From assembly GCA_033178465.1 (NCBI GenBank), contig GCA_033178465.1_4726.1: a stretch of DNA of 63,111 nucleotides. One strand, written 5' to 3'. Origin of the DNA: a phage. Of this stretch, positions 1 to 63,111 are shown piece by piece. The translations under genes and the position numbers were made by a program. The notes beneath the pieces are model-generated. The model ran no database searches, was not told where the DNA came from, and was given only the letters and a program-made list of their open reading frames with translations. Numbering within the stretch: the first letter of the stretch is position 1; every line of letters begins with the position of its first letter.

Positions 1-48
1 GGTATGAATTAGGTTTCTTTCCTATCAACGATCATCTATGAGGTCAGC

Positions 49-879
49 ATGTATCCTGAAGCATCATGGCAGGAGGAAGTGTTATCTAAAATAAACGCCT
101 ATCTCCAGCATCCGTTGTCCCTGTCGGACGTTACGTTAACGCCAGCCTGGTATGGTGCGTCGGGTCGGTTACGCCTATCTATAGCCCCCGCACCACAATC
201 GGTTTACTACGTCGAAGACCCCGTACAGGTTTATCTTCAACGTCGAGACATTAATAAGCTCTTTATCAAACACCAACCTTTTATTGTCGTTGCTGATAAG
301 ACGACGATAGCAGACTGCTTAACACAGCTGTTTAAGAAGTATGGGTTGAAGATCGATTTAACGATCTTTGATTCTTCAGCGTTAGCGTCACAGGTTAAAT
401 TTGAAAGCGGCGAGAAAACCATATCTGTTCCCGTTCGTTCTGACGCATCGGCATCGTGGTACGGTACGTTTCAATTCCTCGCACGAAAAGATGTAAGTAC
501 CGATATTAGCGAACTGTTTACGGTACGAGAACCGCTAACCTCGTATTATCCAGAAGATAGTAAACAAGGGGATTTCCACACATTCAGTACATACGGCATC
601 AAGCTAAATTTACCGCCGCAAGATGCGATACGTTCGATGTCGGTTGGAGATACTCCAGAAGGATACAACGCATTCCGTTTAGCCTCATCGCTGATTTCAA
701 TGAGTTATACCTTAGCTTGGGAACTCATCACAACAGCCAACGTCGTTTATAATGGAAAAGTTGCCGATGCGAACGATTTAGATGTTCCAATACTTCCGTC
801 GTTCGGAAGCTCTGTTCTGGTATTAAAACCTCATTCCGATAGCGACGTCAGCAGCAAACTTTATTTTAGTTACGATTAA
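49..879 (+). CDS. hypothetical protein; N-terminal ~150-aa module paralogous to 4696-5223 and to N-terminus of 11277-13889 (putative fibre adaptor/attachment module)
   Basis: 276-aa ORF, ATG with GAGG 7 nt upstream; N-terminal residues share conserved pattern (…RRDI.K.F…YG..….DF…) with two other proteins in window; immediately upstream (13 nt) of a 1198-aa protein. Confidence 0.6.
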   Translation: MYPEASWQEEVLSKINAYLQHPLSLSDVTLTPAWYGASGRLRLSIAPAPQSVYYVEDPVQVYLQRRDINKLFIKHQPFIVVADKTTIADCLTQLFKKYGLKIDLTIFDSSALASQVKFESGEKTISVPVRSDASASWYGTFQFLARKDVSTDISELFTVREPLTSYYPEDSKQGDFHTFSTYGIKLNLPPQDAIRSMSVGDTPEGYNAFRLASSLISMSYTLAWELITTANVVYNGKVADANDLDVPILPSFGSSVLVLKPHSDSDVSSKLYFSYD

Positions 880-892
880 GGTGGAGTAAATA

Positions 893-3800
893 ATGGCGAC
901 ATTCTTACCTGACGATAAGCAGGATCTGGTTGACCAACTCAATGTACTAAATAAAACAAATATCCCGGCTGATGGTATCGCAGTCACTGCTGTTGGCGAT
1001 AGTCAAAAACTTGACGGTGTTGGAAATTACACAGGGACGGTTACGGTTAATAAACCAAAACGGTCATTCGCGACACTGTTTCCGTTCGGTGCGATCATGA
1101 AAAAAGAAACCGGTAACGAGGATGTTACTGGCCGCGCTGCACTCGCGTTATTGAACGAGCAGTTCCATCTGACGATTGCAGAAAGTTATTTCACAGAAGA
1201 ATCTTTAAATGCAACATACCAGTTAGGGACATGGAACAGCATCTCCGCACAAATCGCTTTAGAACCAACCAAGGATAACCCTTACTGGAAAGATACGTTG
1301 TTCATCTCAATGTATCGGTCAACGCTAGGTGCTTTGGAGGCATCTGATGCAAGCGCATCATCGAGTATTTATGTTGATTTAGGATCGGCTAGAAAAGCGT
1401 TCAATCTGAATCGTACCGGCGTATACAAGTTACCTTTACCAACAACGTCCAGTAGTGTACCGGACCGTTATGAATGGTGTCAGTTATTAGAAATTACACC
1501 ATCGGTTGTTGGCGGGCAGATTGACTGGAGCAACTACTTAACGCTGGAGCCGTTAACGCCGACGTTCCCAGTGATGGAAATCGATACAACCTATTACTTC
1601 CTGCTTTGGACATTTAACCGTAAAGATTGGTACGTGAAACAAATCACCGCATCGGAGCGTTATAACGATGTTGCTCAACTTATTGGTAAATGGGTGCTTA
1701 CAGCGTCGCCGGTTAATTTCGTTGGTTATGGTCATGCAAGATTCTTAACCCGAAACACAGGAACGTTTACCGATCCAGAAACCGATCATTACGTGTTAAA
1801 TGAAAGCGGGGTAATGGTAAACAACCGTCATTTCATTGCAGCAACACGACAAGAAGCGCAACCGGATGGTGACGCAACAACAGAAGGACAGTCGTTGTTA
1901 ATTCTGGGTGCGGGTATATTCAGTCATACAACGGATGACACCAAGCTTAAAGCGCATTATCTCACATTAGCAGAGGCATCGTTCGATGCGTATATAAAAG
2001 CGTTCTACGCAGGCCTTGAACCACCGGATACACCGACACGCTGGATCGCTAACTGGATCGTTAATGGTAAGCAACCGGTGTTGGCTCATTATCCTCTTGC
2101 AAAAGACGATTACCCAACACACGGGGGTTTCCATGACACAGCGGTTACATTCACCAGCGGTATCGGGAAAATAACACACGGTGCACCCACGTTCGGGGAA
2201 TACATGGATCTTGTTGTTCAGGTCTATGAGGGTAAACTCGGCTGGCAGAATTTGAACGCCGATGTGTTCAAAACCAATGATGAGGGGACGATTGACTGGG
2301 ATACAAAGGGTACAGTGTTCCCTATCGAGAAAGTTGCGTTACGCACAAAACGATACGTAAGTGCGGACGGGGACGATCTTGAAGCGTGTACTGACGATGA
2401 GGTAGGTACCATCGTACTCAAAGATAAATCCGTCAGCGGTTCTTATTTGGTTGCGTGGGCACCCCGCGTTCCTGTTGAATATGGCGGATACCTCATCAAA
2501 ACGAACGAGTGTCAGCATAACCGACCGATCCAGGTGCCGGTCACCAGAGACTACATGGGAAACGCGTCAGACGCTGAACAGTGGTTTTGTGAAGCAGCCT
2601 ACACCTTATATCGTTTAACGCAGCAGGAGCGTTATCAGAAAGCGTACAAGGCATCTTTGTTTACGATTGAAGAATATACCCGTATTGACGCTAACGATAA
2701 GTTCTTCCGTCAAGTAAAAGGAACCGATCGTTACGACACCGACGGTATCGCTTACACGTATACCTATCCATCGAAAGCACCGTTCACAATCACACGCGAT
2801 ACTGATGGCTGGATCGTGATTCAAGCATCTTCAGCACAAATTTACCTTGAACAGCAGGCCATTCCGTTCCGCGTCAATCGTGATTCAATTCTTCGGGTAA
2901 CCTGCGGCGGTAAAGATACAGCAGGTGTTGCAATTCCGGTTGAGATCTCATTATCGCTTTCTTTGGACAAAACCGAAGCGAAAGCCAAAACGTACAAGCT
3001 GGTATTACCTTCCAGCGCTGAACCGAAAGGATGGGATTTCAAAATAGGCTCATTGATTCCTGCTGATGCGGTTGATGAAGCTTCAACGCCAACCGGTGAT
3101 GCTGTTACAGGTTCTGTGTTGATATCGGCTGATAAAGTCGGCTGGAAAGACGATGTCGCCATCACAACAGAATTCAGCGAAGCGGTGGAAGATTCCTGGG
3201 ATGGGTTGTTCTTAAAAGCGCAGCTTACTGCGGCAGGCGGGCAATTTGAATTCAACCCAACCGCAAAACAGATCGTAAGACAGGTCAGTTATTTCGCGTC
3301 GATTGACTACAACGTTCGTGTAGAAGATGCAAATGGTTGGCGATGGTGGTATATGCTACCGGCCACCACAGCAAGAAATACATTGACGCTTTCGGCGAAC
3401 GGATGGACGCTTTCAGGGTATCAACCGGGCCACGCTGATACTGACCCTAGACCTTCTGCACCTGTGTGGGGCGATGGCTCAACTGAAATTCTGTTCTTGC
3501 CTGACGACAGCGATATCGCTGAAGGGGTATTTAAGCTCTACGCCATCAACAATCCGCCGTCAACTTACACCACGGATGACGGATACACCATGTTGTTTAC
3601 GTTAAAAGCAATCTTTGAGGCAGAGGGCACATTGCGTGTTGGCGATTGCACGATTGTCAACCAACGTCTGGATCCATTGCCTTATACTCCGGGTATTATT
3701 CCGTTCTCTAACAACTATATCCCTAACGCACCGACGTTCGACAGCTGGCGTGGTCAGCCTTATCCCGGCTACCAACATCCATGGGTCTTCCTGGATATGG

Positions 3801-4489
3801 ACGTATCGGCTGAACGACGTGACCTCATGATTCAGAATGTTGTGAATTTCTGGTATGACTCACAGCAGTGGTACTATCAGAAATTCGGTGTTTTAGGGCC
3901 AGGGGCAAGTGCGTACGTGTGGGATCGTTGGGATGCGCCAAGCGGATCAAAAGTTAATGATTTTACGATGTACCACTTCGGCGATCAGACAGCATGGTCT
4001 GGTTATCAGCCGAGGGCTTTCTTTTCAGCGGTGCGGCTTTATGCTGGACTGCTTGATCGTGGTTTAGCCGTCCCTGAGAAATTAACCACTTACATCAGTC
4101 ATTGGATTGATTTCTTGTTTACGTATCAACAGGAAAACGCTTATCAATCTCCTACGGATTTTCCGATGGATAAACCCCCTGCTTTTATCCCTAATGACTT
4201 TACTGGTCACATGGCAGGATTATGGTTGGCTGGTGCGTCGTTAGCAATGTTGTACGGACATCCCAACGATAAAGGCTATTCTGTTGCTGTTAATGCGTAT
4301 AACGAAATCGTTGAGAACTACATCAACCGCTACACCGTTGATGACGTAATGAACGGTGGGTGGAGTCCCGCACCAGATAGCGCTAATCTCGGCAGAGACG
4401 GAATGTATTTTGGTTTCTGGAGTGGGGAGATCCTCCGAGGATTAGGCTATTATATTGCCTTATTACGTGATGTAAAACCGACAATTTAA
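893..4489 (+). CDS. large putative virion protein, possibly tail fibre/tailspike-like receptor-binding protein (function inferred from context only)
   Basis: 1198-aa ORF, ATG with AAGGTGGAG RBS; follows the small adaptor-module gene exactly as fibre gene 5230-9198 follows 4696-5223; Trp/Tyr/Gly-rich; no motif recognised. Confidence 0.5.
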   Translation: MATFLPDDKQDLVDQLNVLNKTNIPADGIAVTAVGDSQKLDGVGNYTGTVTVNKPKRSFATLFPFGAIMKKETGNEDVTGRAALALLNEQFHLTIAESYFTEESLNATYQLGTWNSISAQIALEPTKDNPYWKDTLFISMYRSTLGALEASDASASSSIYVDLGSARKAFNLNRTGVYKLPLPTTSSSVPDRYEWCQLLEITPSVVGGQIDWSNYLTLEPLTPTFPVMEIDTTYYFLLWTFNRKDWYVKQITASERYNDVAQLIGKWVLTASPVNFVGYGHARFLTRNTGTFTDPETDHYVLNESGVMVNNRHFIAATRQEAQPDGDATTEGQSLLILGAGIFSHTTDDTKLKAHYLTLAEASFDAYIKAFYAGLEPPDTPTRWIANWIVNGKQPVLAHYPLAKDDYPTHGGFHDTAVTFTSGIGKITHGAPTFGEYMDLVVQVYEGKLGWQNLNADVFKTNDEGTIDWDTKGTVFPIEKVALRTKRYVSADGDDLEACTDDEVGTIVLKDKSVSGSYLVAWAPRVPVEYGGYLIKTNECQHNRPIQVPVTRDYMGNASDAEQWFCEAAYTLYRLTQQERYQKAYKASLFTIEEYTRIDANDKFFRQVKGTDRYDTDGIAYTYTYPSKAPFTITRDTDGWIVIQASSAQIYLEQQAIPFRVNRDSILRVTCGGKDTAGVAIPVEISLSLSLDKTEAKAKTYKLVLPSSAEPKGWDFKIGSLIPADAVDEASTPTGDAVTGSVLISADKVGWKDDVAITTEFSEAVEDSWDGLFLKAQLTAAGGQFEFNPTAKQIVRQVSYFASIDYNVRVEDANGWRWWYMLPATTARNTLTLSANGWTLSGYQPGHADTDPRPSAPVWGDGSTEILFLPDDSDIAEGVFKLYAINNPPSTYTTDDGYTMLFTLKAIFEAEGTLRVGDCTIVNQRLDPLPYTPGIIPFSNNYIPNAPTFDSWRGQPYPGYQHPWVFLDMDVSAERRDLMIQNVVNFWYDSQQWYYQKFGVLGPGASAYVWDRWDAPSGSKVNDFTMYHFGDQTAWSGYQPRAFFSAVRLYAGLLDRGLAVPEKLTTYISHWIDFLFTYQQENAYQSPTDFPMDKPPAFIPNDFTGHMAGLWLAGASLAMLYGHPNDKGYSVAVNAYNEIVENYINRYTVDDVMNGGWSPAPDSANLGRDGMYFGFWSGEILRGLGYYIALLRDVKPTI

Positions 4490-4492
4490 CCG

Positions 4493-4513
4493 ATGGGGCG
4501 GTAACCGCCCCAT
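4493..4513 (+). terminator. GC-rich hairpin after 893-4489 (second hairpin at 4548-4582 followed by AATATG)
   Basis: ATGGGGCGG-TAA-CCGCCCCAT inverted repeat directly after stop codon. Confidence 0.5.
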
Positions 4514-4695
4514 GAACTTTGGAGTGCAGTAGCGTAACCGTATTATCCTCCCCTCTATCTCGCTTTGTCGGGGTAGAGGGGCAATATGCGCGGAATTTTA
4601 TGCGGTCGTCTGGACTGTTTACGTTTACCTCGAATCACACTCTGGTTTCGAGGAGTTATATATTTTAATTTGATTGTTGGAGGAGGGTTGCGCTT

Positions 4696-5223
4696 ATGCG
4701 TTCACTTTACCCGCCATGGAAAGACGAACTGATTACGTTGATAAACCAACGTAACGGTAGCGTGTTCAGCAGCTCCGATCTTACATTAACCTTGGATGGG
4801 AGTTCTGGTGCTAACAGGGCAAAAGTGATCGTCACAGCAAATGAAGGAACAAGGTGGTGTGGTGAAAGTTTTATCACTTACACACGACGTGATATCGCGA
4901 AAGCGTTTCTAGGGATACCGATGAAAATCGTTTTGGAGTCGGTTGAAACAACAACTATAAGAGCGGTTATTCAAGCTATTTCAGATCAGTACGGATTCAT
5001 CTTTGAAACCGATGCTGATTTTGATTCAGCTATCCTTGCTACTGTCATTGATTTTCGTGACGACACATCCAAGAAGATCTCGATTCCCATCGCGAATACC
5101 TCCATGGTTTGGCGTGGGCAATTGGATCTTATCGTGACAAACCAGCGTGATACATCACCAGCGTATCTTTGCGCCGGTGCGGCAACTGTCATCGGTGATG
5201 TCATCACTATTTACCCGGGATAA
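4696..5223 (+). CDS. small protein consisting of the shared ~150-aa N-terminal module (putative tail-fibre adaptor/chaperone)
   Basis: 175-aa ORF; GGAGGAGGG RBS; paralogous to 49-879 and N-term of 11277-13889 (e.g. RRDIAKAFLGIPMKIV vs KRDLAKAFLGIPVKII); stop 6 nt before fibre gene start. Confidence 0.65.
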   Translation: MRSLYPPWKDELITLINQRNGSVFSSSDLTLTLDGSSGANRAKVIVTANEGTRWCGESFITYTRRDIAKAFLGIPMKIVLESVETTTIRAVIQAISDQYGFIFETDADFDSAILATVIDFRDDTSKKISIPIANTSMVWRGQLDLIVTNQRDTSPAYLCAGAATVIGDVITIYPG

Positions 5224-5229
5224 AACGCC

Positions 5230-8200
5230 ATGAGTACAACTTATAAAACGGTCATTACCGATAAAGGCGCTGAACGTATTGCCGCAGCGCTACTTCCTGA
5301 CGGTGAGAAACTAAGAATCACACATTTTGCTGTTGGTGACGGAAACGGCTCTACACCAACCCCGACCGCCAGCCAAACAGCGCTCGTACACGAAGTTTAT
5401 CGTGGGGGAGTTTCTAACATCCACATTGATGTTGACGACACAACTCGGATTGTTGTTGAAGGCATTATTCCCACCAGTCAAGGTGGGTTCTGGGTGCGTG
5501 AGATCGGTCTGTACGACGATCAGGGTGAACTTGTCGTTGTCGGCAATGCGCCAGAAGGGTACAAACCACTGCCTTCCGAAGGGGCAGGACGTGTGTTAAA
5601 TTGTCAGGTATTTGTTGTCGTAAGCAATACCGATGCGATCGAATTGAAGGTTGTTAGTGACGCATTCTTACCAGACGCGACCACCGAGAAACGGGGATTA
5701 ACGATCCTTAGCAGCGAAACAAATAGTGACGACGAAACCAAAGCCGCAACATCAAAAGCAGTTAAAGCTGTGATGGATGTTGCGAAAGGAAAGTACACGG
5801 CTGTGGACGCTAGTACCACTCGTAAAGGGTTGGTTCAGTTAACCTCGGCGACGAACAGTGATAGTGAAGTACTCGCACTATCCGCGAAAGCCGGGAAAGT
5901 CCTAGCAACACAAATTAGCGCTAAAGCGGATCTTTCTAGTCCGGCATTTACCGATAAGCCGACAACACCAACCGCAGCCGAAGGCGATAAAAGTCAGCAG
6001 ATTGCGAATACCGAATTTGTGATGCGTGCTATCGCATCGCTGGTCGACTCGTCTCCAGAAGCGCTAAATACGCTTAATGAGCTGGCTCAAGCTTTAGGGA
6101 ACGATCCTAATTTCGCAACGACAGTAACCAATGCGTTGGCAGGTAAACAGCCGTTGAACGCGTTGCTGACAGCGTGGTCTAACCTAACAACAGATGCGAA
6201 TAAACTCCCTTATTTTACTGGACGGAACCAAATCGGACTAACTAACGTAACGTCAATAGGTCTGAATCTGCTAAGCAAAGGAAGCGTTGATGCGGTCTTA
6301 CTGTATCTTGGATTGACAGAAACCATAAAGGCAGCTAAGACAGCATTGCAGGCTGGGAATAACGGTAGTGATATCGTAGATAAAACCGCGTTTGCTAAAA
6401 CGATCGGGTTATCGCCAGAGACGTACCTGAAATATAACGGCGATATGGCGATAGATGCGGACCTTAATACCTTCGGTCCAGTCGAAGCGTCTATGGGTAT
6501 TTGGTCGAAAGGCACATCTACAAACGCAACGTTTGCGAAGAACTTCCCGGAAGAAAACGCAGTCGGTTATTTAGAAGTTTTTAGAGCGGGTAACTACGGC
6601 GGAAGTCAACGTTTCACTGTACGTAACGGTAACATCTATACACGTCATCTTACTGCTTCATGGAATGGGACAAACGGTCCTTGGTCAGAATGGCGTAATG
6701 TTGCCGGTTCCGCCAGAACGTTGAACGAACAAAATAATCTGAATGACTTAGGCGGTGAACCCGCATTGGGTGTTTGGAGAAACAGTACAAGTACGTTAGC
6801 AACAGCTGCGCTGAATTATCCTGAGGAAGGTTCCTTTGCCCAGGGTGTATTAGAGGTCCTCAAAGGTGGTAACTACAGTTACACACAACGCTACACTACT
6901 CGTAGAGGTAATGTGTACGTTCGTTGTCTACAAGCCACGTGGGATGCTTCAAACCCGCAATGGGAGGAATGGCGCTGCGTCGGCTGTCAATCTGTCAGCG
7001 CATATTTCGAAGGCGATCTCGACACGTTAACTTCACCTAACCGTTATAGCATTACCGACAAAGCGACAAACGTTCCTTTAATCGACGGCACTAAAATTAT
7101 CGGTATCTTGGACGTCAGTCGTCGTTTTGATAACATTAGCATCGAACAAAAATTCACCTCGTTTGGTTCTGGTAGTAAAACCACAGGTCGCGTTTTCACT
7201 CGTGTATTCTCCGGCCAATCGAACGGTAAATGGAGTGACTGGCGAGAGGTTTTCACATCGTATTCACTTCCGTTGGTTTTGGGTATCGGTGGGGCCGCAG
7301 CTAAAGTCGATTCGTTGGACTGGCAGACCTACGACTTTATTCCCGGCCAGATGTTAACGACGCCTTTGAACACCATGCAGAACATTCCGTCCGATATGGA
7401 TTGGGGTGTGATCGACGGTAACCTAGTCAACATCCTTGTCGGGCCGTCTGATGACACCGGTACCGGTCGGAGTATGTTGGTTTGGCGTAGCACGGTGTCT
7501 ACCGCGAATTATCGGTTCTTTGCTGTTCGTATCGCTGGCACCGCCGGTAATCGTACGATTACGACGCGTCAGATGCCTGTGCTTAACGCTGCTCATACCT
7601 GGGCAGAAAAACAGACATTCAATAAAGGCTTAGCTGGTGATTTAACGGGTAATGCCACTACAGCAACCAAGCTACAAACCGCCCGTAAAATCGGCGGTGT
7701 CGCGTTCGATGGCACAGCTGATATCGCGTTACCTGGCGTCAATGCAGCTGGTAATCAGAATACAACCGGTAACGCAGCAACCGCCACGAAATTGAAAACC
7801 GCTGTTACGATCGGTGGTGTGAGTTTCGATGGTTCGGCCAGTATCAGTCTACCGGGTGTTAACGCAGCGGGAAATCAAAGCACCAGCGGAAACGCAGGAA
7901 GCGCAACCAAACTTCAGACCGCGAGAACCATCGGGGGTGTTTCTTTTGATGGTACTGCGAACATTGATTTACCAGGCGTAAATAAAGCAGGTACGCAAAG
8001 CACATCAGGGAACGCTGCAACAGCGACAAAACTCCAGACAGCCAGAAAGATCAACGGTGTTGCTTTTGATGGTACGAAAGATATCAGCTTCACGATTAGC
8101 GCGATCGCATCACGAGGTCGTGTAACCGCATTAGCGAATGCTGTTCAAGGTACCAGTACCGGTGTCCAGATGTACGAAGCGTACAACAACGGATACCCAA

Positions 8201-9198
8201 CAGCGTACGGTAACGTTATGCATCTTAAAGGGGCCAGTGCCAGCGGTGAAGGTGAGATCCTTATTGGATGGTCTGGGACATCAGGGGCGCACGCGCCAGC
8301 GTATCTTCGTTCTCGTCGGGATGCGGCGGATGCGAACTGGTCGGAATGGGCACAGATCTACACCTCGAAAGATAGTATCCCTGGTGTGAACGCAACCGGA
8401 AACCAGAACACGACGGGTAACGCCGCTTCAGCGACAAGGCTTCAAACGGCAAGAACGATAGGTGGGGTATCATTCAACGGTACAGCAAACATCAACTTAC
8501 CTGGTGTTAATACCACAGGTAACCAAGATACCACAGGAAATGCGGCGACAGCGACCAAATTAAAGACAGCCCGGACAATAGGCGGAGTGTCTTTTGACGG
8601 CAGCGCTAATATTAACCTACCTGGCGTTAACACCGCTGGTAATCAGAATACTTCAGGAAACGCTGCAACAGCAACGAAGTTGCGGACTGCGCGTACAATC
8701 AACGGGAAAGCGTTCGATGGTTCGGCGAATATCACGTTAACTGCGGCGGATTTGTCTACGTATACGAAGTCAGAAATCGATACGAAATTAGGATATAAAG
8801 CATCCAGTAGTGATATCCCTAACATGGCGATTAAAACATCCACGCTTTCATCTGGTAGTATGAACATGTCGTTTAGTGACTTCATCAACTATCTGAAAGG
8901 TGAAGGCGCATTCAGGAAACGTTATTGGATCGGATTTGGTGATATGATGGGCGCGAACGCTGGGAGTACAGGAACAATCACCGGGTTCGGTGCTCTCCAG
9001 CTCGCTGGTACGATCATTGAAGTATTCAACTTCCCTAACGGGATGGATTATACGATACGTATTACTACGCAACATAAAGCAGATTATAGCGGTTTGACAA
9101 ATATGATTGTAGTGTATCATTATCGGAGCGCATTGTCGCCTGCCGGTCAATGGTTGAAGTTCGCTGGTGCGACAGGAGCGACAAACGAAGGGTATTAA
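5230..9198 (+). CDS. tail fibre protein (lambda Stf / P2 gpH-type N-terminal domain plus tandem fibre repeats)
   Basis: 1322-aa ORF; N-terminus (…ITHFAVGDGNG…ASQTALVHEVYRG…VEGIIP…GGFWVREIGLYDDQGELVVVGN.PE.YKP) matches the conserved N-terminal domain of P2 gpH/lambda Stf-like fibres from memory; two blocks of ~40-aa repeats (GNxxTATKLxTARxIGGVxFDGxAxIxLPGVN). Confidence 0.85.
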   Translation: MSTTYKTVITDKGAERIAAALLPDGEKLRITHFAVGDGNGSTPTPTASQTALVHEVYRGGVSNIHIDVDDTTRIVVEGIIPTSQGGFWVREIGLYDDQGELVVVGNAPEGYKPLPSEGAGRVLNCQVFVVVSNTDAIELKVVSDAFLPDATTEKRGLTILSSETNSDDETKAATSKAVKAVMDVAKGKYTAVDASTTRKGLVQLTSATNSDSEVLALSAKAGKVLATQISAKADLSSPAFTDKPTTPTAAEGDKSQQIANTEFVMRAIASLVDSSPEALNTLNELAQALGNDPNFATTVTNALAGKQPLNALLTAWSNLTTDANKLPYFTGRNQIGLTNVTSIGLNLLSKGSVDAVLLYLGLTETIKAAKTALQAGNNGSDIVDKTAFAKTIGLSPETYLKYNGDMAIDADLNTFGPVEASMGIWSKGTSTNATFAKNFPEENAVGYLEVFRAGNYGGSQRFTVRNGNIYTRHLTASWNGTNGPWSEWRNVAGSARTLNEQNNLNDLGGEPALGVWRNSTSTLATAALNYPEEGSFAQGVLEVLKGGNYSYTQRYTTRRGNVYVRCLQATWDASNPQWEEWRCVGCQSVSAYFEGDLDTLTSPNRYSITDKATNVPLIDGTKIIGILDVSRRFDNISIEQKFTSFGSGSKTTGRVFTRVFSGQSNGKWSDWREVFTSYSLPLVLGIGGAAAKVDSLDWQTYDFIPGQMLTTPLNTMQNIPSDMDWGVIDGNLVNILVGPSDDTGTGRSMLVWRSTVSTANYRFFAVRIAGTAGNRTITTRQMPVLNAAHTWAEKQTFNKGLAGDLTGNATTATKLQTARKIGGVAFDGTADIALPGVNAAGNQNTTGNAATATKLKTAVTIGGVSFDGSASISLPGVNAAGNQSTSGNAGSATKLQTARTIGGVSFDGTANIDLPGVNKAGTQSTSGNAATATKLQTARKINGVAFDGTKDISFTISAIASRGRVTALANAVQGTSTGVQMYEAYNNGYPTAYGNVMHLKGASASGEGEILIGWSGTSGAHAPAYLRSRRDAADANWSEWAQIYTSKDSIPGVNATGNQNTTGNAASATRLQTARTIGGVSFNGTANINLPGVNTTGNQDTTGNAATATKLKTARTIGGVSFDGSANINLPGVNTAGNQNTSGNAATATKLRTARTINGKAFDGSANITLTAADLSTYTKSEIDTKLGYKASSSDIPNMAIKTSTLSSGSMNMSFSDFINYLKGEGAFRKRYWIGFGDMMGANAGSTGTITGFGALQLAGTIIEVFNFPNGMDYTIRITTQHKADYSGLTNMIVVYHYRSALSPAGQWLKFAGATGATNEGY
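7648..8100 (+). repeat. tandem ~120-bp (40-aa) tail-fibre repeats, ~4 copies, inside fibre gene
   Basis: Protein repeats GNATTATKLQTARKIGGVAFDGTADIALPGVNAAGNQNTT / GNAATATKLKTAVTIGGVSFDGSASISLPGVNAAGNQSTS / … read directly from translation. Confidence 0.8.
8416..8740 (+). repeat. second block of ~3 tandem 40-aa tail-fibre repeats inside fibre gene
   Basis: GNAASATRLQTARTIGGVSFNGTANINLPGVNTTGNQDTT / GNAATATKLKTARTIGGVSFDGSANINLPGVNTAGNQNTS / GNAATATKLRTARTINGKAFDGSANITL. Confidence 0.8.
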
Positions 9199-9252
9199 TA
9201 TCTTGCGATTATCCTTATGGAAGTCACTTCCGTTAACACACAAGGAAATCTA

Positions 9253-9759
9253 ATGATGAAAAAACTCTGCGCGATCGTTCTTGGTATGTTGATGGTGCTT
9301 TCTCTGGGTGGGTGCGCTACGCTGGAAGGCTTACCGAACCTGGATAAAGACCTGACACAACTGGTGGGGTTAAAACCTGTTGAGAAGAACAGCAATCTCG
9401 CTGTGTATTCCTGCTGGGGAGCAACCCAGGAATTCGAACATTGGAAACCGAAGTTTTCAACCACGGAAATCTGGAACGATAAGGTTCTGGTTGTGGATGA
9501 AGGTAGTCAGTTTACCGTCGACTCTCCGGTAACCGTTTTCGAGTCCACACAGTTGTACACCACGGTGAAAGACTACGTTGATCTGGGGTTCAATACCGCA
9601 ACCAGCGAACGCTTCTACCGTATGAATAAACCAACCCTGTCTTACGCAAGTTCAACCCTGAACTCGAACGGTGATGGTGTTGGTATGGTCTTCTTCAATT
9701 GTTCTACCGATCGTGCGCTGATCGCCGACCCGGATTCCGTTGAGGTTATCAGTAAGTAA
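9253..9759 (+). CDS. putative lipoprotein (signal peptide with lipobox LGGC); candidate receptor-masking/superinfection-exclusion protein
   Basis: ATG at 9253 with AAGGA RBS; N-terminus MMKKLCAIVLGMLMVLSLGGC = basic n-region, hydrophobic core, Cys after LGG; located directly downstream of tail fibre gene. Confidence 0.65.
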   Translation: MMKKLCAIVLGMLMVLSLGGCATLEGLPNLDKDLTQLVGLKPVEKNSNLAVYSCWGATQEFEHWKPKFSTTEIWNDKVLVVDEGSQFTVDSPVTVFESTQLYTTVKDYVDLGFNTATSERFYRMNKPTLSYASSTLNSNGDGVGMVFFNCSTDRALIADPDSVEVISK

Positions 9760-9768
9760 TTAAGTATG

Positions 9769-9796
9769 CTCCTCCAACCCGTAAGGGAAGGAGGAG
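9769..9796 (+). terminator. conserved palindromic hairpin element (family A), followed by CTATGG
   Basis: CTCCTCCAACCC-GTAA-GGGAAGGAGGAG between lipoprotein gene and 9853 gene. Confidence 0.55.
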
Positions 9797-9852
9797 CTGC
9801 TATGGCGTCATCGTATGAAATTTCCTTTTTGAGAATAGAAACGAGGTAGAAA

Positions 9853-10509
9853 ATGGCAATAGCGCGAACTATAGGGTTCACGTCTAGAAGGCACGCTGAC
9901 GGCAAATTAGGGTGGCGTGATCCCGGCTGGAGAGTGGCCTATAATAACAGCATTGTCGCCCATCTTTTTGACTTGCGTTCTTTTGCGCGAGAAGTCGTCG
10001 CTAGACACCCAAACGCGTACTTAGAATATGTCTCTGGGCATGGCGATGCTGAAGAAATTCAACACGGACAATGGAATAACGGGGTATACGTACCAAATAT
10101 ACCTCTCCAAGGATGGAGTGGCGATGTCGCCGCGTACGACTATAAACTATTCTGGAACGCGTCAGCTAACGGCTCAATGGGTAATATTGACTGTGATAGC
10201 CGTAAGCATACATGGAAACCATGGTCGGCGGGTAATCTCTCGGCACCTATTAGAATGTCCGACTTACAATCACATCCGTTCTTTGTTATTATTGAATTTA
10301 AGTATCGATCAACAACGCACTACGTTAAGCTTGGTTCGTTCCAGATAGAATCGTTCAATATATACGAAATGGTACCAGGTTTTCCGGGATGGGTAGGTAA
10401 CGTGATGAGTCAAAACGGTAGGGCAGTGCCTGGCTGGGCTTCGCAGCTTGTTTCAGGGAACTGGTTGACGTCGTTTGTTGGTGGTAAGCGATATCTAAAT
10501 TCAATTTAA
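9853..10509 (+). CDS. hypothetical protein, paralogue of 10612-11253 (putative fibre accessory protein)
   Basis: 218-aa ORF; C-terminal 45 aa nearly identical to neighbour (PGFPGWVGNVMSQNGRAVPGWASQLVSGNWLTSFVGGKRY) while N-termini diverge. Confidence 0.7.
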   Translation: MAIARTIGFTSRRHADGKLGWRDPGWRVAYNNSIVAHLFDLRSFAREVVARHPNAYLEYVSGHGDAEEIQHGQWNNGVYVPNIPLQGWSGDVAAYDYKLFWNASANGSMGNIDCDSRKHTWKPWSAGNLSAPIRMSDLQSHPFFVIIEFKYRSTTHYVKLGSFQIESFNIYEMVPGFPGWVGNVMSQNGRAVPGWASQLVSGNWLTSFVGGKRYLNSI

Positions 10510-10611
10510 GAGAAGCTACTGTTTTATCAGTGGGTGTTTATGTATGTATTACCTGACGACAACACGCATCCGATATCCGCCACCTCAACCACCAACGTAT
10601 AGGACAACACC

Positions 10612-11253
10612 ATGGCTATAAGCACAGATAAAACACCGAATAGCGGCGCACGCTTACAAGATGGTAACGCATGGCACGATAACACCGACGCTTACTACAA
10701 CACCATGATCTGCTGGACGTTCGACGTTCGTGATATTGCGACACAAGTCCAGAACAATTATCCTGGTACCAAATACCTGGAATCGATAAACGGATATGTG
10801 AACGCAAAAGAAAAGAAACACGGACAAGGTACCAACCCTGTTATCATTCCGAATATTCCACCACAGCAATTTACCTCACTTAAGAACATGAGTCCGTCGC
10901 TATGGTGGAACGCGGGCGGACGCGGTAGCAACGGTAACGTTAACTGTGACTCGCGCAGTCATACCTGGCAGCCGTGGAACGCGAATGCGAACTGGTCAGC
11001 CGTCCCTGTGACCGAATTGTTATCGTCTCCTTTACCCGTTGCGTTTGTCTTTAAAGCGGTTTCTGGTAAACATAACGTTGCGGTATGGAACTGTCATCTC
11101 TACAATTTAACTTTCTATTACATCCGTCCCGGATTCCCTGGTTGGTGTGGTAACATCATGAGCCAGAATGGTAGAGCCGTTCCAGGCTGGGTATCACAAC
11201 TCGTCAGCGGGAACTGGTTAACTTCCTTCGTGGGCGGTAAGCAGTACATCTAA
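10612..11253 (+). CDS. hypothetical protein, paralogue of 9853-10509 (putative fibre accessory protein)
   Basis: 213-aa ORF; C-terminus PGFPGWCGNIMSQNGRAVPGWVSQLVSGNWLTSFVGGKQY; shared central motif N.DCDSR.HTW.PW. Confidence 0.7.
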   Translation: MAISTDKTPNSGARLQDGNAWHDNTDAYYNTMICWTFDVRDIATQVQNNYPGTKYLESINGYVNAKEKKHGQGTNPVIIPNIPPQQFTSLKNMSPSLWWNAGGRGSNGNVNCDSRSHTWQPWNANANWSAVPVTELLSSPLPVAFVFKAVSGKHNVAVWNCHLYNLTFYYIRPGFPGWCGNIMSQNGRAVPGWVSQLVSGNWLTSFVGGKQYI

Positions 11254-11276
11254 TTCTAAAGGGCTGAGGTTTTTTA

Positions 11277-13889
11277 ATGAAGTTACATGAAACCGCGCAA
11301 AATGAAATACTAAGATTGGTCAACGAGAAAAACGGACTTTCTCTTACTTCCGACGATGTTGTATTTGCACGTGTTCTATCGGCACCCGAAACAACCTCCA
11401 TTCTTTTTAAAGGGAAAGATGGAAGCCGATACTACAAATCCGTATTCGTCTCGTTGGTTAAACGAGACCTCGCTAAAGCGTTCTTGGGAATACCTGTCAA
11501 GATTATCATTGAAGAAGATACCCAGTTACGTGAAATCATGCAAGCGGTCGCTGACCGTTACGGTATCGCCTTTGACCTCGCAACCGACTTCCTACAAGGA
11601 CAATTAAATAAAACGACAACAACGTCTACCACAGGCCGACAATCCGTTAAAGTAACAGCGGATGAGGGAAGTTTGGTTTGGGCAGGCGATCTTGTACTAA
11701 CTGTTGAAAACCGTAAATACAACCTGTTGTCGCTTATTCAGCATCTTGACCTTACCGGACTGAAATATCTTAACGACGATAGAACGAAGGGTGATGTCGA
11801 GTTATTGATTGCTGGCATCGACCCCGATCGCTTTGTAGGTCTTGCAAACCTACAACAGGGTGAGGCCATTTACCCCGCCTTAGCCCACCGCATCGCGGAT
11901 GCGATTCGTCGAGAAAACGCACCTGAAGATATCGGTTTACCCGCGCTGCGTGGGTTATTTGAAAACGCAACAGTCACGAAGGTGGAACGTACGGACCTCG
12001 GTGATGCGTACAGTGTCCCGATTAATACGAACGACCATTATCAAGGTACTGCCGTATTCCATCTCAATAACGGCAACCCCAAAGGCGCACCAACCTACCG
12101 CTACGCAAAAGGTACGCGTAACCTCTGGCAACCGATGTATTGGATTATCAACGGTCAGTCAACAGAGAACTTCGCGGTTGTCAGTGAAGACATGGTACTT
12201 AATGCGTATATGCGATGCCATACCGCTAACGGGTTGGTCGGGATAGAATGGCGGACAACGGATACGCTGGATCACGGTTGTATTGCGTATGATCCCATGA
12301 CGTCGTTATTCGGTTTGATCTTTAAAGCGAAGATCACGTTTACTGGCGATCAGCGTAACTTTGCAGATACCGAAAACCCGCCGGTTTTAACCGTCGTACA
12401 CAAAGACGATAGCCGTCAGTATATCTCATTAACCCGATATGCGACCGACGTCTCTGAAGACGGTACAAGCGCAATCGTGACGATCGATTTCAATGACGCA
12501 ATGGCGGGGTTCTATGCTGACGAACCCATCGAACTTGAATCGGTAACGTCGTTGATGTTCAGCATGAGTTCTCGACATTATAAGGAAGATGCGACTGAAA
12601 CGACATATCTGGAAACACCGATCGATCTTGGTTTAACCCTCGAGATTCTTCCTATCGATGGGGTGTATCAGGAAATGACGGTTAATCGCCATCATTGTAC
12701 ACCACACGAACTTCGTGCGATAACCGCTTATGATGACCATTACAACATCACACCAGAGCGTGTATTTGAGAACCTGGTTTATGCGGGATATCAAGATGAA
12801 TTAGTACACTATGTCGGAATGTCGCATTTCTACGATACTGTCTGGACGCCAAGTGCGGGTAAGTTACTGGTGAACACCACGGATGTATTAAATCCACCCT
12901 GTATCGCATGGCATGAAGCTTTCGCCGCATATGCTGCAAAACACCATTTCTCTGTCACCATCAGTTTAAGTTACGAATTGATGAGTACCGCATGCCCGTT
13001 CGAGTGGGCGCAGCAGGATTGGGAAGGAAACATTGCAGCAACCGGATATACGCCACCGTCTTGGTTGTTATCTCCATGTAACCAACAGGCGATGGCGTGG
13101 TTAGGGGATGTATTAACCGCGTTTGCCGATATCATCTACCCTCATGTCCAGGACATTTGTGTGCAAGTAGGTGAACCCTGGTGGTGGATCAATACGGCGA
13201 ACAACAAACCGTGTATCTACGATTACCAAACCAAACTGGCTTTCAATAACCGATATCCCAACAAATACGCCGCAGACATCGGTGATATTAACAACCCGTT
13301 ATCCGGTGGTGACTACGATCTCTACGTTGAGTTTTGTAACGAACAGTTAGGATACAGTTGCTGGAATTTGGTTAACCGGGTAAAATCGAAATACACGCAG
13401 ATCAAAACCGGCGTTCTTCCGTTCTTACCGACGATCATGTCGAATGCGTTCACGGAGAAACTCAATCTTCCCAAAGCGTGGTATAATCCAGAGAAATTCG
13501 ACCGGTTCTATTCGGAGTGCTATGACTGGATTATTGAAACGCATGTCACCAAGGCTGAGCAAGCGATCACCATTCCGCGAGATACGCTTGGTTTCCCGGT
13601 TAGTCAGATCCACTATTACCTGGGATTTGTTCCTGGTGAAGATCTTGCACCGCTTTATGGGTTCGATGTTAAAACGCCGTATAAACGCGAACTCTGGAAA
13701 CGTATCATGGGTAACCACGCAAATAACCTGGATATGTTCGAAGGGCTCACTCAGTATATCTGGGCGTATCCGCAGTTCATCGGCGATAGCATTATTCCCG
13801 GCCAGGTTCCCGAAGAGTTTTATTTCCTAGGAAAACGTTATGATATCATTCGTACGGACATTCCTTTTGATTTTACGCCGGACGCTTAA
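11277..13889 (+). CDS. large protein with N-terminal shared adaptor module fused to a ~720-aa C-terminal domain (putative receptor-binding/enzymatic tail protein)
   Basis: 870-aa ORF; first ~150 aa paralogous to 4696-5223 and 49-879; Trp/Tyr-rich C-terminal part, no motif recognised. Confidence 0.6.
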   Translation: MKLHETAQNEILRLVNEKNGLSLTSDDVVFARVLSAPETTSILFKGKDGSRYYKSVFVSLVKRDLAKAFLGIPVKIIIEEDTQLREIMQAVADRYGIAFDLATDFLQGQLNKTTTTSTTGRQSVKVTADEGSLVWAGDLVLTVENRKYNLLSLIQHLDLTGLKYLNDDRTKGDVELLIAGIDPDRFVGLANLQQGEAIYPALAHRIADAIRRENAPEDIGLPALRGLFENATVTKVERTDLGDAYSVPINTNDHYQGTAVFHLNNGNPKGAPTYRYAKGTRNLWQPMYWIINGQSTENFAVVSEDMVLNAYMRCHTANGLVGIEWRTTDTLDHGCIAYDPMTSLFGLIFKAKITFTGDQRNFADTENPPVLTVVHKDDSRQYISLTRYATDVSEDGTSAIVTIDFNDAMAGFYADEPIELESVTSLMFSMSSRHYKEDATETTYLETPIDLGLTLEILPIDGVYQEMTVNRHHCTPHELRAITAYDDHYNITPERVFENLVYAGYQDELVHYVGMSHFYDTVWTPSAGKLLVNTTDVLNPPCIAWHEAFAAYAAKHHFSVTISLSYELMSTACPFEWAQQDWEGNIAATGYTPPSWLLSPCNQQAMAWLGDVLTAFADIIYPHVQDICVQVGEPWWWINTANNKPCIYDYQTKLAFNNRYPNKYAADIGDINNPLSGGDYDLYVEFCNEQLGYSCWNLVNRVKSKYTQIKTGVLPFLPTIMSNAFTEKLNLPKAWYNPEKFDRFYSECYDWIIETHVTKAEQAITIPRDTLGFPVSQIHYYLGFVPGEDLAPLYGFDVKTPYKRELWKRIMGNHANNLDMFEGLTQYIWAYPQFIGDSIIPGQVPEEFYFLGKRYDIIRTDIPFDFTPDA

Positions 13890-13910
13890 CACGTTGGAGG
13901 TGGTGTCTAC

Positions 13911-14480
13911 ATGAAAGTAAAAGACCTTTACAAAATAAAACCGCAAACGATGGGTACCGCGAGCTTGGTTCTCGTTGACGGGCGCTCCCTGGTTGATGCG
14001 CTTAATAGTTACGACAACATCAACATTCCTGTCGGTCAACGATTAAGCATACAGCGGTTAAAAAAGCATCTCGATGATGCTGGATTAGCTCCTGACACAC
14101 GAAAAGAAATCGAAGAATTGGAAATCGATGAAACGAGTTCAGTTGAAGGTAATCTTCCTGATCTTACCGCTATTCATGATAACGCGAATCAACCCGCTGT
14201 CCAAAACTTCGTTGTTGTCATTGCGACAATCTCGCTCTTTTTAGTGACGATAGTATACACCGGTATCTGGGCATGGCTTGCGTTCATCGCGCAAACCAAA
14301 CCGAGCATTAACCATTTGTTCGTTCTGGCAGCTTGCTGGACGATGGTGATCTGGAAATCACAGGGCATCATCAGTCGCGAACGTCGTGATTTGATGTCGG
14401 TTATCGTCGGCGATGCGCCAAGTAAAAATCGCTTTTGGGATAATATCGAAAGCCTGGGTAAAGTGATGAAGAATCGTTGA
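13911..14480 (+). CDS. small membrane protein with two predicted transmembrane helices
   Basis: 189-aa ORF, GGAGGTGG RBS; hydrophobic stretches VVVIATISLFLVTIVYTGIWAWLAFIA and LFVLAACWTMVIW. Confidence 0.6.
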   Translation: MKVKDLYKIKPQTMGTASLVLVDGRSLVDALNSYDNINIPVGQRLSIQRLKKHLDDAGLAPDTRKEIEELEIDETSSVEGNLPDLTAIHDNANQPAVQNFVVVIATISLFLVTIVYTGIWAWLAFIAQTKPSINHLFVLAACWTMVIWKSQGIISRERRDLMSVIVGDAPSKNRFWDNIESLGKVMKNR

Positions 14481-14489
14481 GGGTAACAC

Positions 14490-14864
14490 ATGGCTGATAC
14501 CACCCCACCATGGATCGATCTGAATGTGCATCTTGTCTGGCGTTACGCTGGACGCTACACCCACGCGCACGATTTTAATGACGGTAAACTTAGTTATTAC
14601 AGCATCGCTTTTACCGAAGCACAAATACGTGCATGGTTCGCTCAACTGAATTATCCCAATTTGATTGCGAAGAAAAGCTATTCAATGTCAAGAACACGAT
14701 TAACTGTGACATTGGAGCTGTTCAATAAATCAACATGGGTTGACGCGTACCGGCTTCGTGAGGTTATTGATAGGCAGTTCCGTAAGCATCGTCATGAAGT
14801 GCCATCAATGCCGAAGAAAGATCCTATTGTTCCACCGGAAGATGCCATCTGGAACGAACATTAA
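14490..14864 (+). CDS. hypothetical protein
   Basis: 124-aa ORF, GAGGG RBS; followed by palindromic hairpin 14882-14913. Confidence 0.6.
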   Translation: MADTTPPWIDLNVHLVWRYAGRYTHAHDFNDGKLSYYSIAFTEAQIRAWFAQLNYPNLIAKKSYSMSRTRLTVTLELFNKSTWVDAYRLREVIDRQFRKHRHEVPSMPKKDPIVPPEDAIWNEH

Positions 14865-14881
14865 TAGCATAACAGCATAAG

Positions 14882-14913
14882 CCCTCCTCCAACCCGTAAG
14901 GGAAGGAGGAGGG
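14882..14913. terminator. conserved palindromic hairpin element (family A) between convergent genes; TATG on both flanks
   Basis: CCCTCCTCCAACCCGTAAGGGAAGGAGGAGGG; + strand continues TTATG, complement of upstream flank reads CTTATG. Confidence 0.6.
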
Positions 14914-14929
14914 TTATGTTACCGTTGCA

Positions 14930-15439
14930 TTAGAACAAGTAGAAATGAACGTTTGGTACGGTGGCAAGATACTGTTTGATTTGTGCGCGTACCCATTGAG
15001 GCTGGATTGTTTCGGATTGTCCGTAACCGATATTACCGCAACCAGAACCGACCGGAGGAATTGCGACAATCAACGGTTCAGCTGGACGCTGGTATGAGAA
15101 GCCGTCTCTTTCGAACTGAAGCTCCAATAACCATGCTTTTAACGCCAGTAAACCGTTAACGATATACTCGCGTCGTGTTCTTTCACGCCAATCCGATTTT
15201 GATGGAAACAACACGTAGGTGAGCTGATCGTTCTCGCCATGCTGATATGACACGACTTCGCCCACCTTAAACCCATCTCGACATTGCTTACGGTACGCTT
15301 CAAGAAGACCGGGCACACGATCGGCTGCCTGCTTGGCAAGACCACGTCCCATCACACCGACGGTGTTGACAGGAATAACCCGAACGTCAGCCGGTGTTTC
15401 CCAAATATCCAATCCAATCAAACTGGTAAATCTCGCCAT
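14930..15439 (-). CDS. macrodomain protein (TARG1/DarG-like ADP-ribose-binding/hydrolase fold), candidate ADP-ribosylation-reversing anti-defence enzyme
   Basis: ATG at 15439 (track ORF starts further upstream but overlaps previous gene); motifs VIPVNTVGVMGRGLAKQ and AIPPVGSGCGNIGYG resemble TARG1 (…CRMGAGIAVLFK…MPRIGCGLDRL…) from memory; ~169 aa, typical macrodomain size. Confidence 0.6.
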   Translation of the reverse strand: MARFTSLIGLDIWETPADVRVIPVNTVGVMGRGLAKQAADRVPGLLEAYRKQCRDGFKVGEVVSYQHGENDQLTYVLFPSKSDWRERTRREYIVNGLLALKAWLLELQFERDGFSYQRPAEPLIVAIPPVGSGCGNIGYGQSETIQPQWVRAQIKQYLATVPNVHFYLF

Positions 15440-15440
15440 T

Positions 15441-15770
15441 TTATTTTCCGTTTCGTAAACGTTCTTCTTCTCGTCGTAACTTGTCCTCATCGTCGTCCAG
15501 TACCGCACTACGTTTCCGCAGTTCGTCTTGTGCGATTTTGAGTACCGTTTGCGCGTAAGGATACGGTGCTTGTAAAAACGCATCCAGCGTCATGAACTCT
15601 TTAATACCGAATCGGACATAATCCTCGATTAAGGGTTTAATCCCTAATCTGTCCCAGGGATCTTCAGCAGGGTGCTGAGCCACCCATTTCAACGGCGTCC
15701 AGTCGTTAACGCGATCGTACAAGCCAAACATGGTATCGTACGCAATACCCATTTCGATGTTCAGCTTCAT
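15441..15770 (-). CDS. hypothetical protein (operon partner of macrodomain gene)
   Basis: ATG at 15770 with AAGGTGA RBS (track start at 15800 is TTG); stop 1 nt before macrodomain start. Confidence 0.6.
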   Translation of the reverse strand: MKLNIEMGIAYDTMFGLYDRVNDWTPLKWVAQHPAEDPWDRLGIKPLIEDYVRFGIKEFMTLDAFLQAPYPYAQTVLKIAQDELRKRSAVLDDDEDKLRREEERLRNGK

Positions 15771-15862
15771 ACCACCATCACCTTTACGCGCTAACAGCAA
15801 TTCCCAGATTTTTTCGTCATTACGAACAAGTTGCCCGTCGTGTAACCCGTATCGCGGATCGA

Positions 15863-17527
15863 TTAGAATACCGCGTCCATCCCCTCCTGAAGAGATTGGA
15901 CGGAGTTTAGGGTAAAAAAAAGCTGGGGTACATCCAAAGCAATCAGATCGTAGTATTTCTGGTCACGCAGATTGTCAGCAATATCGGCATTACATTTCGG
16001 ACATTTCCAGGCAGGCATTGCTGCGAGCGCAATCGTCGAATCACCGATGAATTGCATCAACCCATCGATATAGCGTTCACGAAGATCACTATCACGAGAC
16101 AGCTGCGCTAATACCGTTGCTGTATCCGCATCGCTTACACGACGCATGGTGCCGTTTACTGACACATGCATCGATTTGATCCATGCATCATACTGACGCA
16201 TCCAGCTGTAGAACTGACGCTCACGAATAACACGATCACGCTCTTCTTCGGTCATTGACGGACGCGATAGAATATCACGCAGATCTTCCAGGGTATCGCT
16301 TAACCAGCGTTCGCCCATGGCGATTTGTCGTGAGATCTTCGGTACTTCAAGTTCGATGATAACAGAACCGTTGTCGGACAGATCCAGCGTGCGGGAGTTC
16401 GTTTCACCCAGTTCGTTTGCATACTCACGCAAAAGTTCATCTGTCATGACCGGACCTTCGGTCATGATCTGCCGCATACGTTTGGTTATTGCGCTGTTGT
16501 CAACTTGATAGAGTTTCGCAAAGCTTACGGTATCTTCGACACGATAGTCGCAGGTTTCTGGATTCTGATAGCAGGTCTGTACGTAAGGATATCCGTACGG
16601 ATACATGGTTACCAGCACGTTCAACAATAACGCTGGAACATCGGTAACCGGGATAATGTCTTTCAAACGCTGGATATCCAGGTTCGGTACGTTGGCCATG
16701 TAACAGCATTCTAATGCTAATTCGATTGCGTGCTTCATGGTGATAATCGAGGTTGCCGAAAACAGGAAACCGGTACTATCACGTCCACCCAGGATTTTAT
16801 CGCGGGCAATACGTTCGTGCATAATCGCAACACGTTCATTTGACGGTGGATTAAACTGCAGCTTAATACCGCTATGCCATAACGGCATTACCGCAGGCGC
16901 ACCTGATTTCGTATTACGGATGGCAAAATAGATCGCATCGGTTCCTGTCAGCGGCGCTTCGACATCATCGGGAATATGGTTCGGTTGCGGGATGCCAGGA
17001 ATAACGCGACCAACACCCGATGAGTCTACGGGCACGTTAGTCCACTGACTGCCCTTACGTTCCAACGCGCGATCGTGAGCTGGACCACGCGGATGATATT
17101 GTCCATCAGCAACCGATTGCACCACCGCTTTACTGAATTTATCAAACTGTTCGTCTGTAGGTTTACCGCGTTGAGCGACAATGGCTTGCACGGTATCCAT
17201 TGCTTCGTTGATGTATTCCCGGTAATACGTTGTCTGCACACGTGGAGAATATAACGGTAACACCAGCGGCTGGCGTTTTGTTTTCTTCGGACTCTTAGGA
17301 CGAATGTCTTCGCATTGGAAACGTATCGTCGCCTTCGAGAAATCGATTAGCGGTGGATGTGATGGTTCTTCTTCACGGGTTGCTTCTGGAGCCACTACTT
17401 CGTCTTTACTTTCTTGCTGTGCGGAACCAACCGGCTCGGAACTTGCCGGAATCGTAGTTTCAACGGACGACTCTGAACGTTCGGTGGCTTCCTGATTCGT
17501 CACGACATTTTTTTCTTGTTCGCTCAT
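15863..17527 (-). CDS. hypothetical protein, 554 aa, acidic low-complexity N-terminus, C-terminal CPKC pair
   Basis: Long ORF, ATG at 17527 overlapping stop of upstream gene (ATGA coupling); no motif recognised. Confidence 0.75.
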   Translation of the reverse strand: MSEQEKNVVTNQEATERSESSVETTIPASSEPVGSAQQESKDEVVAPEATREEEPSHPPLIDFSKATIRFQCEDIRPKSPKKTKRQPLVLPLYSPRVQTTYYREYINEAMDTVQAIVAQRGKPTDEQFDKFSKAVVQSVADGQYHPRGPAHDRALERKGSQWTNVPVDSSGVGRVIPGIPQPNHIPDDVEAPLTGTDAIYFAIRNTKSGAPAVMPLWHSGIKLQFNPPSNERVAIMHERIARDKILGGRDSTGFLFSATSIITMKHAIELALECCYMANVPNLDIQRLKDIIPVTDVPALLLNVLVTMYPYGYPYVQTCYQNPETCDYRVEDTVSFAKLYQVDNSAITKRMRQIMTEGPVMTDELLREYANELGETNSRTLDLSDNGSVIIELEVPKISRQIAMGERWLSDTLEDLRDILSRPSMTEEERDRVIRERQFYSWMRQYDAWIKSMHVSVNGTMRRVSDADTATVLAQLSRDSDLRERYIDGLMQFIGDSTIALAAMPAWKCPKCNADIADNLRDQKYYDLIALDVPQLFFTLNSVQSLQEGMDAVF

Positions 17528-17997
17528 GCTTCGGTGGCTCCTTGAGATTTAACACTGTTAGCGAATCGGATCTGGTTCTCCATCCCTTCGACACGCAGTT
17601 GGCTCAGGCGTGCAACGTCAGGACGCAGAATATCGGATGCGCGTTCCAGGATGTTCATTAACGACATCCCGTAGTTGTACTGTAACAGAATACTTTGTTC
17701 ATCGACTTCTTTACCGTACATCGGCGTAATGGAGTTCTTGATCGTCGTCAACTCGGTTTGAAGTTCGGTCAGATCTTTATTCGTGCTTGTTGATAACGCA
17801 ACGAACTCATCACGTTTGTTTTGGGTTAATCGTAAACGACAGGGTTGCGTCGCTTGGTAAATAGCCGCACCCAGGGTGCCCAATAACAATTCGCAGTTTT
17901 CGATAGGTTCACGTAACTCGTCCCAACGAATTGCTGTTGTTTCCTGAGCTTTAGGGTTTCCTACGGATTTTTTTCTCGGTTTGGATGAAACTGGCAT
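17524..17997 (-). CDS. hypothetical protein
   Basis: 157-aa ORF, AGGAG RBS 10 nt upstream of ATG at 17997; first gene of minus-strand operon. Confidence 0.7.
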   Translation of the reverse strand: MPVSSKPRKKSVGNPKAQETTAIRWDELREPIENCELLLGTLGAAIYQATQPCRLRLTQNKRDEFVALSTSTNKDLTELQTELTTIKNSITPMYGKEVDEQSILLQYNYGMSLMNILERASDILRPDVARLSQLRVEGMENQIRFANSVKSQGATEA

Positions 17998-18087
17998 GGG
18001 ATGGTTACTCCTGATTAATCTAAGTTGGCGTAAGCTGGTAGTTTCTTCAATAGATTATGAGAGCTAGTAGACATTTACCGCATCGGA

Positions 18088-18966
18088 GTGGATATGATTG
18101 ATTCCGTCTTGGCTTTGTTAGAAGGTAAGATCCCTGAAACAAGGCGTACGCTGTTACAGCACTGCATGCATCGTTTATACCAAGATTTTAAATGCGAACA
18201 ACTGGAAACGTTCTGCAGTACGATGTTATCAGGTGCTGGGGAACAATACGACTTAAACGAATTAGATATCATTTTAACAAACGGATGTATCGAACTTTAT
18301 AAACAACAATTGCTTGCCTTCGGGATCCGAATTAACGAAGGGCAACTATCTCTGGATAGCCTGAAATATCTTCACGCGCTAGCGTCTACGTTATTAGACC
18401 TGGAAACACACGACGATACCGCTTTTCTACTCGCTATCGTTGAAGATGAAGACTACACCACAGCTGAAGCGCTGGCGGAATGTACGCGACACATTTACGG
18501 TGTTGATGCTGTTAACGTAACACCGTTAATCAGTTTCGTGCATTCAAGCTTACTCCCACGCATTCAGCAGGTACTGACCAAGAAGCTGGAGAAAGACAGC
18601 GAAAATATCACCGACGAAGAAAACGTCCTGATTCCGGATCATATTCGTCGACGAATTCGTGTAATCAGCGATGCGTTCCCACCGGTGTTCAGCCAGTATA
18701 TTGATGAAGGGGGTACGATAGCGGTTCCACTAGACTTGCTGATAGCGCAGTGTCGGAATCAGTTGGCTACATTACGCCAGCAACCGTATGCATACACCCA
18801 AGAACTGATTGCATTCGCTTTAGCTTCTGATCTCGAAGATAATGAAATTATTCCCGTCTTACGAGAACTTATTACCGCAAACTTCCCGATGGCTGAAGAA
18901 TCCAAAGAAGCAACCCGAGCGTTATCAGAGTTCGTTTCACGTCGCGGCGACCTGACCCAGGTTTAA
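18088..18966 (+). CDS. hypothetical protein
   Basis: 292-aa ORF diverging from minus-strand operon; no motif recognised. Confidence 0.75.
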   Translation: MDMIDSVLALLEGKIPETRRTLLQHCMHRLYQDFKCEQLETFCSTMLSGAGEQYDLNELDIILTNGCIELYKQQLLAFGIRINEGQLSLDSLKYLHALASTLLDLETHDDTAFLLAIVEDEDYTTAEALAECTRHIYGVDAVNVTPLISFVHSSLLPRIQQVLTKKLEKDSENITDEENVLIPDHIRRRIRVISDAFPPVFSQYIDEGGTIAVPLDLLIAQCRNQLATLRQQPYAYTQELIAFALASDLEDNEIIPVLRELITANFPMAEESKEATRALSEFVSRRGDLTQV

Positions 18967-18979
18967 AAGGAGTTGTTAC

Positions 18980-20281
18980 ATGACACCTCGTGAATATTTC
19001 CTTTACGCGATGCGTGAAGGGCACTACCGTTATCTTGAATGGATTAACGACGCATTTGCTTTTACGGAAGGTGGTGCTGAGAAGTATCAGCCTAAATTAC
19101 GTCGTCAAGGTAACGTCGTTACGGTTACCATCGACGGTGAGGAACATCAATGGGAAACCGAGCCAACAAAACCCTTGTTGAGTTTCTGGGAGCCATTGGA
19201 GCTCGCACCTGGTGATCTACCGTCGGTTAAGAATACGACCACCACAACCTTCGGTGAAGCGTTGTTCAATATGTACGTCCTTTATGATGCTTTTGGTATT
19301 CAGATTGAATATCAGGCAGGACGGTTGACCAGCGGTACACTGGAATCACTGATTGCACCACGCGTAGCGGACGATCCCGAAGAGGGGATACCCGATCCTA
19401 ACGAACGTCCTATTGGCCCGCTGTACGCAAGCGAAGTGAAGAATTTCACCAACAATATTAGTGCGTTAACCGCTATCAACCGTTTAATTGTCCCATCGAT
19501 GAGCGATAAAGCGTTAACGGTCGATGATGATATTATTGCTTATCGCGATAAAGAGTTAGCACGCCTACAAGAGGAAGGTAAGTTCACGCCTGAAGAACTG
19601 ATCAAACTCGAAGCCACGCTAACCAAAATGGATAAGGAATCCTTTAAGGGTGATGAATCGGAAGGGTTCTATATTAACCCTGGCAAGAGTTTCGGTAATA
19701 CTCGAAAGAAAACGCACATCATGATGGGGGTTGAAGCAGACTTCGTTGACCCTGGTAAACGTAACGTTATCACACACAGCCTGGCTGAAGGGATGCGCGT
19801 CGACCATTGGGCGGAGTACAACAACAGTGCACGTGCAGGTTCGTTCTCACGTGGCGCACTGACCGCTTTAGCGGGACAGACGGCGAAAGAATCACAACGT
19901 GCGACACAGAACCTTAAAATCACGATGGACGACTGTGGTACCCACGAACATATTCTGTTCACGGTAAACCGCGATCATATCAAAGATAAGCTGCTTGTCG
20001 GCCGTTACATGATCGACGGTGCAGCGCTTAAACTTATTGATGCTGAATTACTTGCTTCCTTGGAAGGACAAACCATCAAGTTACGTGATCCTCAACGTTG
20101 TAAAGCAGGCCCATTGGAATACTGTGCTACCTGTTGCGGTAACGCGATGGCTCCAACCCCAGACGCGATCGGGGCAGAGATCACCGGCGTAAACAACGTT
20201 TTCATGAACACTATGATGAAAGCAATGCATAACGCCAGTGTATCGTTAGCGCCTTACGATCCTGAACTTTACATTAGTTAA
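18980..20281 (+). CDS. hypothetical protein
   Basis: 433-aa ORF, AAGGAG RBS; C-terminal Cys cluster (CKAGPLEYCATCCG). Confidence 0.75.
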   Translation: MTPREYFLYAMREGHYRYLEWINDAFAFTEGGAEKYQPKLRRQGNVVTVTIDGEEHQWETEPTKPLLSFWEPLELAPGDLPSVKNTTTTTFGEALFNMYVLYDAFGIQIEYQAGRLTSGTLESLIAPRVADDPEEGIPDPNERPIGPLYASEVKNFTNNISALTAINRLIVPSMSDKALTVDDDIIAYRDKELARLQEEGKFTPEELIKLEATLTKMDKESFKGDESEGFYINPGKSFGNTRKKTHIMMGVEADFVDPGKRNVITHSLAEGMRVDHWAEYNNSARAGSFSRGALTALAGQTAKESQRATQNLKITMDDCGTHEHILFTVNRDHIKDKLLVGRYMIDGAALKLIDAELLASLEGQTIKLRDPQRCKAGPLEYCATCCGNAMAPTPDAIGAEITGVNNVFMNTMMKAMHNASVSLAPYDPELYIS

Positions 20282-20306
20282 CCTTGTTAAATGAAAGGAA
20301 ATAAAC

Positions 20307-20933
20307 ATGAGCAAGAATAAAGACCAACGTTCTGCAAAAATGGACGAGGAGATTACTGCGGTAGAAACCACCGTTGCAGATGCTCCGGTTAGTGATGTTG
20401 TAACACAGCCGGAAACGGTCGCTGTTGAGAAGAAGGAAACCGTTGTTGAAGAAAAGCCTGCGAAACCAGCGGTGAAAGAATCGCCTGCTGTTTCTATCGT
20501 GGCTTCTCGTGCCGCAACCCTGGTTGCTCCGTTCCAGAAATATGCGGAAGAAATGGGTCCGACCATGCCGCAAACGCCGCAGTCGTTGATCCGCCATCAG
20601 CGGTCTTTAATGTCTGCTTTCCGTGCGTTACTGGATGTGGATAATCCTGAGGTTTTCCGCACCGCCTTTGCTGATATTCTGAAGATCTGGAAAGATAACA
20701 GCGAAGGGGCATTTAACGCAAACCGTTATCTGTATCGCGGTATCGATAACATGCCGCTGGACTACCATACCCGCATGGCTTTCCTGACAGTACTGCGTCT
20801 GATGGATGCGATCTATGATGAAAGCCGTCGCCAAGTTGAAATCCGCGCTATCGACCTTAATATCGCAATTCCTGAAATTGCTTACTTCGATACGCGTAAC
20901 TATCTGGCAGGTTACATGCGTCGCTTTGCATAA
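20307..20933 (+). CDS. hypothetical abundant protein (host-optimised codon usage), Lys/Glu/Val/Ala-rich N-terminus
   Basis: 208-aa ORF, AAAGGAAA RBS; codon choice dominated by CTG/CGT/GGT/GAA/AAA/ACC unlike neighbouring genes. Confidence 0.75.
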   Translation: MSKNKDQRSAKMDEEITAVETTVADAPVSDVVTQPETVAVEKKETVVEEKPAKPAVKESPAVSIVASRAATLVAPFQKYAEEMGPTMPQTPQSLIRHQRSLMSAFRALLDVDNPEVFRTAFADILKIWKDNSEGAFNANRYLYRGIDNMPLDYHTRMAFLTVLRLMDAIYDESRRQVEIRAIDLNIAIPEIAYFDTRNYLAGYMRRFA

Positions 20934-21146
20934 CGTCTAATGCGACGTAACGGGATTGCTGTCGTTACGACGTAGGAGGTGATCCTGATCTCCCTCACTC
21001 GCGGGGTGATGCGATAATCGTCGTGAGCTTGTCGTGAGAGATTCTCATTGCGGTCATAAACTCTTCCCGCCCCATATAAGGGCAGGGAAGGGCTTTATGC
21101 CGTTGAATTTATCCTGTGCAGAAAATAAAAATAGGAAAAGCACTCC

Positions 21147-21548
21147 ATGAACGAAACACTCGAACAACCCGCAATCTATCGTTGGACATCCGTTTGGAAT
21201 TATTTTTCTTTTAGCGTTGACACCGCAATGCAAGCTGTAATGGATTATAAGAATACCGGCAAAACGAACGAATGGTTAGTCATGCCCTGCGGCGACCTTA
21301 TTCGTACTGAAGGAATGTATTTCCCTAATGCCGGGAAAGACCGCCGTATCCAGGACAGGATGCGTACGACGATTCTGACGAATGGTGACGTCATGATCGA
21401 ATGTTGGGCTGATTACCCCATCGATCGTGAACACCAGGATGAAATCTACCAGCGTTTACGCGATGAAATGGTTGCTGCAATGAAGCGGTATCCGTGTCGC
21501 GTTAAGCTGTATTGCTGGTTAAACGGCAATGCCGTCCACGACATTTAA
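21147..21548 (+). CDS. hypothetical small protein (first member of tandem small-gene array)
   Basis: 133-aa ORF, flanked by hairpins at 21061-21091 and 21554-21594. Confidence 0.65.
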   Translation: MNETLEQPAIYRWTSVWNYFSFSVDTAMQAVMDYKNTGKTNEWLVMPCGDLIRTEGMYFPNAGKDRRIQDRMRTTILTNGDVMIECWADYPIDREHQDEIYQRLRDEMVAAMKRYPCRVKLYCWLNGNAVHDI

Positions 21549-21553
21549 TCTCT

Positions 21554-21594
21554 CTCCCTCTTCCCACCGTCCTCTTGAAGGATGGGGAGGAGGG
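21554..21594 (+). terminator. GC-rich imperfect hairpin followed by GGGTTCTATGCTG
   Basis: CCCTCTTCCCACCGTCC…GGATGGGGAGGAGGG after stop of 21147-21548. Confidence 0.5.
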
Positions 21595-21621
21595 TTCTAT
21601 GCTGTTTATTTCTTGTTAACA

Positions 21622-21680
21622 CAGTTTATTTCATGGCTATATTACTAAGGTGATAAGAGCAAAGTATTTTATCAACTATT
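21622..21680 (+). promoter_or_regulatory. conserved promoter-like element (CAGTTTATTTC-N5-CTATATTAC-N-AGGTGATAA) with downstream inverted repeat
   Basis: 33/36 identical to element at 59784-59819; contains TATATTAC; ~60 nt upstream of gene start 21718. Confidence 0.45.
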
Positions 21681-21717
21681 TAAGATAACTGCAATCAATC
21701 CAATATAAGAGGATGTC

Positions 21718-22146
21718 ATGATGTTACAAGCTATAACCGGGCATATTACCGCTAACTATATTACCGTTGTAGAATTTCTGCGTAAACGAAAATACGAAAA
21801 ACAAAACCCAATTCTTGAAGATAGTACGTACAAAACAAAAATCTTTCGCGTCAATCACAATACAACCGTCGCAACATCTGAAACAGGTTACACAGTTTAT
21901 ATCGACTGTGATGGATTAATCCCTAACGTTAAAGCACGTGCGGCGACACTGTTAAAAGTCAAAGCATTGCTAGATAAAAACAGACCACGCATCACAGGTT
22001 TTGACGGCAAAGACATTGCTTTTGTTTATCACTTCGACAAACGTTATTCATTTTTCCAGTATTACAACCAGGATGGTCTGTTAACGCATAACGGACCGGC
22101 GGTTGAGATTTACAGTCGTTATGCGTTATATGCATCACTGAATTGA
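21718..22146 (+). CDS. hypothetical small protein
   Basis: 142-aa ORF, AAGAGGA RBS; preceded by conserved 36-bp promoter-like element; followed by classic hairpin+T7 terminator. Confidence 0.7.
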   Translation: MMLQAITGHITANYITVVEFLRKRKYEKQNPILEDSTYKTKIFRVNHNTTVATSETGYTVYIDCDGLIPNVKARAATLLKVKALLDKNRPRITGFDGKDIAFVYHFDKRYSFFQYYNQDGLLTHNGPAVEIYSRYALYASLN

Positions 22147-22172
22147 TTTTTCCTGCGTGTGTCTGACGTTTT

Positions 22173-22197
22173 GGTGGGGTTCGCCCCACCTTTTTTT
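22173..22197 (+). terminator. canonical intrinsic terminator (hairpin + T7 run)
   Basis: GGTGGGG-TTCG-CCCCACC followed by TTTTTTT, 27 nt after stop of 21718-22146. Confidence 0.8.
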
Positions 22198-22245
22198 ACA
22201 GCTTTTCATCATTAATTGAACTCAAGAGAATTTAAGGAATTCGAT

Positions 22246-22848
22246 ATGTCAATTACACAATTCGCGAACAGCATTCGTTCCAGTGAAGTCACCGTACAGC
22301 TCCTTAAAGACGAGCTACGCAAAGAACATGAAACCGCAGCCAACTATCTGAAAGAAATCGAAGCGTCAGTTTATAGTGAACTGGATAACGTAGAACGTTT
22401 CTTGCAGGCTGGGATGGATGAAAACATGGATCCAAACAAAGAAGTGTTAAAGCCACGTGTTGACTTTTACGGTTCAGATATCGATCGTGCGATTATTCGC
22501 ATGTATCCTAACGATTATGTCAAGGTCGACCTCAATCCAATTGTAACCAACATCAATATCGACCTGAAAGAAAAGATCGATCTGGCGAGACCTGATGGAG
22601 ATATCTTGCACGCGATGAACGCGATCGCAGTACTGAAAGCAGCTATTGTCGATACACTCAAGGAACGCAATGAACGTCGTCTGGTTATCAGCGTGGATTC
22701 CGATTCATTTTCTTTTTCGGTCTACATCGATGCCGACGGTGAAGAAGGAAATCCAAAAGACGTTCATCGTCAGCTTGCTGAGTACATCGGCGAGAGACCG
22801 AGTTTCGGTATGGGTTCCATAATCGTCGATATGTTAGAAAGCATGTGA
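22246..22848 (+). CDS. hypothetical small protein
   Basis: ATG at 22246 with AAGGA RBS (track start 22216 is TTG); ~200 aa. Confidence 0.65.
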   Translation: MSITQFANSIRSSEVTVQLLKDELRKEHETAANYLKEIEASVYSELDNVERFLQAGMDENMDPNKEVLKPRVDFYGSDIDRAIIRMYPNDYVKVDLNPIVTNINIDLKEKIDLARPDGDILHAMNAIAVLKAAIVDTLKERNERRLVISVDSDSFSFSVYIDADGEEGNPKDVHRQLAEYIGERPSFGMGSIIVDMLESM

Positions 22849-22891
22849 TCGCCCTATCCCAACTAACATTTAGATTAAAAAAGAGGTGAAT

Positions 22892-23386
22892 ATGGATAAG
22901 AAAGTTGAAATGCATGGTATTTGCGGGCGTCCTGCGGAAACGTCTAAAATAAAGGATAGGGTATCAGCTCTTCTCAATTTAGTGCCCAATACCGTACTAG
23001 TTGCATGTTGGGATATTATCGACACAACGATGCTGCGATTCGAGGCGAATTTAAGGAACAACAGTTGCTGGAGTCCCGCTTTGTCGGTTGACGATAAAGT
23101 CTATCTCGTAAACGAGACAACCGATAAAGATAATAATCGTATCGATCGTTGGCGTTTTGCGTTGCACGACAACGTTGTTAGTATCGACGTTATACTGAGT
23201 ATAACAGGTGAATCGTGTATTGCTGTCAATGAAATAGCGGCATACGCCAAACTAAAATTAGCACAGTGTTTTCATTCGCGTGTCCGAGGATTCGATATGC
23301 CCGTTATACTAACAATCAACGGGCACGACGGTTCAGGGCTGTTCGAATTCCACTACGATCCCGACAATGAAAATACAGAAGAGTAA
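22892..23386 (+). CDS. small protein, member of tandem paralogue family (C-terminal …EYxPDNE motif)
   Basis: ATG at 22892 with AAGAGG RBS; C-terminus (…FDMPVILTINGHDGSGLFEFHYDPDNENTEE) paralogous to 23460-23921 and 23921-24385. Confidence 0.7.
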   Translation: MDKKVEMHGICGRPAETSKIKDRVSALLNLVPNTVLVACWDIIDTTMLRFEANLRNNSCWSPALSVDDKVYLVNETTDKDNNRIDRWRFALHDNVVSIDVILSITGESCIAVNEIAAYAKLKLAQCFHSRVRGFDMPVILTINGHDGSGLFEFHYDPDNENTEE

Positions 23387-23400
23387 TTAATCAACGATAT

Positions 23401-23425
23401 CGTGTCCCTTGTTAGGTGGGACACG
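23401..23425 (+). terminator. hairpin after 22892-23386
   Basis: CGTGTCCC-TTGTTAGGT-GGGACACG inverted repeat. Confidence 0.5.
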
Positions 23426-23459
23426 TATCGGTTAAAAGGTGTCGAAGGTGTTAAAAAAA

Positions 23460-23921
23460 ATGACGACATGGGATTCTTACGGTGAGCAGCTGGTAGAATC
23501 GATAATTAAAAGCTTTGAAATACTCGAAGTAAGATTGCAGGAGGACGGGTGCTGGGAATTATTTAACGAGCCCGATTCCGACTCCGAACCTTACTTCTAC
23601 AACCTATCCGTTCCAACAACACAACACGGCAATGCTACGATTGTAGATATCACCGACATCAGAGTTTACAATAATCGTATCGCTGCGACAGCACAATTAC
23701 CTTTCAGCGTAAACGGGCTTGCCGCAAAGCAACTTCTAATGTATACAGCCAACGAGACATTTGGTAAATGCATAAAGTCGCACGGTATCTCGTTCCCCCT
23801 AGCGATCGATTATGAATTATCGGATGGCTGCAATCTCGTTACATTGGAGTATGAACCAGATAATGGAACAGAGAGTGCTGTTATCTCTGTTCCGATGAAG
23901 ATGAAGAAAGAGGTAGAATAA
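23460..23921 (+). CDS. small protein, member of tandem paralogue family
   Basis: C-terminus QLPFSVNGLAAKQL…ISFPLAIDYELSDGCNLVTLEYEPDNGTE; start assigned to ATG at 23460 (alternative GTG 23439/23448 possible). Confidence 0.65.
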   Translation: MTTWDSYGEQLVESIIKSFEILEVRLQEDGCWELFNEPDSDSEPYFYNLSVPTTQHGNATIVDITDIRVYNNRIAATAQLPFSVNGLAAKQLLMYTANETFGKCIKSHGISFPLAIDYELSDGCNLVTLEYEPDNGTESAVISVPMKMKKEVE

Positions 23922-24385
23922 TGGCAACAACGTATTCATTCGAATCTAACGTCAACGAACTTTTCGACTCGCATAAAGACGCTTACGTCACGCCTGTTGC
24001 TGACACCGTCACTCGAAGTATCGAATCTCTCAAACAAAATCTACGCAAATCCGATATTTGGTCGGTGGGACATAGCGATAATGACGGGACGTATTTTACC
24101 ATCGTGGAACGCATCCCAACAATACCGTTCCATAGCGTTTATCTCGACAGTACCGTTGTTTTCTATGTTTACAAGCACCGTATCCTTATCAACATACAAC
24201 TACCATTCAGCGTCAGCGGGGTTGATGCTATACGTCGGTTGTCTGATGTTGCTAATAACGCATTTACGAAATCAGCTATGCCGTGCGATTTCCCTATTAC
24301 GGTAACACTCAAGTTTTCCGATGGTTATGAATTCTACACGATGGAGTACTCTCCAGATGAAGAAGGAACTAACACCAAAGAGTAA
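23921..24385 (+). CDS. small protein, member of tandem paralogue family
   Basis: C-terminus QLPFSVSGVDAIRRL…DFPITVTLKFSDGYEFYTMEYSPDEEGTN; TAATG overlap with previous gene. Confidence 0.7.
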   Translation: MATTYSFESNVNELFDSHKDAYVTPVADTVTRSIESLKQNLRKSDIWSVGHSDNDGTYFTIVERIPTIPFHSVYLDSTVVFYVYKHRILINIQLPFSVSGVDAIRRLSDVANNAFTKSAMPCDFPITVTLKFSDGYEFYTMEYSPDEEGTNTKE

Positions 24386-24399
24386 TTACACGTAAACAT

Positions 24400-24432
24400 G
24401 CCCTTCCCTAGCCGTCAAGGCCGGGGAAGGGC
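24400..24432 (+). terminator. GC-rich hairpin after 23921-24385
   Basis: GCCCTTCCC…TCAA…GGGAAGGGC followed by TGTATACC. Confidence 0.5.
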
Positions 24433-24461
24433 TGTATACCGACTACACAGGAAAAGAAACA

Positions 24462-24902
24462 ATGAACATGAAAACCGACAAATCGATGAAAAAGCGCTTA
24501 GATCGTCTATTCAATGGTCCCACGGTAGCCTCCGTCGTTGAGGATGTTATTACTCAAGCATTCGAATGCGTGGACAGAGGTCTTAATAGTATCCTTGGAT
24601 GGCATCAGAAAGAACGTGAAGGTAAGCTCGTCCAGTGTTACAATGAACGTCACTTTGATGATGGTGGTATCAGTGGCGATTACTTTATCTATTTATTTCC
24701 CGATAAAATCACGATCAACATCGAATTCGATAATGCGATGAACGATCAGGAAATAACATCGATGCGCCAAGCCGCAAAACAAGCCTTCGGACGTTGCGTG
24801 GAGCAATACGATCCTGATGTGTTTATCACGTGCCGCATTTTCATCGAACCGAGAAAATTAATTCAGCATATGTCCTACGGCACCACGGATGATGATATCT
24901 AA
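24462..24902 (+). CDS. small protein, probable divergent member of tandem paralogue family
   Basis: 146-aa ORF; C-terminus ITINIEFDN…VEQYDPDVFITCRIFIEP resembles family pattern. Confidence 0.6.
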   Translation: MNMKTDKSMKKRLDRLFNGPTVASVVEDVITQAFECVDRGLNSILGWHQKEREGKLVQCYNERHFDDGGISGDYFIYLFPDKITINIEFDNAMNDQEITSMRQAAKQAFGRCVEQYDPDVFITCRIFIEPRKLIQHMSYGTTDDDI

Positions 24903-24972
24903 CGAAGGTGAACAACACCTTCAAACATAAATCAATACATCAATCAATCGACATAACCACTAGGAGCATTCA

Positions 24973-25458
24973 ATGAACATCAACTTTACTATCGAATCCG
25001 GCGATTACATGAACGATCGTGATATCATCCCATTCTACCGTGAGGATTTCCGCAACGCTATTCTTAAAACGATTGAGGATGTCTTGGATCTCGCTGAAGA
25101 TCAACTTAGCAGCATCACCCCTGAAACACACGTAAAAGCACGTGACGAAGCTCTGGGTGACTTGTATATACCTAAAGCCTGTGATCGCTGCTGCTTCACT
25201 GATTTCTTCGTGTCTACGCAAGCGGTCGTTACCGACGATGGGAAGCATCACGTGATCCTTATCTTGGCTTCTCATGAGCCTATGATCAATCACGCACTTT
25301 CTTTTACACCCGGGTACATCTATGCCCTTGCAAACAAGCCGATGATCAACGAAATCATTGCTGACATCCTTAGTCAGATTTGCAAAGAACATGGATTCCT
25401 GTCTATTTTCTTAACCGACGCTGACTACAAAGTAACGGTTGGTAACGAACGCGCATAA
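24973..25458 (+). CDS. hypothetical small protein
   Basis: 161-aa ORF, AGGAG RBS; followed by GC-rich hairpin 25463-25499. Confidence 0.65.
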   Translation: MNINFTIESGDYMNDRDIIPFYREDFRNAILKTIEDVLDLAEDQLSSITPETHVKARDEALGDLYIPKACDRCCFTDFFVSTQAVVTDDGKHHVILILASHEPMINHALSFTPGYIYALANKPMINEIIADILSQICKEHGFLSIFLTDADYKVTVGNERA

Positions 25459-25462
25459 ACCT

Positions 25463-25499
25463 CCACCCCTCCCTCCGGCTTCCGCCAGGGGGGAGGGGC
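25463..25499. terminator. GC-rich hairpin between convergent blocks (after 24973-25458)
   Basis: CCCCTCCCTCCGGC-TTCC-GCCAGGGGGGAGGGG followed by CTTCGCATGCG and TTTTCTTTTTG. Confidence 0.5.
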
Positions 25500-26297
25500 T
25501 TCGCATGCGTTTTCTTTTTGTTAGGCGAGGATCAACGGGATGACCCTTATCGTATCACTTGAATCATTCGATGGTCCGCGCTTCCTCTTTCGGACGCGTC
25601 GCATCGAAATGCTCTAAGAGTTCAAACATCGATGGTGCTTTATAAACGATTCTACAGAAGTCTACAGCGTTCGTTTTACCTCCGGTAATAAAGTTGATAC
25701 CTAACTTCCTGAATTGATAGTCAGAGACGCCCTCAATGCGTGATAGCTCACGGAAAACACAGGCTCTGGATAGATTCAACAGGATCTGCCCGTTTGGATA
25801 ACTTGAAGATATATCGAGCTCTTACGATGGCTCAGTAATTTCTATACATGAACACAACGAAAAATAGACCATATCTTAGCCTGTCTTAGATTCGCGTTAG
25901 CAAACCAAACGGTGTTTCTACAACACCTCGACCGACTTCTCCCTTTTCAGAGAATATCCTAATTCTCCTACTCCGCGCAACCGGATGGTCGTTGAACGTT
26001 ACCCGTAGCCTGTCCGTGTTAACCACGCCGACTTATGAAGCCGGTCACGACAGTCCGTAGGGTCTTCGCTGCTACGGTTACCTTATTTCTATCTTCTACC
26101 CTTAGTACCACTGTCGCCTTTCGCTATCCAAGAAAGCAGTGGCTTTTATTGCAACATAGGTAATCCCCTCCAACTTTTTTCTGTCTTTCGACAACCATCA
26201 CGTTTACCCTTTCGGATTGCGTTGTGGTGTGGAGGGGCATTAAAGGTTTCCAGCAATTAAAGAGAGTTCGCCCACTCATTACAAGTAGGGGGACCTG

Positions 26298-27488
26298 TTA
26301 TCGTTCTAATGGAACATTAAATACACGCTTCTTCTTAGGAACTAATTTATTAACATCGAAATCAGGCATGGCGGCAATATCATCAGCGTAGCGGAAGCAC
26401 CAAGGTTGTTTCGTAGGTACTGCGCGTCTATCACAATGGCGACGTACGGTAATCCAGGAGATTCCTAACGCATTTGCAGCAGCAGTTACCGATGGGAACA
26501 CATGTCGCTCGTTCGTCTCTTTATTAATAGCAAGAATACCACGACCATCGGTGTCCTCGACGCGACGATCTTCTCCGAGTTTCCACTCAGGCCAAGGCGT
26601 ATTATCCGTGGCAAACTTGATGTACAAATCGCATTCTGGAATACGTTTTGGTGGATTGTTCACCCACCATTTGAAACGTCCTTTCGGCACGTACGGATAA
26701 GCACGTTCCGCTTCTGCGATACTATTAAAACGACGTTCGATTCGTGCACGGTAATCATAAACCAAAACAGGTTTTGACGTACCTATACACAACCCTGCCA
26801 TACGAGCATGTTGATTGTTCTCAGCATATGTTGCCCATTCGAGGTTATCAAACCAATCGTCACCTTTAATTCCGTTCTTATGGTTTACGGTTAAGTTAAC
26901 AACGTTAGCGTCATATCTCGTAAACGCTAACATGATAGCTCGATGACGATACAATTGCGGTGTAAACCCGCTATCAGGAACCACTTTACGATAAGCGTAT
27001 CCGCCAAGACGCGTACCCTGTTGAACCGTTTTCGTCCACGTGATAGGATCCAACGAAAGAAGACTAATACAGTGTCCTTCTTTATTTATCGCGTAACGAG
27101 ATGCGAACGGAATATAACAATAACCTTCGAATCCCTCAACTTCTAACGGCCCATTACGGAAACGATAGATGTGATTGTTATACGAAAAGTTAGTCGGATC
27201 TCCATCCACAAACAACGATTCAATTTCATCGTAAAGATGGTCTGGTAAAACAACCCGTTCGAGAGCAGTGAGAACGATCATGCCGAGATCGTATTTTCCA
27301 ACGCCTCTATACCAATCGATTTCAACATAAGGGACACCATCTACAACTTCGTAAGGGACGACCCTATCTTCTTTATAGTCGTACAACTCGCCATCTTCAA
27401 ATATACGATAACGACGATTGGTATACGGTAAATAAGCTGAATCTCGATAGTCAATAGTTCCAGTTTGAGTATGTATAGATTTTTCCAT
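26298..27488 (-). CDS. HNH homing endonuclease with C-terminal helix-turn-helix-like DNA-binding motifs
   Basis: 396-aa ORF; HNH motif NHKNGIKGDDWFDNLEWATYAENNQHA; C-terminal FPSVTAAANALGISWITVRRH resembles homing-endonuclease HTH/NUMOD-type motifs; free-standing next to a DNA-metabolism gene. Confidence 0.8.
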   Translation of the reverse strand: MEKSIHTQTGTIDYRDSAYLPYTNRRYRIFEDGELYDYKEDRVVPYEVVDGVPYVEIDWYRGVGKYDLGMIVLTALERVVLPDHLYDEIESLFVDGDPTNFSYNNHIYRFRNGPLEVEGFEGYCYIPFASRYAINKEGHCISLLSLDPITWTKTVQQGTRLGGYAYRKVVPDSGFTPQLYRHRAIMLAFTRYDANVVNLTVNHKNGIKGDDWFDNLEWATYAENNQHARMAGLCIGTSKPVLVYDYRARIERRFNSIAEAERAYPYVPKGRFKWWVNNPPKRIPECDLYIKFATDNTPWPEWKLGEDRRVEDTDGRGILAINKETNERHVFPSVTAAANALGISWITVRRHCDRRAVPTKQPWCFRYADDIAAMPDFDVNKLVPKKKRVFNVPLER

Positions 27489-27577
27489 CTCGTAAACCTC
27501 ATGTAATATCTAGATGTATCGGCCTCTCTTATGCCGCACACAATTCTTACATGAAGTAAACTTTTACAGAACGAAGG

Positions 27578-29077
27578 TTAATCCGCAACAAATAATCGAA
27601 TATAGCTCCTTAAATTAGGCATATCCCAGAATAGATGAATGCCGTTGTCCGCCATGAGATCGCACGGTAATGTGACGATATGTCCGGTTCGTGAGATAAC
27701 CCACTTATCTTCTTCCTGGGTCATGTCGTCAGCGGTACATCCCATGACTTCCCCACGGTTAAGATAAACGAAGAAAAGTTTATCGCAGATACGTTTAGGG
27801 TTAGAACTGAAATCCTTCAAATCCGATGCCGCTAAACGAATCGGGATGGTCATCGAATAGTCTTTTGTTTTCTGGTCCAACGCCTCGATGCCTTGGTTAT
27901 CCCAAAGGTTATATACGCCGTAGTCGATTTGATGGTTCGTTTGCATCTCTTCGTGCCACGCAAGCTCCGTGAACCCCTCTGTACCAGGAATCGCTTTTAA
28001 TTTCGTATGGCATTTATTTCGCTCTAATACCGCATCGAGTGAATAGCGTCCTTCATCCGGTCTTCCTAAACGAACGAACTTATAACCACACATCGCATCC
28101 ATAACCTGATACGTAGCCATCGTATAAAACATCGGCCAGGTCTGCTCAAGGGTAAGGTTGGTTTTACGACCTGAAGCAGATACCTTGTCGGTCTTCGGTG
28201 GTACCCAGCGAGCAATACGATATTTAGGTGGTACACGAGGATCGGAGAAAACATCCTCGGGACGATACCCTTCCTCGTTCAGCGCCTGGAGCATGCGTGG
28301 AATATCGAACGCGATATTCCAGCCAAGGAGATAATCCGGCTGCCATTCGTGAACCTTCTGCATGCATTGGATGACCGCTTGCGCCGGACTTTCTACGATT
28401 CGCACATCGTAATGATATTTTTCGAACGCATGAGGATCTTCTTTGGTGTTCAGACGTTCGGCCAGGTAATATCGAATCTTCTCGTGGGTTTTCTCAATCG
28501 CATTCGGAATATGACCAACGAAGTCCTTGGTATAGCAAAGTATCGCATTGTATCCCATTGTAATAGACATACAGACGATCTTACCGTGCCCGTGGACAAC
28601 GTCGGTTTCGATATCGAAACAGGCAATGGAAGCGGGTAATTTATCGACGTATTCCGGCCATTTTGTATTGTATTGGGTTTTTAAATAACAGCTGGCGCTA
28701 ACGTCCGTACCATAGAGGTATGGACTCCGGGCGAGCTGTTGTAAACGGGTGTTATCGTCAGCACGTCTTTTATAAAGCACCGAACTGATCTTTTCAACCA
28801 GTTCACTTTGGCGGACATCATAGCGACGCACATGCGAGAGCTTCTCGCTTTCCTTTTTATATTTGTTCTTGCGTTTACTCTCTACTGTCACCCAAAACGG
28901 ACGTTTGTAATTCTCAAAGAAGCGAAGGTTCGTCGCTTGCGTATTATCATCGAAGAACACGATCTCTTTTGCGATCATGAGGTCGTTCTTGCTGCCATCG
29001 TTCGCTTCGTTATAGCTGATGTGTCGACATTGAATACCGAGCAGTTTCTTCTTAGGTTTTCGTTCTTGTTCGCTCAT
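27578..29077 (-). CDS. DEDD-type 3'-5' exonuclease domain protein (candidate proofreading/split DNA polymerase fragment)
   Basis: 499-aa ORF; motifs CFDIETD (Exo I), LLGWNIAFDIP (Exo II), YGVYNLWD (Exo III-like); no polymerase palm motifs seen in this ORF. Confidence 0.55.
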   Translation of the reverse strand: MSEQERKPKKKLLGIQCRHISYNEANDGSKNDLMIAKEIVFFDDNTQATNLRFFENYKRPFWVTVESKRKNKYKKESEKLSHVRRYDVRQSELVEKISSVLYKRRADDNTRLQQLARSPYLYGTDVSASCYLKTQYNTKWPEYVDKLPASIACFDIETDVVHGHGKIVCMSITMGYNAILCYTKDFVGHIPNAIEKTHEKIRYYLAERLNTKEDPHAFEKYHYDVRIVESPAQAVIQCMQKVHEWQPDYLLGWNIAFDIPRMLQALNEEGYRPEDVFSDPRVPPKYRIARWVPPKTDKVSASGRKTNLTLEQTWPMFYTMATYQVMDAMCGYKFVRLGRPDEGRYSLDAVLERNKCHTKLKAIPGTEGFTELAWHEEMQTNHQIDYGVYNLWDNQGIEALDQKTKDYSMTIPIRLAASDLKDFSSNPKRICDKLFFVYLNRGEVMGCTADDMTQEEDKWVISRTGHIVTLPCDLMADNGIHLFWDMPNLRSYIRLFVAD

Positions 29078-29100
29078 GGCTTGATAAACTCGTAATAAGT

Positions 29101-29202
29101 GTTAAAAGGTGATTTTCTATATCATCCCCACGTTCTGTTGTTTTTAACCGACCACTCTTATTGCTTGGGGTGTGATGGGTGATGTTACCGTCAAAAGGTA
29201 TT
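29101..29202 (+). promoter_or_regulatory. two direct copies of AAAAGGT(G)ATTTCTAT in divergent intergenic region (candidate promoter/operator)
   Basis: TTAAAAGGTGATTTTCTATATC at 29101-29122 and GTCAAAAGGTATTTCTATGAAT at 29181-29202, between divergent exonuclease and M48 protease genes. Confidence 0.3.
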
Positions 29203-29298
29203 TCTATGAATGCCGTTGCATAGCAGCGGACACATTGTGATTGGTGCGGCCAGCCGATCCATTAACCCTTAAATTTACGTAAATTTAGAGAGTGTACA

Positions 29299-30609
29299 AT
29301 GTCATTACTACAACGCGTGTATGGTCATGACGAATTAACGATGGAGGCCATCAAGTTTCAAGATGGTTCCTTGTTCAAGGAAATGACCGAGTTCTTCAGA
29401 AGCAAACAGGGACTGGATAAAAAAGATGTTTTAAACGTTTTCAAGGACGGTCGTTTAACCGAGATGGTTAAACGCTATACGGGGTTGAACATCGAATTCT
29501 CGGTCGACGTGAAAATGGGCCAGATGAATGCCTACGTGTACCCACCGGATATTTCAACAAACAACACGATCCTGGCGGACTATCATCGATTATGGATGCG
29601 TGGTGTCGATGGTGTCGCACTTCTTAAGAAGATTAAAGATGCACCGGTCGGTTACGTCGATTTAGAAAAAGGTCGCGTTTACGGTATTTTTGAGGAGTTG
29701 AAGATTCGTTCTGCCATCACGTATGAACTACTAACGGCGACAGAACCCTTTCTTCCGGAAGAAAAAGCAGCCATAATGCTGCATGAAATCGGGCACGCAT
29801 TTACTTTCCTTGAAACATTGTCGGAAACGGTTCGTGTCGAAGCCTCAATCATGACCGTACAGCGTGAACTGTTGGGAACAACCGATAAGGTAAAACGTAT
29901 CGAACTGGCGAAAGCGTTAAACAAAACGTTGGATACCAACGTCGACGTAAATAAAATCAGTGATTCAGACGATGGTAGTGTCTGGTACACGGTTTACGTG
30001 TCTAACAAAGCGATGCAGTTAAGAAACGTAAACAACGCTGGACGATATACCGACGTTGCTTCCGAATTCATGGCTGATCAGTTCGCTACGCGTCACGGTG
30101 GTGGGGAGTATCTCGTTAGCGGGCTTGCTAAAATGTATCGGCTTTATGGTACCAACTCCATGAAGTCCAAAACGATGTTCTGGCTCTCCTTCATCATGGA
30201 TGCTACTATAGCTTCTATGATGGCGCTAGGTTTAGCTTCTGTTGGTGCTATCGGCGTGTTGGTTGTTGTCGCGGTAACCGCGCTTTCTGTTTGGTTGGAT
30301 CCGACATTTAGCATTTACGATAACGACATGGAACGATTCCGCAAAATCAAACAAGATTTAATTATACGCTTGAAAGATCGTGATATCCCAAGCGATGTTC
30401 GTTCCATGACGTTGGATACCATCAAAACAATCGATGAAACGCTGAGTGTGATGAACAATAATCGTACCTTCTCACAGATGGTTACGCTTATCCTTCGTCC
30501 TGGGGTTCGTAAAGCAGTTAAACAGGAAGAAATTCAGCAAGTCCTTTCTTCTACAATGAACAACGACCTGTTCAAAACAGCAGCGACTCTTGATTCCATT
30601 ATCGCCTAA
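29299..30609 (+). CDS. M48/HtpX-like zinc metalloprotease with C-terminal membrane anchor
   Basis: 436-aa ORF; HEIGH zinc-binding motif followed ~90 aa later by SEFMADQFATRHGG (E.xADxxA third-ligand motif typical of M48); hydrophobic segment FWLSFIMDATIASMMALGLASVGAIGVLVVVAVTALSVWL. Confidence 0.6.
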   Translation: MSLLQRVYGHDELTMEAIKFQDGSLFKEMTEFFRSKQGLDKKDVLNVFKDGRLTEMVKRYTGLNIEFSVDVKMGQMNAYVYPPDISTNNTILADYHRLWMRGVDGVALLKKIKDAPVGYVDLEKGRVYGIFEELKIRSAITYELLTATEPFLPEEKAAIMLHEIGHAFTFLETLSETVRVEASIMTVQRELLGTTDKVKRIELAKALNKTLDTNVDVNKISDSDDGSVWYTVYVSNKAMQLRNVNNAGRYTDVASEFMADQFATRHGGGEYLVSGLAKMYRLYGTNSMKSKTMFWLSFIMDATIASMMALGLASVGAIGVLVVVAVTALSVWLDPTFSIYDNDMERFRKIKQDLIIRLKDRDIPSDVRSMTLDTIKTIDETLSVMNNNRTFSQMVTLILRPGVRKAVKQEEIQQVLSSTMNNDLFKTAATLDSIIA

Positions 30610-30642
30610 TCTCTTCTATTTTTTACTATAAAGGAATTTAAC

Positions 30643-31083
30643 ATGAATATTTCTGATTTCGCCATTCAGCTGAAAGACCTGGTACGTGATTTCCCAGCCG
30701 AACAACAGACCCGTGCATTAAGTATTGCCGCAGGTTATATCGCCGGTTACAGCATGCCGGTATTCGCTGAAAAAGAAGATCTGACTGCTGACAGCATCTT
30801 CGTTCGTGAACATCTCCCTAAAATCCGTGAAGGGTTGGATAAGCTGAACAAGGTACTGGTTATTGGGCTGGCTGATGCGTTAGACGTTGCCCGCTACTTC
30901 TGGTGCCTGCGTTACCGCATGGTGCATGAGCCAACCGCACCTGAAACCATGCTGTTATTAGCCTCCGCTGTTCGTGACCAAGAAACCGCAGGGCTGCCTG
31001 ACGTTATCGAAGGGGTTGATCCTAAGCTGGTTGCGCAACTCGCAACGGCTTTCGCTAACGCACTGCAAGGAGAAAACGCATGA
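30643..31083 (+). CDS. hypothetical protein, host-optimised codon usage
   Basis: 146-aa ORF, AAAGGAA RBS; ATGA overlap with downstream 931-aa gene. Confidence 0.7.
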   Translation: MNISDFAIQLKDLVRDFPAEQQTRALSIAAGYIAGYSMPVFAEKEDLTADSIFVREHLPKIREGLDKLNKVLVIGLADALDVARYFWCLRYRMVHEPTAPETMLLLASAVRDQETAGLPDVIEGVDPKLVAQLATAFANALQGENA

Positions 31084-33875
31084 GTATCCCAGTTATTACC
31101 CCCGATCACAACGAATTCGGTTTAGCAACCGATTACGGGGTGGTTGAAATGCGTCACGGTATGCTCATGGCATTCCCCGACGAAGACATCCAAACCAGCG
31201 ATGGTTCAAGCGTTGTTACCACCGAAGATCAGGAAGCAATGGTGTCCTTCGACGTTAATGATTTCGTGGCTGTCGGTGAAGAAAACGTTCGTCTCCATGA
31301 ACAATTAGTAACACGTGGTATCTCTCGTGCCGATGTGCCTGAACTACGCATGCGTCTTGGTGACGCATTCCCGAAACAACTGCCGGATGCTTTCTTCACG
31401 GAAATCCCATCACGTAACGGCGTTGAGTTGGTGCAGGAAGGATTCGTTGCTAAGGTCTCTAAACTGTTTGTTGATGGTGCGAAGAAAGTCTGGGAACTCA
31501 TCAAACGTATCTGGGCGTTCATCTTTGCAGGAATCAAGAAAGCGGTACGATACGTCTGGAAGTATTCAAACGTTGATACGAAGAAGTTTATCGCAACAAC
31601 CGATGACGTAATAAACGATATTGTCGATGCGTTAGGTGCTGATTATCCACGTTTCAAAGAAATGTTGGATAAACAGATGACACTTAGCGACGTATATAAA
31701 GAGCTTGCAGGTTACGGTGGTGCGATAAACCTTAAAGAAATCGCAGACAAGAACCTGAAAGAAAAAGCGAAGTCGGTTGCTGAATGGCTTATGGTCCTGG
31801 TTCCTTTTGTTACCGCTAAGCAGAAGGAATTCGCTGATATCGTAACGACAATGAGCCGTAACGGCAGTACGTTTTTGGATATGGTACCAAACGTACAATC
31901 CATCGTTGAATTCAGAAACGCTTTGAACGATTATTGGAAAACTCCGGCATGTGTAGGCGTACTTGCTGGAGTTGTTCCGTTAGTTTCCGATAGTACAGGA
32001 ATTGTCGCCGCCGCTGATATCGTCGAAGAATGGGTACAGAAACATCAAACTGAACTCCATGATGACGCAGCTATTCGCAACAATAAGGAAGCCTGGGTTC
32101 GTGAACTTCACGATCGAATGGCGGAGTTGGCTGAACCGTTTGACGCGTTTAATGAAGTCAAATTCGAACAAACGTTAAATGAAGCCGAACAAATCTTCAA
32201 AGCAACGAAGGAAATGAACCCAACGGCTGATATTCAAGACGGCGATATTGAGCTGTATGAAAAGCACATGAAGCTGACATATCAAACGTTGCTTGCTTAT
32301 AGCCGTTTGATTTCAGCGATGTCGCGTTGGCTGATGGACGTGCAGCTCGCTCATATTCAGGTAGAACAACTCGTTGCGCGATACCGTGCTTTTGAACTCA
32401 AGAATTACTTCCTTGTCCTTGAGCGTGACGCCGACTGGAAACAGATCGTACAAGCATTAAAAGAACGTGCGTTAAAGCCGGTGAACAACATCAAAGCGGA
32501 ATATCAGGCGCAGAAAAAAGATTTTATCGATGTCGATAATGACGCGAAGAAAATCAAGATTGACGTTACGGACTTTTTCAAGTTCTTAAGCTTTGAAGAC
32601 GACGTATCCGGTTGTGCTTACCTAACAGAATCCGACCGTCAGGCGCGCAAAGATCTTGTTGAAATTGACGAAGCCATCTATCGGACTTCGCATCGTGGCG
32701 AGATCAGCAAACCGGATGAGCAGATCTATCTGGAGCTGCGTGAACGGTATATGCCTGACCAGGCGTTAGAGCCGACCATGGAATCGTTCGGTATCATGAA
32801 GATGGCTGTTATCGGTGTCATCATCACGACGGCCTATACTGCGATTCGTCGTCTGTTGCTCTGGATTATTGAACTCTTGAAGAAACGTGCTGATAGCGTA
32901 GCGGCCACCGAAAAAGCGGCCAGCGACGCCATCAAGCAGGCGAAACGTAATGCTAACGTTTATGTTCCTGATGAGCATGTTCGTAAAGAGGTCGATAAAA
33001 CCGAGGATACCGACGCAATGCGTGACGTTGTTGGTGCGCCCAGCAAGTCGGTCTCCGACGTTCCATTAACGACAGAACAGAAACTTTCGGCTGTTTCTGC
33101 GATTGTTGATGGTATCCGTAAAGAGATGGTAACCTTACCGGTCTTCGATCGTCTTCAGCAAGCGTGTACGTCTTTAACGTTAGGTTATTTCCAGGAAGGT
33201 AAGCTGGATACCATTCTTCGTGAGATGCGTCGTCTACGTCCTGATCGTATCGTGTATCTGAACGACCAATGTAAAGAACTCGAAGGGGCGTTAGAAGACC
33301 AGAAACGCGCTAAAGAAGGCGAGATTGCTCCGCGTCTGGCTAACCTGGCCGGTACCATGAAACAGGGTATGGAAGCGTACCGGATGCTGTATGATAATTC
33401 GCTGACTTTCCGTTTCAACGAATTGACAACATCTGCACACTTACCGCCGAAAGACTTCGCGGAATTCGGTGAGAAAGTACTGCAAAGCGGTACTCCAGTG
33501 TATCCGGACACCAACGTACTTCAGCAGTTAGCGACCGCACTTGACGGCAACAGCTATCTGTTATTTACCCGTTCCGGTGACGAATTCAGCAAACTTGCCG
33601 ACAGTAAGTTTAAAGAAATCGAAACACAGTTCCGTCGTTTAAATGACGTTGCTCGCCAGGTGAAAGCCATCCCGCAAGAAAACGCAACCGAGCTTCGCTC
33701 AACCGTTGATTATATCAACGCACAGATTCGTGAAATCGCAGCGTGGTATAGCTTCGAAGAAGCCTTGCGTTCACGTGTGGATGCGTTAGTGACCGCCTAC
33801 CGCGATTACGTCTTCGCTGAAGCGAAAATCATCAACGAGAAACTGCAGAAAGCCGGTTTCGGTAAATTAGCTTAA
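31080..33875 (+). CDS. large alpha-helical protein (931 aa) with one internal hydrophobic segment; possible virion/ejected protein
   Basis: Long ORF translationally coupled to upstream gene; charged/coiled-coil-like composition; hydrophobic stretch MKMAVIGVIITTAYTAI; function not recognised. Confidence 0.7.
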   Translation: MSIPVITPDHNEFGLATDYGVVEMRHGMLMAFPDEDIQTSDGSSVVTTEDQEAMVSFDVNDFVAVGEENVRLHEQLVTRGISRADVPELRMRLGDAFPKQLPDAFFTEIPSRNGVELVQEGFVAKVSKLFVDGAKKVWELIKRIWAFIFAGIKKAVRYVWKYSNVDTKKFIATTDDVINDIVDALGADYPRFKEMLDKQMTLSDVYKELAGYGGAINLKEIADKNLKEKAKSVAEWLMVLVPFVTAKQKEFADIVTTMSRNGSTFLDMVPNVQSIVEFRNALNDYWKTPACVGVLAGVVPLVSDSTGIVAAADIVEEWVQKHQTELHDDAAIRNNKEAWVRELHDRMAELAEPFDAFNEVKFEQTLNEAEQIFKATKEMNPTADIQDGDIELYEKHMKLTYQTLLAYSRLISAMSRWLMDVQLAHIQVEQLVARYRAFELKNYFLVLERDADWKQIVQALKERALKPVNNIKAEYQAQKKDFIDVDNDAKKIKIDVTDFFKFLSFEDDVSGCAYLTESDRQARKDLVEIDEAIYRTSHRGEISKPDEQIYLELRERYMPDQALEPTMESFGIMKMAVIGVIITTAYTAIRRLLLWIIELLKKRADSVAATEKAASDAIKQAKRNANVYVPDEHVRKEVDKTEDTDAMRDVVGAPSKSVSDVPLTTEQKLSAVSAIVDGIRKEMVTLPVFDRLQQACTSLTLGYFQEGKLDTILREMRRLRPDRIVYLNDQCKELEGALEDQKRAKEGEIAPRLANLAGTMKQGMEAYRMLYDNSLTFRFNELTTSAHLPPKDFAEFGEKVLQSGTPVYPDTNVLQQLATALDGNSYLLFTRSGDEFSKLADSKFKEIETQFRRLNDVARQVKAIPQENATELRSTVDYINAQIREIAAWYSFEEALRSRVDALVTAYRDYVFAEAKIINEKLQKAGFGKLA

Positions 33876-33888
33876 TTGTGTTTATAAC

Positions 33889-33919
33889 CCTAGGGGAAGG
33901 CTGAAAACCTTCCCCTAGG
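33889..33919 (+). terminator. perfect 12-bp-stem hairpin between 31080-33875 and 33935-37519
   Basis: CCTAGGGGAAGG-CTGAAAA-CCTTCCCCTAGG. Confidence 0.55.
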
Positions 33920-33934
33920 CCAACGGAGTGTTTT

Positions 33935-36900
33935 ATGAACAAATATCTTGCCGCGGGACTCTCTTCAGCTGATAACGGTCTCCTGGTGCTTGAATCGTTA
34001 ACTGACGGTATTAATTCAACACCGCGTACGACCACCCTTAACGGCGCGTTTCTTGACGATCTTCTGGCGTTAAAAGAAACATTACACCGTGAACAGCAAG
34101 TATCACGTCAACAACTGTCTATGCTTTCGTTATCGATGCCGGAAGCCCTTGACGGTAAACCGCTGGCGTTATGGACAGAGCTTCCTTCCACAACCGGTTT
34201 TCGTGAAGCGTGTCAGATCGTCGATAAAGCCATTACGTTAATGGAAAGCAAGCTGAAGCAAGAAGGCAACGGACAGCTCGTTACATTGCTTCGACATGAA
34301 CTCGAGCGTCTGGACAACCACAAAGAGGATGGCGAAACCTTCAACACCATGATGGTCGATCTGTCTCAGCAACTCGGTGAGCTACATCAAACGCTTCAGG
34401 GGGTTATCGAGCATCCCGATGTGATCGAGGATATGGGGTATGCCATTCAACGTCACGCCGACGAGCTTGCTGCAGTATGGTCACCTGCGTTACCAATAAT
34501 CGCACACAGCCAAGCGCTTGCGACGCTTGTACAAGCCGATACTAACATCCTACAACAGATGCTGGATCTGCAAGCGGCTGATGCCGATATCCCCATGAGC
34601 GTAGAAAATCAGGATATTAGCGCATTAGAGAGATTCATGGACGGTGATGGTTGCTTACTCCCTATTGCGCCGACCGATTGTCCGACCGAATGGTCGTTAA
34701 AAGACCTATTGAACTATATCGGTACCGGGGTCTTCGCGACACGTATTCTGCGGGATGTTTGCCAGCAGTACGGTGATGTCGCTGAACGTGTAAAACAGGT
34801 TATCGCTAAAGCCGAAGGGCTTGCTCAGGATAGCACCTTGGATGGGATCGCACAACTGAATCTGCTAACCCAGATGCAATGCGTTCGAATCAAATATCAG
34901 CGGATGTTCGCACAATCGGTACGTGCGGCCTTGCTGTTTGCACAAACGGTTGGTCAGATCATCCTGGACGTTAAAGATACAGCGGTTGCTGCAAAGAGCG
35001 ACGACTTCTGGGATAAAACCCAGGCGGAAGTAGAAGCTGCTGATGGCTACACACGTATCGAACTCGTACAGGAAGGTTTCTTTGGTCCGATTCTGAAACT
35101 TTTCGATAAGAAGGGACCGAACCCGCTTTTGGATAACAAAGCATCCAACAGCTGGAAATACCTTGAAAATATCCAACAGCAGATCGCTCAAACTTACGCA
35201 AACAAATCATGGGTGGAACGAAATATCCACGATAAGCTTGTCGTAAGTAAACGTGTCGCTCGCGCTCTTAGTTTCGACGACGGTAAAGTTCGTATGCCGA
35301 TGATCGTACTAAAAGAAGCGATTTCTGCAATGCGGTCAGTACAAAAACTTGTTGAAGCTCCAGCACAAGCACGCCATGCCAAGCTTAAGCAGTTGGAAGA
35401 AAAAGCATTACGTCGCGTCAAGGCTGGGGAAAACCAATATCAGGTCGCAAAAGACACATTGGCTGAAGCCAAGAAAATCAAGCCGTTGTCTACAATCCCT
35501 GAAAGCAGCTATCCAAAATGGCTCGGATACAAGTACAGCACATTCTTCAATATGCTGATGTTGGAAGAGCCAGTCATCGACGAACTCCCCAAGCTTAATG
35601 TCGACGATGTAGTCGAAACAGGTAAATTCCTGACGAATGATGCAGCTAAAGCGCTTAAAGAGTTTACGACAGCTGACGTCTTCTGCGGTACAGGTTGTGA
35701 TACAGAACTGTGGAACTATGATGCCTTCGGTGATGACGACGAACTTTACGATCAGTTCTATCTGCATTCAAAGTTCAACGAAACGTCGGCAACAGACGTC
35801 TATTACAACTACCTGGAAGCCTTTGTAAACGTTTGTTCCGCAACGGTAGAATGGCTGGCACGTCAAACAAGCTTGAAAGCGTTGACGATGGAAGGGTACG
35901 GCATTTATACCGCAGAAAGCGCGTGGGAAACGTTACGGCGGACGATGGAATACACCGTCAACATCCTAAAACGTTTGGTTGATTGGTTGGTTAAGAGCTG
36001 GCGTAATGGAAGTGCGAAAGCAGCGATTCAGCAGGCGGAAGCTAATAACAGTCAGCTTACGCGAGCTAAAGACGCCCTGCTTACCGAAGGCACAAAGAAA
36101 CGTTTAGCGTCGTTGCACACCGTCGGTATTCAGACCATTGCGAAATACGCTGAAGCAGGAACGATTTGGTCGGGAGCGTTCAAAGGGGTTACCGACAATC
36201 TGGGTAACGTTTCGGCATTAATCAGCTCGGAAGTGAAAGAGCTATCGAACGGGCGTGAACTCGATCAGGACAAACTCGCTAAGATTCGTGAAGGTCTTGC
36301 TCATGCATTCGAGAAAGGTAACTTCAATAAAGTTCTTCTTGGACATGATGGTATCACTATCGATAATCTCGCAAGTGAAATCCATGATTACCGTGAAGAA
36401 TTGAAGGATCAGTTCAAGGAATCCACGAACGAATCTATCGATGTGGATAAACTGATTCGATACAACGATGGCTGCCGTAAATTCCTGCAGGGGCCGATTA
36501 CCGATGCACGTAACAAGGTCAGCGGACATGAGCTGGATAATCTGCTTACCATGTTGAACAGCATGATTCGTCAACAAGCCTCATCGCCTGAAAATAAAGG
36601 TTTAGGGGCGTTGAAGAACGAAATCGTGAATGCACGCGATCTTGCTAAAGCTGCGGTGGATATTCTCGGTATCGCACAGTGGCTGGAGGTCCGAGCTAAA
36701 CGTTATATTAACGCTTTGAGTACAGTTGTCGATAAAGCGAACAGCGAAGCAGCGGCTGTTAGCGGAACATTGAAACAGGAAGCGTTCGATCTTAACGAAG
36801 TTGTGCTCTCGTCCACCAATTACGATGTTTGTAGCGTCGCAGCCACAAGTCTTGCGGCAAACAGATTCCGCAACTCTCGTGACGAACTTCGTCGTCATTA

Positions 36901-37519
36901 TAACCAAGCCTTGGAGGCTGCGTTTCAAGTCTATAACAGGGCTGTTTATAACCGTGCCGTAATCGGACAGCATCTGTTGGGTGTTATGCCACGGTTTACG
37001 GGTGTATTCAGTAACTATCCGTGGACATTAGGCCTTGACCTTCAGGTGTCCAATCCTTCCGCGTTAAATGCGTTCTGTGAGAAGCTTTCGCGGTCTATCG
37101 AGCTCTATGGTGCAGGCACTGCCGACAGCATCACACAGGCGGTTGCTTTGTTAGATTCAACAGAACTCTGTTATGCGGTGGATCCGAACTATGAAGGCGA
37201 ATCTGGTAAATCATCGGCTTTAGCAACGCATATGTTCGAATATCGACGTCTGGCAAAAGAAGCATTGGAACCCCATAGCGACTTTACCACCGAAGAACAA
37301 CGGCGGGGATGGTACGCGACGTTCATGGACAGTTCACCATCATGGGAACCGGATAATACTCTCCCAGTGGTAACGGAAGATGTTGATCCTTCGCTGATAT
37401 GGGCATTCGCGTCTTTGTTCTGTGCTGCGCTGAATGCGTTTATCGCATTGAAGTACGGTACCGATCTCAAGGTGTACGGTTGGTTCAGTGAACAGCAGAA
37501 CAGCAATAACGTAAGATAA
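33935..37519 (+). CDS. large hypothetical protein (1194 aa), possible virion/ejected protein
   Basis: Long ORF preceded by perfect 12-bp-stem hairpin and followed by conserved palindromic hairpin; no motif recognised. Confidence 0.7.
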   Translation: MNKYLAAGLSSADNGLLVLESLTDGINSTPRTTTLNGAFLDDLLALKETLHREQQVSRQQLSMLSLSMPEALDGKPLALWTELPSTTGFREACQIVDKAITLMESKLKQEGNGQLVTLLRHELERLDNHKEDGETFNTMMVDLSQQLGELHQTLQGVIEHPDVIEDMGYAIQRHADELAAVWSPALPIIAHSQALATLVQADTNILQQMLDLQAADADIPMSVENQDISALERFMDGDGCLLPIAPTDCPTEWSLKDLLNYIGTGVFATRILRDVCQQYGDVAERVKQVIAKAEGLAQDSTLDGIAQLNLLTQMQCVRIKYQRMFAQSVRAALLFAQTVGQIILDVKDTAVAAKSDDFWDKTQAEVEAADGYTRIELVQEGFFGPILKLFDKKGPNPLLDNKASNSWKYLENIQQQIAQTYANKSWVERNIHDKLVVSKRVARALSFDDGKVRMPMIVLKEAISAMRSVQKLVEAPAQARHAKLKQLEEKALRRVKAGENQYQVAKDTLAEAKKIKPLSTIPESSYPKWLGYKYSTFFNMLMLEEPVIDELPKLNVDDVVETGKFLTNDAAKALKEFTTADVFCGTGCDTELWNYDAFGDDDELYDQFYLHSKFNETSATDVYYNYLEAFVNVCSATVEWLARQTSLKALTMEGYGIYTAESAWETLRRTMEYTVNILKRLVDWLVKSWRNGSAKAAIQQAEANNSQLTRAKDALLTEGTKKRLASLHTVGIQTIAKYAEAGTIWSGAFKGVTDNLGNVSALISSEVKELSNGRELDQDKLAKIREGLAHAFEKGNFNKVLLGHDGITIDNLASEIHDYREELKDQFKESTNESIDVDKLIRYNDGCRKFLQGPITDARNKVSGHELDNLLTMLNSMIRQQASSPENKGLGALKNEIVNARDLAKAAVDILGIAQWLEVRAKRYINALSTVVDKANSEAAAVSGTLKQEAFDLNEVVLSSTNYDVCSVAATSLAANRFRNSRDELRRHYNQALEAAFQVYNRAVYNRAVIGQHLLGVMPRFTGVFSNYPWTLGLDLQVSNPSALNAFCEKLSRSIELYGAGTADSITQAVALLDSTELCYAVDPNYEGESGKSSALATHMFEYRRLAKEALEPHSDFTTEEQRRGWYATFMDSSPSWEPDNTLPVVTEDVDPSLIWAFASLFCAALNAFIALKYGTDLKVYGWFSEQQNSNNVR

Positions 37520-37527
37520 CAGCATAT

Positions 37528-37560
37528 TCCCTCCTCCTTCCCTGACGGGTTGGAGGAGGG
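37528..37560. terminator. conserved palindromic hairpin element (family A, inverted orientation) between convergent genes; TATG on both flanks
   Basis: CCCTCCTCCTTCCCTGACGGGTTGGAGGAGGG; followed by TTATGC; complement of upstream flank reads AATATGC. Confidence 0.6.
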
Positions 37561-37581
37561 TTATGCTCATGCTATTTTGTT

Positions 37582-40575
37582 TTAGACACGAAGGCCTTGC
37601 GCTAGCGCTGAACTGTTGCTTTGTGCGTGTTTCACAAAACTTACATCGATCGCTTCGCGTACGGACAAGATACCATCCGCTTTAACATAAAGCTCTTTCT
37701 TCACCGCACAGCGAACGCCATCGTTCTTCGCCGTATAAACACTGAGGTTCTTACCTGGTCCAAAATCATCGATTTCAACGTTCAGGATGTCGTCACCTCC
37801 TTCCTCACGAATCATCGCGATCATTTCTGCTTTAGCCACCGTACGGGACGTTAAGCATTCGTTGATAACTTTCGATACCATCGCTTGAAGGACTTGACGT
37901 AAATCCAGGTCAGCGTATTGCTTAGCTGGTAAGTACAGTGTCACGTTGAACGAAAGGGCAGCAGGAAGCGTTGTTTCCAATCCGTTTTCCACAATCACAT
38001 CCACATACCCCAGCGATTGCTTAGGATACAGCGAAATCTCTGTTTCTTCATAACAGAAATTCCTGAACGTGCTGATATCGTTCTGGATCCACTCAATAAG
38101 CTGTGTAGGAATCGCATTACGATACTCAATCACGTCTGTATCGTTCGCTAACAGATACGACGCATCAATAAAGAACATGTCCAGGTTACGCAGAACCTCA
38201 CGTTCATCGACAGGGATCGGATTACCGTAATTATCTTTCATGATGTCGCCTTTCAGATAACGATAGGCTTGGCTTCCATCACTGTTTAATTTCGGGTCAC
38301 CTTTACGATGCAGATATTTAACAGACAATGTACCATCATCACCTTGCTCAATGATAACCGAACCGGTCTCATCCGTCGCTGGAATATCTTCGTCATACAC
38401 CCACGGAATGTTCTCGGTGTAACGTTTATACGTAATCTCCGAGGCCACCGTACGAGAGCGCATCCAAAGACCATCCAGATCATAACCAAAGGTTGCGGTG
38501 AGACGTTCACGGTAGAAACAATACCCATTTTGAAGTGTGAGTTTCTTAACCAGGTAATTATCGGAAGCACTGTGTAAGATACCGTCGACATCTTCCGGCG
38601 CGTAATCCGTCACCACATGGAAGATTTCCAAATACTGCTGCAGTGATGCCCAATAATCCCGCGGTGTCGATTCATACATCGAGAACGAAGTCAATGCGAT
38701 ATATGGTTCATACGCCGTGGAATCATCGGCCAGGATTCGTGTAAAATCATAATTCGTGGTGATATCGAAGGTGAACAAACGACGACCTTGTTCATCGGTT
38801 GTCGGTGATGCCAACATCGTCGCATAATCGCCCTCACCCCGCGGATTGAACCCCAGCTGGATGTGCACGTTTTTATCGTCGAGCGCCTTCCATGCGTCGT
38901 TACCTTCTACAATGAGGCTTAGACGATATCCTTCAGCGATACGGTCCAGACGGTATCCGGTCACCATAGCGGTTAACGGAATTGTCTCGTTCGCGTCAAG
39001 GAATGCCTGTGTGCCGATCTTAGGGGCATCCAGGTAATAAGCATGGATGTCGAAATCGCTCGTTGCATCTAATACGTAATGAAACGGACTGTAGAACAAC
39101 ATGGCGTTGTTTACCGCGTTCAACTTCGCATCGGAGTTGCCTGCATTAATACGGTCAATTTCATCGTCTGACAACAGTGCGATACTTCCGTTACTGTCAC
39201 GATACAAGCAATCCGGTTTAATCGTAATACGATCGCCGTTATCAGCGACAAACTTACTTTTCACCAATGCTGCAGCTGACGTATAGAAAGACCCCATCAA
39301 CGAACCGGCTTGCGGTACGCTGTCGCTCAATTGCGGTAAATCTCGGGTTGCCAGGAACGAACGATTTGTTACGTTATCGATAGTGGTTACCATCCCATAA
39401 CCCGCATCTTGAAGCACCAGCTCTACCTGCGTTCCCGTGATCGGTACCTTGGTTTTGTTCACGCCCGCCATAACACGTTCACGTTGTTCCTCGAACGTTA
39501 ACGCAGATCGTCCACCCGACAATGCCCCTTCGCTATAAATCCCTTTAATGTTGAATGCACTTAGCGACGCACTGTATTTCTGTTCAGCTTTTGGCGACAG
39601 ATCGATGTAGTTATCTTTCCAATCGGTCACGTCGTAATCAGACGGGTCGACGCTGATTTTCCCTTTCGTCGTCAACACCTCAAGTCGAATGGTGCTTTTA
39701 TCCATCGTACCTTGAGACAAATAAATTTCAGGAACACGCCAGTTAAGTTTGTTCCCTTCTACTTGTAACGCGATGGTCGGTGTTAACGGATCGTAGATCT
39801 GCTGACTGTGTGTTGTCGCTATCTCCGTCCAGGTATCGTTATCCGACGACATGTACGCACGACAATGGTAAAACTGATCTTCGAAGGTAATGCTGCTGTT
39901 CATCCCATGAACGCTGTTAAACGGCACATCTTTTACCAGCGTTTTAAACTGGAACAACGGGATACGCATCACCAACACTTTACCCGCTTTTACACGAACA
40001 ACGCCGTACTCAACTTGGTTACTCTCCAAGGTTTGCAATGGGCTGATATTATCAGTGTTATAAACGACGCGTATCTGGTCGTGCGCTTGCACTTGGATTT
40101 CGATGGGATAATGCAACCCGAAATCCATTCCGGCTACCGTAAACGCCGTCGTACGTGGTATCACTAACTTACGGCTGTAAGAACGGCTTAAATCATCGGA
40201 GGTGGCGTTGTTTGGAATTTCTACCGCGCGATCGAGGATTTCCTGATACCCTAACGAATAAATGATTTCCGTTTTACCCGGCATTGCGAAACGTCCGACG
40301 TACGACTCATCATACATCCAACGATAAAGTTGGTTCCAGTTGGTTGCAAGCTTCGGATACAGTTCGCGAACACGGGACTCATCCCGTGCGTTCTGGTTCG
40401 CAGCCGTTGCCGTTGCAACCTCCAGCAGATAAACAAACGGGCAGCTGGGGTCAACCAGGGTTAATTCACCATCAGAAGCCAAACGGATCATATCGCTTGC
40501 AACAGCCTGCATTTCAATGGGTGAAAGCATATAGCGATTGAGCTGTTCAGCAAGATCTTTGTTGGTTACGCTCAT
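37582..40575 (-). CDS. large hypothetical protein (997 aa), possibly structural
   Basis: Long ORF, ATG at 40575 with GAGGG RBS, 3 nt after stop of upstream gene. Confidence 0.75.
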   Translation of the reverse strand: MSVTNKDLAEQLNRYMLSPIEMQAVASDMIRLASDGELTLVDPSCPFVYLLEVATATAANQNARDESRVRELYPKLATNWNQLYRWMYDESYVGRFAMPGKTEIIYSLGYQEILDRAVEIPNNATSDDLSRSYSRKLVIPRTTAFTVAGMDFGLHYPIEIQVQAHDQIRVVYNTDNISPLQTLESNQVEYGVVRVKAGKVLVMRIPLFQFKTLVKDVPFNSVHGMNSSITFEDQFYHCRAYMSSDNDTWTEIATTHSQQIYDPLTPTIALQVEGNKLNWRVPEIYLSQGTMDKSTIRLEVLTTKGKISVDPSDYDVTDWKDNYIDLSPKAEQKYSASLSAFNIKGIYSEGALSGGRSALTFEEQRERVMAGVNKTKVPITGTQVELVLQDAGYGMVTTIDNVTNRSFLATRDLPQLSDSVPQAGSLMGSFYTSAAALVKSKFVADNGDRITIKPDCLYRDSNGSIALLSDDEIDRINAGNSDAKLNAVNNAMLFYSPFHYVLDATSDFDIHAYYLDAPKIGTQAFLDANETIPLTAMVTGYRLDRIAEGYRLSLIVEGNDAWKALDDKNVHIQLGFNPRGEGDYATMLASPTTDEQGRRLFTFDITTNYDFTRILADDSTAYEPYIALTSFSMYESTPRDYWASLQQYLEIFHVVTDYAPEDVDGILHSASDNYLVKKLTLQNGYCFYRERLTATFGYDLDGLWMRSRTVASEITYKRYTENIPWVYDEDIPATDETGSVIIEQGDDGTLSVKYLHRKGDPKLNSDGSQAYRYLKGDIMKDNYGNPIPVDEREVLRNLDMFFIDASYLLANDTDVIEYRNAIPTQLIEWIQNDISTFRNFCYEETEISLYPKQSLGYVDVIVENGLETTLPAALSFNVTLYLPAKQYADLDLRQVLQAMVSKVINECLTSRTVAKAEMIAMIREEGGDDILNVEIDDFGPGKNLSVYTAKNDGVRCAVKKELYVKADGILSVREAIDVSFVKHAQSNSSALAQGLRV

Positions 40576-40578
40576 TTA

Positions 40579-41785
40579 TTATCCCTCGTAATTTTGCGGA
40601 ATGGTGGTACGGACAAGATCGCGACTGAACGTATCCGGTGGTAACGCCGACGGCTCAAGATCCAGATAGAATTCGTTGTAATCATCAGCGGGTACGAACC
40701 AAAGAAGCTCTGAGGTCAACGGATGAATAAATGGATACATATCGACACGATACGACATGATTCGACGCTCGTAGGGTGAGATAGGTACCAACTCCTCATC
40801 TTCAAGGAACGTACGGGTATCGTTCTCACCGTAATAGAACATCAGGACAAGTCGATTGAATTCATCCTTCAGAATCTCATCAAATGCGTTGTTACCAACC
40901 GCTTGGTATGGAATGGTGATACGTTCGTTATCTTGCGTGAAGGGTTTATCGATACTGTAGTTAGCCATATTACCGATCGGTAACCCGACGGGAAACATCG
41001 CGGTCGGTGCGAAGATATAACGAACATACATCCCAGTCGGATCCAAGATGATACGATAACATCTTGTCCAGTAATCCATTTCATTGTCGATGATGGCCTG
41101 AGGGCTTGGCGTCAGTTCACCATTATGCACGCCTGCGATGTAAATCAACCAAATATAATGAAGGAACATGATAGGGTTACCCATGATGTTCTTGAACGTC
41201 GCGTTCAGGTTATAGGGTTGAAACATATCCACTGAACCGTCAGCCATCACAACGGTTTCTTGGCGTAATCCCGGTTTACCCTGATAGACCTGCATTTCCA
41301 TGTCATTGAAACCGCTGATATCCGTCAGGTTGTCCGTCAGTATACTTATGAATGGATTGCGCTCATCGACGATGGCACGTCCTCGATGGTTCCGCTTTCT
41401 GGCACCCACAGGGTCCAAGTAATCACGGACAACAGCCTGAATGCTGTTAGGGTTATCCGTGCGTAACGACCACAAACGTCGATCTCGTTTTAAGTTCGCG
41501 TCGGTAAGATGTAAATTAGGTCGTGTAAAGAAGGTAATACCGGCATGATCGCGGTTAATCGGAATCGGGCTGTTACCCGGAATAGGTGATACATTCCGAT
41601 ACCGTCTGGCGATACTGTCCTCGTATGTCCCTTGACCGACACTGGTACGAATATTCTTCCGCGCTATTGCCCAATCCGAATCAGTGAATAACACCGCATT
41701 GCCCGCTGCCTCCACAGCTTCGGGTGTTAACGACGCATTATTCTCCTGAATGGTTTGAATAGCTTGGTCGTAGTAATTAGACATT
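40579..41785 (-). CDS. hypothetical protein (401 aa), possibly structural
   Basis: ATG at 41785 with AAGGAAAG RBS (track start 41817 is TTG); diverges from 41819 gene. Confidence 0.7.
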
Positions 41786-41818
41786 TTCTTTCCTTTATTT
41801 GTAAATAAGGATTTCAAT

Positions 41819-42925
41819 ATGGTAGCATCAGAAATTGCCGACGCTGTTAACGTTGTTGCGTCCGGTATCGCTAAAGTCTACGAAGTTAATAAACTTATCC
41901 AGCCAGGTTCGCTGGTTGAACTCTCACAACCTTCACGCGTTATCGCGCCGTTGATCTTTGAACGTGAGCTGTATTATAGCGACGCACGCAATGCGTTAGG
42001 CAACTGCATGCGCACCGCTGAAAACATGTATACCGGGTTCTATTTACTGGCGTTGAATACCATCATGCAGGTGGGTAATATCAGTGTCGATAAAACGCTG
42101 GGTCGTGTGAACCCAAACCGTAACGCTAACCTGATGGATAAGGCTGTTAAATTAGCGCTGGAAAGTGCGGATAGCAAAAGCCTTGTTTTCCTTGATGACA
42201 AAGGATTCAACCTGCAGGGGAAACAAAAAGATAGCCTCGATGTTGGAGCCAGCGACGCGGCGATCGAATTGCTGAACAAAGATGCAAACGCGGTCACCGG
42301 CAAGTTCTTAACCGTGACGCTGACCGATGGTCAGGCAACGATGAAAATGCCGTTGAACATCAGCATGCGTATCGCAAGTTCACCAGCGGAAGTGCTTGCG
42401 TCGATTTTAGCGATTGGCGGTCCACAGAACACCTGGCGAGCACGTTGGCATCGCATGATGGCAGGTGAGCTGTCTTTCTGGAGCGATATGATCCTGCTTA
42501 GCGATCTGGTTCGTGAACACAAACGAATCTCACGTATGGATAAAGAGGGTATCCGCAAGGCTGTTAATGCTGCACGCATCAATGCCGCAAAAGCTGCAGC
42601 GAGCACAAAGATCCCTTCTTCTGGAGCCATCGCCTCCACCTATATCATCTCTAAGGCTAACCAGGAAGCCATCGAGCGTAAGATCGGACGTCGTTTATCT
42701 GACTATACCACACGTCAGAAAGTCATGGCTGAAGCCCTCGCAATGCAGTTGATCATCATCGACGAAGCTGAAGAGATGGTGACCTTCTATTTCCACAGCT
42801 TGGATCAAGGGACCACCGTAAGCTTCAAGCAACTGGAAAAATCCAACAGTTCGTCAACTTCGGGTTCCGATCTCCTGACGATCCTCCAGGCGCTCCGTAC
42901 CGGAAACGTCCCGCAGATTCGTTAA
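41819..42925 (+). CDS. hypothetical protein
   Basis: 368-aa ORF, AAGGA RBS. Confidence 0.75.
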   Translation: MVASEIADAVNVVASGIAKVYEVNKLIQPGSLVELSQPSRVIAPLIFERELYYSDARNALGNCMRTAENMYTGFYLLALNTIMQVGNISVDKTLGRVNPNRNANLMDKAVKLALESADSKSLVFLDDKGFNLQGKQKDSLDVGASDAAIELLNKDANAVTGKFLTVTLTDGQATMKMPLNISMRIASSPAEVLASILAIGGPQNTWRARWHRMMAGELSFWSDMILLSDLVREHKRISRMDKEGIRKAVNAARINAAKAAASTKIPSSGAIASTYIISKANQEAIERKIGRRLSDYTTRQKVMAEALAMQLIIIDEAEEMVTFYFHSLDQGTTVSFKQLEKSNSSSTSGSDLLTILQALRTGNVPQIR

Positions 42926-42964
42926 TACACGTAACCTGTTTCGAAATAGCATAGGTGCTCACTC

Positions 42965-43867
42965 ATGGCAATTGATTTTAAAGAATTCATTCGCGGTTTG
43001 AAGCCGCTTTTTAAACGCACCGGTGTTGCTGACGCACTTGAATCGATCCGTGACGAAATCAACAACACCGCGATTCCTTACTACGAGACATCCGCTTCGC
43101 TTCTCCAAAAAGGGGAAAGCGCCTTATGGAAACTTGCTGATAAGGATCTGCACCAGCGTTTAACCCGCGTTCGCTCTGGAAGCTGGGTAGAAAACGTTCA
43201 CTTAGCGCTACGCAATGCTGTTGATCTAATTCCAGAAATTGTTAAACGTGTTAACAAAAACCTGGAAATCGATGTTGCTGCTGACGGCCTAAGTTTCAAA
43301 GAAGCCGCTCTGGTACGTCTTGTTGAGTCCTTGGGCTTCTACGTTAGCTATGCTCGTACGCTGCTTCGTGCAACGGTCATCTGCGAAAGCATGCCGGGTG
43401 GTGATAAAGCACTTGGTGAGTTCTTCACCAAAAACGAGATTGCTTACCTGACCGCCAATATGTACGGTTTCGCCATTGCCACCGAGGTGTTGTGTGGACA
43501 GAAACAACAGATCCTTGCTGGGTTGGATAAAATCCCGGATGTTGTGGTTTCTGATGAAGACGGTGTTGGTAATGGCTTATACAACGCGGGTAATACCGAC
43601 CCGATGCGTATGGGCTCATGGTCCGACACTCAAATGACCAACACGCTTATTTACCGTTATCGCATCTGGCGCAGCGAACGTGAAGAAGCGTCGTTACAAG
43701 CAGCCAAAGAAGAAGCCCAAGCGTTGGAGTACTGGATTTTGTCACTGAAGCAAAAACAGCAGAATGCAGGCAACGATCCAAAAATCCAGCAGCAGATCGA
43801 ATATCACGAAGAGCGACTGAAGAAACTTCGTTATGATATTAAACGAAAAGAAGAGGCGGCTGTATGA
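42965..43867 (+). CDS. hypothetical protein
   Basis: 300-aa ORF; ATGA overlap with next gene. Confidence 0.75.
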   Translation: MAIDFKEFIRGLKPLFKRTGVADALESIRDEINNTAIPYYETSASLLQKGESALWKLADKDLHQRLTRVRSGSWVENVHLALRNAVDLIPEIVKRVNKNLEIDVAADGLSFKEAALVRLVESLGFYVSYARTLLRATVICESMPGGDKALGEFFTKNEIAYLTANMYGFAIATEVLCGQKQQILAGLDKIPDVVVSDEDGVGNGLYNAGNTDPMRMGSWSDTQMTNTLIYRYRIWRSEREEASLQAAKEEAQALEYWILSLKQKQQNAGNDPKIQQQIEYHEERLKKLRYDIKRKEEAAV

Positions 43868-44394
43868 ATGCACTTCGTGACGTCCCTTTAACGTTATACG
43901 GTACCGGGTTCTTTGGATTTCCGGTTAACGGTGTAAAACGTCAGGAGAACTACGATCGTGACGTTGTTAGTCTGTATCAGCGTCTGGTTGACGGTACTCC
44001 TCTCGATGACTGGAAATACGAGCGTCAGGTTCTTTCCACCCTTTATCGTTTGATGTACCCCATTACCGACTGGGTGGAAATGAACAGCCATAACCCAAAT
44101 CTGAACTTCACCAGTCTGGAGTTTATCCGTGATACACTACGATTCATTCACACGGGTAGACGAGACACGAACGTTCAGATTGCGGGTCAATTGATTGATA
44201 ACTGGTCAGATCGTCAGTCGTTAAGTTCACACCAACGTCTGGAAAGCAGCGGTAAACTTATGAGTTATATCACGTTGTCAGACGAAGAGATGGTGCGTAC
44301 TTGGCTCCATTGGGACAATGGCATCCAGGACATCATATGTACTTTGAATGCGGTGTTTGGGCAACCTATGGCACCGGGTTTTAAGGGCTTTTAA
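43864..44394 (+). CDS. hypothetical protein
   Basis: 176-aa ORF; followed by hairpins 44383-44433. Confidence 0.7.
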   Translation: MNALRDVPLTLYGTGFFGFPVNGVKRQENYDRDVVSLYQRLVDGTPLDDWKYERQVLSTLYRLMYPITDWVEMNSHNPNLNFTSLEFIRDTLRFIHTGRRDTNVQIAGQLIDNWSDRQSLSSHQRLESSGKLMSYITLSDEEMVRTWLHWDNGIQDIICTLNAVFGQPMAPGFKGF

Positions 44395-44458
44395 GTGAGC
44401 TGACGGTTCACTTAAGCCACATTAGCTAATGTGCAATTTATTGTAAAGGAAACAAATT

Positions 44459-45781
44459 ATGCCTTCTATTTTTGATCGTCTTGTCGCAAATCCATCTAAC
44501 GCACAGCTGGTTCAACTGGCTGCTGAGATCGATCCGGATGCAGCGGCAACCGTTGAAGCAGAACCGGCAGCTGATGCTGCAGCAGCGGATGAAACCGTTG
44601 TGGCTGAACTGACCGAACGTGCTGAAATCGCTGAAGATACCGCAGCTGAAACCGAACTGGCTATCGAAGTTCGTGGTGATATCGAGCAGGTTGATGCTGT
44701 TGTTATCGAAATTGCAAAAGACGACGAAACCGCAGAAGCCATGGACGAAGCCATGGATGAACTGACGGAAACCGTTGTTGCAACCGAAAGCTACCTGAAA
44801 GACGGTGGTATGTCTGCACAAACCGCTCAGGAACACATGCGTAACCTGAAACGCCTGTGTGGTACTATCGGTTTCAAACTGCCGGAAACCATGCCGTCCT
44901 TCGAAAGCTTCGGTGGTTCCGCTTCCCGCTACGATGCAACCAACATGATCTTCCTGGAAGAACAAAAATGGTGGCAGAAACTGTGGGCAACCATCAAGAA
45001 CTTCCTGAAAACTTCCTGGGAAACCTTCGTGAAGTTCATGGATCGTATCTTCGACGGCGCGACCAAACTGAAAGCACGTGCTGCTAAACTGAAAGAAATG
45101 ATCGGCAAGCGTAAAGGCGTTGCTAAAAATACCAAAGTTAAACTGGGTAGCGGCGTTTCAGGCTACATCGGTGGCGACGATCTGGTTACCGGCGCGACCA
45201 AAATCGCTGACACCTTCGAGAAAGCAATGAAGGCTGCTGACGATCGCGCTGATAAATTCGTTGGCACCGTTGTTGCTAAATCTCACACCGAGTACGCTGA
45301 TAAACTGAACGCTCCGGCGATCGCTGACGTTGCTGGTCCGGCAGGTTGGGGTTTCAAAGCCAACGATGGTAAAGTAACCTGGGAACGCTCTGGCGAAGCA
45401 AAAGAAGTTGAAGCTACCGTCCTGTCCCTGAATCAGCTGGCTGCTGCGGTTAGCGGTGTTGAAGTACTGGCTGACAAACTGCTGGCGCTGAAAGGCAACA
45501 TCGGTAAGAAATCCCAGGGCTTCAAAGACGCTGTTAAATTCGGTGACGATATGGAAGCCGATCTGTCTAAGAAAGGCGAAGTTTCCGCTCAGGAAAAACA
45601 GCGTGTTCAAGCTGTACTGTCTGCACTGAAAGACGCACGTTCCTGCTACGTGAACCCGCAGACTGGTCTGATGAAATACGGTGTTCAGGCAGGTAACGCT
45701 GTCCTGGATGGCGTTGCTAAAATGCTGAAAGAGTACGGCGGCCAGGCGGCTGAGAAACCGGCTGACGCAGCACAGCAGTAA
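44459..45781 (+). CDS. putative abundant head-internal/virion protein, member of paralogue family; acidic Ala/Glu-rich N-terminal region
   Basis: 440-aa ORF; strongly host-optimised codons (CTG, CGT, GGT, AAA, GAA, ACC, TTC); N-terminal motif MPSIFDRLV shared with neighbours (SLFD-type); AAGGAAAC RBS. Confidence 0.7.
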   Translation: MPSIFDRLVANPSNAQLVQLAAEIDPDAAATVEAEPAADAAAADETVVAELTERAEIAEDTAAETELAIEVRGDIEQVDAVVIEIAKDDETAEAMDEAMDELTETVVATESYLKDGGMSAQTAQEHMRNLKRLCGTIGFKLPETMPSFESFGGSASRYDATNMIFLEEQKWWQKLWATIKNFLKTSWETFVKFMDRIFDGATKLKARAAKLKEMIGKRKGVAKNTKVKLGSGVSGYIGGDDLVTGATKIADTFEKAMKAADDRADKFVGTVVAKSHTEYADKLNAPAIADVAGPAGWGFKANDGKVTWERSGEAKEVEATVLSLNQLAAAVSGVEVLADKLLALKGNIGKKSQGFKDAVKFGDDMEADLSKKGEVSAQEKQRVQAVLSALKDARSCYVNPQTGLMKYGVQAGNAVLDGVAKMLKEYGGQAAEKPADAAQQ

Positions 45782-45803
45782 TCAGTTAATAAACTGACAT
45801 ATT

Positions 45804-45835
45804 CCCTCTCCCTTCCCTTACGGGTTGGGAGAGGG
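45804..45835 (+). terminator. conserved palindromic hairpin element (family A) followed by TTCTATGCC
   Basis: CCCTCTCCCTTCCCTTACGGGTTGGGAGAGGG immediately after stop of 44459-45781. Confidence 0.6.
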
Positions 45836-45883
45836 TTCTATGCCGCTCAGGTTTATCTTTTGAATCATTACTGGAGACAACAC

Positions 45884-47200
45884 ATGGTACACATACCGCT
45901 ATTTGCGACCCAAGGCGATATCAGCCTTGAGGCGTTTGAAAAAGATCCTATTGTTGCTGAGGCGCTTGCTGTGGAGCCTACAGCCGATGTCATCGATGCT
46001 GATGGCGTTGAATTACGTTTGGCGACAATCGACGAACATGAAGATGCACTTGATCGTGCTTTCCCTGCTGTTGCCGCATTACGGGAAATCAGTTTTGATG
46101 TTGCTCCGACTATCGAATCGGCTAACTACAGTGACGTTGCATTAGTTCGTAATGTGCAAGAATCCGCATCGATTGCTCTGGGTCTGCCCTCCGAAGCATT
46201 GCTGACGCCAACCGATCGTGTTGAGGTTGGAGAAGCTTTGGTTGTTGAAGGGTTTAAGGACACCGTTGTAAAAGCCATGAAAAAGATCTGGGATATCATT
46301 GTTGATATTGCCCTGACTCTGGCAGCAGCCTTTGAGAAGCTTACCCGTCTTGTTTACGACGAGACGCGCAATTTTCAGAAAGCTGTTGCAGACCTCGAAC
46401 AAATGCCTAAAGGTAAATACGAGGAAAATAAAGAAGTTGCATTTAAAGCGGAGTGGCGGACGCTTTTCCCTAACCGTAACAAAGTTGGTGGTGTAGACAC
46501 GCTGAAAAGCAACATCGATACCTTCAATCAGATGTTCCTTAAATCGGACGGTTATTCAGTTATTGATGGGTTAGGGTTAAACATCATCGACTTCCATTTG
46601 GATAAGGTTGAAAAACTTCCCGTTGATTATCTGACTTTCTTGAACGCTGTCAAATCGACACTGGAAAATCGCGGTTCTGTGGAAGGTACTGACGTTATCA
46701 CTCCAACGGTTTCCGGAAAACGTATCCGCTACGTCAACGGTGCAGTCTTCTTGAAAGAATTCGATGCGTCAAAAGACAATATCATCGATGCGGTTAAACG
46801 TTACCTCGACTTGGATATTGTCGTTGAAGATGTTGAATGGGATAGTGACCCGGAAACGTACGTCCTACCGACACCTGACGATTTGCGTAGCGTTCGACAA
46901 CTGACGTTCGCGAAAGATCTGTTGATGGTAACAAAACGCGGACGCGCTTTCTCTGAGATATTCTCTCGCAATAAAATTCGCACCATGGAGCGCATCCAGG
47001 AAATCACCATGAAACGCTTCAACGAGCAGAATTTTGACGCAAGCTACCAACCGTATGTCGAAATCTATCCTAAGCTCGTTAAGCGCGCGATTCTGCTTTG
47101 TGGTAAAGAGAACCGTATTGAAAACCAATTCGCTTACCAATATCTTCGTGCATTGACCTCATTTATCAACACTCTCGTTAAAGCTTATACCAAAGGTTAA
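45884..47200 (+). CDS. paralogue-family virion protein (putative head-internal/ejection protein)
   Basis: ATG at 45884 with GGAGAC RBS (track start 45860 is TTG); paralogous to 47210-48499 (e.g. VALVRNVQESASIALGL…VVEGFKD vs VALIRQIASTSAANLGM…VLEGFKE). Confidence 0.75.
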   Translation: MVHIPLFATQGDISLEAFEKDPIVAEALAVEPTADVIDADGVELRLATIDEHEDALDRAFPAVAALREISFDVAPTIESANYSDVALVRNVQESASIALGLPSEALLTPTDRVEVGEALVVEGFKDTVVKAMKKIWDIIVDIALTLAAAFEKLTRLVYDETRNFQKAVADLEQMPKGKYEENKEVAFKAEWRTLFPNRNKVGGVDTLKSNIDTFNQMFLKSDGYSVIDGLGLNIIDFHLDKVEKLPVDYLTFLNAVKSTLENRGSVEGTDVITPTVSGKRIRYVNGAVFLKEFDASKDNIIDAVKRYLDLDIVVEDVEWDSDPETYVLPTPDDLRSVRQLTFAKDLLMVTKRGRAFSEIFSRNKIRTMERIQEITMKRFNEQNFDASYQPYVEIYPKLVKRAILLCGKENRIENQFAYQYLRALTSFINTLVKAYTKG

Positions 47201-47209
47201 GGAACTAAC

Positions 47210-48499
47210 ATGGCCCGCATCTCTCTTTTTGATAACGTCGATAAAAACGCATTCGAACTCGCATTGCTCAGCGCCGAAGATCTTCTTGCGGCAATTCCAG
47301 CGGAGCAAAATGATCCCAACGCAGAAATCGAAGAGGACGAAGTTGAGTTGGTGATTCAACGTACCGACGAGACAATCGATGAATCCAGCGAGCTGGCTGA
47401 AATCGCGGTGCGTACCTCAGCAACGCTGGAAGATACCGCATACATGATCGCACCTACGATCCCTGAAGCACGTGCGAGCGACGTCGCCCTTATCCGTCAG
47501 ATTGCTTCGACGTCAGCAGCTAACCTGGGGATGTCCGATGAAGACATGTTCCAAGCCGACGATCGTTTGGTGGAAGGGCAGGCTATCGTACTGGAAGGCT
47601 TTAAAGAACGCGCAGCACAAGCGTTATACGCAGTTTGGGTAATCATTGCGAATATCGCTGAGCAACTGTTCAAACTGTTCCAGATGTTGTTCAAGAACCT
47701 GGTCGTTGCATACAACAAAATTGTCAAGATCGCAACCGCTGTGAATAAAGGTGAGCGCCATATCAAACAGTTGGATAAGCCCACTGGAAATATGGTCAAT
47801 ATGTTCCCTAATGCTAAATCAGCGAATGCCGTGTTTGCAAGCAAGCATATCGAACAACTCGCTGCAAGCGCAAGCGGGACGGATTCACTGTTTAAGCATG
47901 TGGCTGATATCAATAAAAAGGTCGCAGACCTCACTGACCTCACACTGCTTCCGTCTATCTTAGACAAATACCTGCTGGCGATCAAATCAGCTCTGAATAA
48001 AGTTGTTTTTCCAGAGAGCGGTGGGAAGGAATTCGTTATTCAAGGTCTCGACGCTGTTGAAAACGAACGTGATGCGATTAAAGCCTATACGTTGGTGAAA
48101 AATATTCGGGTTGAGGCCGAGATGACGGTGGCCGGTGAGATAGAGAACGCAAACATTTTCAAAGACGATAACGAACTGAAAGGTGCATTGACTTCCTATC
48201 TTAACGTGTTCCGTACGATAGACTCCTCTTATTTCCACATGGTTGAAGCTTTGGCCGGTTCTGTGGAGCGTACCGCTAAACTCAACGGCATGAAAATCAA
48301 AACGAAGTGGGGTGATATGCTCGACAAGCTGCCTGAAGCCGATCGTGAAACCATCCGTCCTTATGTAAGTGCGGTTTCTGAAATGGCGCGCTTAAGTACT
48401 GTATTGTCAACCAAGATTCTTCGCGCTTCGATACGCCAATATGCGGATGCTGTATTTGCTGCAGCGAAATACTTCGACGCTGTAACCGAAAAAGCATAA
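47210..48499 (+). CDS. paralogue-family virion protein (putative head-internal/ejection protein)
   Basis: 429-aa ORF; N-terminus MARISLFDNV; acidic propeptide-like segment; paralogous to 45884-47200. Confidence 0.75.
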   Translation: MARISLFDNVDKNAFELALLSAEDLLAAIPAEQNDPNAEIEEDEVELVIQRTDETIDESSELAEIAVRTSATLEDTAYMIAPTIPEARASDVALIRQIASTSAANLGMSDEDMFQADDRLVEGQAIVLEGFKERAAQALYAVWVIIANIAEQLFKLFQMLFKNLVVAYNKIVKIATAVNKGERHIKQLDKPTGNMVNMFPNAKSANAVFASKHIEQLAASASGTDSLFKHVADINKKVADLTDLTLLPSILDKYLLAIKSALNKVVFPESGGKEFVIQGLDAVENERDAIKAYTLVKNIRVEAEMTVAGEIENANIFKDDNELKGALTSYLNVFRTIDSSYFHMVEALAGSVERTAKLNGMKIKTKWGDMLDKLPEADRETIRPYVSAVSEMARLSTVLSTKILRASIRQYADAVFAAAKYFDAVTEKA

Positions 48500-48508
48500 C
48501 CACTATAT

Positions 48509-48541
48509 CCCTTCCTCCTTCCCTTACGGGTTGGAGGAAGG
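48509..48541 (+). terminator. conserved palindromic hairpin element (family A) followed by TTTATGGCG
   Basis: CCCTTCCTCCTTCCCTTACGGGTTGGAGGAAGG after stop of 47210-48499. Confidence 0.6.
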
Positions 48542-48647
48542 TTTATGGCGTTGGTATCCGGTTATCTTTTGACTTCTGAATCAACGGTTCAGAAGGTAAA
48601 TGGCGGACATGATCACCCGCCAAGATTTTCCTACGTAGGAGTCCCAA

Positions 48648-49949
48648 ATGGAAAACGTGTTACAACAACCCATGACATCGTTGTTTCAAGGGATTGATGA
48701 TGAACCTGTAGAATCGTTCGGTATCGCTGGCAATATTCTCGATGCCAGTAATATTGAGAATCAGTTTCACTCAATCGACGAAACAAACACGGTGATGAAA
48801 GAAGGTGAACAACACCTTCAAACATTAAATAAACTCAGGTTGGATATCGTCCCAAACATGGCTGAAGTTGAAGAACGCGATATTAACACCATCAAACATA
48901 TCGCAACAACCGCAGCTGCCGGAATGGGAATGGACCCAAACCAAATCATCGAGGGTCTGGAAGAGGAAACTTCCAGCGGGATGAGCTTGAACATGGAAAG
49001 TTTTGACAAGACCGCAAAAGAAGCAACCCGAGCGTTATGGCTTTACATGAACGAGTTATACCGCTACGCGATCGATATCTGTAATCGTTGTTATCGTCGA
49101 TTCGTTCGTCAGGTGAAGCCGTTATTAAAGAAAGCGGCTGCGTTGAAAACTATTTCCGAATACGATGTTAATGAAGATAACGCATTCTGGGAGAACTTTC
49201 CTTACAACTGGCGATATCTTCATCCGAAAGGTGGTGCCGTAAGCAGTATTGCTGATTTACGACAAACCGCAGAAAACATCGTGACGAACACAGGAATCCT
49301 CGCAGCATGGCATCGTCAACTCGATCCGTTATTAATGCAGCTACTAAAAGCACCATCAGCGGATAACAAAGAAGGTATCGCTGCAGAAAACGAAGCCTGT
49401 TGGGAGAATATTCTCGAGGTCATCAACGAGGCGTTATGCGAGAAGCCGTTAACACCTGCCGGAACAGACGATCTGGTCGTTGACGTTCCTGTTGGTGCTT
49501 CCTACCTTAAATTACACAACATCGAAGACGCATCAGGAACGCAATTCAGCGTTGTGTGGGAAGCCGTATCTTTCCAATCAGCAAAAGACGGATTCCGTTT
49601 CTTACCGTTAAACGATGTTATCGACGGAACCAACGCGATCATCAACGCATTAAGTACGTTATGGTCTACGCTACGACAGTTGGAATTTAAACGTTGTCTT
49701 GAAGCAAGCCTTGCCGACCAGGACGAATGGATTCAACCTTACGAGCGTTTGCTGCAACAGATGGACAACGACGATACCACCGCATCCGCTATCGTTCAAC
49801 GTGTGGGTATCGCGCGTAACGTCGTCGGCTTCCAGGCGGTTGCTTTTGCCCGATTCCTGTTAACTGTCTGCGACGTCATCGACGGTCTTAATGATTATCT
49901 TGACGCGCATCTCGAACTTGAGGAAACCAGCAATGCTGCAGACCTATGA
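48648..49949 (+). CDS. paralogue-family virion protein (putative)
   Basis: 433-aa ORF, AGGAG RBS; N-terminal MTSLFQGIDDE motif and segment IKHIATTAAAGMGMD resembling other family members. Confidence 0.7.
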   Translation: MENVLQQPMTSLFQGIDDEPVESFGIAGNILDASNIENQFHSIDETNTVMKEGEQHLQTLNKLRLDIVPNMAEVEERDINTIKHIATTAAAGMGMDPNQIIEGLEEETSSGMSLNMESFDKTAKEATRALWLYMNELYRYAIDICNRCYRRFVRQVKPLLKKAAALKTISEYDVNEDNAFWENFPYNWRYLHPKGGAVSSIADLRQTAENIVTNTGILAAWHRQLDPLLMQLLKAPSADNKEGIAAENEACWENILEVINEALCEKPLTPAGTDDLVVDVPVGASYLKLHNIEDASGTQFSVVWEAVSFQSAKDGFRFLPLNDVIDGTNAIINALSTLWSTLRQLEFKRCLEASLADQDEWIQPYERLLQQMDNDDTTASAIVQRVGIARNVVGFQAVAFARFLLTVCDVIDGLNDYLDAHLELEETSNAADL

Positions 49950-51039
49950 CGGACAGATTCAAGCGTTAAGCTTGTTAAAAACATTACCTGTGCCAGAGAC
50001 AGCAACGCAACGACAAATTCACCAGCTTATTTATCAGCAAGCAGGCGGTATTCCGGCAACCGGTTATACCACAGAAAGTGCTGATCTCCTCACGATGGAA
50101 TCGTACAATCAGCTTGCGATGAAAATCATCAAAGCCATCATCGATGCGATCTGGACAACGTTGCGGAACATCACTGCGTTTATCGCCCGGTTTATCGATC
50201 GTAGTCGCGCACTACAGCTCGAACTCAGCAACATCCGCCGTCACTACACAAAAGCCGTTGGTCGTAAACCCATCGCGCAAAGCTTCGAAGCTTCGTCAAC
50301 GCTGGCACCGCACCTACGGTATGGGAACAGTTTTGGATTCGACTTCACAACTGGGAATACGTTATACAAACAGAATTTGGCAATCGCTGAATATCTCTTG
50401 TCTTCGTCGTTCCGTGATGATTTCAAGCAGTTCGCTAATACGTTAGATAGAGCGCTCGACATTATCTTAAAACAGACGGATACCGCATTAATCGATGTGA
50501 TTAATCGCGATGCGTATACGTTATTGCATAAAGTCTACAGTACGCTGAACGAATCGAGACTTGTCAACGTAACGTTACTGGGTAACCGTACGCTACGACT
50601 CGATCAGGTTACCACCGCAGGTTCTGGTTCAATTCAACAATCCCTCGCTATTCAATCCGCACGGTTTGAAGTCCAGGATGTACCGTCAGTTGAACGGGAT
50701 ATGGTGGTTACAATGCCAACATTAGAACAAGTTGGTGTGCTACTCGAGTCGGTAAATACGGGTGTTGATTTACTGGTTAGTTACCATCGTAAAAAGTACG
50801 CCAACGAGTTACTCGAAATCGCAGGGAATCTACAAGCAAAACTTAACGACGTTTATCGTCAACAAGGTCAGTTGTCAGTTACTACTGCTTCTGATGATGC
50901 TATGGTAGCCCTTTCTCGATACCTTACAGCGTATACCGCGTGGATCAAGGTGCCGCTTGTGGGCTATGCCGAGTTCTTTACGAATTCAACAGCGGCTATG
51001 CTTGATGTCTCTCGCGAGGCGCTGAAATATTACTTTTAA
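49933..51039 (+). CDS. hypothetical protein, possible divergent family member
   Basis: ATG at 49933 with AGGAAA RBS, overlapping end of previous gene; ~368 aa. Confidence 0.65.
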   Translation: MLQTYDGQIQALSLLKTLPVPETATQRQIHQLIYQQAGGIPATGYTTESADLLTMESYNQLAMKIIKAIIDAIWTTLRNITAFIARFIDRSRALQLELSNIRRHYTKAVGRKPIAQSFEASSTLAPHLRYGNSFGFDFTTGNTLYKQNLAIAEYLLSSSFRDDFKQFANTLDRALDIILKQTDTALIDVINRDAYTLLHKVYSTLNESRLVNVTLLGNRTLRLDQVTTAGSGSIQQSLAIQSARFEVQDVPSVERDMVVTMPTLEQVGVLLESVNTGVDLLVSYHRKKYANELLEIAGNLQAKLNDVYRQQGQLSVTTASDDAMVALSRYLTAYTAWIKVPLVGYAEFFTNSTAAMLDVSREALKYYF

Positions 51040-51054
51040 GAGGAATAACGCTTT

Positions 51055-54000
51055 ATGAAAAAATCGTTAGCTGATCTGATGCGTAAGTCGCATCTTAACC
51101 TGGAAAGCGGCGATACACCTATCGAAGTCAAAGCAACGCTTTCTACTGATAAAGAAGAGCAAGTGATCGCATTACCTACAGCGGCACGGCCAGACAGCAT
51201 CGAAGCGACGATCGAATCAGATACGCTCGAGGAAGGGGCTACCGTTGATGACGCTGTTCGTGTGATTCGTAGCACGGGTGAAAACGGCGAGGATGTCGTA
51301 CGTGCTGTTATTGTTACCCGTCCTATTGATGGTAGTTTGCGAATCCGTTTCACACCGAGCAACGGTGGTGTGACCATGGAAGACGGTAACGATGTTCAAC
51401 CGTTCGTTCTGATCGCGGTACCGACCGCACCTGGCGAAGAGCCGAAGAACCCGTATCCGGCAAACGCACCGACCGAGACACCGGCACCGAAAGTGACCAA
51501 TGACCCGACCGTTAACGCTGACCGTGACAACCTGAAGAACAAGATTCAGGATGCGGCTAACGCCATCGATCCAACCAATCCGGCACAAATCGAACAGGCT
51601 GCGCAACCGGCAGAAACCACCGAAGGTGTTAAAGGCAATGTCGTCGAACCGGAAAAAGCAGAACCTGTTGCTGAAACAGCAGCTGAGGTAGCCGAGGCGA
51701 CGCCAGAAACCAAAACGACGGAAGAACCCATCAAAGTCACCGTGATTAAACGTGTCGTAGAGAAAGTAGAAAAGGTTGAAGATACCGTCGCTAACGAACA
51801 ACCTGTTGTCGACGCTAATGACGGTAATACCGGTGAGCAGAAAGCTGAAGCAGTTGCTCAGGAAACAGAACTGCAAGGCGATGTTGAGGTCGATAGCGCC
51901 GACGAAACGTCCACCGAGGATAGCACCACCGAACCCGCGTCCGAAGAACCTACCAACACCGACGCTGATGCTGATGCTACCGACACCACAACCACCGAAG
52001 GTGACGACGATGAAGACGACGAAAACGAAGAAGATGAAGATCTGAAACAAGAGTCGTTCGAAATTCATCAAGAGCTGGAAGCCCGCGGCGTATTAGATGT
52101 TCCTGTTGTTGAACAGCGCGCATCTGTTATTCTCGGCGAAGGTGAAACAGATGTAACCGTCATTGAAACAGAACAACCGTACATTCCTGGCACCATGGTG
52201 GTACGTCGTCTTGATGGGGATAAGAGTGTTATTGTTCGCCGTACTCGTTACGCTGAACGCTTTAACGCTGATGGTCAGGGTGAAGCGATCGCCATTGTCG
52301 ACCCTACTCTGCAAGGCGAACTGAAAATGGAATTCCGTCCGGCTGAAGGTCCGATGGAAAGCTTCGAGATTCGTCCTGAAATCAAAGACGAATACATCAT
52401 GGAATCGTACAAACAGCTTGATGTCGCACTGAACAGCGATCTCAATCTGGAAGACGGGGAAAAGCAACCGGGTCGCTTTAAACAGATTCTGAAATCGGTT
52501 TACGAAGCGGTCGCGAAGTTCTTAAAAGCCCTCGTGGCGCGTTTGAAAAATCTCTTTGGTGTTAATAAGAAAAAAATCGAAGAGAAGGCCGACAAACTGA
52601 CCAAAGAACAACGCACAGCACCAGTGATGAAACTGCTTCCTCCGCCGAGCGATACCAAGAAGGTTGACGTTGAGTGGAATAAACTGGATACGCTGCTCGC
52701 AAACGACTCGAAATCTGTCGATAAGATCGTAAACGCCGTCAAAGACAGTAAACGTATTGCGGACGCGTCGAAGAAATATTTCGATGAGTTAAAGAACAGC
52801 AAGGAAGGCGAGCAAGTTCAGCATCCAGCTGAAATGAAAGCAGCTCTTGGAATGGCGGGCGTGAAAGCGTTCGGATATTCTATCGACGACGCGTTAAACG
52901 GCATTCGTGAGTTCCGTGACGAACTTAGCGCCATGAAACAGCAGGATGATGCTGTGCCGTCCAACGTTAGCGTTGAAATGCTGATCGATGCATCAACAAA
53001 ACTGTTTGACGAAGACCTCCTGAAAGCAGCTACTCAACTTCAGGAGACGGCTGAGCAGTTACTCCGCGATCTGGACAAAGTGGAAAACGAATCAGGCGCA
53101 CGCTACGTCACGCAGCGCACACGTACCCTGATGAACTTTGCAACAACTGCATGCACCGTTTACGGATTCGCCGCAAAAGAACTGGGCGATGTTACCGTTC
53201 GTATACTCACCGCTGTCGCAGCGGCTGATAACGGTGATCTCAAACAGGAAGAGTATCAGGATGTTGCCGGTGAAAACGATCCGGTTGTCACCATCGAGAC
53301 ACTGGAAGGCGATGCTGGTACTCGTGTTGTTGCTGAGGCGGAAATCGTTGATGATCCTGCTGTGGTGGAATTCGTTGAGCGTGCTGAAGAAGCGCAGCGA
53401 AATCTGGCTATCGGTCGCCACGCGGTGAACGCGGTGGAAGGTATTCTGGTAGCGGCACGTGAGATCGGTCCTGATAACTTCCAGGGTAACGTCGAAGCTA
53501 CCGAAATTGCGATGGAAGGATTCATGGATACCGTTAAGAGCGCGGTCAACCGTATCGGTAACTGGATTGAAACCAACCACCGTTACTATACCGCCGCTAC
53601 GGCTCCATGGGATAAGCTGTTCGCCGAAACACAGCAAGCGTTGGCCAAAGCGCGTCGCGGTAACCCAGCAGCAGAACGGATTATTCTGAAACGTTTCATC
53701 CGTCATCTTACCATCGGTGGTGAACCTGTCACCGATGTGAAGAAGCTCATCGCTGCGTTGGGTGAAATCAAAATGCTTGGTAACATGACGCGTGAATTAA
53801 TCGTTGCTATCAATCGTGAGCTCAGCGACGTGCGGAAGAGCAACCAGTCCGAAACATCCGCTGGATCGGTTGTTGGTCTGAAGCGTATTCCTATTCAGAA
53901 ATGGGATAAGCTCATGGTCGCTACCGTACAACCGTGGAAAGACAGCGATCGTAAAGGTGTTGGGTCCAAAGCGTATCTTGGTGAAACGCACATCGTGAAG

Positions 54001-54414
54001 GTGAGCGCGACCTATGCGACAACGCGCAACAACCCGAACGAGGAAGCAGCGAAACTGATGCAGTGGATCTACACCGGTATCAATCGCCAGTTTACGGTTT
54101 CTGACGACCTCACCAGTGAGGAATTACCGGTAGCTACTATCAGCGAACTGGAGGCAGTGCTGCGTGCGGCTCGTGAAGCACATGAAGCTTGGCTTATTGC
54201 TGACAACGCCATGCAGACCCTGCGTTCAATCGATAAATTCCTGGATAGCGAACTCAACGTTGAGAACGATGTTAATAATGTCGTTAACTACGGTATTGTT
54301 CTCGGCCTGGAAGATTGGCTGTTCCATCCGGCATTGACGTTATGGCAACAGTTCAATAAACCGATGCAAGCGGTGCTTTTCCTCATCAAAGCCCATTGCG
54401 GTGCCTACAAGTAA
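51055..54414 (+). CDS. large virion protein (1119 aa) with extended acidic low-complexity region
   Basis: N-terminus MKKSLADLM (family-like SLxD motif); region ~51700-52060 encodes Glu/Asp/Thr-rich stretch (…TEGDDDEDDENEEDEDLKQE…); AAGAGGAA RBS. Confidence 0.75.
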   Translation: MKKSLADLMRKSHLNLESGDTPIEVKATLSTDKEEQVIALPTAARPDSIEATIESDTLEEGATVDDAVRVIRSTGENGEDVVRAVIVTRPIDGSLRIRFTPSNGGVTMEDGNDVQPFVLIAVPTAPGEEPKNPYPANAPTETPAPKVTNDPTVNADRDNLKNKIQDAANAIDPTNPAQIEQAAQPAETTEGVKGNVVEPEKAEPVAETAAEVAEATPETKTTEEPIKVTVIKRVVEKVEKVEDTVANEQPVVDANDGNTGEQKAEAVAQETELQGDVEVDSADETSTEDSTTEPASEEPTNTDADADATDTTTTEGDDDEDDENEEDEDLKQESFEIHQELEARGVLDVPVVEQRASVILGEGETDVTVIETEQPYIPGTMVVRRLDGDKSVIVRRTRYAERFNADGQGEAIAIVDPTLQGELKMEFRPAEGPMESFEIRPEIKDEYIMESYKQLDVALNSDLNLEDGEKQPGRFKQILKSVYEAVAKFLKALVARLKNLFGVNKKKIEEKADKLTKEQRTAPVMKLLPPPSDTKKVDVEWNKLDTLLANDSKSVDKIVNAVKDSKRIADASKKYFDELKNSKEGEQVQHPAEMKAALGMAGVKAFGYSIDDALNGIREFRDELSAMKQQDDAVPSNVSVEMLIDASTKLFDEDLLKAATQLQETAEQLLRDLDKVENESGARYVTQRTRTLMNFATTACTVYGFAAKELGDVTVRILTAVAAADNGDLKQEEYQDVAGENDPVVTIETLEGDAGTRVVAEAEIVDDPAVVEFVERAEEAQRNLAIGRHAVNAVEGILVAAREIGPDNFQGNVEATEIAMEGFMDTVKSAVNRIGNWIETNHRYYTAATAPWDKLFAETQQALAKARRGNPAAERIILKRFIRHLTIGGEPVTDVKKLIAALGEIKMLGNMTRELIVAINRELSDVRKSNQSETSAGSVVGLKRIPIQKWDKLMVATVQPWKDSDRKGVGSKAYLGETHIVKVSATYATTRNNPNEEAAKLMQWIYTGINRQFTVSDDLTSEELPVATISELEAVLRAAREAHEAWLIADNAMQTLRSIDKFLDSELNVENDVNNVVNYGIVLGLEDWLFHPALTLWQQFNKPMQAVLFLIKAHCGAYK

Positions 54415-54430
54415 TCCGTACGCATAAACA

Positions 54431-54450
54431 GCCCGCCCTTCGGGGTGGGC
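54431..54450 (+). terminator. GC-rich hairpin followed by TTTATGCTG
   Basis: GCCCGCCC-TTCG-GGGTGGGC after stop of 51055-54414. Confidence 0.55.
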
Positions 54451-54502
54451 TTTATGCTGTCGACCATCATGTGATATCTTATCTTTCAAACAGGAATCTG
54501 CG

Positions 54503-54886
54503 ATGACACGTGAAGCAAAATTTCTTTCACTCGCACTTAACGGTGCGCAGCAACAGACTTGCTTGGTAGCGGCGTGCCCGCGACATTCAGTACCCGGTAT
54601 GTATATTTGCCGTATTAACCCACATACCGCACACGAAACCGTCGTGCAGATTCCTGTTGCGGCACTACCGGAAGGTACCAACAAACCAATCATCCAAGGA
54701 TTGCCGTTAGAAGCGCTATACGCTGTTTTAAACAACGAAATAGAAACATTAATGGAAACGTCCAATGAAACAGATAAAACGCGTCTAGGGCTCGTTAAAG
54801 AGCTTCTACAGAGCAGTCTGATTCATTATACCGGATATCGACAACAAGGAGGTGAGGAAATTAGCGAGGACGACACCGATGCCTAA
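54503..54886 (+). CDS. hypothetical protein (first gene of translationally coupled 5-gene block)
   Basis: 127-aa ORF, AGGAA RBS. Confidence 0.65.
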   Translation: MTREAKFLSLALNGAQQQTCLVAACPRHSVPGMYICRINPHTAHETVVQIPVAALPEGTNKPIIQGLPLEALYAVLNNEIETLMETSNETDKTRLGLVKELLQSSLIHYTGYRQQGGEEISEDDTDA

Positions 54887-56444
54887 ACTTGATCGAAAAA
54901 TCAATGACGTATACGCGACGGTAACACGTCCGGTTGCAATCGCGGTGTTACGGCAGATCAGCGAGCTTTGCGGGTGGGATTATAATCGGGAGAACATTCT
55001 TTTTCGAGGGGAAGCGCTTCACGCTAAAATGAGCGCTGCGAACGAGCAACCACCGCAAGTTGTTGATCAGGATGTAAAGGGGCCTGCTGACGGGTTTATC
55101 CAAATTGAGCTTAATATTGTCCCCGAAGAACAGGCCTCTATGTACGATACTGTTTACAAACGAAACAGTCTTCCCGTATTTGAAGACCGTAACCTTGGCG
55201 TATCGTTAGTACCTGTTTACAGTACGATGGTTGCAACCATGCAGATCACCAAACGGTTCGAAGATCAGGTCACTGCCGAACGTTGGTGGTACGACATGAA
55301 ACGTTTGCTGACAAGTCAGCATGTCGCCGCCTTCCTTAGCGCCGAATACAGCTATGCGATCCCAACACAGTTTCTCATGTTGTTAAAAGTTATCCACACA
55401 CACCGAGAAGCAATAGCGGGTTACGGGGATAAGTTCAGCGAATACCTTAGGGATGGGTTCGACAACCGTGCAACCACCATGACGACAGTTGCTGGTGACG
55501 GTAAGAGCGTTAAATTGGTTATCAGGGAAATGCAAGAAGAGATCTCTGGTCAATTTGATTTCACCGACGCTCCGAAGCCAGAGAAGAATGAGAACAGTTC
55601 TTCGTACAACGCAACCTTCTCTTACCGTTACACGTACGACACGCCAACACATATCGTAGCACGGTATCCTGTTCAAGTACACCAACAGATACTCCCCGAA
55701 GAGTACCTTTACAAACCGAGCCTTTCGGTGCGTGATAAATCCCGTGCGCGTCGTGGTGGTATGGTGGTGCAGTATCAGGACATTCTTCGTGATTCGTTCT
55801 TGCCCGAGCAGGGTGCGTCGATTCAAGCGTATCGGTATCCTGATCTGGATGAATGGCTACCGCCATCAAGTGTGGAAACCGAACTTCCATCAAGCACGCT
55901 TTTCACCGCGCTGCTTGCCATCGATCCTGAACAACCTAACCTGTTGGTGACGTTGGACTCGTTAGCCGAAGAAGGTGAATTCCATCCCGATCTTGTTCGG
56001 TGGTTCCGTGAGTACCCAGAATGGTCAAAATGTCATTACCAATCTCCTTTTTTCCTTGAGGTTTGGAAGGGCAAATACCGCTACGCAAGAGACGCGTGGA
56101 CATTAACCGACGTCGGTGATCTTGAAGCGAAAGATCCATTAGACCTACGGAGTGATTACCACGTCCGTCTGGCGATACTGTTAGATTTAAGTCAGTTACA
56201 GGTTGAAACACTTGAAGCATTGTGTTGTTATCCCAATCTGGTGGATGAGCTGTTTGCAGTATTAGGTCTAGATAAAAAGTACTGGCCTAAGAAGAACATT
56301 CGGGGATGCTATACGCTAATCGGGCTTATCGAAGCCATCAAACGTATCCCAACAACCGCTTCATGGTTCAAACATCGTAGTTTATTTGTACCGAGAATTC
56401 TTGTCGGTACCATCGTAGGAGTGAAACGCTATGGCGCTCGCTAA
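54879..56444 (+). CDS. hypothetical protein (521 aa)
   Basis: ATG at 54879 with GAGGA RBS, overlapping stop of previous gene (track start 54852 is GTG). Confidence 0.7.
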   Translation: MPKLDRKINDVYATVTRPVAIAVLRQISELCGWDYNRENILFRGEALHAKMSAANEQPPQVVDQDVKGPADGFIQIELNIVPEEQASMYDTVYKRNSLPVFEDRNLGVSLVPVYSTMVATMQITKRFEDQVTAERWWYDMKRLLTSQHVAAFLSAEYSYAIPTQFLMLLKVIHTHREAIAGYGDKFSEYLRDGFDNRATTMTTVAGDGKSVKLVIREMQEEISGQFDFTDAPKPEKNENSSSYNATFSYRYTYDTPTHIVARYPVQVHQQILPEEYLYKPSLSVRDKSRARRGGMVVQYQDILRDSFLPEQGASIQAYRYPDLDEWLPPSSVETELPSSTLFTALLAIDPEQPNLLVTLDSLAEEGEFHPDLVRWFREYPEWSKCHYQSPFFLEVWKGKYRYARDAWTLTDVGDLEAKDPLDLRSDYHVRLAILLDLSQLQVETLEALCCYPNLVDELFAVLGLDKKYWPKKNIRGCYTLIGLIEAIKRIPTTASWFKHRSLFVPRILVGTIVGVKRYGAR

Positions 56445-57747
56445 GAAGCCCGCGAAACCCATCATCAACCCCCAACAACCCGCGAAGGCTCGCGACGATG
56501 TTTATCGTTCTGCGGTGGTGGATGAGCAATACAATAGTCAAATCGGGTTAGTGAATTACGCATCCGGTTATTCCGTAGAATGTGATTATTACGAACAGAT
56601 TCTCGGTCGCGATGATGAACAAAGCAGTTTTCAAGCTAACCGCGATATCGCTGAACAGCAGTACCGTCGCATCAGACATTACCCTATCAAGTTAATGTCG
56701 TCATTGACGCCGTCGTACGACAACGGTACCGCACGTTTTCAATCCGAGGGTACATGTATACTTCCGGCGGTATCGGTTCCTCTTTTAGGTAACATGCTGT
56801 TAATCTCCGGTCTCGATCATCGTATCGCGGTCTACACGATCACCCGAATCACGCCGAAGAACATCAGCTTAGCACCGGCTTACGAATGTGATATTTCCTT
56901 CCAACGTATTCTTGACGAAAAACAGCTTATCGAACTGGAAGCGAAAATCGTTGAGGATACGCTGTACGACCAAGACCAGTTAAAGCACGGAAAACATCCC
57001 GTAATGGCAACGGAGAAATACAATCGTAAGTACGATTATCTCCGTCGTGCACTGGGACTTTGTCACGCATATTACCATGAATTCTACAGCCGTGAATTAA
57101 ACACACTGCTTGTTCCTGGTCAAGATGCTGCAACCTACGATCCCTGGTGTGTTAACGCGTTTACGAAATTATGGTCGTCGCTTGAAGGAAAACCTTCATG
57201 GAACTTCGGACGTCTTAACGTAGACGACAGCCAGGAAGCGAATGCGATTTCTGTCTTTGAATGGGTCATGGACGGACGTCGGGAAGACGAGGCGCGGTTG
57301 ACGGTGAAATTCACACTGTTGTCAACAAAGCGTTTCTATCAGTACCCGGCTGCAGGTGGGATTCGTTTTAGTGGTGCGCGATTCTGTATGTGGCCTGCGA
57401 CCACGTCGCTTGGTGAAGACGTAGGTAAAGAGTTGGCTGTACCTGAAAACACACCACCGACAAATCCGTTGGTGACCAACCTTACATCGATGGAGTATGA
57501 CGGCGTTCCGTTGTTTCCATCGGTAGCGGACGATCCGTACTATGTTTTCACAGAGGCTTTCTATCGCAATCAAGCCCCAATGACGATTATTGAGAGTATG
57601 GTACGTGATATGGTCGATGAGGAAGCGATCAGCCATCCGGCACTGAAACAGATGGTTGACGCAATACCGTTGCTTTCTCCGCTAGATCGTTATTATTTCA
57701 CACCGTTCGTTATTATGCTGTTACGAGCAGGAGCTATTGAACCATGA
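56431..57747 (+). CDS. hypothetical protein (438 aa)
   Basis: ATG overlapping end of previous gene; ATGA overlap with next. Confidence 0.75.
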   Translation: MALAKKPAKPIINPQQPAKARDDVYRSAVVDEQYNSQIGLVNYASGYSVECDYYEQILGRDDEQSSFQANRDIAEQQYRRIRHYPIKLMSSLTPSYDNGTARFQSEGTCILPAVSVPLLGNMLLISGLDHRIAVYTITRITPKNISLAPAYECDISFQRILDEKQLIELEAKIVEDTLYDQDQLKHGKHPVMATEKYNRKYDYLRRALGLCHAYYHEFYSRELNTLLVPGQDAATYDPWCVNAFTKLWSSLEGKPSWNFGRLNVDDSQEANAISVFEWVMDGRREDEARLTVKFTLLSTKRFYQYPAAGGIRFSGARFCMWPATTSLGEDVGKELAVPENTPPTNPLVTNLTSMEYDGVPLFPSVADDPYYVFTEAFYRNQAPMTIIESMVRDMVDEEAISHPALKQMVDAIPLLSPLDRYYFTPFVIMLLRAGAIEP

Positions 57748-58349
57748 GTCTACAACACGTTAAAGATACCCCAACCAAACGTCTATTTGAACGTAAATTC
57801 GAATTCTGGATTCCCCGTAAATTCATGGTGGATAACTACACCAACGAAGTCAGCGGTGTCTACTCTTCAGGGGTTGCAGAAATCGACGATATGGCCATGA
57901 ACGAAGAGGTGCCCGCACAGCTCACGGTACCGCAGGCTGCTGAAAAACATTCTCGTGGTGTCCCTATGCGTATTGCAAATCCTGACGTGAACGCCATGAA
58001 GATGTTCATGCTTCTTCTGGAACACACGGAATACGTTAAATACAATCTCGAAAACGACCCTAACGCACGCGTACCGTCTCTCGAAGCCAGCCGTATCCTC
58101 GAAGAGTTCATGGGTGGTCTGTGGAACGTTGCGCGCGGTCGTATTAAAGACCCAACCGAAATGAGCGGATTATCTTCACGTTTACGTGAAATCGGCCAGC
58201 GCCGTAAAATCGGCATCAACCGCGCACGTCGTGGTGGTCTCAACGCAGGCCCAACCGTTGAAGAGCAACTGCAAGCGGTTCGTCACAGCGAATTCCGTGG
58301 TACGAAGATCGAAGAATTCATCATTCAACAACAGCAACGGGGTCGCTAA
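57744..58349 (+). CDS. hypothetical protein (201 aa)
   Basis: ATGA-coupled ORF. Confidence 0.7.
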   Translation: MSLQHVKDTPTKRLFERKFEFWIPRKFMVDNYTNEVSGVYSSGVAEIDDMAMNEEVPAQLTVPQAAEKHSRGVPMRIANPDVNAMKMFMLLLEHTEYVKYNLENDPNARVPSLEASRILEEFMGGLWNVARGRIKDPTEMSGLSSRLREIGQRRKIGINRARRGGLNAGPTVEEQLQAVRHSEFRGTKIEEFIIQQQQRGR

Positions 58350-58351
58350 AC

Positions 58352-59719
58352 ATGGATTACAAACAGACGCCGTTAGGACGGTATATCGGTACGTTTGCGC
58401 AGGAAGCAGTTGCTGTTGCGTATAAAGTCACCGCGGAATTAATCACGCCGTCAATGACGGTGTCTGTTCCTTTAGTGACTCAAGTCCACACGTATCGAGA
58501 CTATGAACGTAACGCAGGGGATGAACTTTATATTTCTGTAAAGTTCCCACCAGGCAGTTACGGAAAATACATTCTACCGTACCAACAACAACTTAAAATG
58601 CGCATCATCGTGCAGGCGTACAGCCTGATGCGCGGACAACGCCAAACCGTAGACGATGCCGCACAAGCTTACGTCTACCGAGCGGTTTGTTTAACAACCG
58701 TAGACAGTCGTATGTCTGCTACCGACGAACGTACCGCAACCGATTCTTCGAAGAAAGACTATGAACAAATGGTCGATCTTCAATTTCAACTGTTCGATCC
58801 TGTTCTTGAAAGCTTCATGCAATCAGAAACCGGTGAGAACTATACTGGTTCGAAAGTGTTGGATGTGTTGCGACTTGAATTCAGCAAGATACTTTCTGCG
58901 GTTGAAGCTGACACCGGATTCAAAATGCAAGGCGTGGATATTGTTGCACCGAATAACGACAATCCGTTCAAGTTGCTTATTCTTCCGCACGGTACCAACG
59001 CAATGGATCTCGTAGATAAAATACAGAACCAGGTCGGTATCTATTCAGCGGATGTCGGTTGTTATTATCAATCACCGTATCTGTATATTTATCCTCTCTA
59101 CGACGAAACCCGTTTCTCTGACGGTCGACGCACGGCTATCTTTTACAACTATCCTGCCGATATGTTTCCAGGTATGGACAAAACCTGGATCAATCGTGAT
59201 AAATACGTGGAAATTGCGTGTACGAGAGGGGCGTCGGTAAGCGACATCAATAACGCGGCTTCGTTGTTAGGTAATGCGGGCGGGCGTTTTGTTTCGGCAA
59301 GTCAGATGAGTCAGGGAATGACATTATCAAAAGGGGGTGATACGATAATCAGTCGTACCGTAAACGTTAGCGAGTACGTAACGGAAGAACGTAGCGATAA
59401 CGTGAAGGTGGCGAAAGGGATGGGGCGCGTAACCGATAACCGATGGCGTGAATTAAGTAATACTGCTGGATTACGCGGTAGAACAATGCAGTTGGTGTGG
59501 GAATACGCAAACATGGATATGTTGTATCCCGGCATGCCTGCTAAAGTTGTGTGGATGCAGGATAACAATCTCTGCGAAGCATACGGGGTTATCATGCGTA
59601 CCGATTGCGCCGTTACGATGGCAGGTTCTTCTGTACGTGAACCACAGTGGACATGTCATGGTACGGTCACGTTATGGATCGCACCAGAAAAAGACAATAC
59701 CGTTCGTCCAACCGTTTAA
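58352..59719 (+). CDS. hypothetical protein (455 aa)
   Basis: Starts 3 nt after previous stop; followed by conserved palindromic hairpin 59724-59756. Confidence 0.75.
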   Translation: MDYKQTPLGRYIGTFAQEAVAVAYKVTAELITPSMTVSVPLVTQVHTYRDYERNAGDELYISVKFPPGSYGKYILPYQQQLKMRIIVQAYSLMRGQRQTVDDAAQAYVYRAVCLTTVDSRMSATDERTATDSSKKDYEQMVDLQFQLFDPVLESFMQSETGENYTGSKVLDVLRLEFSKILSAVEADTGFKMQGVDIVAPNNDNPFKLLILPHGTNAMDLVDKIQNQVGIYSADVGCYYQSPYLYIYPLYDETRFSDGRRTAIFYNYPADMFPGMDKTWINRDKYVEIACTRGASVSDINNAASLLGNAGGRFVSASQMSQGMTLSKGGDTIISRTVNVSEYVTEERSDNVKVAKGMGRVTDNRWRELSNTAGLRGRTMQLVWEYANMDMLYPGMPAKVVWMQDNNLCEAYGVIMRTDCAVTMAGSSVREPQWTCHGTVTLWIAPEKDNTVRPTV

Positions 59720-59723
59720 TATT

Positions 59724-59756
59724 CCCTCTCCCTTCCCTTTACGGGTTGGGAGAGGG
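59724..59756 (+). terminator. conserved palindromic hairpin element (family A) followed by TTCTATGCTG
   Basis: CCCTCTCCCTTCCCTTTACGGGTTGGGAGAGGG after stop of 58352-59719. Confidence 0.6.
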
Positions 59757-59783
59757 TTCTATGCTGTCTTAAGCGCATCACTC

Positions 59784-59837
59784 CAGTTTATTTCGCGACT
59801 ATATTACCTAGGTGATAACAACGGTTACTGTTATCAC
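59784..59837 (+). promoter_or_regulatory. conserved promoter-like element with downstream perfect inverted repeat GTGATAACA-N8-TGTTATCAC
   Basis: Second copy of 36-bp element; ~50 nt upstream of gene start 59871. Confidence 0.45.
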
Positions 59838-59870
59838 TGTAAATTTCTCTTAATAACCGAGGATACAAAC

Positions 59871-60644
59871 ATGACAGATATTTACATCAAACTGGCTGAT
59901 GACGCTCTTGACACATTACTGGCTGACTACCAGGTCCCAGAACAGACGGATAGTTTCAACGAAATTGTTGGGGCGGACGAAGGACGACATTGGATATTTT
60001 CTCCTGTGGAAAATCAATCGCGCCTTGGTTATCGTACCGTAGAAACATTTAAGGTCGCTCGAATCTTTCGCGCTGCAAAAGACAACACGTATTTCGTTTA
60101 CATAACTCAGGATCATTCCGATGAACCGGGCTACCTAATAAAACTCGATGCGTACGAAGCTGAACGTAAGCTCGAATACGCTCTTAACGAGATTCGTCCG
60201 CGAATCACAAAGAAACGTCGTAGCACCGGTATTCTCCGCGATCTACCAACGATTTATCTTGAAGTCGTTGAACTCCTTAGTCGTCGAGACACTTCGGAAC
60301 TTGTTGAAACGAACAAGCCGATCTATATTCATCCTGAATGCCATACCACGTACGATCGTTACTTAACGATAACAGGTGGTGTAGCAGCGCCATCACCAGT
60401 CGATATTGGCGAGTGGAGAATGATTCGTGAGATCTATCCTGACGGCCGTATCGTGACGTTTTGCGGTCGTACCTGTCTACCTTGCGATGCGTTGAATGAA
60501 AAAGTCCTTTCCGCTTATTTCTCAACGCTAACAAATTCCCGACAGTTCTATGCACTCGTCGTCGATTCCCAGAAAGAATCCATAACCGGTAACGCGGGAT
60601 CGTACTCCGGCTACCCCCACCATTTCTACGCCGATCCTGAGTAA
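59871..60644 (+). CDS. hypothetical protein, paralogue of 60730-61632 (Cys-containing conserved C-terminal domain)
   Basis: ATG at 59871 with AGGATA RBS (track ORF extends upstream through terminator and promoter-like element); C-terminal PIYIHPECHTTYDRYLTITGG…GEWRMIREIYPDGRIVTF matches neighbour. Confidence 0.7.
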   Translation: MTDIYIKLADDALDTLLADYQVPEQTDSFNEIVGADEGRHWIFSPVENQSRLGYRTVETFKVARIFRAAKDNTYFVYITQDHSDEPGYLIKLDAYEAERKLEYALNEIRPRITKKRRSTGILRDLPTIYLEVVELLSRRDTSELVETNKPIYIHPECHTTYDRYLTITGGVAAPSPVDIGEWRMIREIYPDGRIVTFCGRTCLPCDALNEKVLSAYFSTLTNSRQFYALVVDSQKESITGNAGSYSGYPHHFYADPE

Positions 60645-60729
60645 CCCAATATTGGTAGGGCCCTAAACAAAGGAGCCCTACCAGCATCACAAAACCGCAA
60701 TCATCCTTATCGTAATCAAGGAGCTCAAC

Positions 60730-61632
60730 ATGACCATCATTTATCGTGAATTATCCGCTGAACAACAGGCACATTTCCTCGCAATGAAACAACGTTTGGT
60801 CGACAAAACAGAACTTTTAAACAAGACGACCGATGAGTGCATCTGGGTGTTATCTGACGACGCCAACGACAGCCTATGCTCCGTATATATCGAATCAATC
60901 GTTTTCTTCAATGCACCACACAACGACAATAACGCAATCTTCTTTCTCAAAGATCCCAGCGTTCCTGGGGGGATCTCTTATCTTACAAAACCTCGCGAAC
61001 AAGCGTGCGCGAGTATCTTTGGATTACTCGAAAACCTGAGAATCAGGTATAACGGAATGCTGACAACCGTTCCTGATCTTTACGTCAAAGCAATCAAGAA
61101 GTACTATACGAAAGAACCTGTAATCGACTTAAAGAAAGAATTTGACAATTTCAAAATCGACACATCATCGCTCTCAATAGAGAAATGCGATGATATCGAT
61201 AGAACGGAAATGACCGGACCTATCTATCGTCATCCTTGTTGTTCTGAAGGGTTCGATACTTACCTTACCGTTACAACCGGATACGGCAATACGCCACCCA
61301 AAGACGTTCTTATCGGAACATGGTGCGTCGTTCGTGAAGTTTACCCAGACGGTACAATTATTACCGCTGATGGTGATAGACTCGCTCCAGCGATAAGTAC
61401 CTACGCCGACACCTTCAAAAACGAAGGAACGTTCGACCGTCAAAATTTGGTTTACTACGTACTCGCGGTTAATTCAAATCGTCCTTCTCAACAAGGTTTC
61501 TCATCAACAAGGCAAAATGCGCCATACGGCTATCATCCACACAACAACATGTTCAACCAATCTAACCCGTACTACGATGCAATTCAACGAGTACAACAAC
61601 AGGTCAGTCCTTGTAACTCGAAGACTAAGTAA
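60730..61632 (+). CDS. hypothetical protein, paralogue of 59871-60644
   Basis: 300-aa ORF, AAGGAG RBS; PIYRHPCCSEGFDTYLTVTTG…GTWCVVREVYPDGTIITA. Confidence 0.7.
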   Translation: MTIIYRELSAEQQAHFLAMKQRLVDKTELLNKTTDECIWVLSDDANDSLCSVYIESIVFFNAPHNDNNAIFFLKDPSVPGGISYLTKPREQACASIFGLLENLRIRYNGMLTTVPDLYVKAIKKYYTKEPVIDLKKEFDNFKIDTSSLSIEKCDDIDRTEMTGPIYRHPCCSEGFDTYLTVTTGYGNTPPKDVLIGTWCVVREVYPDGTIITADGDRLAPAISTYADTFKNEGTFDRQNLVYYVLAVNSNRPSQQGFSSTRQNAPYGYHPHNNMFNQSNPYYDAIQRVQQQVSPCNSKTK

Positions 61633-61707
61633 ACCTTAACAAACTTAAATCAGTCTATGCATTGATTCTTCTATCCGCAACCCACCTAACATAGAAAGGT
61701 AAAAACG

Positions 61708-62277
61708 ATGTTCAATCCAGAAATCATGATTCTTGATCCTTGGTATCTCAACAAACTTCCAGGAATCAAAATGCCAGGCGATCCTCACGCGTTCGATTTG
61801 ATGGTTGTTGCCGAAGTTACCAGTAATACGGTTAACACCATCGACGATGATGAGGTTCCTGTTGAAGAGGTGTTCTCTGTTACCACGACGTTACTGGAAA
61901 GTCGAGAGCTGACCGAAAACGGCTGCGCCGACGAAATCATTCCTATCGATGGTGAGATGGAGATCATGTTAACACAGGTCGAGTTACAGCATCGCGTCGC
62001 ACCAACAAAAGACACGCCTTATGACAATGAACCTGCAGAACAACCCGATGAGAACGGTCGAGTAAAACTTGCCGACATCGACGACGATGCTCTCGAAGAG
62101 ATCGACGAAAACGAAGAAACGAACTTCTACCAAGCTGAAGCGAAAGAAGCGTTTGATAAAGCGGTTCAGCATGATCGACGTATCACCGAGAAGATGATCC
62201 AGCAACAACTTATCGGTAAACGTCTTAAGCTCGAATTCGCAAGCGGGGTGCTTACTACCTGGTCACTCATCGTCTAA
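61708..62277 (+). CDS. hypothetical acidic protein
   Basis: 189-aa ORF, AAAGGTAAA RBS. Confidence 0.65.
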   Translation: MFNPEIMILDPWYLNKLPGIKMPGDPHAFDLMVVAEVTSNTVNTIDDDEVPVEEVFSVTTTLLESRELTENGCADEIIPIDGEMEIMLTQVELQHRVAPTKDTPYDNEPAEQPDENGRVKLADIDDDALEEIDENEETNFYQAEAKEAFDKAVQHDRRITEKMIQQQLIGKRLKLEFASGVLTTWSLIV

Positions 62278-62347
62278 AACCGAAACAACGTTTTCATTTC
62301 CAAATCACATACCCAACAATCTAAATCCAATTAAGAGGACAACATTT

Positions 62348-62749
62348 ATGTTTAATATTCTTAGTGTACCGCGTTCCCCTGTGAGTTCTTACTTCGGTAT
62401 TATGACCAGTAAAGAACACAATGTGGAATATACTGTTATCGCTAAAGACCCATCACCGATCAACGTAACGTTTGCTGAAGGTACTACCGAACTCGTTCCG
62501 TTAAACGGTGAATTCAGTAAACCTGTTAACGGCGTCTATGAACTCATCACTCGCGATCCGAATAACAACGCGACCTACCGTGTGGTGTGTGCGTTCAACA
62601 ATAACAAACTGGTTATCGTTGCGGATAGCCGAGGATTATCGTGGATGGCTGATGAAGGCGCACATCGTTACTACGAAGAGTGCTTACGAACCGCAGGCAT
62701 CTACGATCTGGTAATGGACGCCCGTGCTAAAAACGACCGTATGTTTTAA
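62348..62749 (+). CDS. hypothetical protein
   Basis: 133-aa ORF, AAGAGGA RBS. Confidence 0.65.
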   Translation: MFNILSVPRSPVSSYFGIMTSKEHNVEYTVIAKDPSPINVTFAEGTTELVPLNGEFSKPVNGVYELITRDPNNNATYRVVCAFNNNKLVIVADSRGLSWMADEGAHRYYEECLRTAGIYDLVMDARAKNDRMF

Positions 62750-62755
62750 ATTATC

Positions 62756-63082
62756 ATGATTACTCGAGAAATCATTTACGACGCTATTATCGAATGCCGT
62801 CATCGCGTCATGCGTGGAACGGTATATAACTACCACTTAAATAACATTATCAGTGAATGTATGGCGGTGATGACTAGCGCGCTGGGTAAACCTAGCGCTA
62901 TCGCACTTTATCCAAACATCACTGAACAGGAGCAAATCAATATCGAAAACCAACGTCGAGTGAATCGCCAATACGATGTAACAGCCATGCACGCATGGCT
63001 TATCGTTGCAGCGAAACTCAACACGCTTCTCACTGAGAACGGCTGGAAATTTTCACCTAATGAATTCATGACAATAAGTTAA
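62756..63082 (+). CDS. hypothetical protein
   Basis: 108-aa ORF; followed at window edge by start of conserved hairpin (63098-63111). Confidence 0.6.
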   Translation: MITREIIYDAIIECRHRVMRGTVYNYHLNNIISECMAVMTSALGKPSAIALYPNITEQEQINIENQRRVNRQYDVTAMHAWLIVAAKLNTLLTENGWKFSPNEFMTIS

Positions 63083-63111
63083 TCAAAGCGGTCATAACCC
63101 CTCCTCCTTCC

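What the first reader, a model, noticed from the sequence alone, without database searches (positions are those of the whole stretch)
26298..29077. Free-standing HNH homing endonuclease beside a DEDD exonuclease-domain gene lacking polymerase motifs (possible split replication enzyme)
26298-27488 has a clear HNH motif (NHKNG…DNLEW…ENNQH) plus HTH-like C-terminal motifs, typical of mobile homing endonucleases. The upstream gene (27578-29077) has Exo I/II/III-like motifs (FDIETD, GWNIAFDIP, YNLWD) but I see no palm motifs (DxxSLYPS, YGDTDS), so the polymerase function, if any, must be on another polypeptide. A homing endonuclease at the 3' end of such a fragment may mark a gene-splitting or insertion hot spot.
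Basis: partly seen in the sequence, partly recalled or inferred. Interest (0 to 1): 0.5.

Follow-up and report, generated by a model that had tools for sequence, protein, structure and literature searches.

The report
Mobile intron inside phage DNA polymerase
The "free-standing" nuclease gene sits inside a self-splicing group I intron that interrupts a jumbo phage's DNA-polymerase gene at its active-site motif. This is a familiar kind of selfish element, but it is unannotated here and is present in some near-identical phages and absent from others.

Summary
Both ORFs and their motifs are real, but the reading "free-standing HNH beside an exonuclease-only gene" is wrong in its key part.

The window is a relative of Escherichia phage Goslar (96% nt identity), a nucleus-forming jumbo phage. 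A 1,762-nt group I intron (27580..25819, minus strand) interrupts the gene for the N-terminal subunit of its phiKZ-type family-B DNA polymerase. The 499-aa ORF is exon 1. The HNH/NUMOD1 gene lies in the intron's P1 loop. An unannotated 84-codon exon 2 (25818..25564) follows the ribozyme core.

The splice falls inside polymerase motif A (FVAD|LDISSSYPN). An uninterrupted 583-aa gene from a close relative is 99% identical to the predicted spliced product and reads identically across the junction.

Motifs B and C do lie on another polypeptide (Goslar gp244, outside the window). That split is lineage-wide and already known; the HNH gene did not cause it.

Among Goslar-like phages the intron is present in some and absent in others. 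A 79-nt exon tract around the insertion site holds 26 of the 88 differences, all synonymous. Introns occupy this and neighbouring positions in other chimalliviruses, including unannotated ones in PhiPA3 and HPP-Temi.

It is a new member of a known kind.

The parts
27581..29077 (-). Exon 1 of the PolB N-terminal-subunit gene (499 codons, ending ...FVAD). It carries Exo I (28601-28618), Exo II (28304-28321) and Exo III (27899-27913).
   Evidence: ORF list. phrog_3011 'DNA polymerase' matches profile positions 5-494 of 576. Invariant exonuclease residues. Fold matches RB69 gp43 and related polymerases.
25819..27580 (-). Group I intron, 1,762 nt. The 5' splice site follows U27581 (GCGGAU|UAAC) and the intron's first three bases supply the UAA that ends the 499-aa ORF. 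The 3' splice site follows G25819 (UAAGAG|CUCGAU).
   Evidence: Rfam RF00028 hit. Exon junction fixed by the uninterrupted allele P0001/L016. The same AD|LD junction occurs in L021 and L022.
26298..27488 (-). Intron-encoded HNH/NUMOD1 homing-endonuclease gene (396 aa). HNH motif at 26808-26885, NUMOD1 at 26436-26525. It has its own GAGG Shine-Dalgarno 8 nt before the ATG. It lies in the loop of P1, between the 5' splice site and the internal guide sequence.
   Evidence: Pfam and PHROGs. 30% identity to PhiPA3 gp210, E=4e-21. 33% identity, E=1e-53, to the HNH in the intron at the same site in L021. 32% identity to the HPP-Temi intron HNH. ORF-less versions of the same introns (L022, PhiPA3) have a short P1 loop at this place.
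26289..26299 (-). AACAG-GUCCCC element. The favoured internal guide sequence (GUCCCC, 26294-26289) pairs with exon GCGGAU (27586-27581), including the U27581-G26294 wobble.
   Evidence: AACAGGUCC is conserved in the ORF-less intron at the same site in L022, and AACAGAUGUCCCC occurs in L021. An alternative guide sequence, UUAGUUC at 26339-26345, gives 7 bp with GGAU|UAA. The assignment is not settled.
25839..26289 (-). Ribozyme core.
- P2: 26289-84 / 26276-71
- P3: 26266-59 / 25946-39
- P4: 26255-50 / 26077-70
- P5: 26246-43 / 26084-81, with a long P5 extension (26237-26108) carrying GAAA tetraloops
- P6: 26063-60 / 26004-01, plus P6a/b
- P7: 25990-86 / 25871-67
- P7.1: 25985-82 / 25975-72
- P7.2: 25967-62 / 25955-50
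- P8: 25936-30 / 25885-79, plus two hairpins
- P9: 25864-60 / 25843-39
   Evidence: Rfam alignment. All 105 hand-modelled pairs are canonical in the window. Against Goslar there are 3 compensatory double changes, 6 one-sided changes that keep the pair, and 1 broken pair. RNAalifold on six introns finds a compensatory change in 19 of 34 predicted pairs.
25564..25818 (-). Exon 2: 84 codons plus the stop codon (LDISSSYPNGQILLNLSRACVFRELSRIEGVSDYQFRKLGINFITGGKTNAVDF...). It holds the catalytic Asp and SYP of polymerase motif A (25795-25818). It is unannotated in the Goslar record.
   Evidence: Exon 2 alone matches phrog_3011 positions 495-571, E=6e-19. The spliced protein scores 596 bits against 504 for exon 1 alone. 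SPN3US gp44 tblastn hit. Gap-free alignment to phiKZ gp82, RP31 and a Vibrio phage homologue. 99% identity overall to the uninterrupted P0001, with no amino-acid differences near the junction.
25792..27633 (-). Exon tract linked to the intron, from -52 to +27 nt around the junction (27633-27581 and 25818-25792). It holds 26 synonymous differences from the intron-less allele.
   Evidence: 26 of 88 differences fall in 79 of 1,752 nt (binomial P about 1e-14). 18 of 22 codons differ there, against 62 of 562 elsewhere, and no amino acid changes. Haplotypes compared in four intron-less alleles.

Best explanation
The region 29077..25564 (minus strand) is one gene for the N-terminal subunit (N-terminal, exonuclease and first palm segment with motif A) of the two-subunit, phiKZ-type family-B DNA polymerase of a Goslar-like nucleus-forming phage. 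A mobile group I intron interrupts it.

Inferred mechanism: the pre-mRNA folds into a group I ribozyme. Exogenous guanosine attacks after U27581, which forms a U-G wobble in P1 with the guide sequence downstream of the HNH ORF. The freed exon 1 then attacks after the terminal G25819, joining GCG GAU to CUC GAU. The product is a 583-aa protein reading ...FVAD-LDISSSYPN....

The HNH/NUMOD1 protein is encoded in the P1 loop with its own ribosome-binding site. By analogy with relatives, it is a site-specific DNA endonuclease that nicks or cuts intron-less copies of this polymerase gene near the motif-A codons. Repair from an intron-containing genome then copies in the intron plus short flanking exon tracts (homing).

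Shown here: the exon structure, the ribozyme core, the exon junction, presence/absence polymorphism, and the linked exon tract.

Inferred, not shown: actual splicing, endonuclease activity and its target.
For: 1. Rfam RF00028 match across the full model at 25844-26362(-): 45.9 bits, E=1.4e-9. It is the only Rfam hit in the 63-kb window.
2. Exon 2 continues the family profile. phrog_3011 coverage rises from 5-494 to 5-570 of 576 and the score from 504 to 596 bits. Exon 2 alone gives E=6e-19.
3. Intron-free homologues run straight through the junction: phiKZ gp82, RP31 ORF248 and a Vibrio phage, and 284 of 291 phage records.
4. P0001, an uninterrupted 583-aa gene on a 237-kb ENA contig, is 99% identical to the predicted spliced product, differing at four residues, all far from the junction.
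5. Structure is conserved against Goslar: 12 of the 13 substituted bases that lie in helices keep their pair, including 3 compensatory pairs.
6. Introns at the identical AD|LD position occur in distant chimalliviruses. L022 is ORF-less with Rfam 79.7 bits. L021 has a homologous HNH, E=1e-53.
7. Introns 6 nt downstream occur in PhiPA3 (71.7 bits, ORF-less) and HPP-Temi (59.2 bits, with HNH).
8. Goslar, an isolated lytic phage, carries the same interruption in this conserved polymerase gene, so the gene must be expressed through it.
9. Both forms are common. 499-aa and 583-aa proteins share one 90% cluster and each is seen on dozens of contigs.
Against: - The Rfam score is below the family's gathering cutoff (45.9 vs 50).
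- P1 is short: 4 pairs, a C-C mismatch, then 1 pair in the favoured register. A second candidate guide sequence exists. P10 is at most 2 bp.
- The helix model is hand-built, and the only very close comparator is Goslar.
- There are no RNA data, so splicing itself is inferred.
- Sequence-only searches of the PDB found nothing significant for either protein.
Confidence: 0.93

Rival explanations
1. One reading: a free-standing HNH homing endonuclease has inserted between two separately translated polymerase fragments (a 'fractured' gene), and no RNA splicing occurs.
For: Exon 1 ends with a stop codon, and the HNH gene has its own ribosome-binding site. The lineage already tolerates a polymerase made of two polypeptides.
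Against: - A full-length group I core lies between the HNH gene and exon 2, and substitutions there preserve structure.
- Exon 2 has no start codon where homology begins. The first in-frame start is TTG at 25779, 13 codons in, which would discard the motif-A Asp and SYP.
- ORF-less introns occupy the same site in L022 and PhiPA3.
Confidence: 0.03
2. The intron is a decayed, non-splicing remnant. The polymerase N-subunit gene is a pseudogene or works truncated at residue 499.
For: The Rfam score is below the gathering cutoff, and P1 and P10 are weak.
Against: - D499, D501, Y506 and P507 of motif A are invariant in 97 homologues, so losing exon 2 should inactivate the enzyme.
- Exon 2 is under purifying selection: its 9 differences from the intron-less allele within 27 nt of the junction are all synonymous.
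- The cultured phage Goslar carries the same arrangement.
- Core substitutions are compensatory.
Confidence: 0.03
3. The synonymous tract around the junction is not a homing or co-conversion footprint. It would be either selection on exon bases for P1/P10 pairing and splicing, or chance recombination with a diverged relative.
For: Positions -1 and -4 (GAU and GCG, against GAC and GCA in all four intron-less alleles) are exactly the bases P1 needs.
Against: - Pairing can account for only about 6 nt of a 79-nt tract.
- Three adjacent Ser codons are switched between codon families.
- The downstream haplotypes also segregate among intron-less alleles, with a mosaic allele present. This fits recombination at a cleavage site better than a splicing constraint.
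Confidence: 0.2

Closest known systems
Group I introns with HNH nicking endonucleases in phage DNA-polymerase genes: SPO1/SP82 (I-HmuI/II), Bastille (I-BasI), Pf-WMP3 (I-PfoP3I). These are cited in PMC11620839 and PMC12908238; details are from my own knowledge.
   Same: A self-splicing group I intron in an essential phage replication gene, inserted at a conserved catalytic motif, carrying an HNH-family endonuclease with NUMOD-type DNA-binding modules. There is a weak direct match of the HNH motif to I-HmuI (1u3e, E=0.62).
   Different: The host gene is the N-terminal subunit of a split, phiKZ-type family-B polymerase, whereas I recall the SPO1 enzyme as Pol I-like. The ORF sits in the P1 loop. 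The host is a nucleus-forming phage, so the endonuclease must reach DNA inside the phage nucleus. No biochemical data exist for this one.
PhiPA3 gp210 intron in an RNA-polymerase beta-subunit gene (Birkholz et al. 2024, PMC11620839)
   Same: Chimallivirus host and a putative group I intron inserted right after conserved Asp codons. The HNH protein is homologous (30% identity over 237 aa, E=4e-21).
   Different: A different host gene (RNA polymerase rather than DNA polymerase). gp210's nuclease activity and its role in competition were demonstrated; here they are only inferred.
Unannotated introns in the same polymerase gene of PhiPA3 (gp085, ORF-less) and HPP-Temi (with HNH)
   Same: Same gene and same motif A. 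P1 uses exon GGAU followed by an intronic UAA stop. In HPP-Temi the HNH sits in the P1 loop and is the closest phage-database relative of this HNH outside Goslar (32% identity, E=1e-40).
   Different: They are inserted after ADLD, 6 nt downstream of the window's AD|LD site. Their cores were not picked up in the blastn search with this core.
Split-subunit DNA polymerase of phiKZ-related phages (OBP; SPN3US gp44 + gp18; PMC5694885, PMC5105663)
   Same: The spliced 583-aa protein is the counterpart of SPN3US gp44 and phiKZ gp82. The partner with motifs B and C corresponds to SPN3US gp18 and Goslar gp244.
   Different: That split is at the protein and gene level, lineage-wide, and unrelated to the intron. 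The intron lies about 80 codons before the natural end of the subunit.

Membership tests
Group I self-splicing intron (Rfam RF00028) | Match to the family covariance model at or above the curated gathering score | tested here: inconclusive
   45.9 bits against a cutoff of 50, E=1.4e-9, across the full model 1-253. Introns in the same gene score above the cutoff: L022 79.7, PhiPA3 71.7, HPP-Temi 59.2.
Group I self-splicing intron (Rfam RF00028) | Conserved core helices P3-P9 supported by covariation | tested here: met
   All 105 modelled pairs are canonical. Against Goslar there are 3 compensatory changes, 6 pair-keeping one-sided changes and 1 break. Across six introns, 19 of 34 predicted pairs carry compensatory changes.
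Group I self-splicing intron (Rfam RF00028) | U at the end of the 5' exon, paired to G of an internal guide sequence, and a terminal G at the 3' splice site | tested here: met
   GCGGAU|UAAC and UAAGAG|CUC. All four intron-less alleles have C at -1 (GAC), while intron-bearing alleles have U. Which G is the partner is not settled: 26294 is favoured, 26342 is the alternative.
Group I self-splicing intron (Rfam RF00028) | Guanosine-dependent self-splicing that yields ligated exons | not testable with these tools
   Needs in-vitro transcription and splicing, or RT-PCR. Indirect support: an uninterrupted allele reads identically to the predicted ligation product across the junction.
Intron-encoded HNH homing endonuclease (I-HmuI / PhiPA3 gp210 type) | HNH (His-Me finger) catalytic motif | tested here: met
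   VNHKNG...DNLEW...ENNQH. Pfam HNH_3 scores 20.8 bits, slightly under its cutoff. PHROG 59 gives E=4.8e-18. The motif aligns with gp210 and I-HmuI.
Intron-encoded HNH homing endonuclease (I-HmuI / PhiPA3 gp210 type) | NUMOD/HTH DNA-binding modules C-terminal to the nuclease | tested here: met
   Pfam NUMOD1 scores 29.5 bits, above its 22.8 cutoff, at residues 322-351.
Intron-encoded HNH homing endonuclease (I-HmuI / PhiPA3 gp210 type) | Encoded within the intron rather than between genes | tested here: met
   The ORF (27488-26298) lies between the 5' splice site (27581|27580) and the guide sequence and core. ORF-less relatives have a short loop at that place.
Intron-encoded HNH homing endonuclease (I-HmuI / PhiPA3 gp210 type) | Site-specific cleavage of the intron-less allele, and homing | not testable with these tools
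   Indirect evidence only: presence/absence polymorphism among >90%-identical phages and an intron-linked synonymous exon tract.
Family-B DNA polymerase, phiKZ-type split form, N-terminal subunit | Exo I/II/III motifs of the 3'-5' exonuclease domain, and a family-B fold | tested here: met
   Invariant D155/E157, N254/D258 and Y389/D393. AlphaFold2 model: pLDDT 87.9, pTM 0.82. The 50 best Foldseek PDB matches listed are all family-B polymerases, the best being RB69 gp43 at E=2e-12. Pfam DNA_pol_B_exo1 scores only 15.9 bits, under its cutoff.
Family-B DNA polymerase, phiKZ-type split form, N-terminal subunit | Motif A (DxxSLYPS-like) with the catalytic Asp | tested here: met
   ADLDISSSYPN is formed only after splicing. 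D499, D501, Y506 and P507 are invariant. This part of the model has low confidence (pLDDT <50 at residues 498-515).
Family-B DNA polymerase, phiKZ-type split form, N-terminal subunit | Motifs B and C and the thumb on a separate partner polypeptide | tested here: met
   They are absent from the window (SPN3US gp18 tblastn finds no hit). They are present in Goslar gp244 at 174-176 kb (KLDNNSLSG, GVLSDTDS).
Free-standing homing endonuclease gene | Located in an intergenic region, not inside an intron or intein | tested here: not met
   The gene is flanked by the two halves of one coding sequence and by ribozyme elements.

The most novel reading that the evidence does not exclude
The intron's HNH endonuclease is currently active in Goslar-like phages of E. 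coli and Salmonella and acts as a weapon as well as a selfish element, as PhiPA3 gp210 does. It would cut the DNA-polymerase gene of co-infecting intron-less relatives. On this reading, the recoded haplotype downstream of the junction in some intron-less alleles (AGC AGT TCA for TCT TCA AGY, with neighbouring silent changes) is an endonuclease-resistant 'immune' target, and the upstream tract linked to the intron is a co-conversion footprint. Introns of related families at AD|, ADLD| and neighbouring positions would then make motif A of the chimallivirus polymerase a long-running battleground.
Probability: 0.25. Interest if true: 0.6.

Novelty: new member of a known kind. Interest (0 to 1): 0.4.

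Why it matters
- It corrects the annotation of a key replication gene in Goslar, the E. coli model for nucleus-forming phages. gp068 is missing its last 84 codons, including the motif-A catalytic Asp, and gp069 is intron-encoded. PhiPA3 gp085 needs the same kind of correction.
- Anyone expressing, deleting or modelling this polymerase subunit needs the spliced 583-aa sequence.
- The intron is present in some near-identical phages and absent from others, and the exon tract beside it has been recoded. This gives a tractable natural system for testing homing, co-conversion and target-site immunity where genomes replicate inside separate phage nuclei. That is the setting in which an intron endonuclease was shown to mediate competition between phages (PMC11620839).

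Tried and rejected
- **P1 assignment.** I considered guide sequences in the 92 nt before the HNH ORF (GUUCUG, GUUUAC). They give 4 bp or fewer, mostly wobbles, and are not conserved in L021 or L022, so I rejected them. UUAGUUC (26345-26339; 7 bp, resembling the PhiPA3 P1) is kept only as an alternative. GUCCCC (26294-26289) is favoured because AACAG-GUCC recurs in introns at the same site.
- **Other splice registers.** The stop codon at 25824-25822, the need for U at -1 and G at the intron's end, and the uninterrupted allele exclude them.
- **PDB sequence searches.** Both the HNH protein and a 4-sequence polymerase profile gave nothing significant. Fold comparison was needed instead.
- **Partner subunit.** Goslar gp039, annotated 'polymerase', is not the partner: SPN3US gp18 finds no hit there. 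PHROG scans of ten other window ORFs found no second polymerase piece.
- **Searches for more alleles.** A degenerate junction pattern found nothing in IMG/VR. Complete E. coli genomes hold no match. The HNH protein finds only two IMG/VR contigs: one identical to the window over this gene, and Goslar.
- **Polarising the tract.** A 67%-identical outgroup gave a split answer: 10 sites match the window, 9 match the intron-less allele, 3 match neither.
- DNA for the commonest intron-less protein, P0122, could not be fetched.
- **Literature.** I found no description of this intron.
Full report
**What the window is.** The region is 96% identical in DNA to Escherichia phage vB_EcoM_Goslar, a nucleus-forming jumbo phage. 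The Goslar record annotates gp068 'DNA polymerase' (499 aa) and gp069 'NUMOD1 domain protein'. It annotates nothing over the next ~820 bases. The 499-aa protein is on record from an NCBI 'Escherichia coli' contig of exactly 63,111 bp, which is the length of this window.

**Checking the observation.** Both ORFs are at the stated coordinates on the minus strand.
- The 396-aa protein matches Pfam NUMOD1 above its cutoff and HNH_3 just below it. It matches PHROG 59 'HNH endonuclease' at E=4.8e-18.
- The 499-aa protein matches phrog_3011 'DNA polymerase' at E=1e-150, but only over profile positions 5-494 of 576. Roughly 80 positions at the C-terminus were therefore missing.

**Finding the missing end.** Uninterrupted homologues continue past '...(I/V)AD' with 'LD(I/V)S.SYPN ... 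EGVSE ... GINLTGG.TNA(V/I)E'. These are phiKZ gp82 (638 aa), Ralstonia phage RP31 ORF248 (627 aa) and a Vibrio phage protein (586 aa).
- The minus-strand frame at 25818..25564 reads the same continuation: LDISSSYPNGQILLNLSRACVFRELSRIEGVSDYQFRKLGINFITGGKTNAVDF....
- Joining 29077..27581 to 25818..25564 gives a 583-aa protein. It covers phrog_3011 positions 5-570 at 596 bits, against 504 for exon 1 alone. Exon 2 alone scores E=6e-19.
- The joined protein aligns without a gap across the junction to the three homologues. SPN3US gp44 hits both pieces by tblastn.

**What lies between the two pieces.** Rfam finds a full-length match to the group I intron model at 25844-26362(-): 45.9 bits, E=1.4e-9, with a gathering score of 50. 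It is the only Rfam match in the whole window at E<=0.001. The layout is therefore:
- exon 1;
- 5' splice site after U27581 (GCGGAU|UAAC; the intron's first three bases are the stop codon of the 499-aa ORF);
- 92 nt of intron;
- the HNH ORF;
- the ribozyme core;
- the terminal G25819;
- exon 2.

The intron is 1,762 nt long.

**Proof of the junction.** A protein search with the predicted spliced product returned P0001, a 583-aa protein that is 99% identical over its full length. It reads ...RLFVADLDISSSYPNGQ.... It is encoded without interruption on a 237,273-bp ENA contig. The two coding sequences are the same length and align codon for codon, with four amino-acid differences, none near the junction. 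The stop codon at 25824-25822, the U at -1 and the G at the intron's end leave no other splice register.

**RNA structure.** I built the helices by hand from the Rfam alignment (P2-P9, with P5, P6 and P8 extensions, GAAA tetraloops, and P7.1/P7.2). I then checked them by script.
- All 105 modelled pairs are canonical in the window.
- Of the 18 core substitutions against Goslar, 13 fall in helices. They comprise 3 compensatory double changes (26138/26112, 26124/26116, 26038/26034), 6 one-sided changes that keep the pair, and 1 break in a doubtful 2-bp tip.
- RNAalifold on six introns from this gene finds compensatory changes in 19 of 34 predicted pairs.
- P1 is the weak point. The favoured guide sequence is GUCCCC (26294-26289), preceded by AACAG. 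The ORF-less intron at the same site in L022 has AACAG-GUCCUGC pairing with its exon GCAGAU, and L021 has AACAGAU-GUCCCC with exon GCGGAU.
- An alternative guide sequence, UUAGUUC (26345-26339), gives 7 bp and resembles the PhiPA3 P1. In either case the HNH ORF lies in the loop of P1.

**The polymerase.** In 97 homologues the Exo I (D155, E157), Exo II (N254, D258) and Exo III (Y389, D393) residues are invariant. So are D499, D501, Y506 and P507 of motif A. The intron sits between codons D499 and L500.
- An AlphaFold2 model of P0001 with that alignment has pLDDT 87.9 and pTM 0.82. Confidence is low over the motif-A segment, as expected for a palm fragment without its partner.
- The 50 best Foldseek matches in the PDB listed are all family-B polymerases: RB69 gp43 (E=2e-12), T4, Pol epsilon and E. 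coli Pol II.
- Motifs B and C are not in the window. SPN3US gp18 carries them and finds nothing here. Its Goslar counterpart, gp244 (717 aa; KLDNNSLSG, GVLSDTDS), lies at 174-176 kb, about 93 kb from gp068.
- The literature already describes a 'split subunit DNA polymerase' in phiKZ-related phages, first seen in OBP and present as gp18 + gp44 in SPN3US (PMC5105663, PMC5694885).

**The endonuclease.** It shares 30% identity over 237 residues (E=4e-21) with PhiPA3 gp210, including VNHKNGIKGDD..DNLEW. gp210 is the intron-encoded HNH nuclease shown to cut a rival phage's RNA-polymerase gene (PMC11620839). It is 33% identical (E=1e-53) to the HNH in the intron at the same site in L021, and 32% identical (E=1e-40) to the HPP-Temi one. 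Its activity and target here are inferred, not shown.

**Distribution.**
- A junction-spanning probe finds 291 phage records. In 284 the junction is contiguous. The interrupted ones I identified are Goslar, HPP-Temi and PhiPA3.
- HPP-Temi has exon 1, an HNH gene, a core scoring 59.2 bits, and exon 2.
- PhiPA3 has an ORF-less intron scoring 71.7 bits, with a compact P1 hairpin GGAU|UAA-AUA-UUAGUCC. It is not annotated in the record.
- Comparison with the intron-free PA1C places the HPP-Temi and PhiPA3 insertions after ADLD, 6 nt downstream of the window's site.
- Among the 120 best metagenomic homologues, 20 are truncated ORFs. Most end at ...AD, at ...ADLD, or a few codons later. Three stop or diverge about 35 codons earlier.
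- I checked two of the '...AD' cases at the DNA level. Both have group I introns exactly at AD|LD: L021 (GCG GAT|TAA ..., exon 2 TTA GAC GTA) and L022 (GCA GAT|TGA ..., exon 2 CTA GAC GTA; 79.7 bits).

**Polymorphism and the exon tract.** The 499-aa (intron-bearing) and 583-aa (intron-less) forms fall in one 90%-identity cluster. Each is seen on dozens of ~240-kb contigs, many labelled Salmonella enterica or E. coli. The HNH cluster has 51 members.
- The window's spliced CDS differs from the intron-less CDS at 88 of 1,752 positions. Of these, 26 lie between -52 and +27 nt of the junction and all are synonymous. That is 18 of 22 codons, against 62 of 562 elsewhere (binomial P about 1e-14).
- Three adjacent Ser codons are switched between the TCN and AGY families.
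- Goslar shares the window's tract (3 differences). Outside the tract the three sequences are about equally distant from one another.
- Four intron-less alleles all carry ...ATC CGT CTA TTC GTT GCA GAC upstream. The intron-bearing alleles carry ...ATT CGA TTA TTT GTT GCG GAT, and the U at -1 and G at -4 are the bases P1 requires.
- Downstream there are two haplotypes. One intron-less allele has the window type, and one is a mosaic.
- An outgroup does not polarise the changes cleanly.
- I read this as the footprint of homing: co-conversion upstream, and possibly target-site resistance downstream. That reading is an inference.

**Comparison and verdict.** Group I introns carrying HNH endonucleases in phage DNA-polymerase genes are classic (SPO1/SP82, Bastille, Pf-WMP3, as cited in PMC11620839 and PMC12908238). 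A related endonuclease in a chimallivirus RNA-polymerase intron has been studied in depth. I found no description of this polymerase intron. The Goslar record annotates its other group I intron, in an RNA-polymerase gene, but not this one.

This is a new member of a known kind. Its practical value is for annotation, and it shows a clear population-level signature. Interest is moderate (0.4).

Noticed in passing
whole window (63,111 bases): The exon-1 protein is on record from an NCBI 'Escherichia coli' contig of exactly 63,111 bp. Goslar-like ~236-248-kb contigs carrying these proteins appear in many Salmonella enterica and E. coli isolate assemblies, yet complete E. coli genomes hold no match. 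This suggests phage carriage or contamination in isolate sequencing.
   Followed up: partly
window 22886-24385 (+): Three adjacent ~155-166-aa genes (22886-23386, 23439-23921, 23921-24385) are paralogues (BLASTP E=1e-16 to 1e-4). They sit in a run of similar-sized small genes of unknown function just downstream of exon 2.
   Followed up: partly
window 25466-25498 (-): A long G+C-rich hairpin (CCCCUCCC...CUGGC-GGAA-GCCGG...GGGAGGGG) lies between the end of exon 2 (25564) and the convergent + strand ORF ending at 25458. It looks like a bidirectional terminator, which fits the polymerase gene ending here rather than at 27578. I saw it by eye; the terminator scan did not list it.
   Followed up: no
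Goslar NC_048170.1 168235-170910 (L011 23236-25911), outside the window: Goslar has a second group I intron, annotated as 'Intron_gpI' ncRNA, with an HNH endonuclease (gp186) in an RNA-polymerase beta-subunit gene. This parallels PhiPA3 gp210. tblastn with the window's HNH found two places in Goslar.
   Followed up: no
L014 (PhiPA3 NC_028999.1) 3657-3998: PhiPA3's DNA-polymerase gene gp085 is annotated as ending at ...ADLD*. It is actually interrupted by an ORF-less group I intron (Rfam 71.7 bits), with an unannotated exon 2 at about 3999-4237.
   Followed up: yes
proteins P0095, P0107, P0118: Three metagenomic homologues stop or diverge about 35 codons before motif A, at ...(D/N)W|IVTLP. This may be a second interruption site in the same gene, or simply contig ends.
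   Followed up: no
L021 6429-7076: The intron at the same AD|LD site in this metagenomic phage carries a second ORF (215 aa, no family hit on record) between its HNH gene and the ribozyme core.
   Followed up: no
window 26314-26372 (-): The last ~60 nt of the HNH ORF before the stop region have no substitutions against Goslar, although the ORF averages 5.7% (P about 0.03). This is possibly an overlapping RNA-structure constraint (P1/P2 region).
   Followed up: partly

Follow-up and report, generated by a model that had tools for sequence, protein, structure and literature searches.

Six consecutive phiKZ-type internal head protein (PF12699) genes in a Goslar-like jumbo phage: gene order, divergence and plausible N-terminal processing

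Gene order and features of the locus

The window, i.e., the whole stretch of DNA analyzed, was 63,111 nucleotides long. It showed 94.1% nucleotide identity to Escherichia phage vB_EcoM_Goslar (NC_048170) with 97% of the region covered, and by this match the source is identified as a Goslar-like E. coli jumbo phage, a chimallivirus. The ORF check confirmed the six consecutive genes of the original prediction, all on the + strand, and the start at 49933, which had been queried, is the start in the Goslar annotation. The genes, here called p1 to p6, were orthologues of Goslar gp58 to gp53 in identical order and orientation, i.e., p1 (44459..45781, 440 aa; gp58, 99.1% amino acid identity), p2 (45884..47200, 438 aa; gp57, 97.3%), p3 (47210..48499, 429 aa; gp56, only 78.3%), p4 (48648..49949, 433 aa; gp55, 97.0%), p5 (49933..51039, 368 aa; gp54, 97.0%), and p6 (51055..54414, 1119 aa; gp53, 94.1%, 6 aa shorter).

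The gene upstream of the block was assigned to PF25618 (PhiKZ_gp91). The window, Goslar, and phiKZ shared one gene order, with homologues of phiKZ gp87-91, then six genes, then homologues of gp98-101. The slot is equivalent to phiKZ gp92-97, with p5 as the positional counterpart of gp96 (371 aa) and p6 that of gp97, and it matches the SPN3US layout of gp48-52 followed by gp53-54. Goslar-like phage genomes occur in many E. coli, Salmonella, and Shigella assemblies.

RNA hairpins were found on the + strand. The hairpin CCCUCUCCCUUCCCUUACGGGUUGGGAGAGGG in the gap between p1 and p2 (45804..45836; RNA fold z = -4.1) is followed by a short U-rich stretch, and its motif had seven exact copies in the window against 0.39 expected. 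It may act as an attenuator, separating the high-copy p1 from the low-copy p2 and p3. A second copy of the motif was folded in the gap between p3 and p4 (48510..48543), followed by two more stem-loops up to approximately 48622, the last of which corresponds to the putative terminator annotated in Goslar. Right after p6, a GC-rich hairpin with a U-tract was placed at 54430..54456 (z = -3.7; stem AGCCCGCCC/GGGUGGGCU, then UUUAU). It is likely an intrinsic terminator closing the block, and the Goslar annotation has a terminator at the equivalent place. The sigma-70 promoter scan of the block was uninformative (6 matches against 12.8 in shuffled sequence), as expected because the phage uses its own RNA polymerases.

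The largest protein, p6, was composed of several modules. Beta-rich modules were located at residues ~60-125 and ~345-445 with a Pro/Ala/Thr/Glu linker between them, followed by a helical region (451-735) and a C-terminal PF12699-like domain (736-1119). The pure acidic tract that had been predicted in this gene is real, but it is internal rather than N-terminal (51895..52059, + strand; residues ~281-335, including DDDEDDENEEDED). In the charge profile, its net charge was -16 and -11 in successive 40-aa windows and about -38 over residues 241-360. The length of the tract is polymorphic between relatives (orthologues of 1109-1134 aa), the indels between p6 and Goslar gp53 fall in it, and a divergent patch between the two genes lies at nt ~52,680-53,270. 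A tandem duplication of the PF12699 domain (451-735 and 822-1119) was considered and not supported, with a half-versus-half profile E-value of 0.15-0.81; the match of the middle region to family profiles was limited to one helix (E 6e-4, 47 columns). Self-BLAST of p6 found no internal repeats, and comparing the beta-rich modules by profile gave nothing significant. The AlphaFold2 model of residues 440-1119 had a mean pLDDT of 46, which is too low for the model to be informative, and Foldseek gave no match to it at E<=1e-3.

The low identity of p3 to gp56 was concentrated in a hypervariable cassette (47660..48469, + strand; residues 151-420, inside the helical domain). The cassette showed 67% amino acid identity to Goslar with no gaps, a dN of 0.237, and a pS of 0.74, i.e., saturated synonymous sites, and the flanking parts of p3 showed a dS of ~0.18-0.20. 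The 33 p3 orthologues formed at least eight allele classes, which were 51-83% identical in the cassette and 85-97% identical in residues 1-150. In p1 to p4, the N-terminal part was better conserved than the helical domain. The block itself was already known; this conservation contrast and the allele cassette of p3 are the new observations.

Membership in the PF12699 family

In the direct Pfam search, p1 matched PF12699 (phiKZ internal head proteins) with 77.5 bits (E 1.5e-21, HMM positions 6-385 of 387), above the gathering cut-off of 27 bits. The scores of p2 (23.6 bits) and p5 (22.1 bits) were under the cut-off, and p3, p4, and p6 had no PF12699 match at E<0.1. None of 119 p6 homologues carried a precomputed PF12699 match.

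The divergent members were recognized by profile comparison. As reference for hhalign, 13 bona fide PF12699 members were used, i.e., those passing Pfam or founders of the family. The reference was matched by p1 (E 4.8e-13), the profile of the p2/p3/p4 subfamily (E 4.2e-14, 98% probability, full length), p5 (E 8.1e-10), and residues 736-1119 of p6 (E 2.6e-6, 89%, whole domain). An independent PF12699 HMM detected p4 (E 1.6e-8), p5 (7.6e-8), and p2 (3.7e-7) and matched no ORF of the window outside the block. The distant p5 orthologue has a precomputed PF12699 match. The AlphaFold2 model of p3 was disordered at residues 1-81 and helical from residue 129, with a pLDDT of 75-92 in the C-terminal domain, and the Foldseek search of this model in BFVD gave matches exclusively to internal head or virion proteins of the phiKZ-like type (48 at E<=1e-3, TM 0.4-0.5). 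In Goslar, gp54-57 were reported to have a common AlphaFold fold, and all six proteins were described as having the PF12699 fold (bioRxiv 10.64898/2026.04.21.720040). All six proteins of the block are thus assigned to PF12699 by direct HMM or profile-profile comparison.

The original prediction described p2 and p3 as plainly paralogous over hundreds of residues. Their relationship was significant (BLASTP E 5e-18), but it was confined to the first ~160 aa at 34% identity, and the global alignment gave 28% identity. The p4 protein joined the subfamily (BLASTP E 5e-9 to p2 and 2e-8 to p3), whereas p1, p5, and p6 were tied to the other block proteins only at profile level.

Word-indexed searches reached only the Goslar-clade orthologues, a clade at 45% identity to p1, and homologues at ~30% identity to p6. 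When p1 and p3 were compared by tblastn with 50,697 phage records, one weak match only was found besides Goslar; these proteins are too divergent for BLAST. An exhaustive HMMER search was needed to go further, and with the p2/p3/p4 profile it recovered remote relatives, with 6 of 10 scoring above the PF12699 cut-off.

N-terminal regions and predicted cleavage sites

A shared N-terminal motif had been predicted for all six proteins, and the strings quoted for it were present in the sequences. A hydrophobic-hydrophobic-[D/Q] element was found in the first 5-13 residues of p1, p2, p3, p4, and p6, but not of p5. The leader of p1 covered residues 1-23, ending in AAE-23, those of p2 and p3 were MVHIPLFATQGDISLE-16 and MARISLFDNVDKNAFE-16, that of p6 covered residues 1-17, and p4 had the SLFQG element at residues 11-15. 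The leader regex matched five of the six block proteins and two of the 45 other ORFs in the window, a contrast whose p-value is merely descriptive as the regex was built after viewing the sequences. The better evidence is that the leaders are kept in the ~45%-identical clade (PSIFDRL/QSVLDRL, ISLFD/IKLFD, and SLADLMR/TLADYMR).

The predicted acidic N-terminal regions were found in four proteins. The net charge of residues 1-120 was -27 in p1, -18 in p2, -21 in p3, and -18 in p4, against a mean of -2.7 (sd 6.3) in the 45 other ORFs, none of which was -20 or below. The N-terminus of p6 had only -9, and p5 had +4, with neither leader motif nor acidic region. In p1, the acidic Ala/Glu-rich region extends to a junction at SFE-149, and the helical domain covers residues 150-440.

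Junctions of this kind, each with a predicted cleavage site after Glu, were located on the + strand: SFE-149^SF in p1 (44903-44905), VVE-122^GF in p2 (46247-46249), VLE-129^GF in p3 (47594-47596), NME-117^SF in p4 (48996-48998), and AME-821^GF in p6 (53515-53517), with a junction-like site TME-56^SY in p5 (50098-50100). The motif E[SG][FY] had 11 occurrences where 1.6 were expected, and each acidic/helical boundary carried one of them. It aligned with the mapped SPN3US gp54 site AQE-124^SY, its P1-P2' pattern is the same as that of the phiKZ major capsid protein (MCP) site GLE^NY, and in the distant PF12699 members the junction is a canonical S/A/G-x-E site. The P3 residues of p1 to p6 were S, V, V, N, T, and A, of which only those of p1 and p6 fit the S/A/G-x-E rule of phiKZ or the A-x-E rule of SPN3US. 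The candidate sites of p1, i.e., AAE-23, AIE-70, AQE-125, and SFE-149, were all kept in the 45%-identical clade, and AQE-125 and SFE-149 share alignment columns with experimentally mapped AQE sites of SPN3US gp53 and gp54.

The prohead protease gene was sought, and it was found in Goslar, outside the region of the window. By tblastn with phiKZ gp175, neither the window nor Goslar 40.7-74 kb and 109-159 kb gave a match; the gp175-type protease is Goslar gp212 (203,033-203,839; E 1e-21 to phiKZ gp175). The MCP of Goslar lacks its first 157 residues in the map; therefore, the protease is active.

Packaging and proposed processing and ejection of the block proteins

By LC-MS/MS, Goslar gp58-gp53 were all detected in purified virions, with copies per virion of ~2150 for gp58, ~50 for gp57, ~60 for gp56, ~50 for gp55, ~70 for gp54, and ~330 for gp53, and gp58 was injected on infection; no ordered inner body was seen by cryo-EM (bioRxiv 10.64898/2026.04.21.720040). 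The PF12699 proteins of phiKZ are proteolysed and co-injected with DNA, with injection shown for gp92, gp93, gp95, and gp97, and residues 14-84 of gp93 were bound to the inner capsid surface after the cut at SLE-13. The gp53 and gp54 proteins of SPN3US lose propeptides of 125 and 137 residues (PMC5694885). With the synteny, the PF12699 membership, the presence of the orthologues in Goslar virions, and the injection of gp58, the idea of phiKZ-type packaged internal head or ejection cargo was upheld.

The block is therefore read as six paralogous PF12699 internal head proteins with the layout and the processing and ejection mechanism proposed here, a reading to which a probability of about 80% is given. 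Each protein would consist of a short leader, a very acidic disordered region (p1-p4), a junction x-x-E^[S/G]-[F/Y], and a domain of ~290 residues made up of helices only. The leader and acidic region would recruit the protein into the prohead while this is being assembled, and they may bind the inner capsid surface too, by analogy with phiKZ gp93. The gp175-type protease, Goslar gp212, would then cleave on the C-terminal side of Glu, both at the leader and at the junction or close to it, and the helical domains thereby released would remain associated with the packaged DNA. Upon infection, p1/gp58 at least would be ejected into the early infection vesicle together with the genome. As exceptions, p5 has no N-terminal module, and p6 is a large multi-module variant whose N-terminal half is kept in the virion. 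The processing of the N-termini is plausible and in part evidenced; the exact cleavage sites, a targeting role of the leaders, and the ejection of p2-p6 are inferred.

It is possible, though less likely than not, that the proteins are mainly a prohead core or scaffold, in which the T=27 shell is built around the acidic regions and helical domains as with T4 gp22 and ejection is incidental; such a role is compatible with the main explanation. The very high copy number of gp58 in a virion with no ordered inner body is consistent with it, as are the lack of an evident canonical scaffold gene among the annotated head genes adjoining the block and the stronger conservation of the N-terminal parts, which is expected of contacts with conserved capsid proteins. 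The N-region of phiKZ gp93 sits between hexamers and was proposed as an assembly driver, and SPN3US gp53 and gp54 together amount to over 40 MDa per head (PMC5694885). However, phiKZ gp93 and gp97 knockouts are viable, which is unexpected of an essential scaffold. The helical domains are kept at high copy in the mature virion and are injected from it, whereas classical scaffolds exit the head, and their fast, allele-like diversification suits host-facing roles better than a structural core.

The shared N-terminal motif could lack any targeting function and result from chance or simply from paralogy, which is judged unlikely. The motif is only 3-5 residues long and was defined post hoc, so its enrichment test is circular, two unrelated ORFs of the window match it, and p5 has no motif although Goslar gp54 is packaged. 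Against this, the leaders are kept between clades in which identity falls to 27-47% over the remaining sequence. Short leaders with a terminal x-x-E are common to the distant members (ALE-10, SLE-8, AME-10, and ALE-11), SPN3US, and phiKZ, in which the leaders of gp93/94/95/97 end in SLE-11/13 (phiKZ sites second-hand from PMC5694885 and PMC11297242) and that of gp93 is experimentally removed at SLE-13. The first 15 residues of SPN3US gp53 and gp54 are identical, although these proteins are 34% identical overall.

Another explanation, that the proteins of the Goslar clade are packaged with no proteolysis and keep their acidic regions as, e.g., counter-charge or spacer, is considered quite improbable. 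It agrees with the P3 residues of the p2-p5 junctions, which are off the known cleavage rule, and with the report that ejection-protein processing differs among giant phages (PMC5694885). Peptide evidence on both sides was obtained from Table S4 of the Goslar preprint, for the peptides listed from A to ELK. Among these, the gp53 N-half peptides (residues 84-96 and 202-220) and the peptide spanning IME^SY were at normal levels; therefore, gp53 is either untrimmed there or its fragments are retained. The gp58 peptide across AQE-125 (DGGMSAQTAQEHMR) was also detectable in the table; therefore, the site is uncut in some copies. On the other side, the listed gp58 N-region peptides had areas of ~5,000-9,000, whereas the mean per gp58 peptide was ~124,000, i.e., 13-25 times below, a rough estimate because the listing covers peptides A to ELK, because it offers no C-terminal gp58 peptide with two tryptic ends as a comparator, and because acidic peptides are poorly ionised. 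Among the peptides listed, residues 21-45 and 59-67 of gp57 and residues 89-96 of gp56 were not represented, while C-region peptides of both proteins were present. The truncated MCP, the presence of gp212 at ~160 copies in the virions according to the same table, and the coincidence of the conserved p1 sites with mapped SPN3US cuts also stand against unprocessed packaging. The predicted processing at small-X-Glu sites is thus held up in part: the conserved p1 sites, the protease, and, in the listed peptides, the N-region depletion of gp58, gp57, and gp56 are in its favor, whereas the p2-p5 junctions off the rule, the lack of a propeptide-like region in p5, and the retained N-half of gp53 are not.

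A tail or tape-measure-like block is effectively refuted: in the Goslar structure, gp062 and gp063, which neighbour the block on its upstream side, were assigned as tail-tube initiator and baseplate components, and p1 weakly matched a tape measure PHROG (E 8e-4), but this match is a short coiled, low-complexity stretch, far weaker than the internal head PHROG matches (E 2.5e-9 and 1.7e-7) and the PF12699 score above cut-off, and none of the six proteins is in the tail/baseplate model, all being classed as unmodelled capsid cargo (bioRxiv 10.64898/2026.04.21.720040).

Compared with known systems, the block adds no new kind of system, and the original prediction was essentially right. Goslar has direct orthologues in the same order, and the fold, copy numbers, and gp58 injection were already in the preprint, whereas leaders, junction motifs, processing, and population variation are outside its analysis. 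The window phage differs from Goslar by another allele of the p3 helical domain (67% identity) and by the shorter p6 with its divergent patch. The six-gene slot resembles phiKZ gp92-gp97 (440/435/505/547/371/816 aa, here 440/438/429/433/368/1119 aa), and the phiKZ inner-body set (gp92-gp97, plus gp162 and gp163) has the same Glu-ending leaders, acidic regions, and helical C-domain. In phiKZ, gp175 proteolysis and DNA co-injection are known, while processing in the block is partly evidenced. Identity to phiKZ is too low for BLAST and only profiles connect the proteins, the P3 residues of the p2-p5 junctions depart from S/A/G, and copy numbers of ~100-200 apply to several phiKZ members, in contrast to the single dominant member of Goslar, in which no inner body is visible. 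Paralog family A of SPN3US, the major ejection proteins gp53 and gp54, shares PF12699 and long acidic N-terminal propeptides, which are cleaved at multiple A-x-E sites with a preference for Ser at P1'; however, it has only two paralogues, each at >600 copies, and its sites are mapped, whereas those here are predicted.

The parallel with T4 internal proteins holds as a functional analogy: in IPI-III and Alt, a short N-terminal signal, which the prohead protease later cleaves off after Glu, brings the cargo to the prohead core, and the cargo leaves the head with the DNA (PMC5694885). The T4 signals are 10-20 residues long, whereas the removable region here would be ~120-150 residues, and, unlike in T4, the phiKZ counterpart N-region stays on the capsid wall. 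Homology was not detected: the block had no Pfam or PHROG match to IPI, IPII, IPIII, or Alt and its only head-related PHROGs were phiKZ-type families; the resemblance is functional only.

The role of PF12699 proteins is regarded by groups in the field as a key unsolved question of the chimallivirus life cycle. The comparative data give testable handles, i.e., the predicted leader and junction sites and the clear division into an assembly module that is conserved and an ejected module that diversifies, and one paralogue, p3, whose ejected domain behaves as a swappable allele. A tentative idea is that PF12699 proteins are two-part under opposite selection, with a constant leader/acidic module in contact with capsid and protease and a fast-evolving, host-facing ejected effector. 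The p3/gp56 cassette, with its at least eight ancient alleles in near-identical phages, would then be exchangeable, possibly in an arms race with host sensors of ejected proteins, e.g., Juk-like systems. If the diversification does reflect host sensing, these genes would be natural determinants of early-infection defence sensitivity, and the block could help explain host-range differences among Goslar-like phages.

Internal head protein genes and their context

The region 44459-54414 showed 94.1% nucleotide identity to Escherichia phage Goslar, a nucleus-forming jumbo phage (chimallivirus), across 97% of the region length. Six ORFs, all on the plus strand, were assigned as orthologues of Goslar genes, i.e., p1 (44459-45781) to gp58, p2 (45884-47200) to gp57, p3 (47210-48499) to gp56, p4 (48648-49949) to gp55, p5 (49933-51039) to gp54, and p6 (51055-54414) to gp53. 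The gene order around this block was kept gene for gene in phages phiKZ and SPN3US. On the 5' side lie two genes on the minus strand, homologous to phiKZ gp87/88, and then gp89, gp90, and gp91 homologues, the last bearing Pfam PhiKZ_gp91; the 3' side holds gp98-101 homologues and the genes for a DnaB helicase and major capsid protein. In phiKZ, the same slot is likewise filled by six genes, gp92-97, of 440, 435, 505, 547, 371, and 816 aa, compared with 440, 438, 429, 433, 368, and 1119 aa for p1-p6. A more distant clade, represented by locus L002 (10001-19668, p1 approximately 47% identical), has five block genes instead of six; its p2/p3/p4-type genes are two, not three, and its p6 orthologues are 1375-1670 aa long. 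Because of these differences, paralogue number and p6 size are considered fluid. Goslar-like contigs of approximately 235-250 kb were frequent in public assemblies labelled as E. coli, Salmonella enterica, Shigella sonnei, and Enterobacter hormaechei (e.g., those of proteins P0013, P0019, P0069, P0074, P0132, and others), which suggests that such phages are often carried with, or contaminate, enterobacterial isolates.

The block had been predicted to encode phiKZ-type internal head or ejection cargo, and this was supported by PF12699 profiles, the p3 fold, synteny, and Goslar virion data. Against PF12699, the Pfam family of phiKZ-like internal head proteins, p1 passed the cut-off (77.5 bits, cut-off 27), p2 and p5 were slightly under it, and p3, p4, and p6 gave no match to the Pfam HMM. 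Exhaustive search of 1.84 billion representatives with a p2/p3/p4 profile found 16 proteins, and six of the ten remote proteins tested scored above the Pfam threshold, with a maximum of 144 bits. Profile-profile comparison with 13 bona fide members gave 4.8e-13 for p1, 4.2e-14 for p2/p3/p4 (full length), 8.1e-10 for p5, and 2.6e-6 for the C-terminal 384 residues of p6. The AlphaFold2 model of p3 showed disordered residues 1-81 followed by a confident long-helix domain, and its Foldseek matches were confined to internal head or virion proteins of the phiKZ-like kind. Among window ORFs outside the block, none was hit by an HMM made from the 13 references. All six proteins are PF12699 members, p6 having the weakest evidence of the six.

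The block is already known for Goslar. Goslar gp53 and gp58 carry PF12699, gp54-57 share the predicted fold, and the locus has phiKZ gp92-97 as its syntenic counterpart (bioRxiv 10.64898/2026.04.21.720040). In that preprint, all six orthologues were detected in purified virions, at approximately 2150 (gp58), 330 (gp53), 70 (gp54), 50 (gp55), 60 (gp56), and 50 (gp57) copies, and gp58 injection was shown, with no discussion of the processing of these six proteins. The family is also characterised in phiKZ and SPN3US. Worth noting beyond this are the predicted sites of cleavage, p5 and p6 as exceptions, the conserved-N/variable-C pattern, and the allelic cassette in p3.

N-terminal leaders and acidic regions

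The original prediction, i.e., a common N-terminal motif with acidic Ala/Glu-rich regions in all six proteins, was right in substance and overstated in uniformity. The quoted N-terminal strings were found in the block proteins. The leader element, hydrophobic-hydrophobic-(D/Q) within the first 5-13 residues, was present in five of six and missing in p5. Its regular expression matched only 2 of 45 other window ORFs, but this count is only descriptive because the pattern was composed after the sequences had been seen. A stronger argument comes from leader conservation across the clade. In a metagenomic relative with p1 only approximately 47% identical, the leaders were kept while the residues after them drifted, i.e., PSIFDRL to QSVLDRL in p1, ISLFD to IKLFD or IKLFQ in the p2/p3 type, and SLADLMR to TLADYMR in p6.

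Acidic Ala-rich N-termini were extreme in p1-p4, with net charges over residues 1-120 of -27, -18, -21, and -18, respectively, against a mean of -2.7 (sd 6.3) in the 45 other window ORFs, none of which reached -20. They did not extend to p5 (+4), and the acidic tract of p6 is real but internal (aa ~281-335). The paralogy of p2 and p3 was significant (E 5e-18), although the BLAST span covered the first ~160 residues only; p4 also belongs to this subfamily. These N-terminal features are the leader-plus-acidic module of the PF12699 family.

Leader-like N-termini were also seen in the ORFs at 29299-30609 (MSLLQRVYGHDELTME, comparable to MSLLKMLDKLSLE of phiKZ gp93) and 18088-18966 (MIDSVLALLEGK). 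Both ORFs might code for additional packaged proteins or protease substrates, or they might resemble the family leader by chance. Upstream of the gp062 homologue (41785-41817, minus strand), the longest reading frame for this tail-tube initiator homologue begins at TTG, adding MKSLFTNKGKK with an SLF element, whereas the Goslar annotation begins at the downstream ATG. This SLF match is probably coincidental.

Protease, predicted cleavage sites, and virion peptides

The PF12699 proteins of phiKZ undergo proteolysis during packaging and are co-injected with DNA into the early infection vesicle. In phiKZ gp93, after the cut at SLE-13, the segment of residues 14-84 is positioned between hexamers along the inner face of the capsid; additional cleavage separates off the helix-rich domain. 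In SPN3US, several A-x-E cuts, with Ser favoured at P1' by the protease, remove a propeptide of 125 residues from gp53 and one of 137 residues from gp54. Both SPN3US proteins have the same 15 residues at the N-terminus, a feature likened by the SPN3US authors to T4 capsid-targeting sequences.

No gp175-like protease was found within the window. The search for a prohead protease gene beyond the block, as proposed in the original prediction, led to Goslar gp212 (NC_048170 203,033-203,839), which has E 1e-21 to phiKZ gp175 and adjoins the gp176 homologue. For gp212, approximately 160 copies were estimated in purified Goslar virions (Table S4 of the preprint, its peptide list), far above the few reported for the T4 protease. 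The first 157 residues of the Goslar capsid protein are missing from the map, and the Goslar protease is therefore taken to be active.

Four candidate S/A/G-x-E sites were recognized in p1, i.e., AAE-23, AIE-70, AQE-125, and SFE-149, all kept in the ~45%-identical clade. Predicted leader cuts fall at gp58 E23, at E16 of gp57 and gp56, and at gp53 E17. In the alignment with the reference proteins, AQE-125 and SFE-149 fall at the positions of AQE sites of SPN3US, the mapped gp54 AQE-124^SY among them, and at those of GME-119 and ALE-137 of phiKZ gp93. The junction motif E-(S/G)-(F/Y) occurred 11 times in the six proteins (1.6 expected), with one copy at each acidic/helical boundary, i.e., p1 E149, p2 E122, p3 E129, p4 E117, p5 E56, and p6 E821. 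Its shape is like that of the verified cut GLE^NY in the phiKZ capsid protein. Distant members of the family have a canonical site at the junction (AME^SY, GME^SF, ATE^NF, ALE^AF, or SVE^SF), and their short leaders end in ALE-10, SLE-8, AME-10, or ALE-11. The P3 residues at the junctions of p2, p3, p4, and p5 are V, V, N, and T, and therefore cleavage there is not assured.

Peptide areas in Table S4 were compared for peptides A to ELK in alphabetical order, an incomplete part of the list. The total area of gp58 was 10.8 million over 87 peptides (mean ~124,000). For AEIAEDTAAETELAIEVR (residues 55-72) and DGGMSAQTAQEHMR (residues 115-128), both from its N-region, the areas were 4,880 and 9,180, resembling those of C-terminal missed-cleavage peptides (7,850 and 7,920). 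If a gp58 N-region fibre like that of phiKZ gp93 residues 14-84 occupied about 180 sites in each capsid, this would agree with the residual N-region signal of ~4-8%. Among the listed peptides A to ELK, those for gp57 residues 21-45 and 59-67 and gp56 ASDIALIR (residues 89-96) were absent; C-region peptides of gp57 had areas of 33,300, 5,690, and 2,620, and gp56 AALTSYLNAFR (residues 325-335) had 31,600. N-half peptides of gp53 were clearly present, i.e., AEPVAETAAAAAEVTPETK (79,000) and AVIVTRPIDGSLR (11,000), and the peptide across its IME^SY junction had 17,600, against a per-peptide mean of ~33,000. Within this part of the list, the areas are suggestive, not decisive, of N-terminal regions largely removed or cleared in gp58, gp57, and gp56, and of an N-terminal half kept in gp53.

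Sequence variation, p6 architecture, and transcription signals

The block as a whole evolves faster than the adjacent head genes. Identity to Goslar was 99-100% for the flanking head genes and p1, approximately 97% for p2, p4, and p5, 94% for p6, and only 78% for p3. The divergence of p3 was limited to 47660-48469 (about aa 151-420), with 67% aa identity and no gaps, between flanks approximately 95-99% identical. Synonymous sites were saturated in this segment (pS 0.74), compared with dS ~0.18-0.20 in the remainder of the gene. Such saturated, gap-free, and confined divergence indicates replacement by an old allele through recombination, not rapid change in place. The aa 151-420 segment of 33 orthologues, taken from Goslar-like assemblies, fell into at least eight classes, 51-83% identical, whereas residues 1-150 were 85-97% identical. 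The helical domain of p3/gp56 behaves like an exchangeable cassette.

In p1-p4, the acidic, predicted-disordered N-part was more conserved than the folded helical domain. Between the window and locus L004, N-part and C-part identities were 96.6% and 81.4% (p1), 90.2% and 66.7% (p2), 84.5% and 59.3% (p3), and 92.3% and 83.9% (p4); for p1 against the distant L002 clade, they were 57.4% and 42.4%. This is the reverse of the pattern for a discarded propeptide. It fits an N-module whose contacts with the capsid and the protease limit change, together with an ejected domain exposed to the host. In Pseudomonas, factors ejected by phiKZ set off Juk immunity, which co-localises with inner-body proteins; Juk-like host sensing would be one plausible selective pressure on the ejected domains.

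The p6 protein starts with a leader and a beta-rich module; these are followed by an extended linker rich in Pro/Ala/Thr/Glu, in which the acidic tract lies, another beta-rich module, a helical region (aa 451-735), and a PF12699-like domain (aa 736-1119). The middle helical region was considered as a second family domain, without support from sequence profiles, and the structure model for this question was of poor quality. Orthologues are 1109-1134 aa long within the clade and 1089-1670 aa in distant relatives. Besides the p3 segment, a second stretch of divergence, at 52680-53270 in the middle helical region of p6, was 69-88% identical to Goslar at the nucleotide level and included a gap of 20 columns; the acidic tract (51950-52080) showed length polymorphism.

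The p1-p2 and p3-p4 gaps each contain a strong hairpin (fold z about -4) with the common core TTCCCTTACGGGTTGG. This core occurred seven times in the window (0.39 expected), at 9774-9789, 14889-14904, 37538-37553, 45813-45828, 48519-48534, 59734-59749, and 9031-9046, and was mostly intergenic and at gene ends. The hairpins are probably a phage-specific family of terminators or attenuators. The p6 gene is followed by a GC hairpin of canonical form and a U-tract. The copy of the recurrent core after p1 was without annotation in Goslar. We infer that its hairpin, directly 3' of p1 (~2150 copies), may act as an attenuator and lower transcription into p2 and p3 (~50 copies).

Follow-up and report, generated by a model that had tools for sequence, protein, structure and literature searches.

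The gene at 44459-45781 of the window (the whole 63,111-nucleotide stretch of phage DNA analysed here) is written almost throughout in the codons that E. coli prefers in its most highly expressed genes, and this is very probably the outcome of translational selection on the dominant phiKZ-type internal head protein of a Goslar-like chimallivirus. The ORF is complete from ATG to TAA with 440 codons. CAI weights were taken from 28 ribosomal-protein, tufA and fusA genes of E. coli K-12 (4731 codons), and on this scale the gene has a CAI of 0.784, with an Nc of 30.9, ranking first among the 51 ORFs of the window, whose median CAI is ~0.38. The same weights give 0.833 for tufA, 0.788 for fusA and 0.22–0.37 for the cryptic gsp genes, which places the gene at the level of EF-G and EF-Tu. 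A preliminary description of this DNA had called the gene strongly host-optimised and had listed its favoured codons; both points are correct, and the ranking of every ORF in the window against host ribosomal-protein genes shows a clear difference from the surrounding genes. The contrast that it drew with the neighbours is equally borne out, as the four ORFs that follow have CAI values between 0.295 and 0.437 (Table 1).

Leucine is encoded by CTG in 30 of 31 cases, threonine by ACC in 22 of 26, phenylalanine by TTC in 13 of 14, isoleucine by ATC in 14 of 16 and tyrosine by TAC in all 7, and the 440 codons include no AGA, AGG, CGA, CGG, ATA, GGA, GGG, CTA or TTA. Synonymous usage differs from that of the remaining window with a χ2 of 281 (df 41, p = 1e-37). 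The preferred codons (CTG, CCG and CAG; GTT, GCT, CGT, GGT and TCT; AAA and GAA; TTC, ATC, TAC and ACC) match those of the highly expressed genes of the host, amino acid by amino acid. These data support the description of the gene as translationally selected and adapted to host codons, with a bias that is independent of base composition (see below).

Table 1. Coordinates of the gene, its flanking elements and related or codon-biased ORFs in the window.
Feature	Position	Strand	Evidence
CDS, Goslar gp58 orthologue, 440 aa	44459..45781	+	CAI 0.784; Nc 30.9; PF12699 77.5 bits
Capsid decorator, Goslar gp77 homologue	20307..20933	+	CAI 0.570; z 5.0; rank 2/51
Vertex-binding-complex protein, Goslar gp66 / phiKZ gp85 homologue	30643..31083	+	CAI 0.513; z 3.9; rank 4/51
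gp57 homologue, remote PF12699-like paralogue, ordinary codons	45884..47200	+	CAI 0.434; Pfam 23.5 bits, E 3.8e-5, under cutoff; deep profile E 0.0019
gp56 homologue, gp57/gp55 paralogue, low copy in Goslar, ordinary codons	47210..48499	+	CAI 0.437; hhalign gp57 99.7%, gp55 97.8%
gp55 homologue, gp57/gp56 paralogue, low copy in Goslar, ordinary codons	48648..49949	+	CAI 0.358; hhalign 93-98% to gp57 and gp56
gp54 homologue, remote PF12699 paralogue, low copy in Goslar	49933..51039	+	CAI 0.295, the poorest of the array; deep profile E 1.3e-6; Pfam E 1e-4, under cutoff
gp53 homologue, 1119 aa, two PF12699-like repeats (476-717, 813-1053)	51055..54414	+	CAI 0.518; z 8.0; deep profile E 2.1e-6
Codons 2-19 of the gp58 orthologue, AT3-rich, non-optimal	44462..44515	+	holds 6 of the 22 poor codons (w<0.3) in this gene; Fisher p 1.4e-4
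AT-rich leader, Shine-Dalgarno AAGGAA at 44446-44451, 7 nt before ATG	44442..44458	+	sequence
Hairpin directly 3' of the upstream gene's stop codon (gp59 homologue)	44386..44418	+	-18.3 kcal/mol in the centroid structure; z -2.1
Strong conserved hairpin, 17 nt past the stop of the gp58 orthologue	45798..45842	+	CATATT-CCCTCTCCC-TT-CCC-TTAC-GGG-TT-GGGAGAGGG-TTCTATG

The encoded protein belongs to the phiKZ internal head or ‘inner body’ family, Pfam PF12699, whose profile it matches from position 6 to 385 of 387 with 77.5 bits (gathering cutoff 27; E 1.5e-21). Its PHROG matches, 5750 and 2497, are both ‘internal head protein’. The gene lies within a block syntenic with phiKZ gp86-gp97, in which the gene immediately upstream is PF25618 PhiKZ_gp91 (the gp59 homologue), and the annotation of Goslar gp061-063 notes their similarity to phiKZ ORF087-089. 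The protein is unusual in composition, with 16% Ala and an acidic N-terminal third: residues 1–115 are strongly acidic (pI 4.05, net charge -27) and the remainder is basic (pI 9.3). It contains 13 S/A/G-x-E motifs of the type cleaved by the phiKZ prohead protease, one of them at 108–110, a motif too short to be diagnostic for the removal of an N-terminal propeptide. A sequence search of the PDB with the protein returned no solved relatives.

The genes that follow had been described as paralogous neighbours. The paralogy is real but very remote, and has left only a faint trace in the sequences. Searches of the protein with BLASTP and phmmer against the other 50 proteins of the window gave no matches, and hhalign comparison of four-sequence profiles (the window, Goslar and two more divergent genomes, L010 and L008) gave a probability of at most 5% with any neighbour, whereas the same comparison ties the gp57, gp56 and gp55 homologues together at 93–99.7%. 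It is a deep family profile of 151 sequences, together with sub-threshold Pfam matches, that alone ties the protein to the homologues of gp57, gp54 and gp53. A shared AlphaFold fold of the paralogues is stated in a recent preprint (10.64898/2026.04.21.720040). Within the array the gp56 homologue is unusually far from its Goslar counterpart (dN 0.145, dS 0.90). The case against a host origin of the gene, considered below, stands without the paralogy.

Over this block the window is 94.5% identical in nucleotides to the jumbo phage Goslar (Escherichia phage vB_EcoM_Goslar). The orthologue there is gp58 (HOV27_gp058, YP_009820743.1), likewise of 440 residues and separated by a dN of 0.004, and the protein is 98–99% identical to proteins on Goslar-like contigs. 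A 2026 preprint, whose authors consider LFQ copy numbers good to about ±50%, puts gp58 at ~2150 copies per virion, the top LFQ signal of any Goslar protein, with gp54-57 at ~50–70 copies each (gp57 at ~50) and gp53, the second most abundant member of the family, at ~330 (10.64898/2026.04.21.720040). In papers on Goslar, gp58 tagged as gp58-sfGFP was injected into the early infection vesicle and co-localised with the incoming DNA. By analogy with this near-identical protein, the product of the present gene would be of similar copy number, packaged in the capsid and injected. The published work on gp58 makes no mention of codon usage (0 occurrences of ‘codon’).

When the same weights are applied to the 242 genes of Goslar, the major head protein gene comes first (CAI 0.792) and gp58 second (0.778), followed by gp214, gp23 and chimallin, with the sheath and tube genes 10th and 11th. 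CAI rises with the measured number of copies per virion (Spearman 0.593, p 2.6e-11, n=105 proteins; Table S4 of 10.64898/2026.04.21.720040), and also with the stoichiometry modelled from cryoEM (rho 0.713, n=27). The relationship is repeated within the PF12699 family, where the abundant gp58 and gp53 have values of 0.778 and 0.508 vs 0.29–0.44 for the other members. There are exceptions, as gp158 is present at ~925 copies but has a CAI of 0.41, and gp208 at ~384 copies has one of 0.37; CAI thus accounts for part of the variance in copy number only.

Two further ORFs, at 20307-20933 and 30643-31083, had been credited with the same bias. Their CAI is significantly raised, but they stand at the top of a continuum and are not outliers like the gp58 orthologue, and the gp53 homologue, which ranks third of 51, had been overlooked. 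Several other ORFs in the window have z values of 3.4–4.3. The ORF at 20307-20933 matches PDB 11fg_A ‘Capsid Decorator gp77’ (E 3.6e-126) and that at 30643-31083 matches PDB 11fg_C ‘gp66’ (E 1.8e-92). In Goslar, gp77 has ~430 copies by LFQ, with 60 modelled, and gp66 has ~1000 by LFQ, with 110 modelled (10.64898/2026.04.21.720040). The order of the virion proteins from this region by Goslar LFQ is gp58 > gp66 > gp88 > gp77 > gp61 > gp53, so that the prediction that these three genes specify the most abundant products of the region was nearly right: they occupy ranks 1, 2 and 4, with gp88 third.

The bias is conserved. Orthologues with 87% and 47% amino-acid identity have CAI values of 0.717 and 0.786, respectively, and each is the top gene of its locus. 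Synonymous divergence is suppressed as well. Against Goslar the dS of the gene is 0.046, vs 0.146 and 0.213 for the flanking genes. Across the whole window dS against Goslar is uncorrelated with CAI (rho 0.003) because divergence from Goslar is mosaic; the single-pair value is therefore weak when taken alone, as a suggestive indication, and block-wise comparisons with L010 and L008 were used. Against L010 the gene has a dS of 0.44, the second-lowest in the block, where the median is ~1.0, and against L008 it has the lowest, 1.07, where the others range from 1.3 to saturated. In both comparisons its dN exceeds the block median, and it has the highest proportion (0.64) of conserved residues encoded by identical codons.

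The start of the gene departs from this pattern. In codons 2–19 AT3 is 0.78 vs 0.50 elsewhere in the gene, and the MFE of the region from -25 to +45 is -3.1 kcal/mol, compared with -7.25 ± 1.75 in synonymous variants with the usage of the gene body, 0.1% of which are as open as the native sequence. These codons keep the ribosome-binding region unfolded. The leader contains a 9-mer, TGTAAAGGA, that recurs unchanged in the leader of gp041, the gene for the major head protein of Goslar. The pairing energy of the Shine–Dalgarno sequence, at -5.6 kcal/mol, is average (rank 33 of 51), so its strength is not the explanation, and not every expression signal of the gene is maximised.

The gene is flanked by two hairpins (Table 1). 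The one upstream may possibly mark a transcript boundary or a processing site. The one downstream lies in an 82-nt stretch (45779-45860) that folds with -33.5 kcal/mol (z -4.9), a value that none of 200 shuffled sequences attained. The window has 7 copies of its core motif vs 0.39 expected, which places it in a family of gene-end hairpins, the outer stems of which vary by compensatory changes. It is probably a terminator or 3' stabiliser separating the gene from the low-copy paralogues downstream. It was missed by the terminator scan because it has no T-run. No Rfam matches were found in the window at gathering thresholds. A scan for sigma-70 promoters around the gene showed no enrichment (5 found vs 7.1 expected); such a scan is in any case uninformative when a phage transcribes with RNA polymerases of its own.

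A bias of this kind could in principle follow from mutational, strand or amino-acid composition effects, or from chance among ~50 ORFs, and the alanine-rich protein with its acidic N-terminal third is indeed unusual. The null expectation was obtained by drawing synonymous codons at random according to the window's pooled usage, with the amino-acid sequence fixed; it gives a CAI of 0.425 vs the 0.784 observed (z = 17.7). All four bases are represented at the third position of the preferred codons, which no single mutational bias would yield, and neighbours on the same strand lack the bias, so that this explanation is scarcely tenable. Equally improbable is the acquisition of the gene, or of its codon style, from the E. 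coli host or another coliphage, with the bias as a relic. It would account for a CAI in the range of host translation factors, and phage genomes are mosaic, with gene-to-gene divergence from Goslar varying strongly. However, the GC3 of the gene is 0.49, equal to that of its neighbours, and its third-position A/C/G/T frequencies are 0.228/0.273/0.212/0.287 vs 0.228/0.253/0.224/0.295 in the remaining window. The homologues (590 representative and 53 close) are all phage-specific members of PF12699, the close ones on contigs of ~220–247 kb, and family and homologue searches gave no matches to cellular families. Two homologues carry host-genome names (E. coli and Salmonella), yet both lie on phage-sized contigs. 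The gene also occupies its place in the block shared with phiKZ, and the bias is present at 47% identity, a distance over which synonymous states handed down from an ancestor would not have survived. A horizontally acquired host gene was rejected, as the relatives are phage-only and the composition is like that of the flanks. The earlier proposal of selection for very high expression over acquisition from the host is thus in agreement with composition, phage-only homologues, the bias of the orthologues and the Goslar proteomics.

A further possibility is that the codons were selected mainly for something apart from translation speed or ribosome economy: for mRNA stability, for translational accuracy, for the folding during translation of a packaged protein prone to aggregate, or for avoidance of motifs targeted by host defence systems. 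Each of these would leave the same optimal-codon signature, and sequence analysis cannot separate them; the structured elements on either side of the gene suggest control at the RNA level, and its 5' end clearly responds to a constraint on RNA structure. However, the correlation between CAI and copy number across the genome fits a model based on expression level, and the genes with top CAI values (major head, gp23, gp214, chimallin, sheath and tube) are unrelated in fold and sequence, which gene-specific folding or motif avoidance would not predict. We consider this possibility unlikely.

Translational selection for abundant synthesis, the reading that we very much prefer, would operate as follows. 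Some 2,000 copies of the protein would be packed into each capsid and injected with the DNA, and its synthesis would therefore have to reach at least the level of the major capsid protein, so that the molar amount needed per cell would equal or exceed that of the latter. The phage mRNA would be translated by host ribosomes in the cytoplasm, and no tRNA genes were found in the window or in Goslar. With host ribosomes and no tRNAs of its own, selection would have driven nearly every codon of the gene to the E. coli optimum. Optimal codons may provide faster elongation, less sequestration of ribosomes and probably a stabler mRNA. The first ~19 codons would be excepted, as A/T-ending, non-optimal codons there would leave the ribosome-binding region unfolded and favour initiation. 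The hairpin past the stop would probably divide the transcript from those of the downstream low-copy paralogues.

Neither the phenomenon nor the protein is new, and the abundance, packaging and injection of the orthologue have been published. The codon signal independently backs the surprising LFQ claim that a structurally unresolved internal protein is made in quantities matching or exceeding those of the major capsid protein. It also offers a cheap means to pick out, in uncultured chimalliviruses, the bulk PF12699 paralogue and other high-copy virion proteins such as the homologues of gp23 and gp214. The wider proposal is that CAI is a read-out of virion stoichiometry in chimalliviruses from sequence only, and that the split of PF12699 into one bulk and several low-copy members is ancient; here we regard the arguments for and against as evenly balanced. 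If it is correct, the split has been kept down to 47% identity at least, and in a lineage whose GC content differs, with the bulk member made in capsid-protein amounts; its dominance would be evolutionarily old, and proteomics would not be needed to identify the dominant paralogue in uncultured jumbo phages. The function of these internal proteins is still called an unsolved question for this phage family.

The open start of the gene resembles the codon ‘ramp’, or low mRNA structure, that Kudla et al. in 2009 and Goodman et al. in 2013 reportedly described at the 5' ends of highly expressed E. coli genes: A/T-ending non-optimal codons fall within the first ~20 and the initiation region is unusually open. 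Unlike that work, the present case is an observation on one gene, and the likeness may be read from its sequence only as a candidate ramp. The closest system, Goslar gp58, shares the position between the homologues of gp59 (phiKZ gp91-like) and gp57, and has a CAI of 0.778 vs 0.784. The genome of the window is nevertheless distinct from that of Goslar, with a strongly diverged gp56 homologue, a longer gp64 homologue and a few genes that have no Goslar match. Like the phiKZ inner body (gp93, with paralogues gp92-97, gp162 and gp163), the protein encoded here belongs to PF12699, and its gene lies downstream of gp86-91 homologues in a tandem array of paralogues; the phiKZ proteins, as gp58 in Goslar, are high-copy, packaged and ejected. 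In phiKZ, however, several members are present at ~100–200 copies each vs one dominant member in the Goslar lineage, and an ordered inner body was not seen in Goslar capsids (10.64898/2026.04.21.720040).

Host-preferred codons in phage genes were the subject of earlier work on T7 and T4, and evidence of translational selection on phage genes for abundant structural proteins goes back to the 1980s. Systematic documentation of such selection dates from 2008, when structural high-copy phage genes were found to be enriched in host-preferred codons relative to non-structural genes, an effect separable from GC3 (Lucks, Nelson, Kudla, Plotkin 2008; PMC2266997). The gene described here shows exactly this pattern. 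It differs in that the calibration is made gene by gene against measured virion stoichiometry, and in that the extreme gene encodes an internal injected protein, and not a shell, sheath or tube protein, and differs sharply from its own paralogues.

The gp58 orthologue, a 440-codon ORF encoding an internal head protein, lies in a block (43800-48600) that is 94.5% identical in nucleotide sequence, over 93% of its length and in reverse orientation, to Escherichia phage vB_EcoM_Goslar, a nucleus-forming jumbo phage of 237 kb (genus Goslarvirus, NC_048170). CAI weights were derived from a set of 28 E. coli K-12 genes (ribosomal proteins, tufA and fusA; 4731 codons) and applied to 51 non-overlapping ORFs across the window. 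The gp58 orthologue has a CAI of 0.784 and an Nc of 30.9, against a window median CAI of about 0.38; E. coli yardsticks are tufA (0.833), fusA (0.788) and the cryptic gsp genes (0.22-0.37). Resampling synonymous codons from pooled window usage, with the amino acids fixed, gives a null CAI of 0.425 (z = 17.7), and a chi2 test sets the codons of this ORF apart from the remainder of the window (chi2 = 281, df 41, p = 1e-37). CTG encodes 30 of 31 leucines, and ACC (22/26), TTC (13/14), ATC (14/16), TAC (7/7) and GTT (25/34) are similarly counted, while AGA, AGG, CGA, CGG, ATA, GGA, GGG, CTA and TTA have zero counts in this ORF. The host-codon bias is real and highly significant, and the codons listed for this gene in the preliminary description agree with the counts. 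The same bias had been ascribed to the gp77 and gp66 homologues. Both are elevated, but they form, with the unlisted gp53 homologue, the upper end of a continuum, and only the gp58 orthologue is a discontinuous outlier.

Features of the window, with counterparts named after the Goslar annotation
Feature	Position	CAI; z; rank	Deep PF12699 profile	Fold
gp58 orthologue	44459-45781(+)	0.784; 17.7		
gp57 homologue	45884-47200		E 0.0019	
gp56 homologue	47210-48499		E 0.31	
gp55 homologue	48648-49949		E 0.9	
gp54 homologue	49933-51039		E 1.3e-6	
gp53 homologue	51055-54414	0.518; 8.0; 3rd	E 2.1e-6, two repeats	
gp65 homologue	31080-33875		E 0.0031, colinear over profile positions 130-393	
gp66 homologue	30643-31083	0.513; 3.9; 4th		
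gp77 homologue	20307-20933	0.570; 5.0; 2nd		
Hairpin after upstream gene	44386-44418			z -2.1
Very stable hairpin 3' of gp58 stop	45798-45842			within 82-nt 45779-45860, -33.5 kcal/mol, z -4.9
TTCCCTTACGGGTTGG core	9774-9789(-)			
TTCCCTTACGGGTTGG core	14889-14904(-)			
TTCCCTTACGGGTTGG core	37538-37553(+)			
TTCCCTTACGGGTTGG core	45813-45828(+)			
TTCCCTTACGGGTTGG core	48519-48534(+)			
TTCCCTTACGGGTTGG core	59734-59749(+)			
TTCCCTTACGGGTTGG core, weaker	9031-9046(+)			

Base composition and host DNA were both considered as sources of the bias. The GC3 of the ORF is 0.49, and its third-position A/C/G/T fractions (0.228/0.273/0.212/0.287) are essentially equal to those of the rest of the window (0.228/0.253/0.224/0.295); the favoured codons follow highly expressed host genes from one amino acid to the next, and between them they end in A, C, G and T. 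The protein belongs to Pfam PF12699, the phiKZ-like internal head proteins (77.5 bits, cutoff 27). All 53 close homologues and all 590 cluster representatives likewise fall in this phage family, and where close homologues lie on longer contigs these measure 220-247 kb. The matching third-position fractions and phage-only homologues make both sources very unlikely. A PDB sequence search found no solved structure matching the protein.

Two more loci with an orthologue were fetched for comparison. The orthologue in L010 (87% protein identity) has a CAI of 0.717, against 0.27-0.51 in eleven neighbours, and that in L008 (47% identity, locus GC 50.7%) has 0.786, with CTG at 25 of 26 leucines and neighbours at 0.35-0.62. 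Synonymous divergence is relatively low in each comparison: dS is 0.046 against Goslar (flanking genes 0.146 and 0.213), 0.44 against L010 (neighbour median near 1.0) and 1.07 against L008 (other genes 1.3 to saturated). At residues conserved with L008, 0.64 of the codons are identical, compared with 0.36-0.61 in other genes; dN is relatively high in the block comparisons with both loci. Taken over the window, CAI and dS against Goslar are uncorrelated (rho 0.003), a consequence of mosaic divergence, and it is therefore the block-wise dS comparisons that carry weight. ARAGORN found no tRNA gene either in the window or in the whole Goslar genome, which leaves the host's tRNAs as the sole supply for translation.

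The start of the gene departs from this pattern. Sliding CAI is 0.74-0.87 except in the first 40 codons (0.60); 6 of the 22 poor codons fall in codons 2-19 (Fisher p 1.4e-4), where AT3 is 0.78 against 0.50 elsewhere. The region -25 to +45 folds with only -3.1 kcal/mol, compared with -7.25 +/- 1.75 kcal/mol for synonymous variants with body usage, 0.1% of which are as open. Such a 5' signature is known from strongly expressed E. coli genes. With AAGGAA placed 7 nt ahead of the ATG, the Shine-Dalgarno is of average strength (rank 33/51). The leader 9-mer TGTAAAGGA (44442-44450) recurs unchanged just before the start of gp041, which encodes the major head protein in Goslar, and the two genes with the strongest codon adaptation thus have it in common; in the top 20 Goslar genes by CAI an AAAGGA leader is over-represented (5/20 vs 17/222, Fisher p 0.024). 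The N-terminal 115 residues of the protein are acidic (pI 4.05) and the remainder basic (pI 9.3), which would fit the presence of a phiKZ-like removable propeptide.

The Goslar genome was put together from annotated stretches and its 242 ORFs ranked by CAI (median 0.352). The major head protein gp041 (0.792) is first and gp058 (0.778) second, followed by gp214 (0.713), gp023 (0.709), chimallin (0.685) and gp077 (0.565); tail sheath and tail tube are 10th and 11th, and gp066 and gp053 13th and 14th. Goslar virions have been studied by cryoEM and label-free quantitative (LFQ) MS in a 2026 preprint, which reports about 2150 copies of gp58 per virion (LFQ fraction 0.129, top of all proteins), about 330 of gp53 and about 50-70 of gp54-57, and makes no mention of codon usage (10.64898/2026.04.21.720040). 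Across the 105 listed virion proteins, each matched to its Goslar ORF, CAI rises with LFQ copy fraction (Spearman 0.593, p 2.6e-11; Pearson 0.679, log scale), and with cryoEM-modelled copy number (rho 0.713, n=27). For the virion proteins whose genes lie in the window region, the LFQ order is gp58, gp66, gp88, gp77, gp61, gp53; the three ORFs predicted to be its most abundant products are therefore numbers 1, 2 and 4, with gp77 behind gp88. Two proteins break the relation, gp158 (Goslar 141553-142035; about 925 copies by LFQ, CAI 0.41) and gp208 (206889-207122; about 384 copies, CAI 0.37), through either LFQ overestimation of small proteins or expression by other means. A second Goslar paper describes gp58-sfGFP as packaged, injected and staying with the early infection vesicle beside the phage nucleus.

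The neighbours had been called paralogues of the gp58 orthologue. BLASTP and phmmer found no similarity between it and any other window protein, and shallow profile-profile comparison with the neighbours gave at most 5% probability; the gp57, gp56 and gp55 homologues are clear mutual paralogues (93-99.7%, profile-profile). A deep profile of 150 PF12699 representatives plus the gp58 orthologue, run against 51 window proteins, matches the gp54, gp53 and gp57 homologues, and sub-threshold Pfam matches exist for gp57 (E 3.8e-5) and gp54 (E 1e-4). By these profile matches the array from gp58 to gp53 forms a family, very remotely related, as the preprint also concluded from AlphaFold models (10.64898/2026.04.21.720040). 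In the gp65 homologue, the counterpart of phiKZ gp86 in the vertex-binding complex, the weak profile match hints at a remote kinship of this capsid-bound protein with the internal head protein family. The gp56 homologue has dN 0.145 and dS 0.90 against Goslar (neighbours' dS 0.16-0.21), which points to one low-copy PF12699-like paralogue having been replaced by recombination or having evolved rapidly.

The hairpin core TTCCCTTACGGGTTGG marks a conserved intergenic family with seven window matches at up to 3 mismatches (0.39 expected). In each copy an inner stem, CCC-TTAC-GGG, sits within a 9-bp outer one of polypyrimidine/polypurine type (CCCTCCTCC...GGAGGAGGG) that varies between copies by compensatory changes, and the flanks read ATAT...TATG. 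The good copies all lie just 3' of gene ends; they have no T-run, and no Rfam match was found. Goslar has 13 copies, only some of them annotated as terminators; two of the 13 stand at the genome ends (positions 3 and 237255).

Other differences from Goslar were observed. ORFs 23439-23921 and 60730-61632 have no nucleotide match there, and adjoining ORFs (22886-23386, 24462-24902, 59547-60644) are strongly diverged or only partly alignable. Three small ORFs in 22886-24385 resemble each other, and two in 59547-61632 have a common C-terminal domain; these stretches make up variable islands of the lineage. The gp64 homologue (33935-37519) has 1194 aa against 930 in Goslar and aligns in one piece over 544 codons only, a length polymorphism in a protein present at about 110 per virion. 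The tail-fibre gene (5230-9198, gp090 homologue) aligns over only a fraction of its length and with saturated dS, as does the small downstream ORF 9853-10509, a paralogue (47% identical) of 10612-11253; this is probably a host-range cassette differing between the two phages. PDB entries bear out the assignment of the gp77 and gp66 homologues; in the composite Goslar entry 36za the gp77-identical sequence (60 chains) is named 'baseplate spoke gp220' and the gp66-identical one (110 chains) 'gp032'. These chain counts fit gp77 and gp66, and the molecule names therefore appear shifted.

Five lines of evidence support translational selection for very high expression, rather than acquisition from the host, and with it the preliminary interpretation: base composition does not account for the bias, divergent orthologues retain it, synonymous change is held back, the 5' end is open, and the published copy number of the orthologue is high. 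The additions are modest: CAI in this lineage serves as a quantitative proxy for virion stoichiometry; it lends independent support to the surprising result that a structurally unresolved internal protein is as numerous as the capsid protein or more so; and the predominance of a single PF12699 paralogue goes far back in evolution. The protein has already been characterised in Goslar, and the phenomenon is that already known from Lucks et al. 2008 (PMC2266997), host-codon selection in phage head and tail genes.
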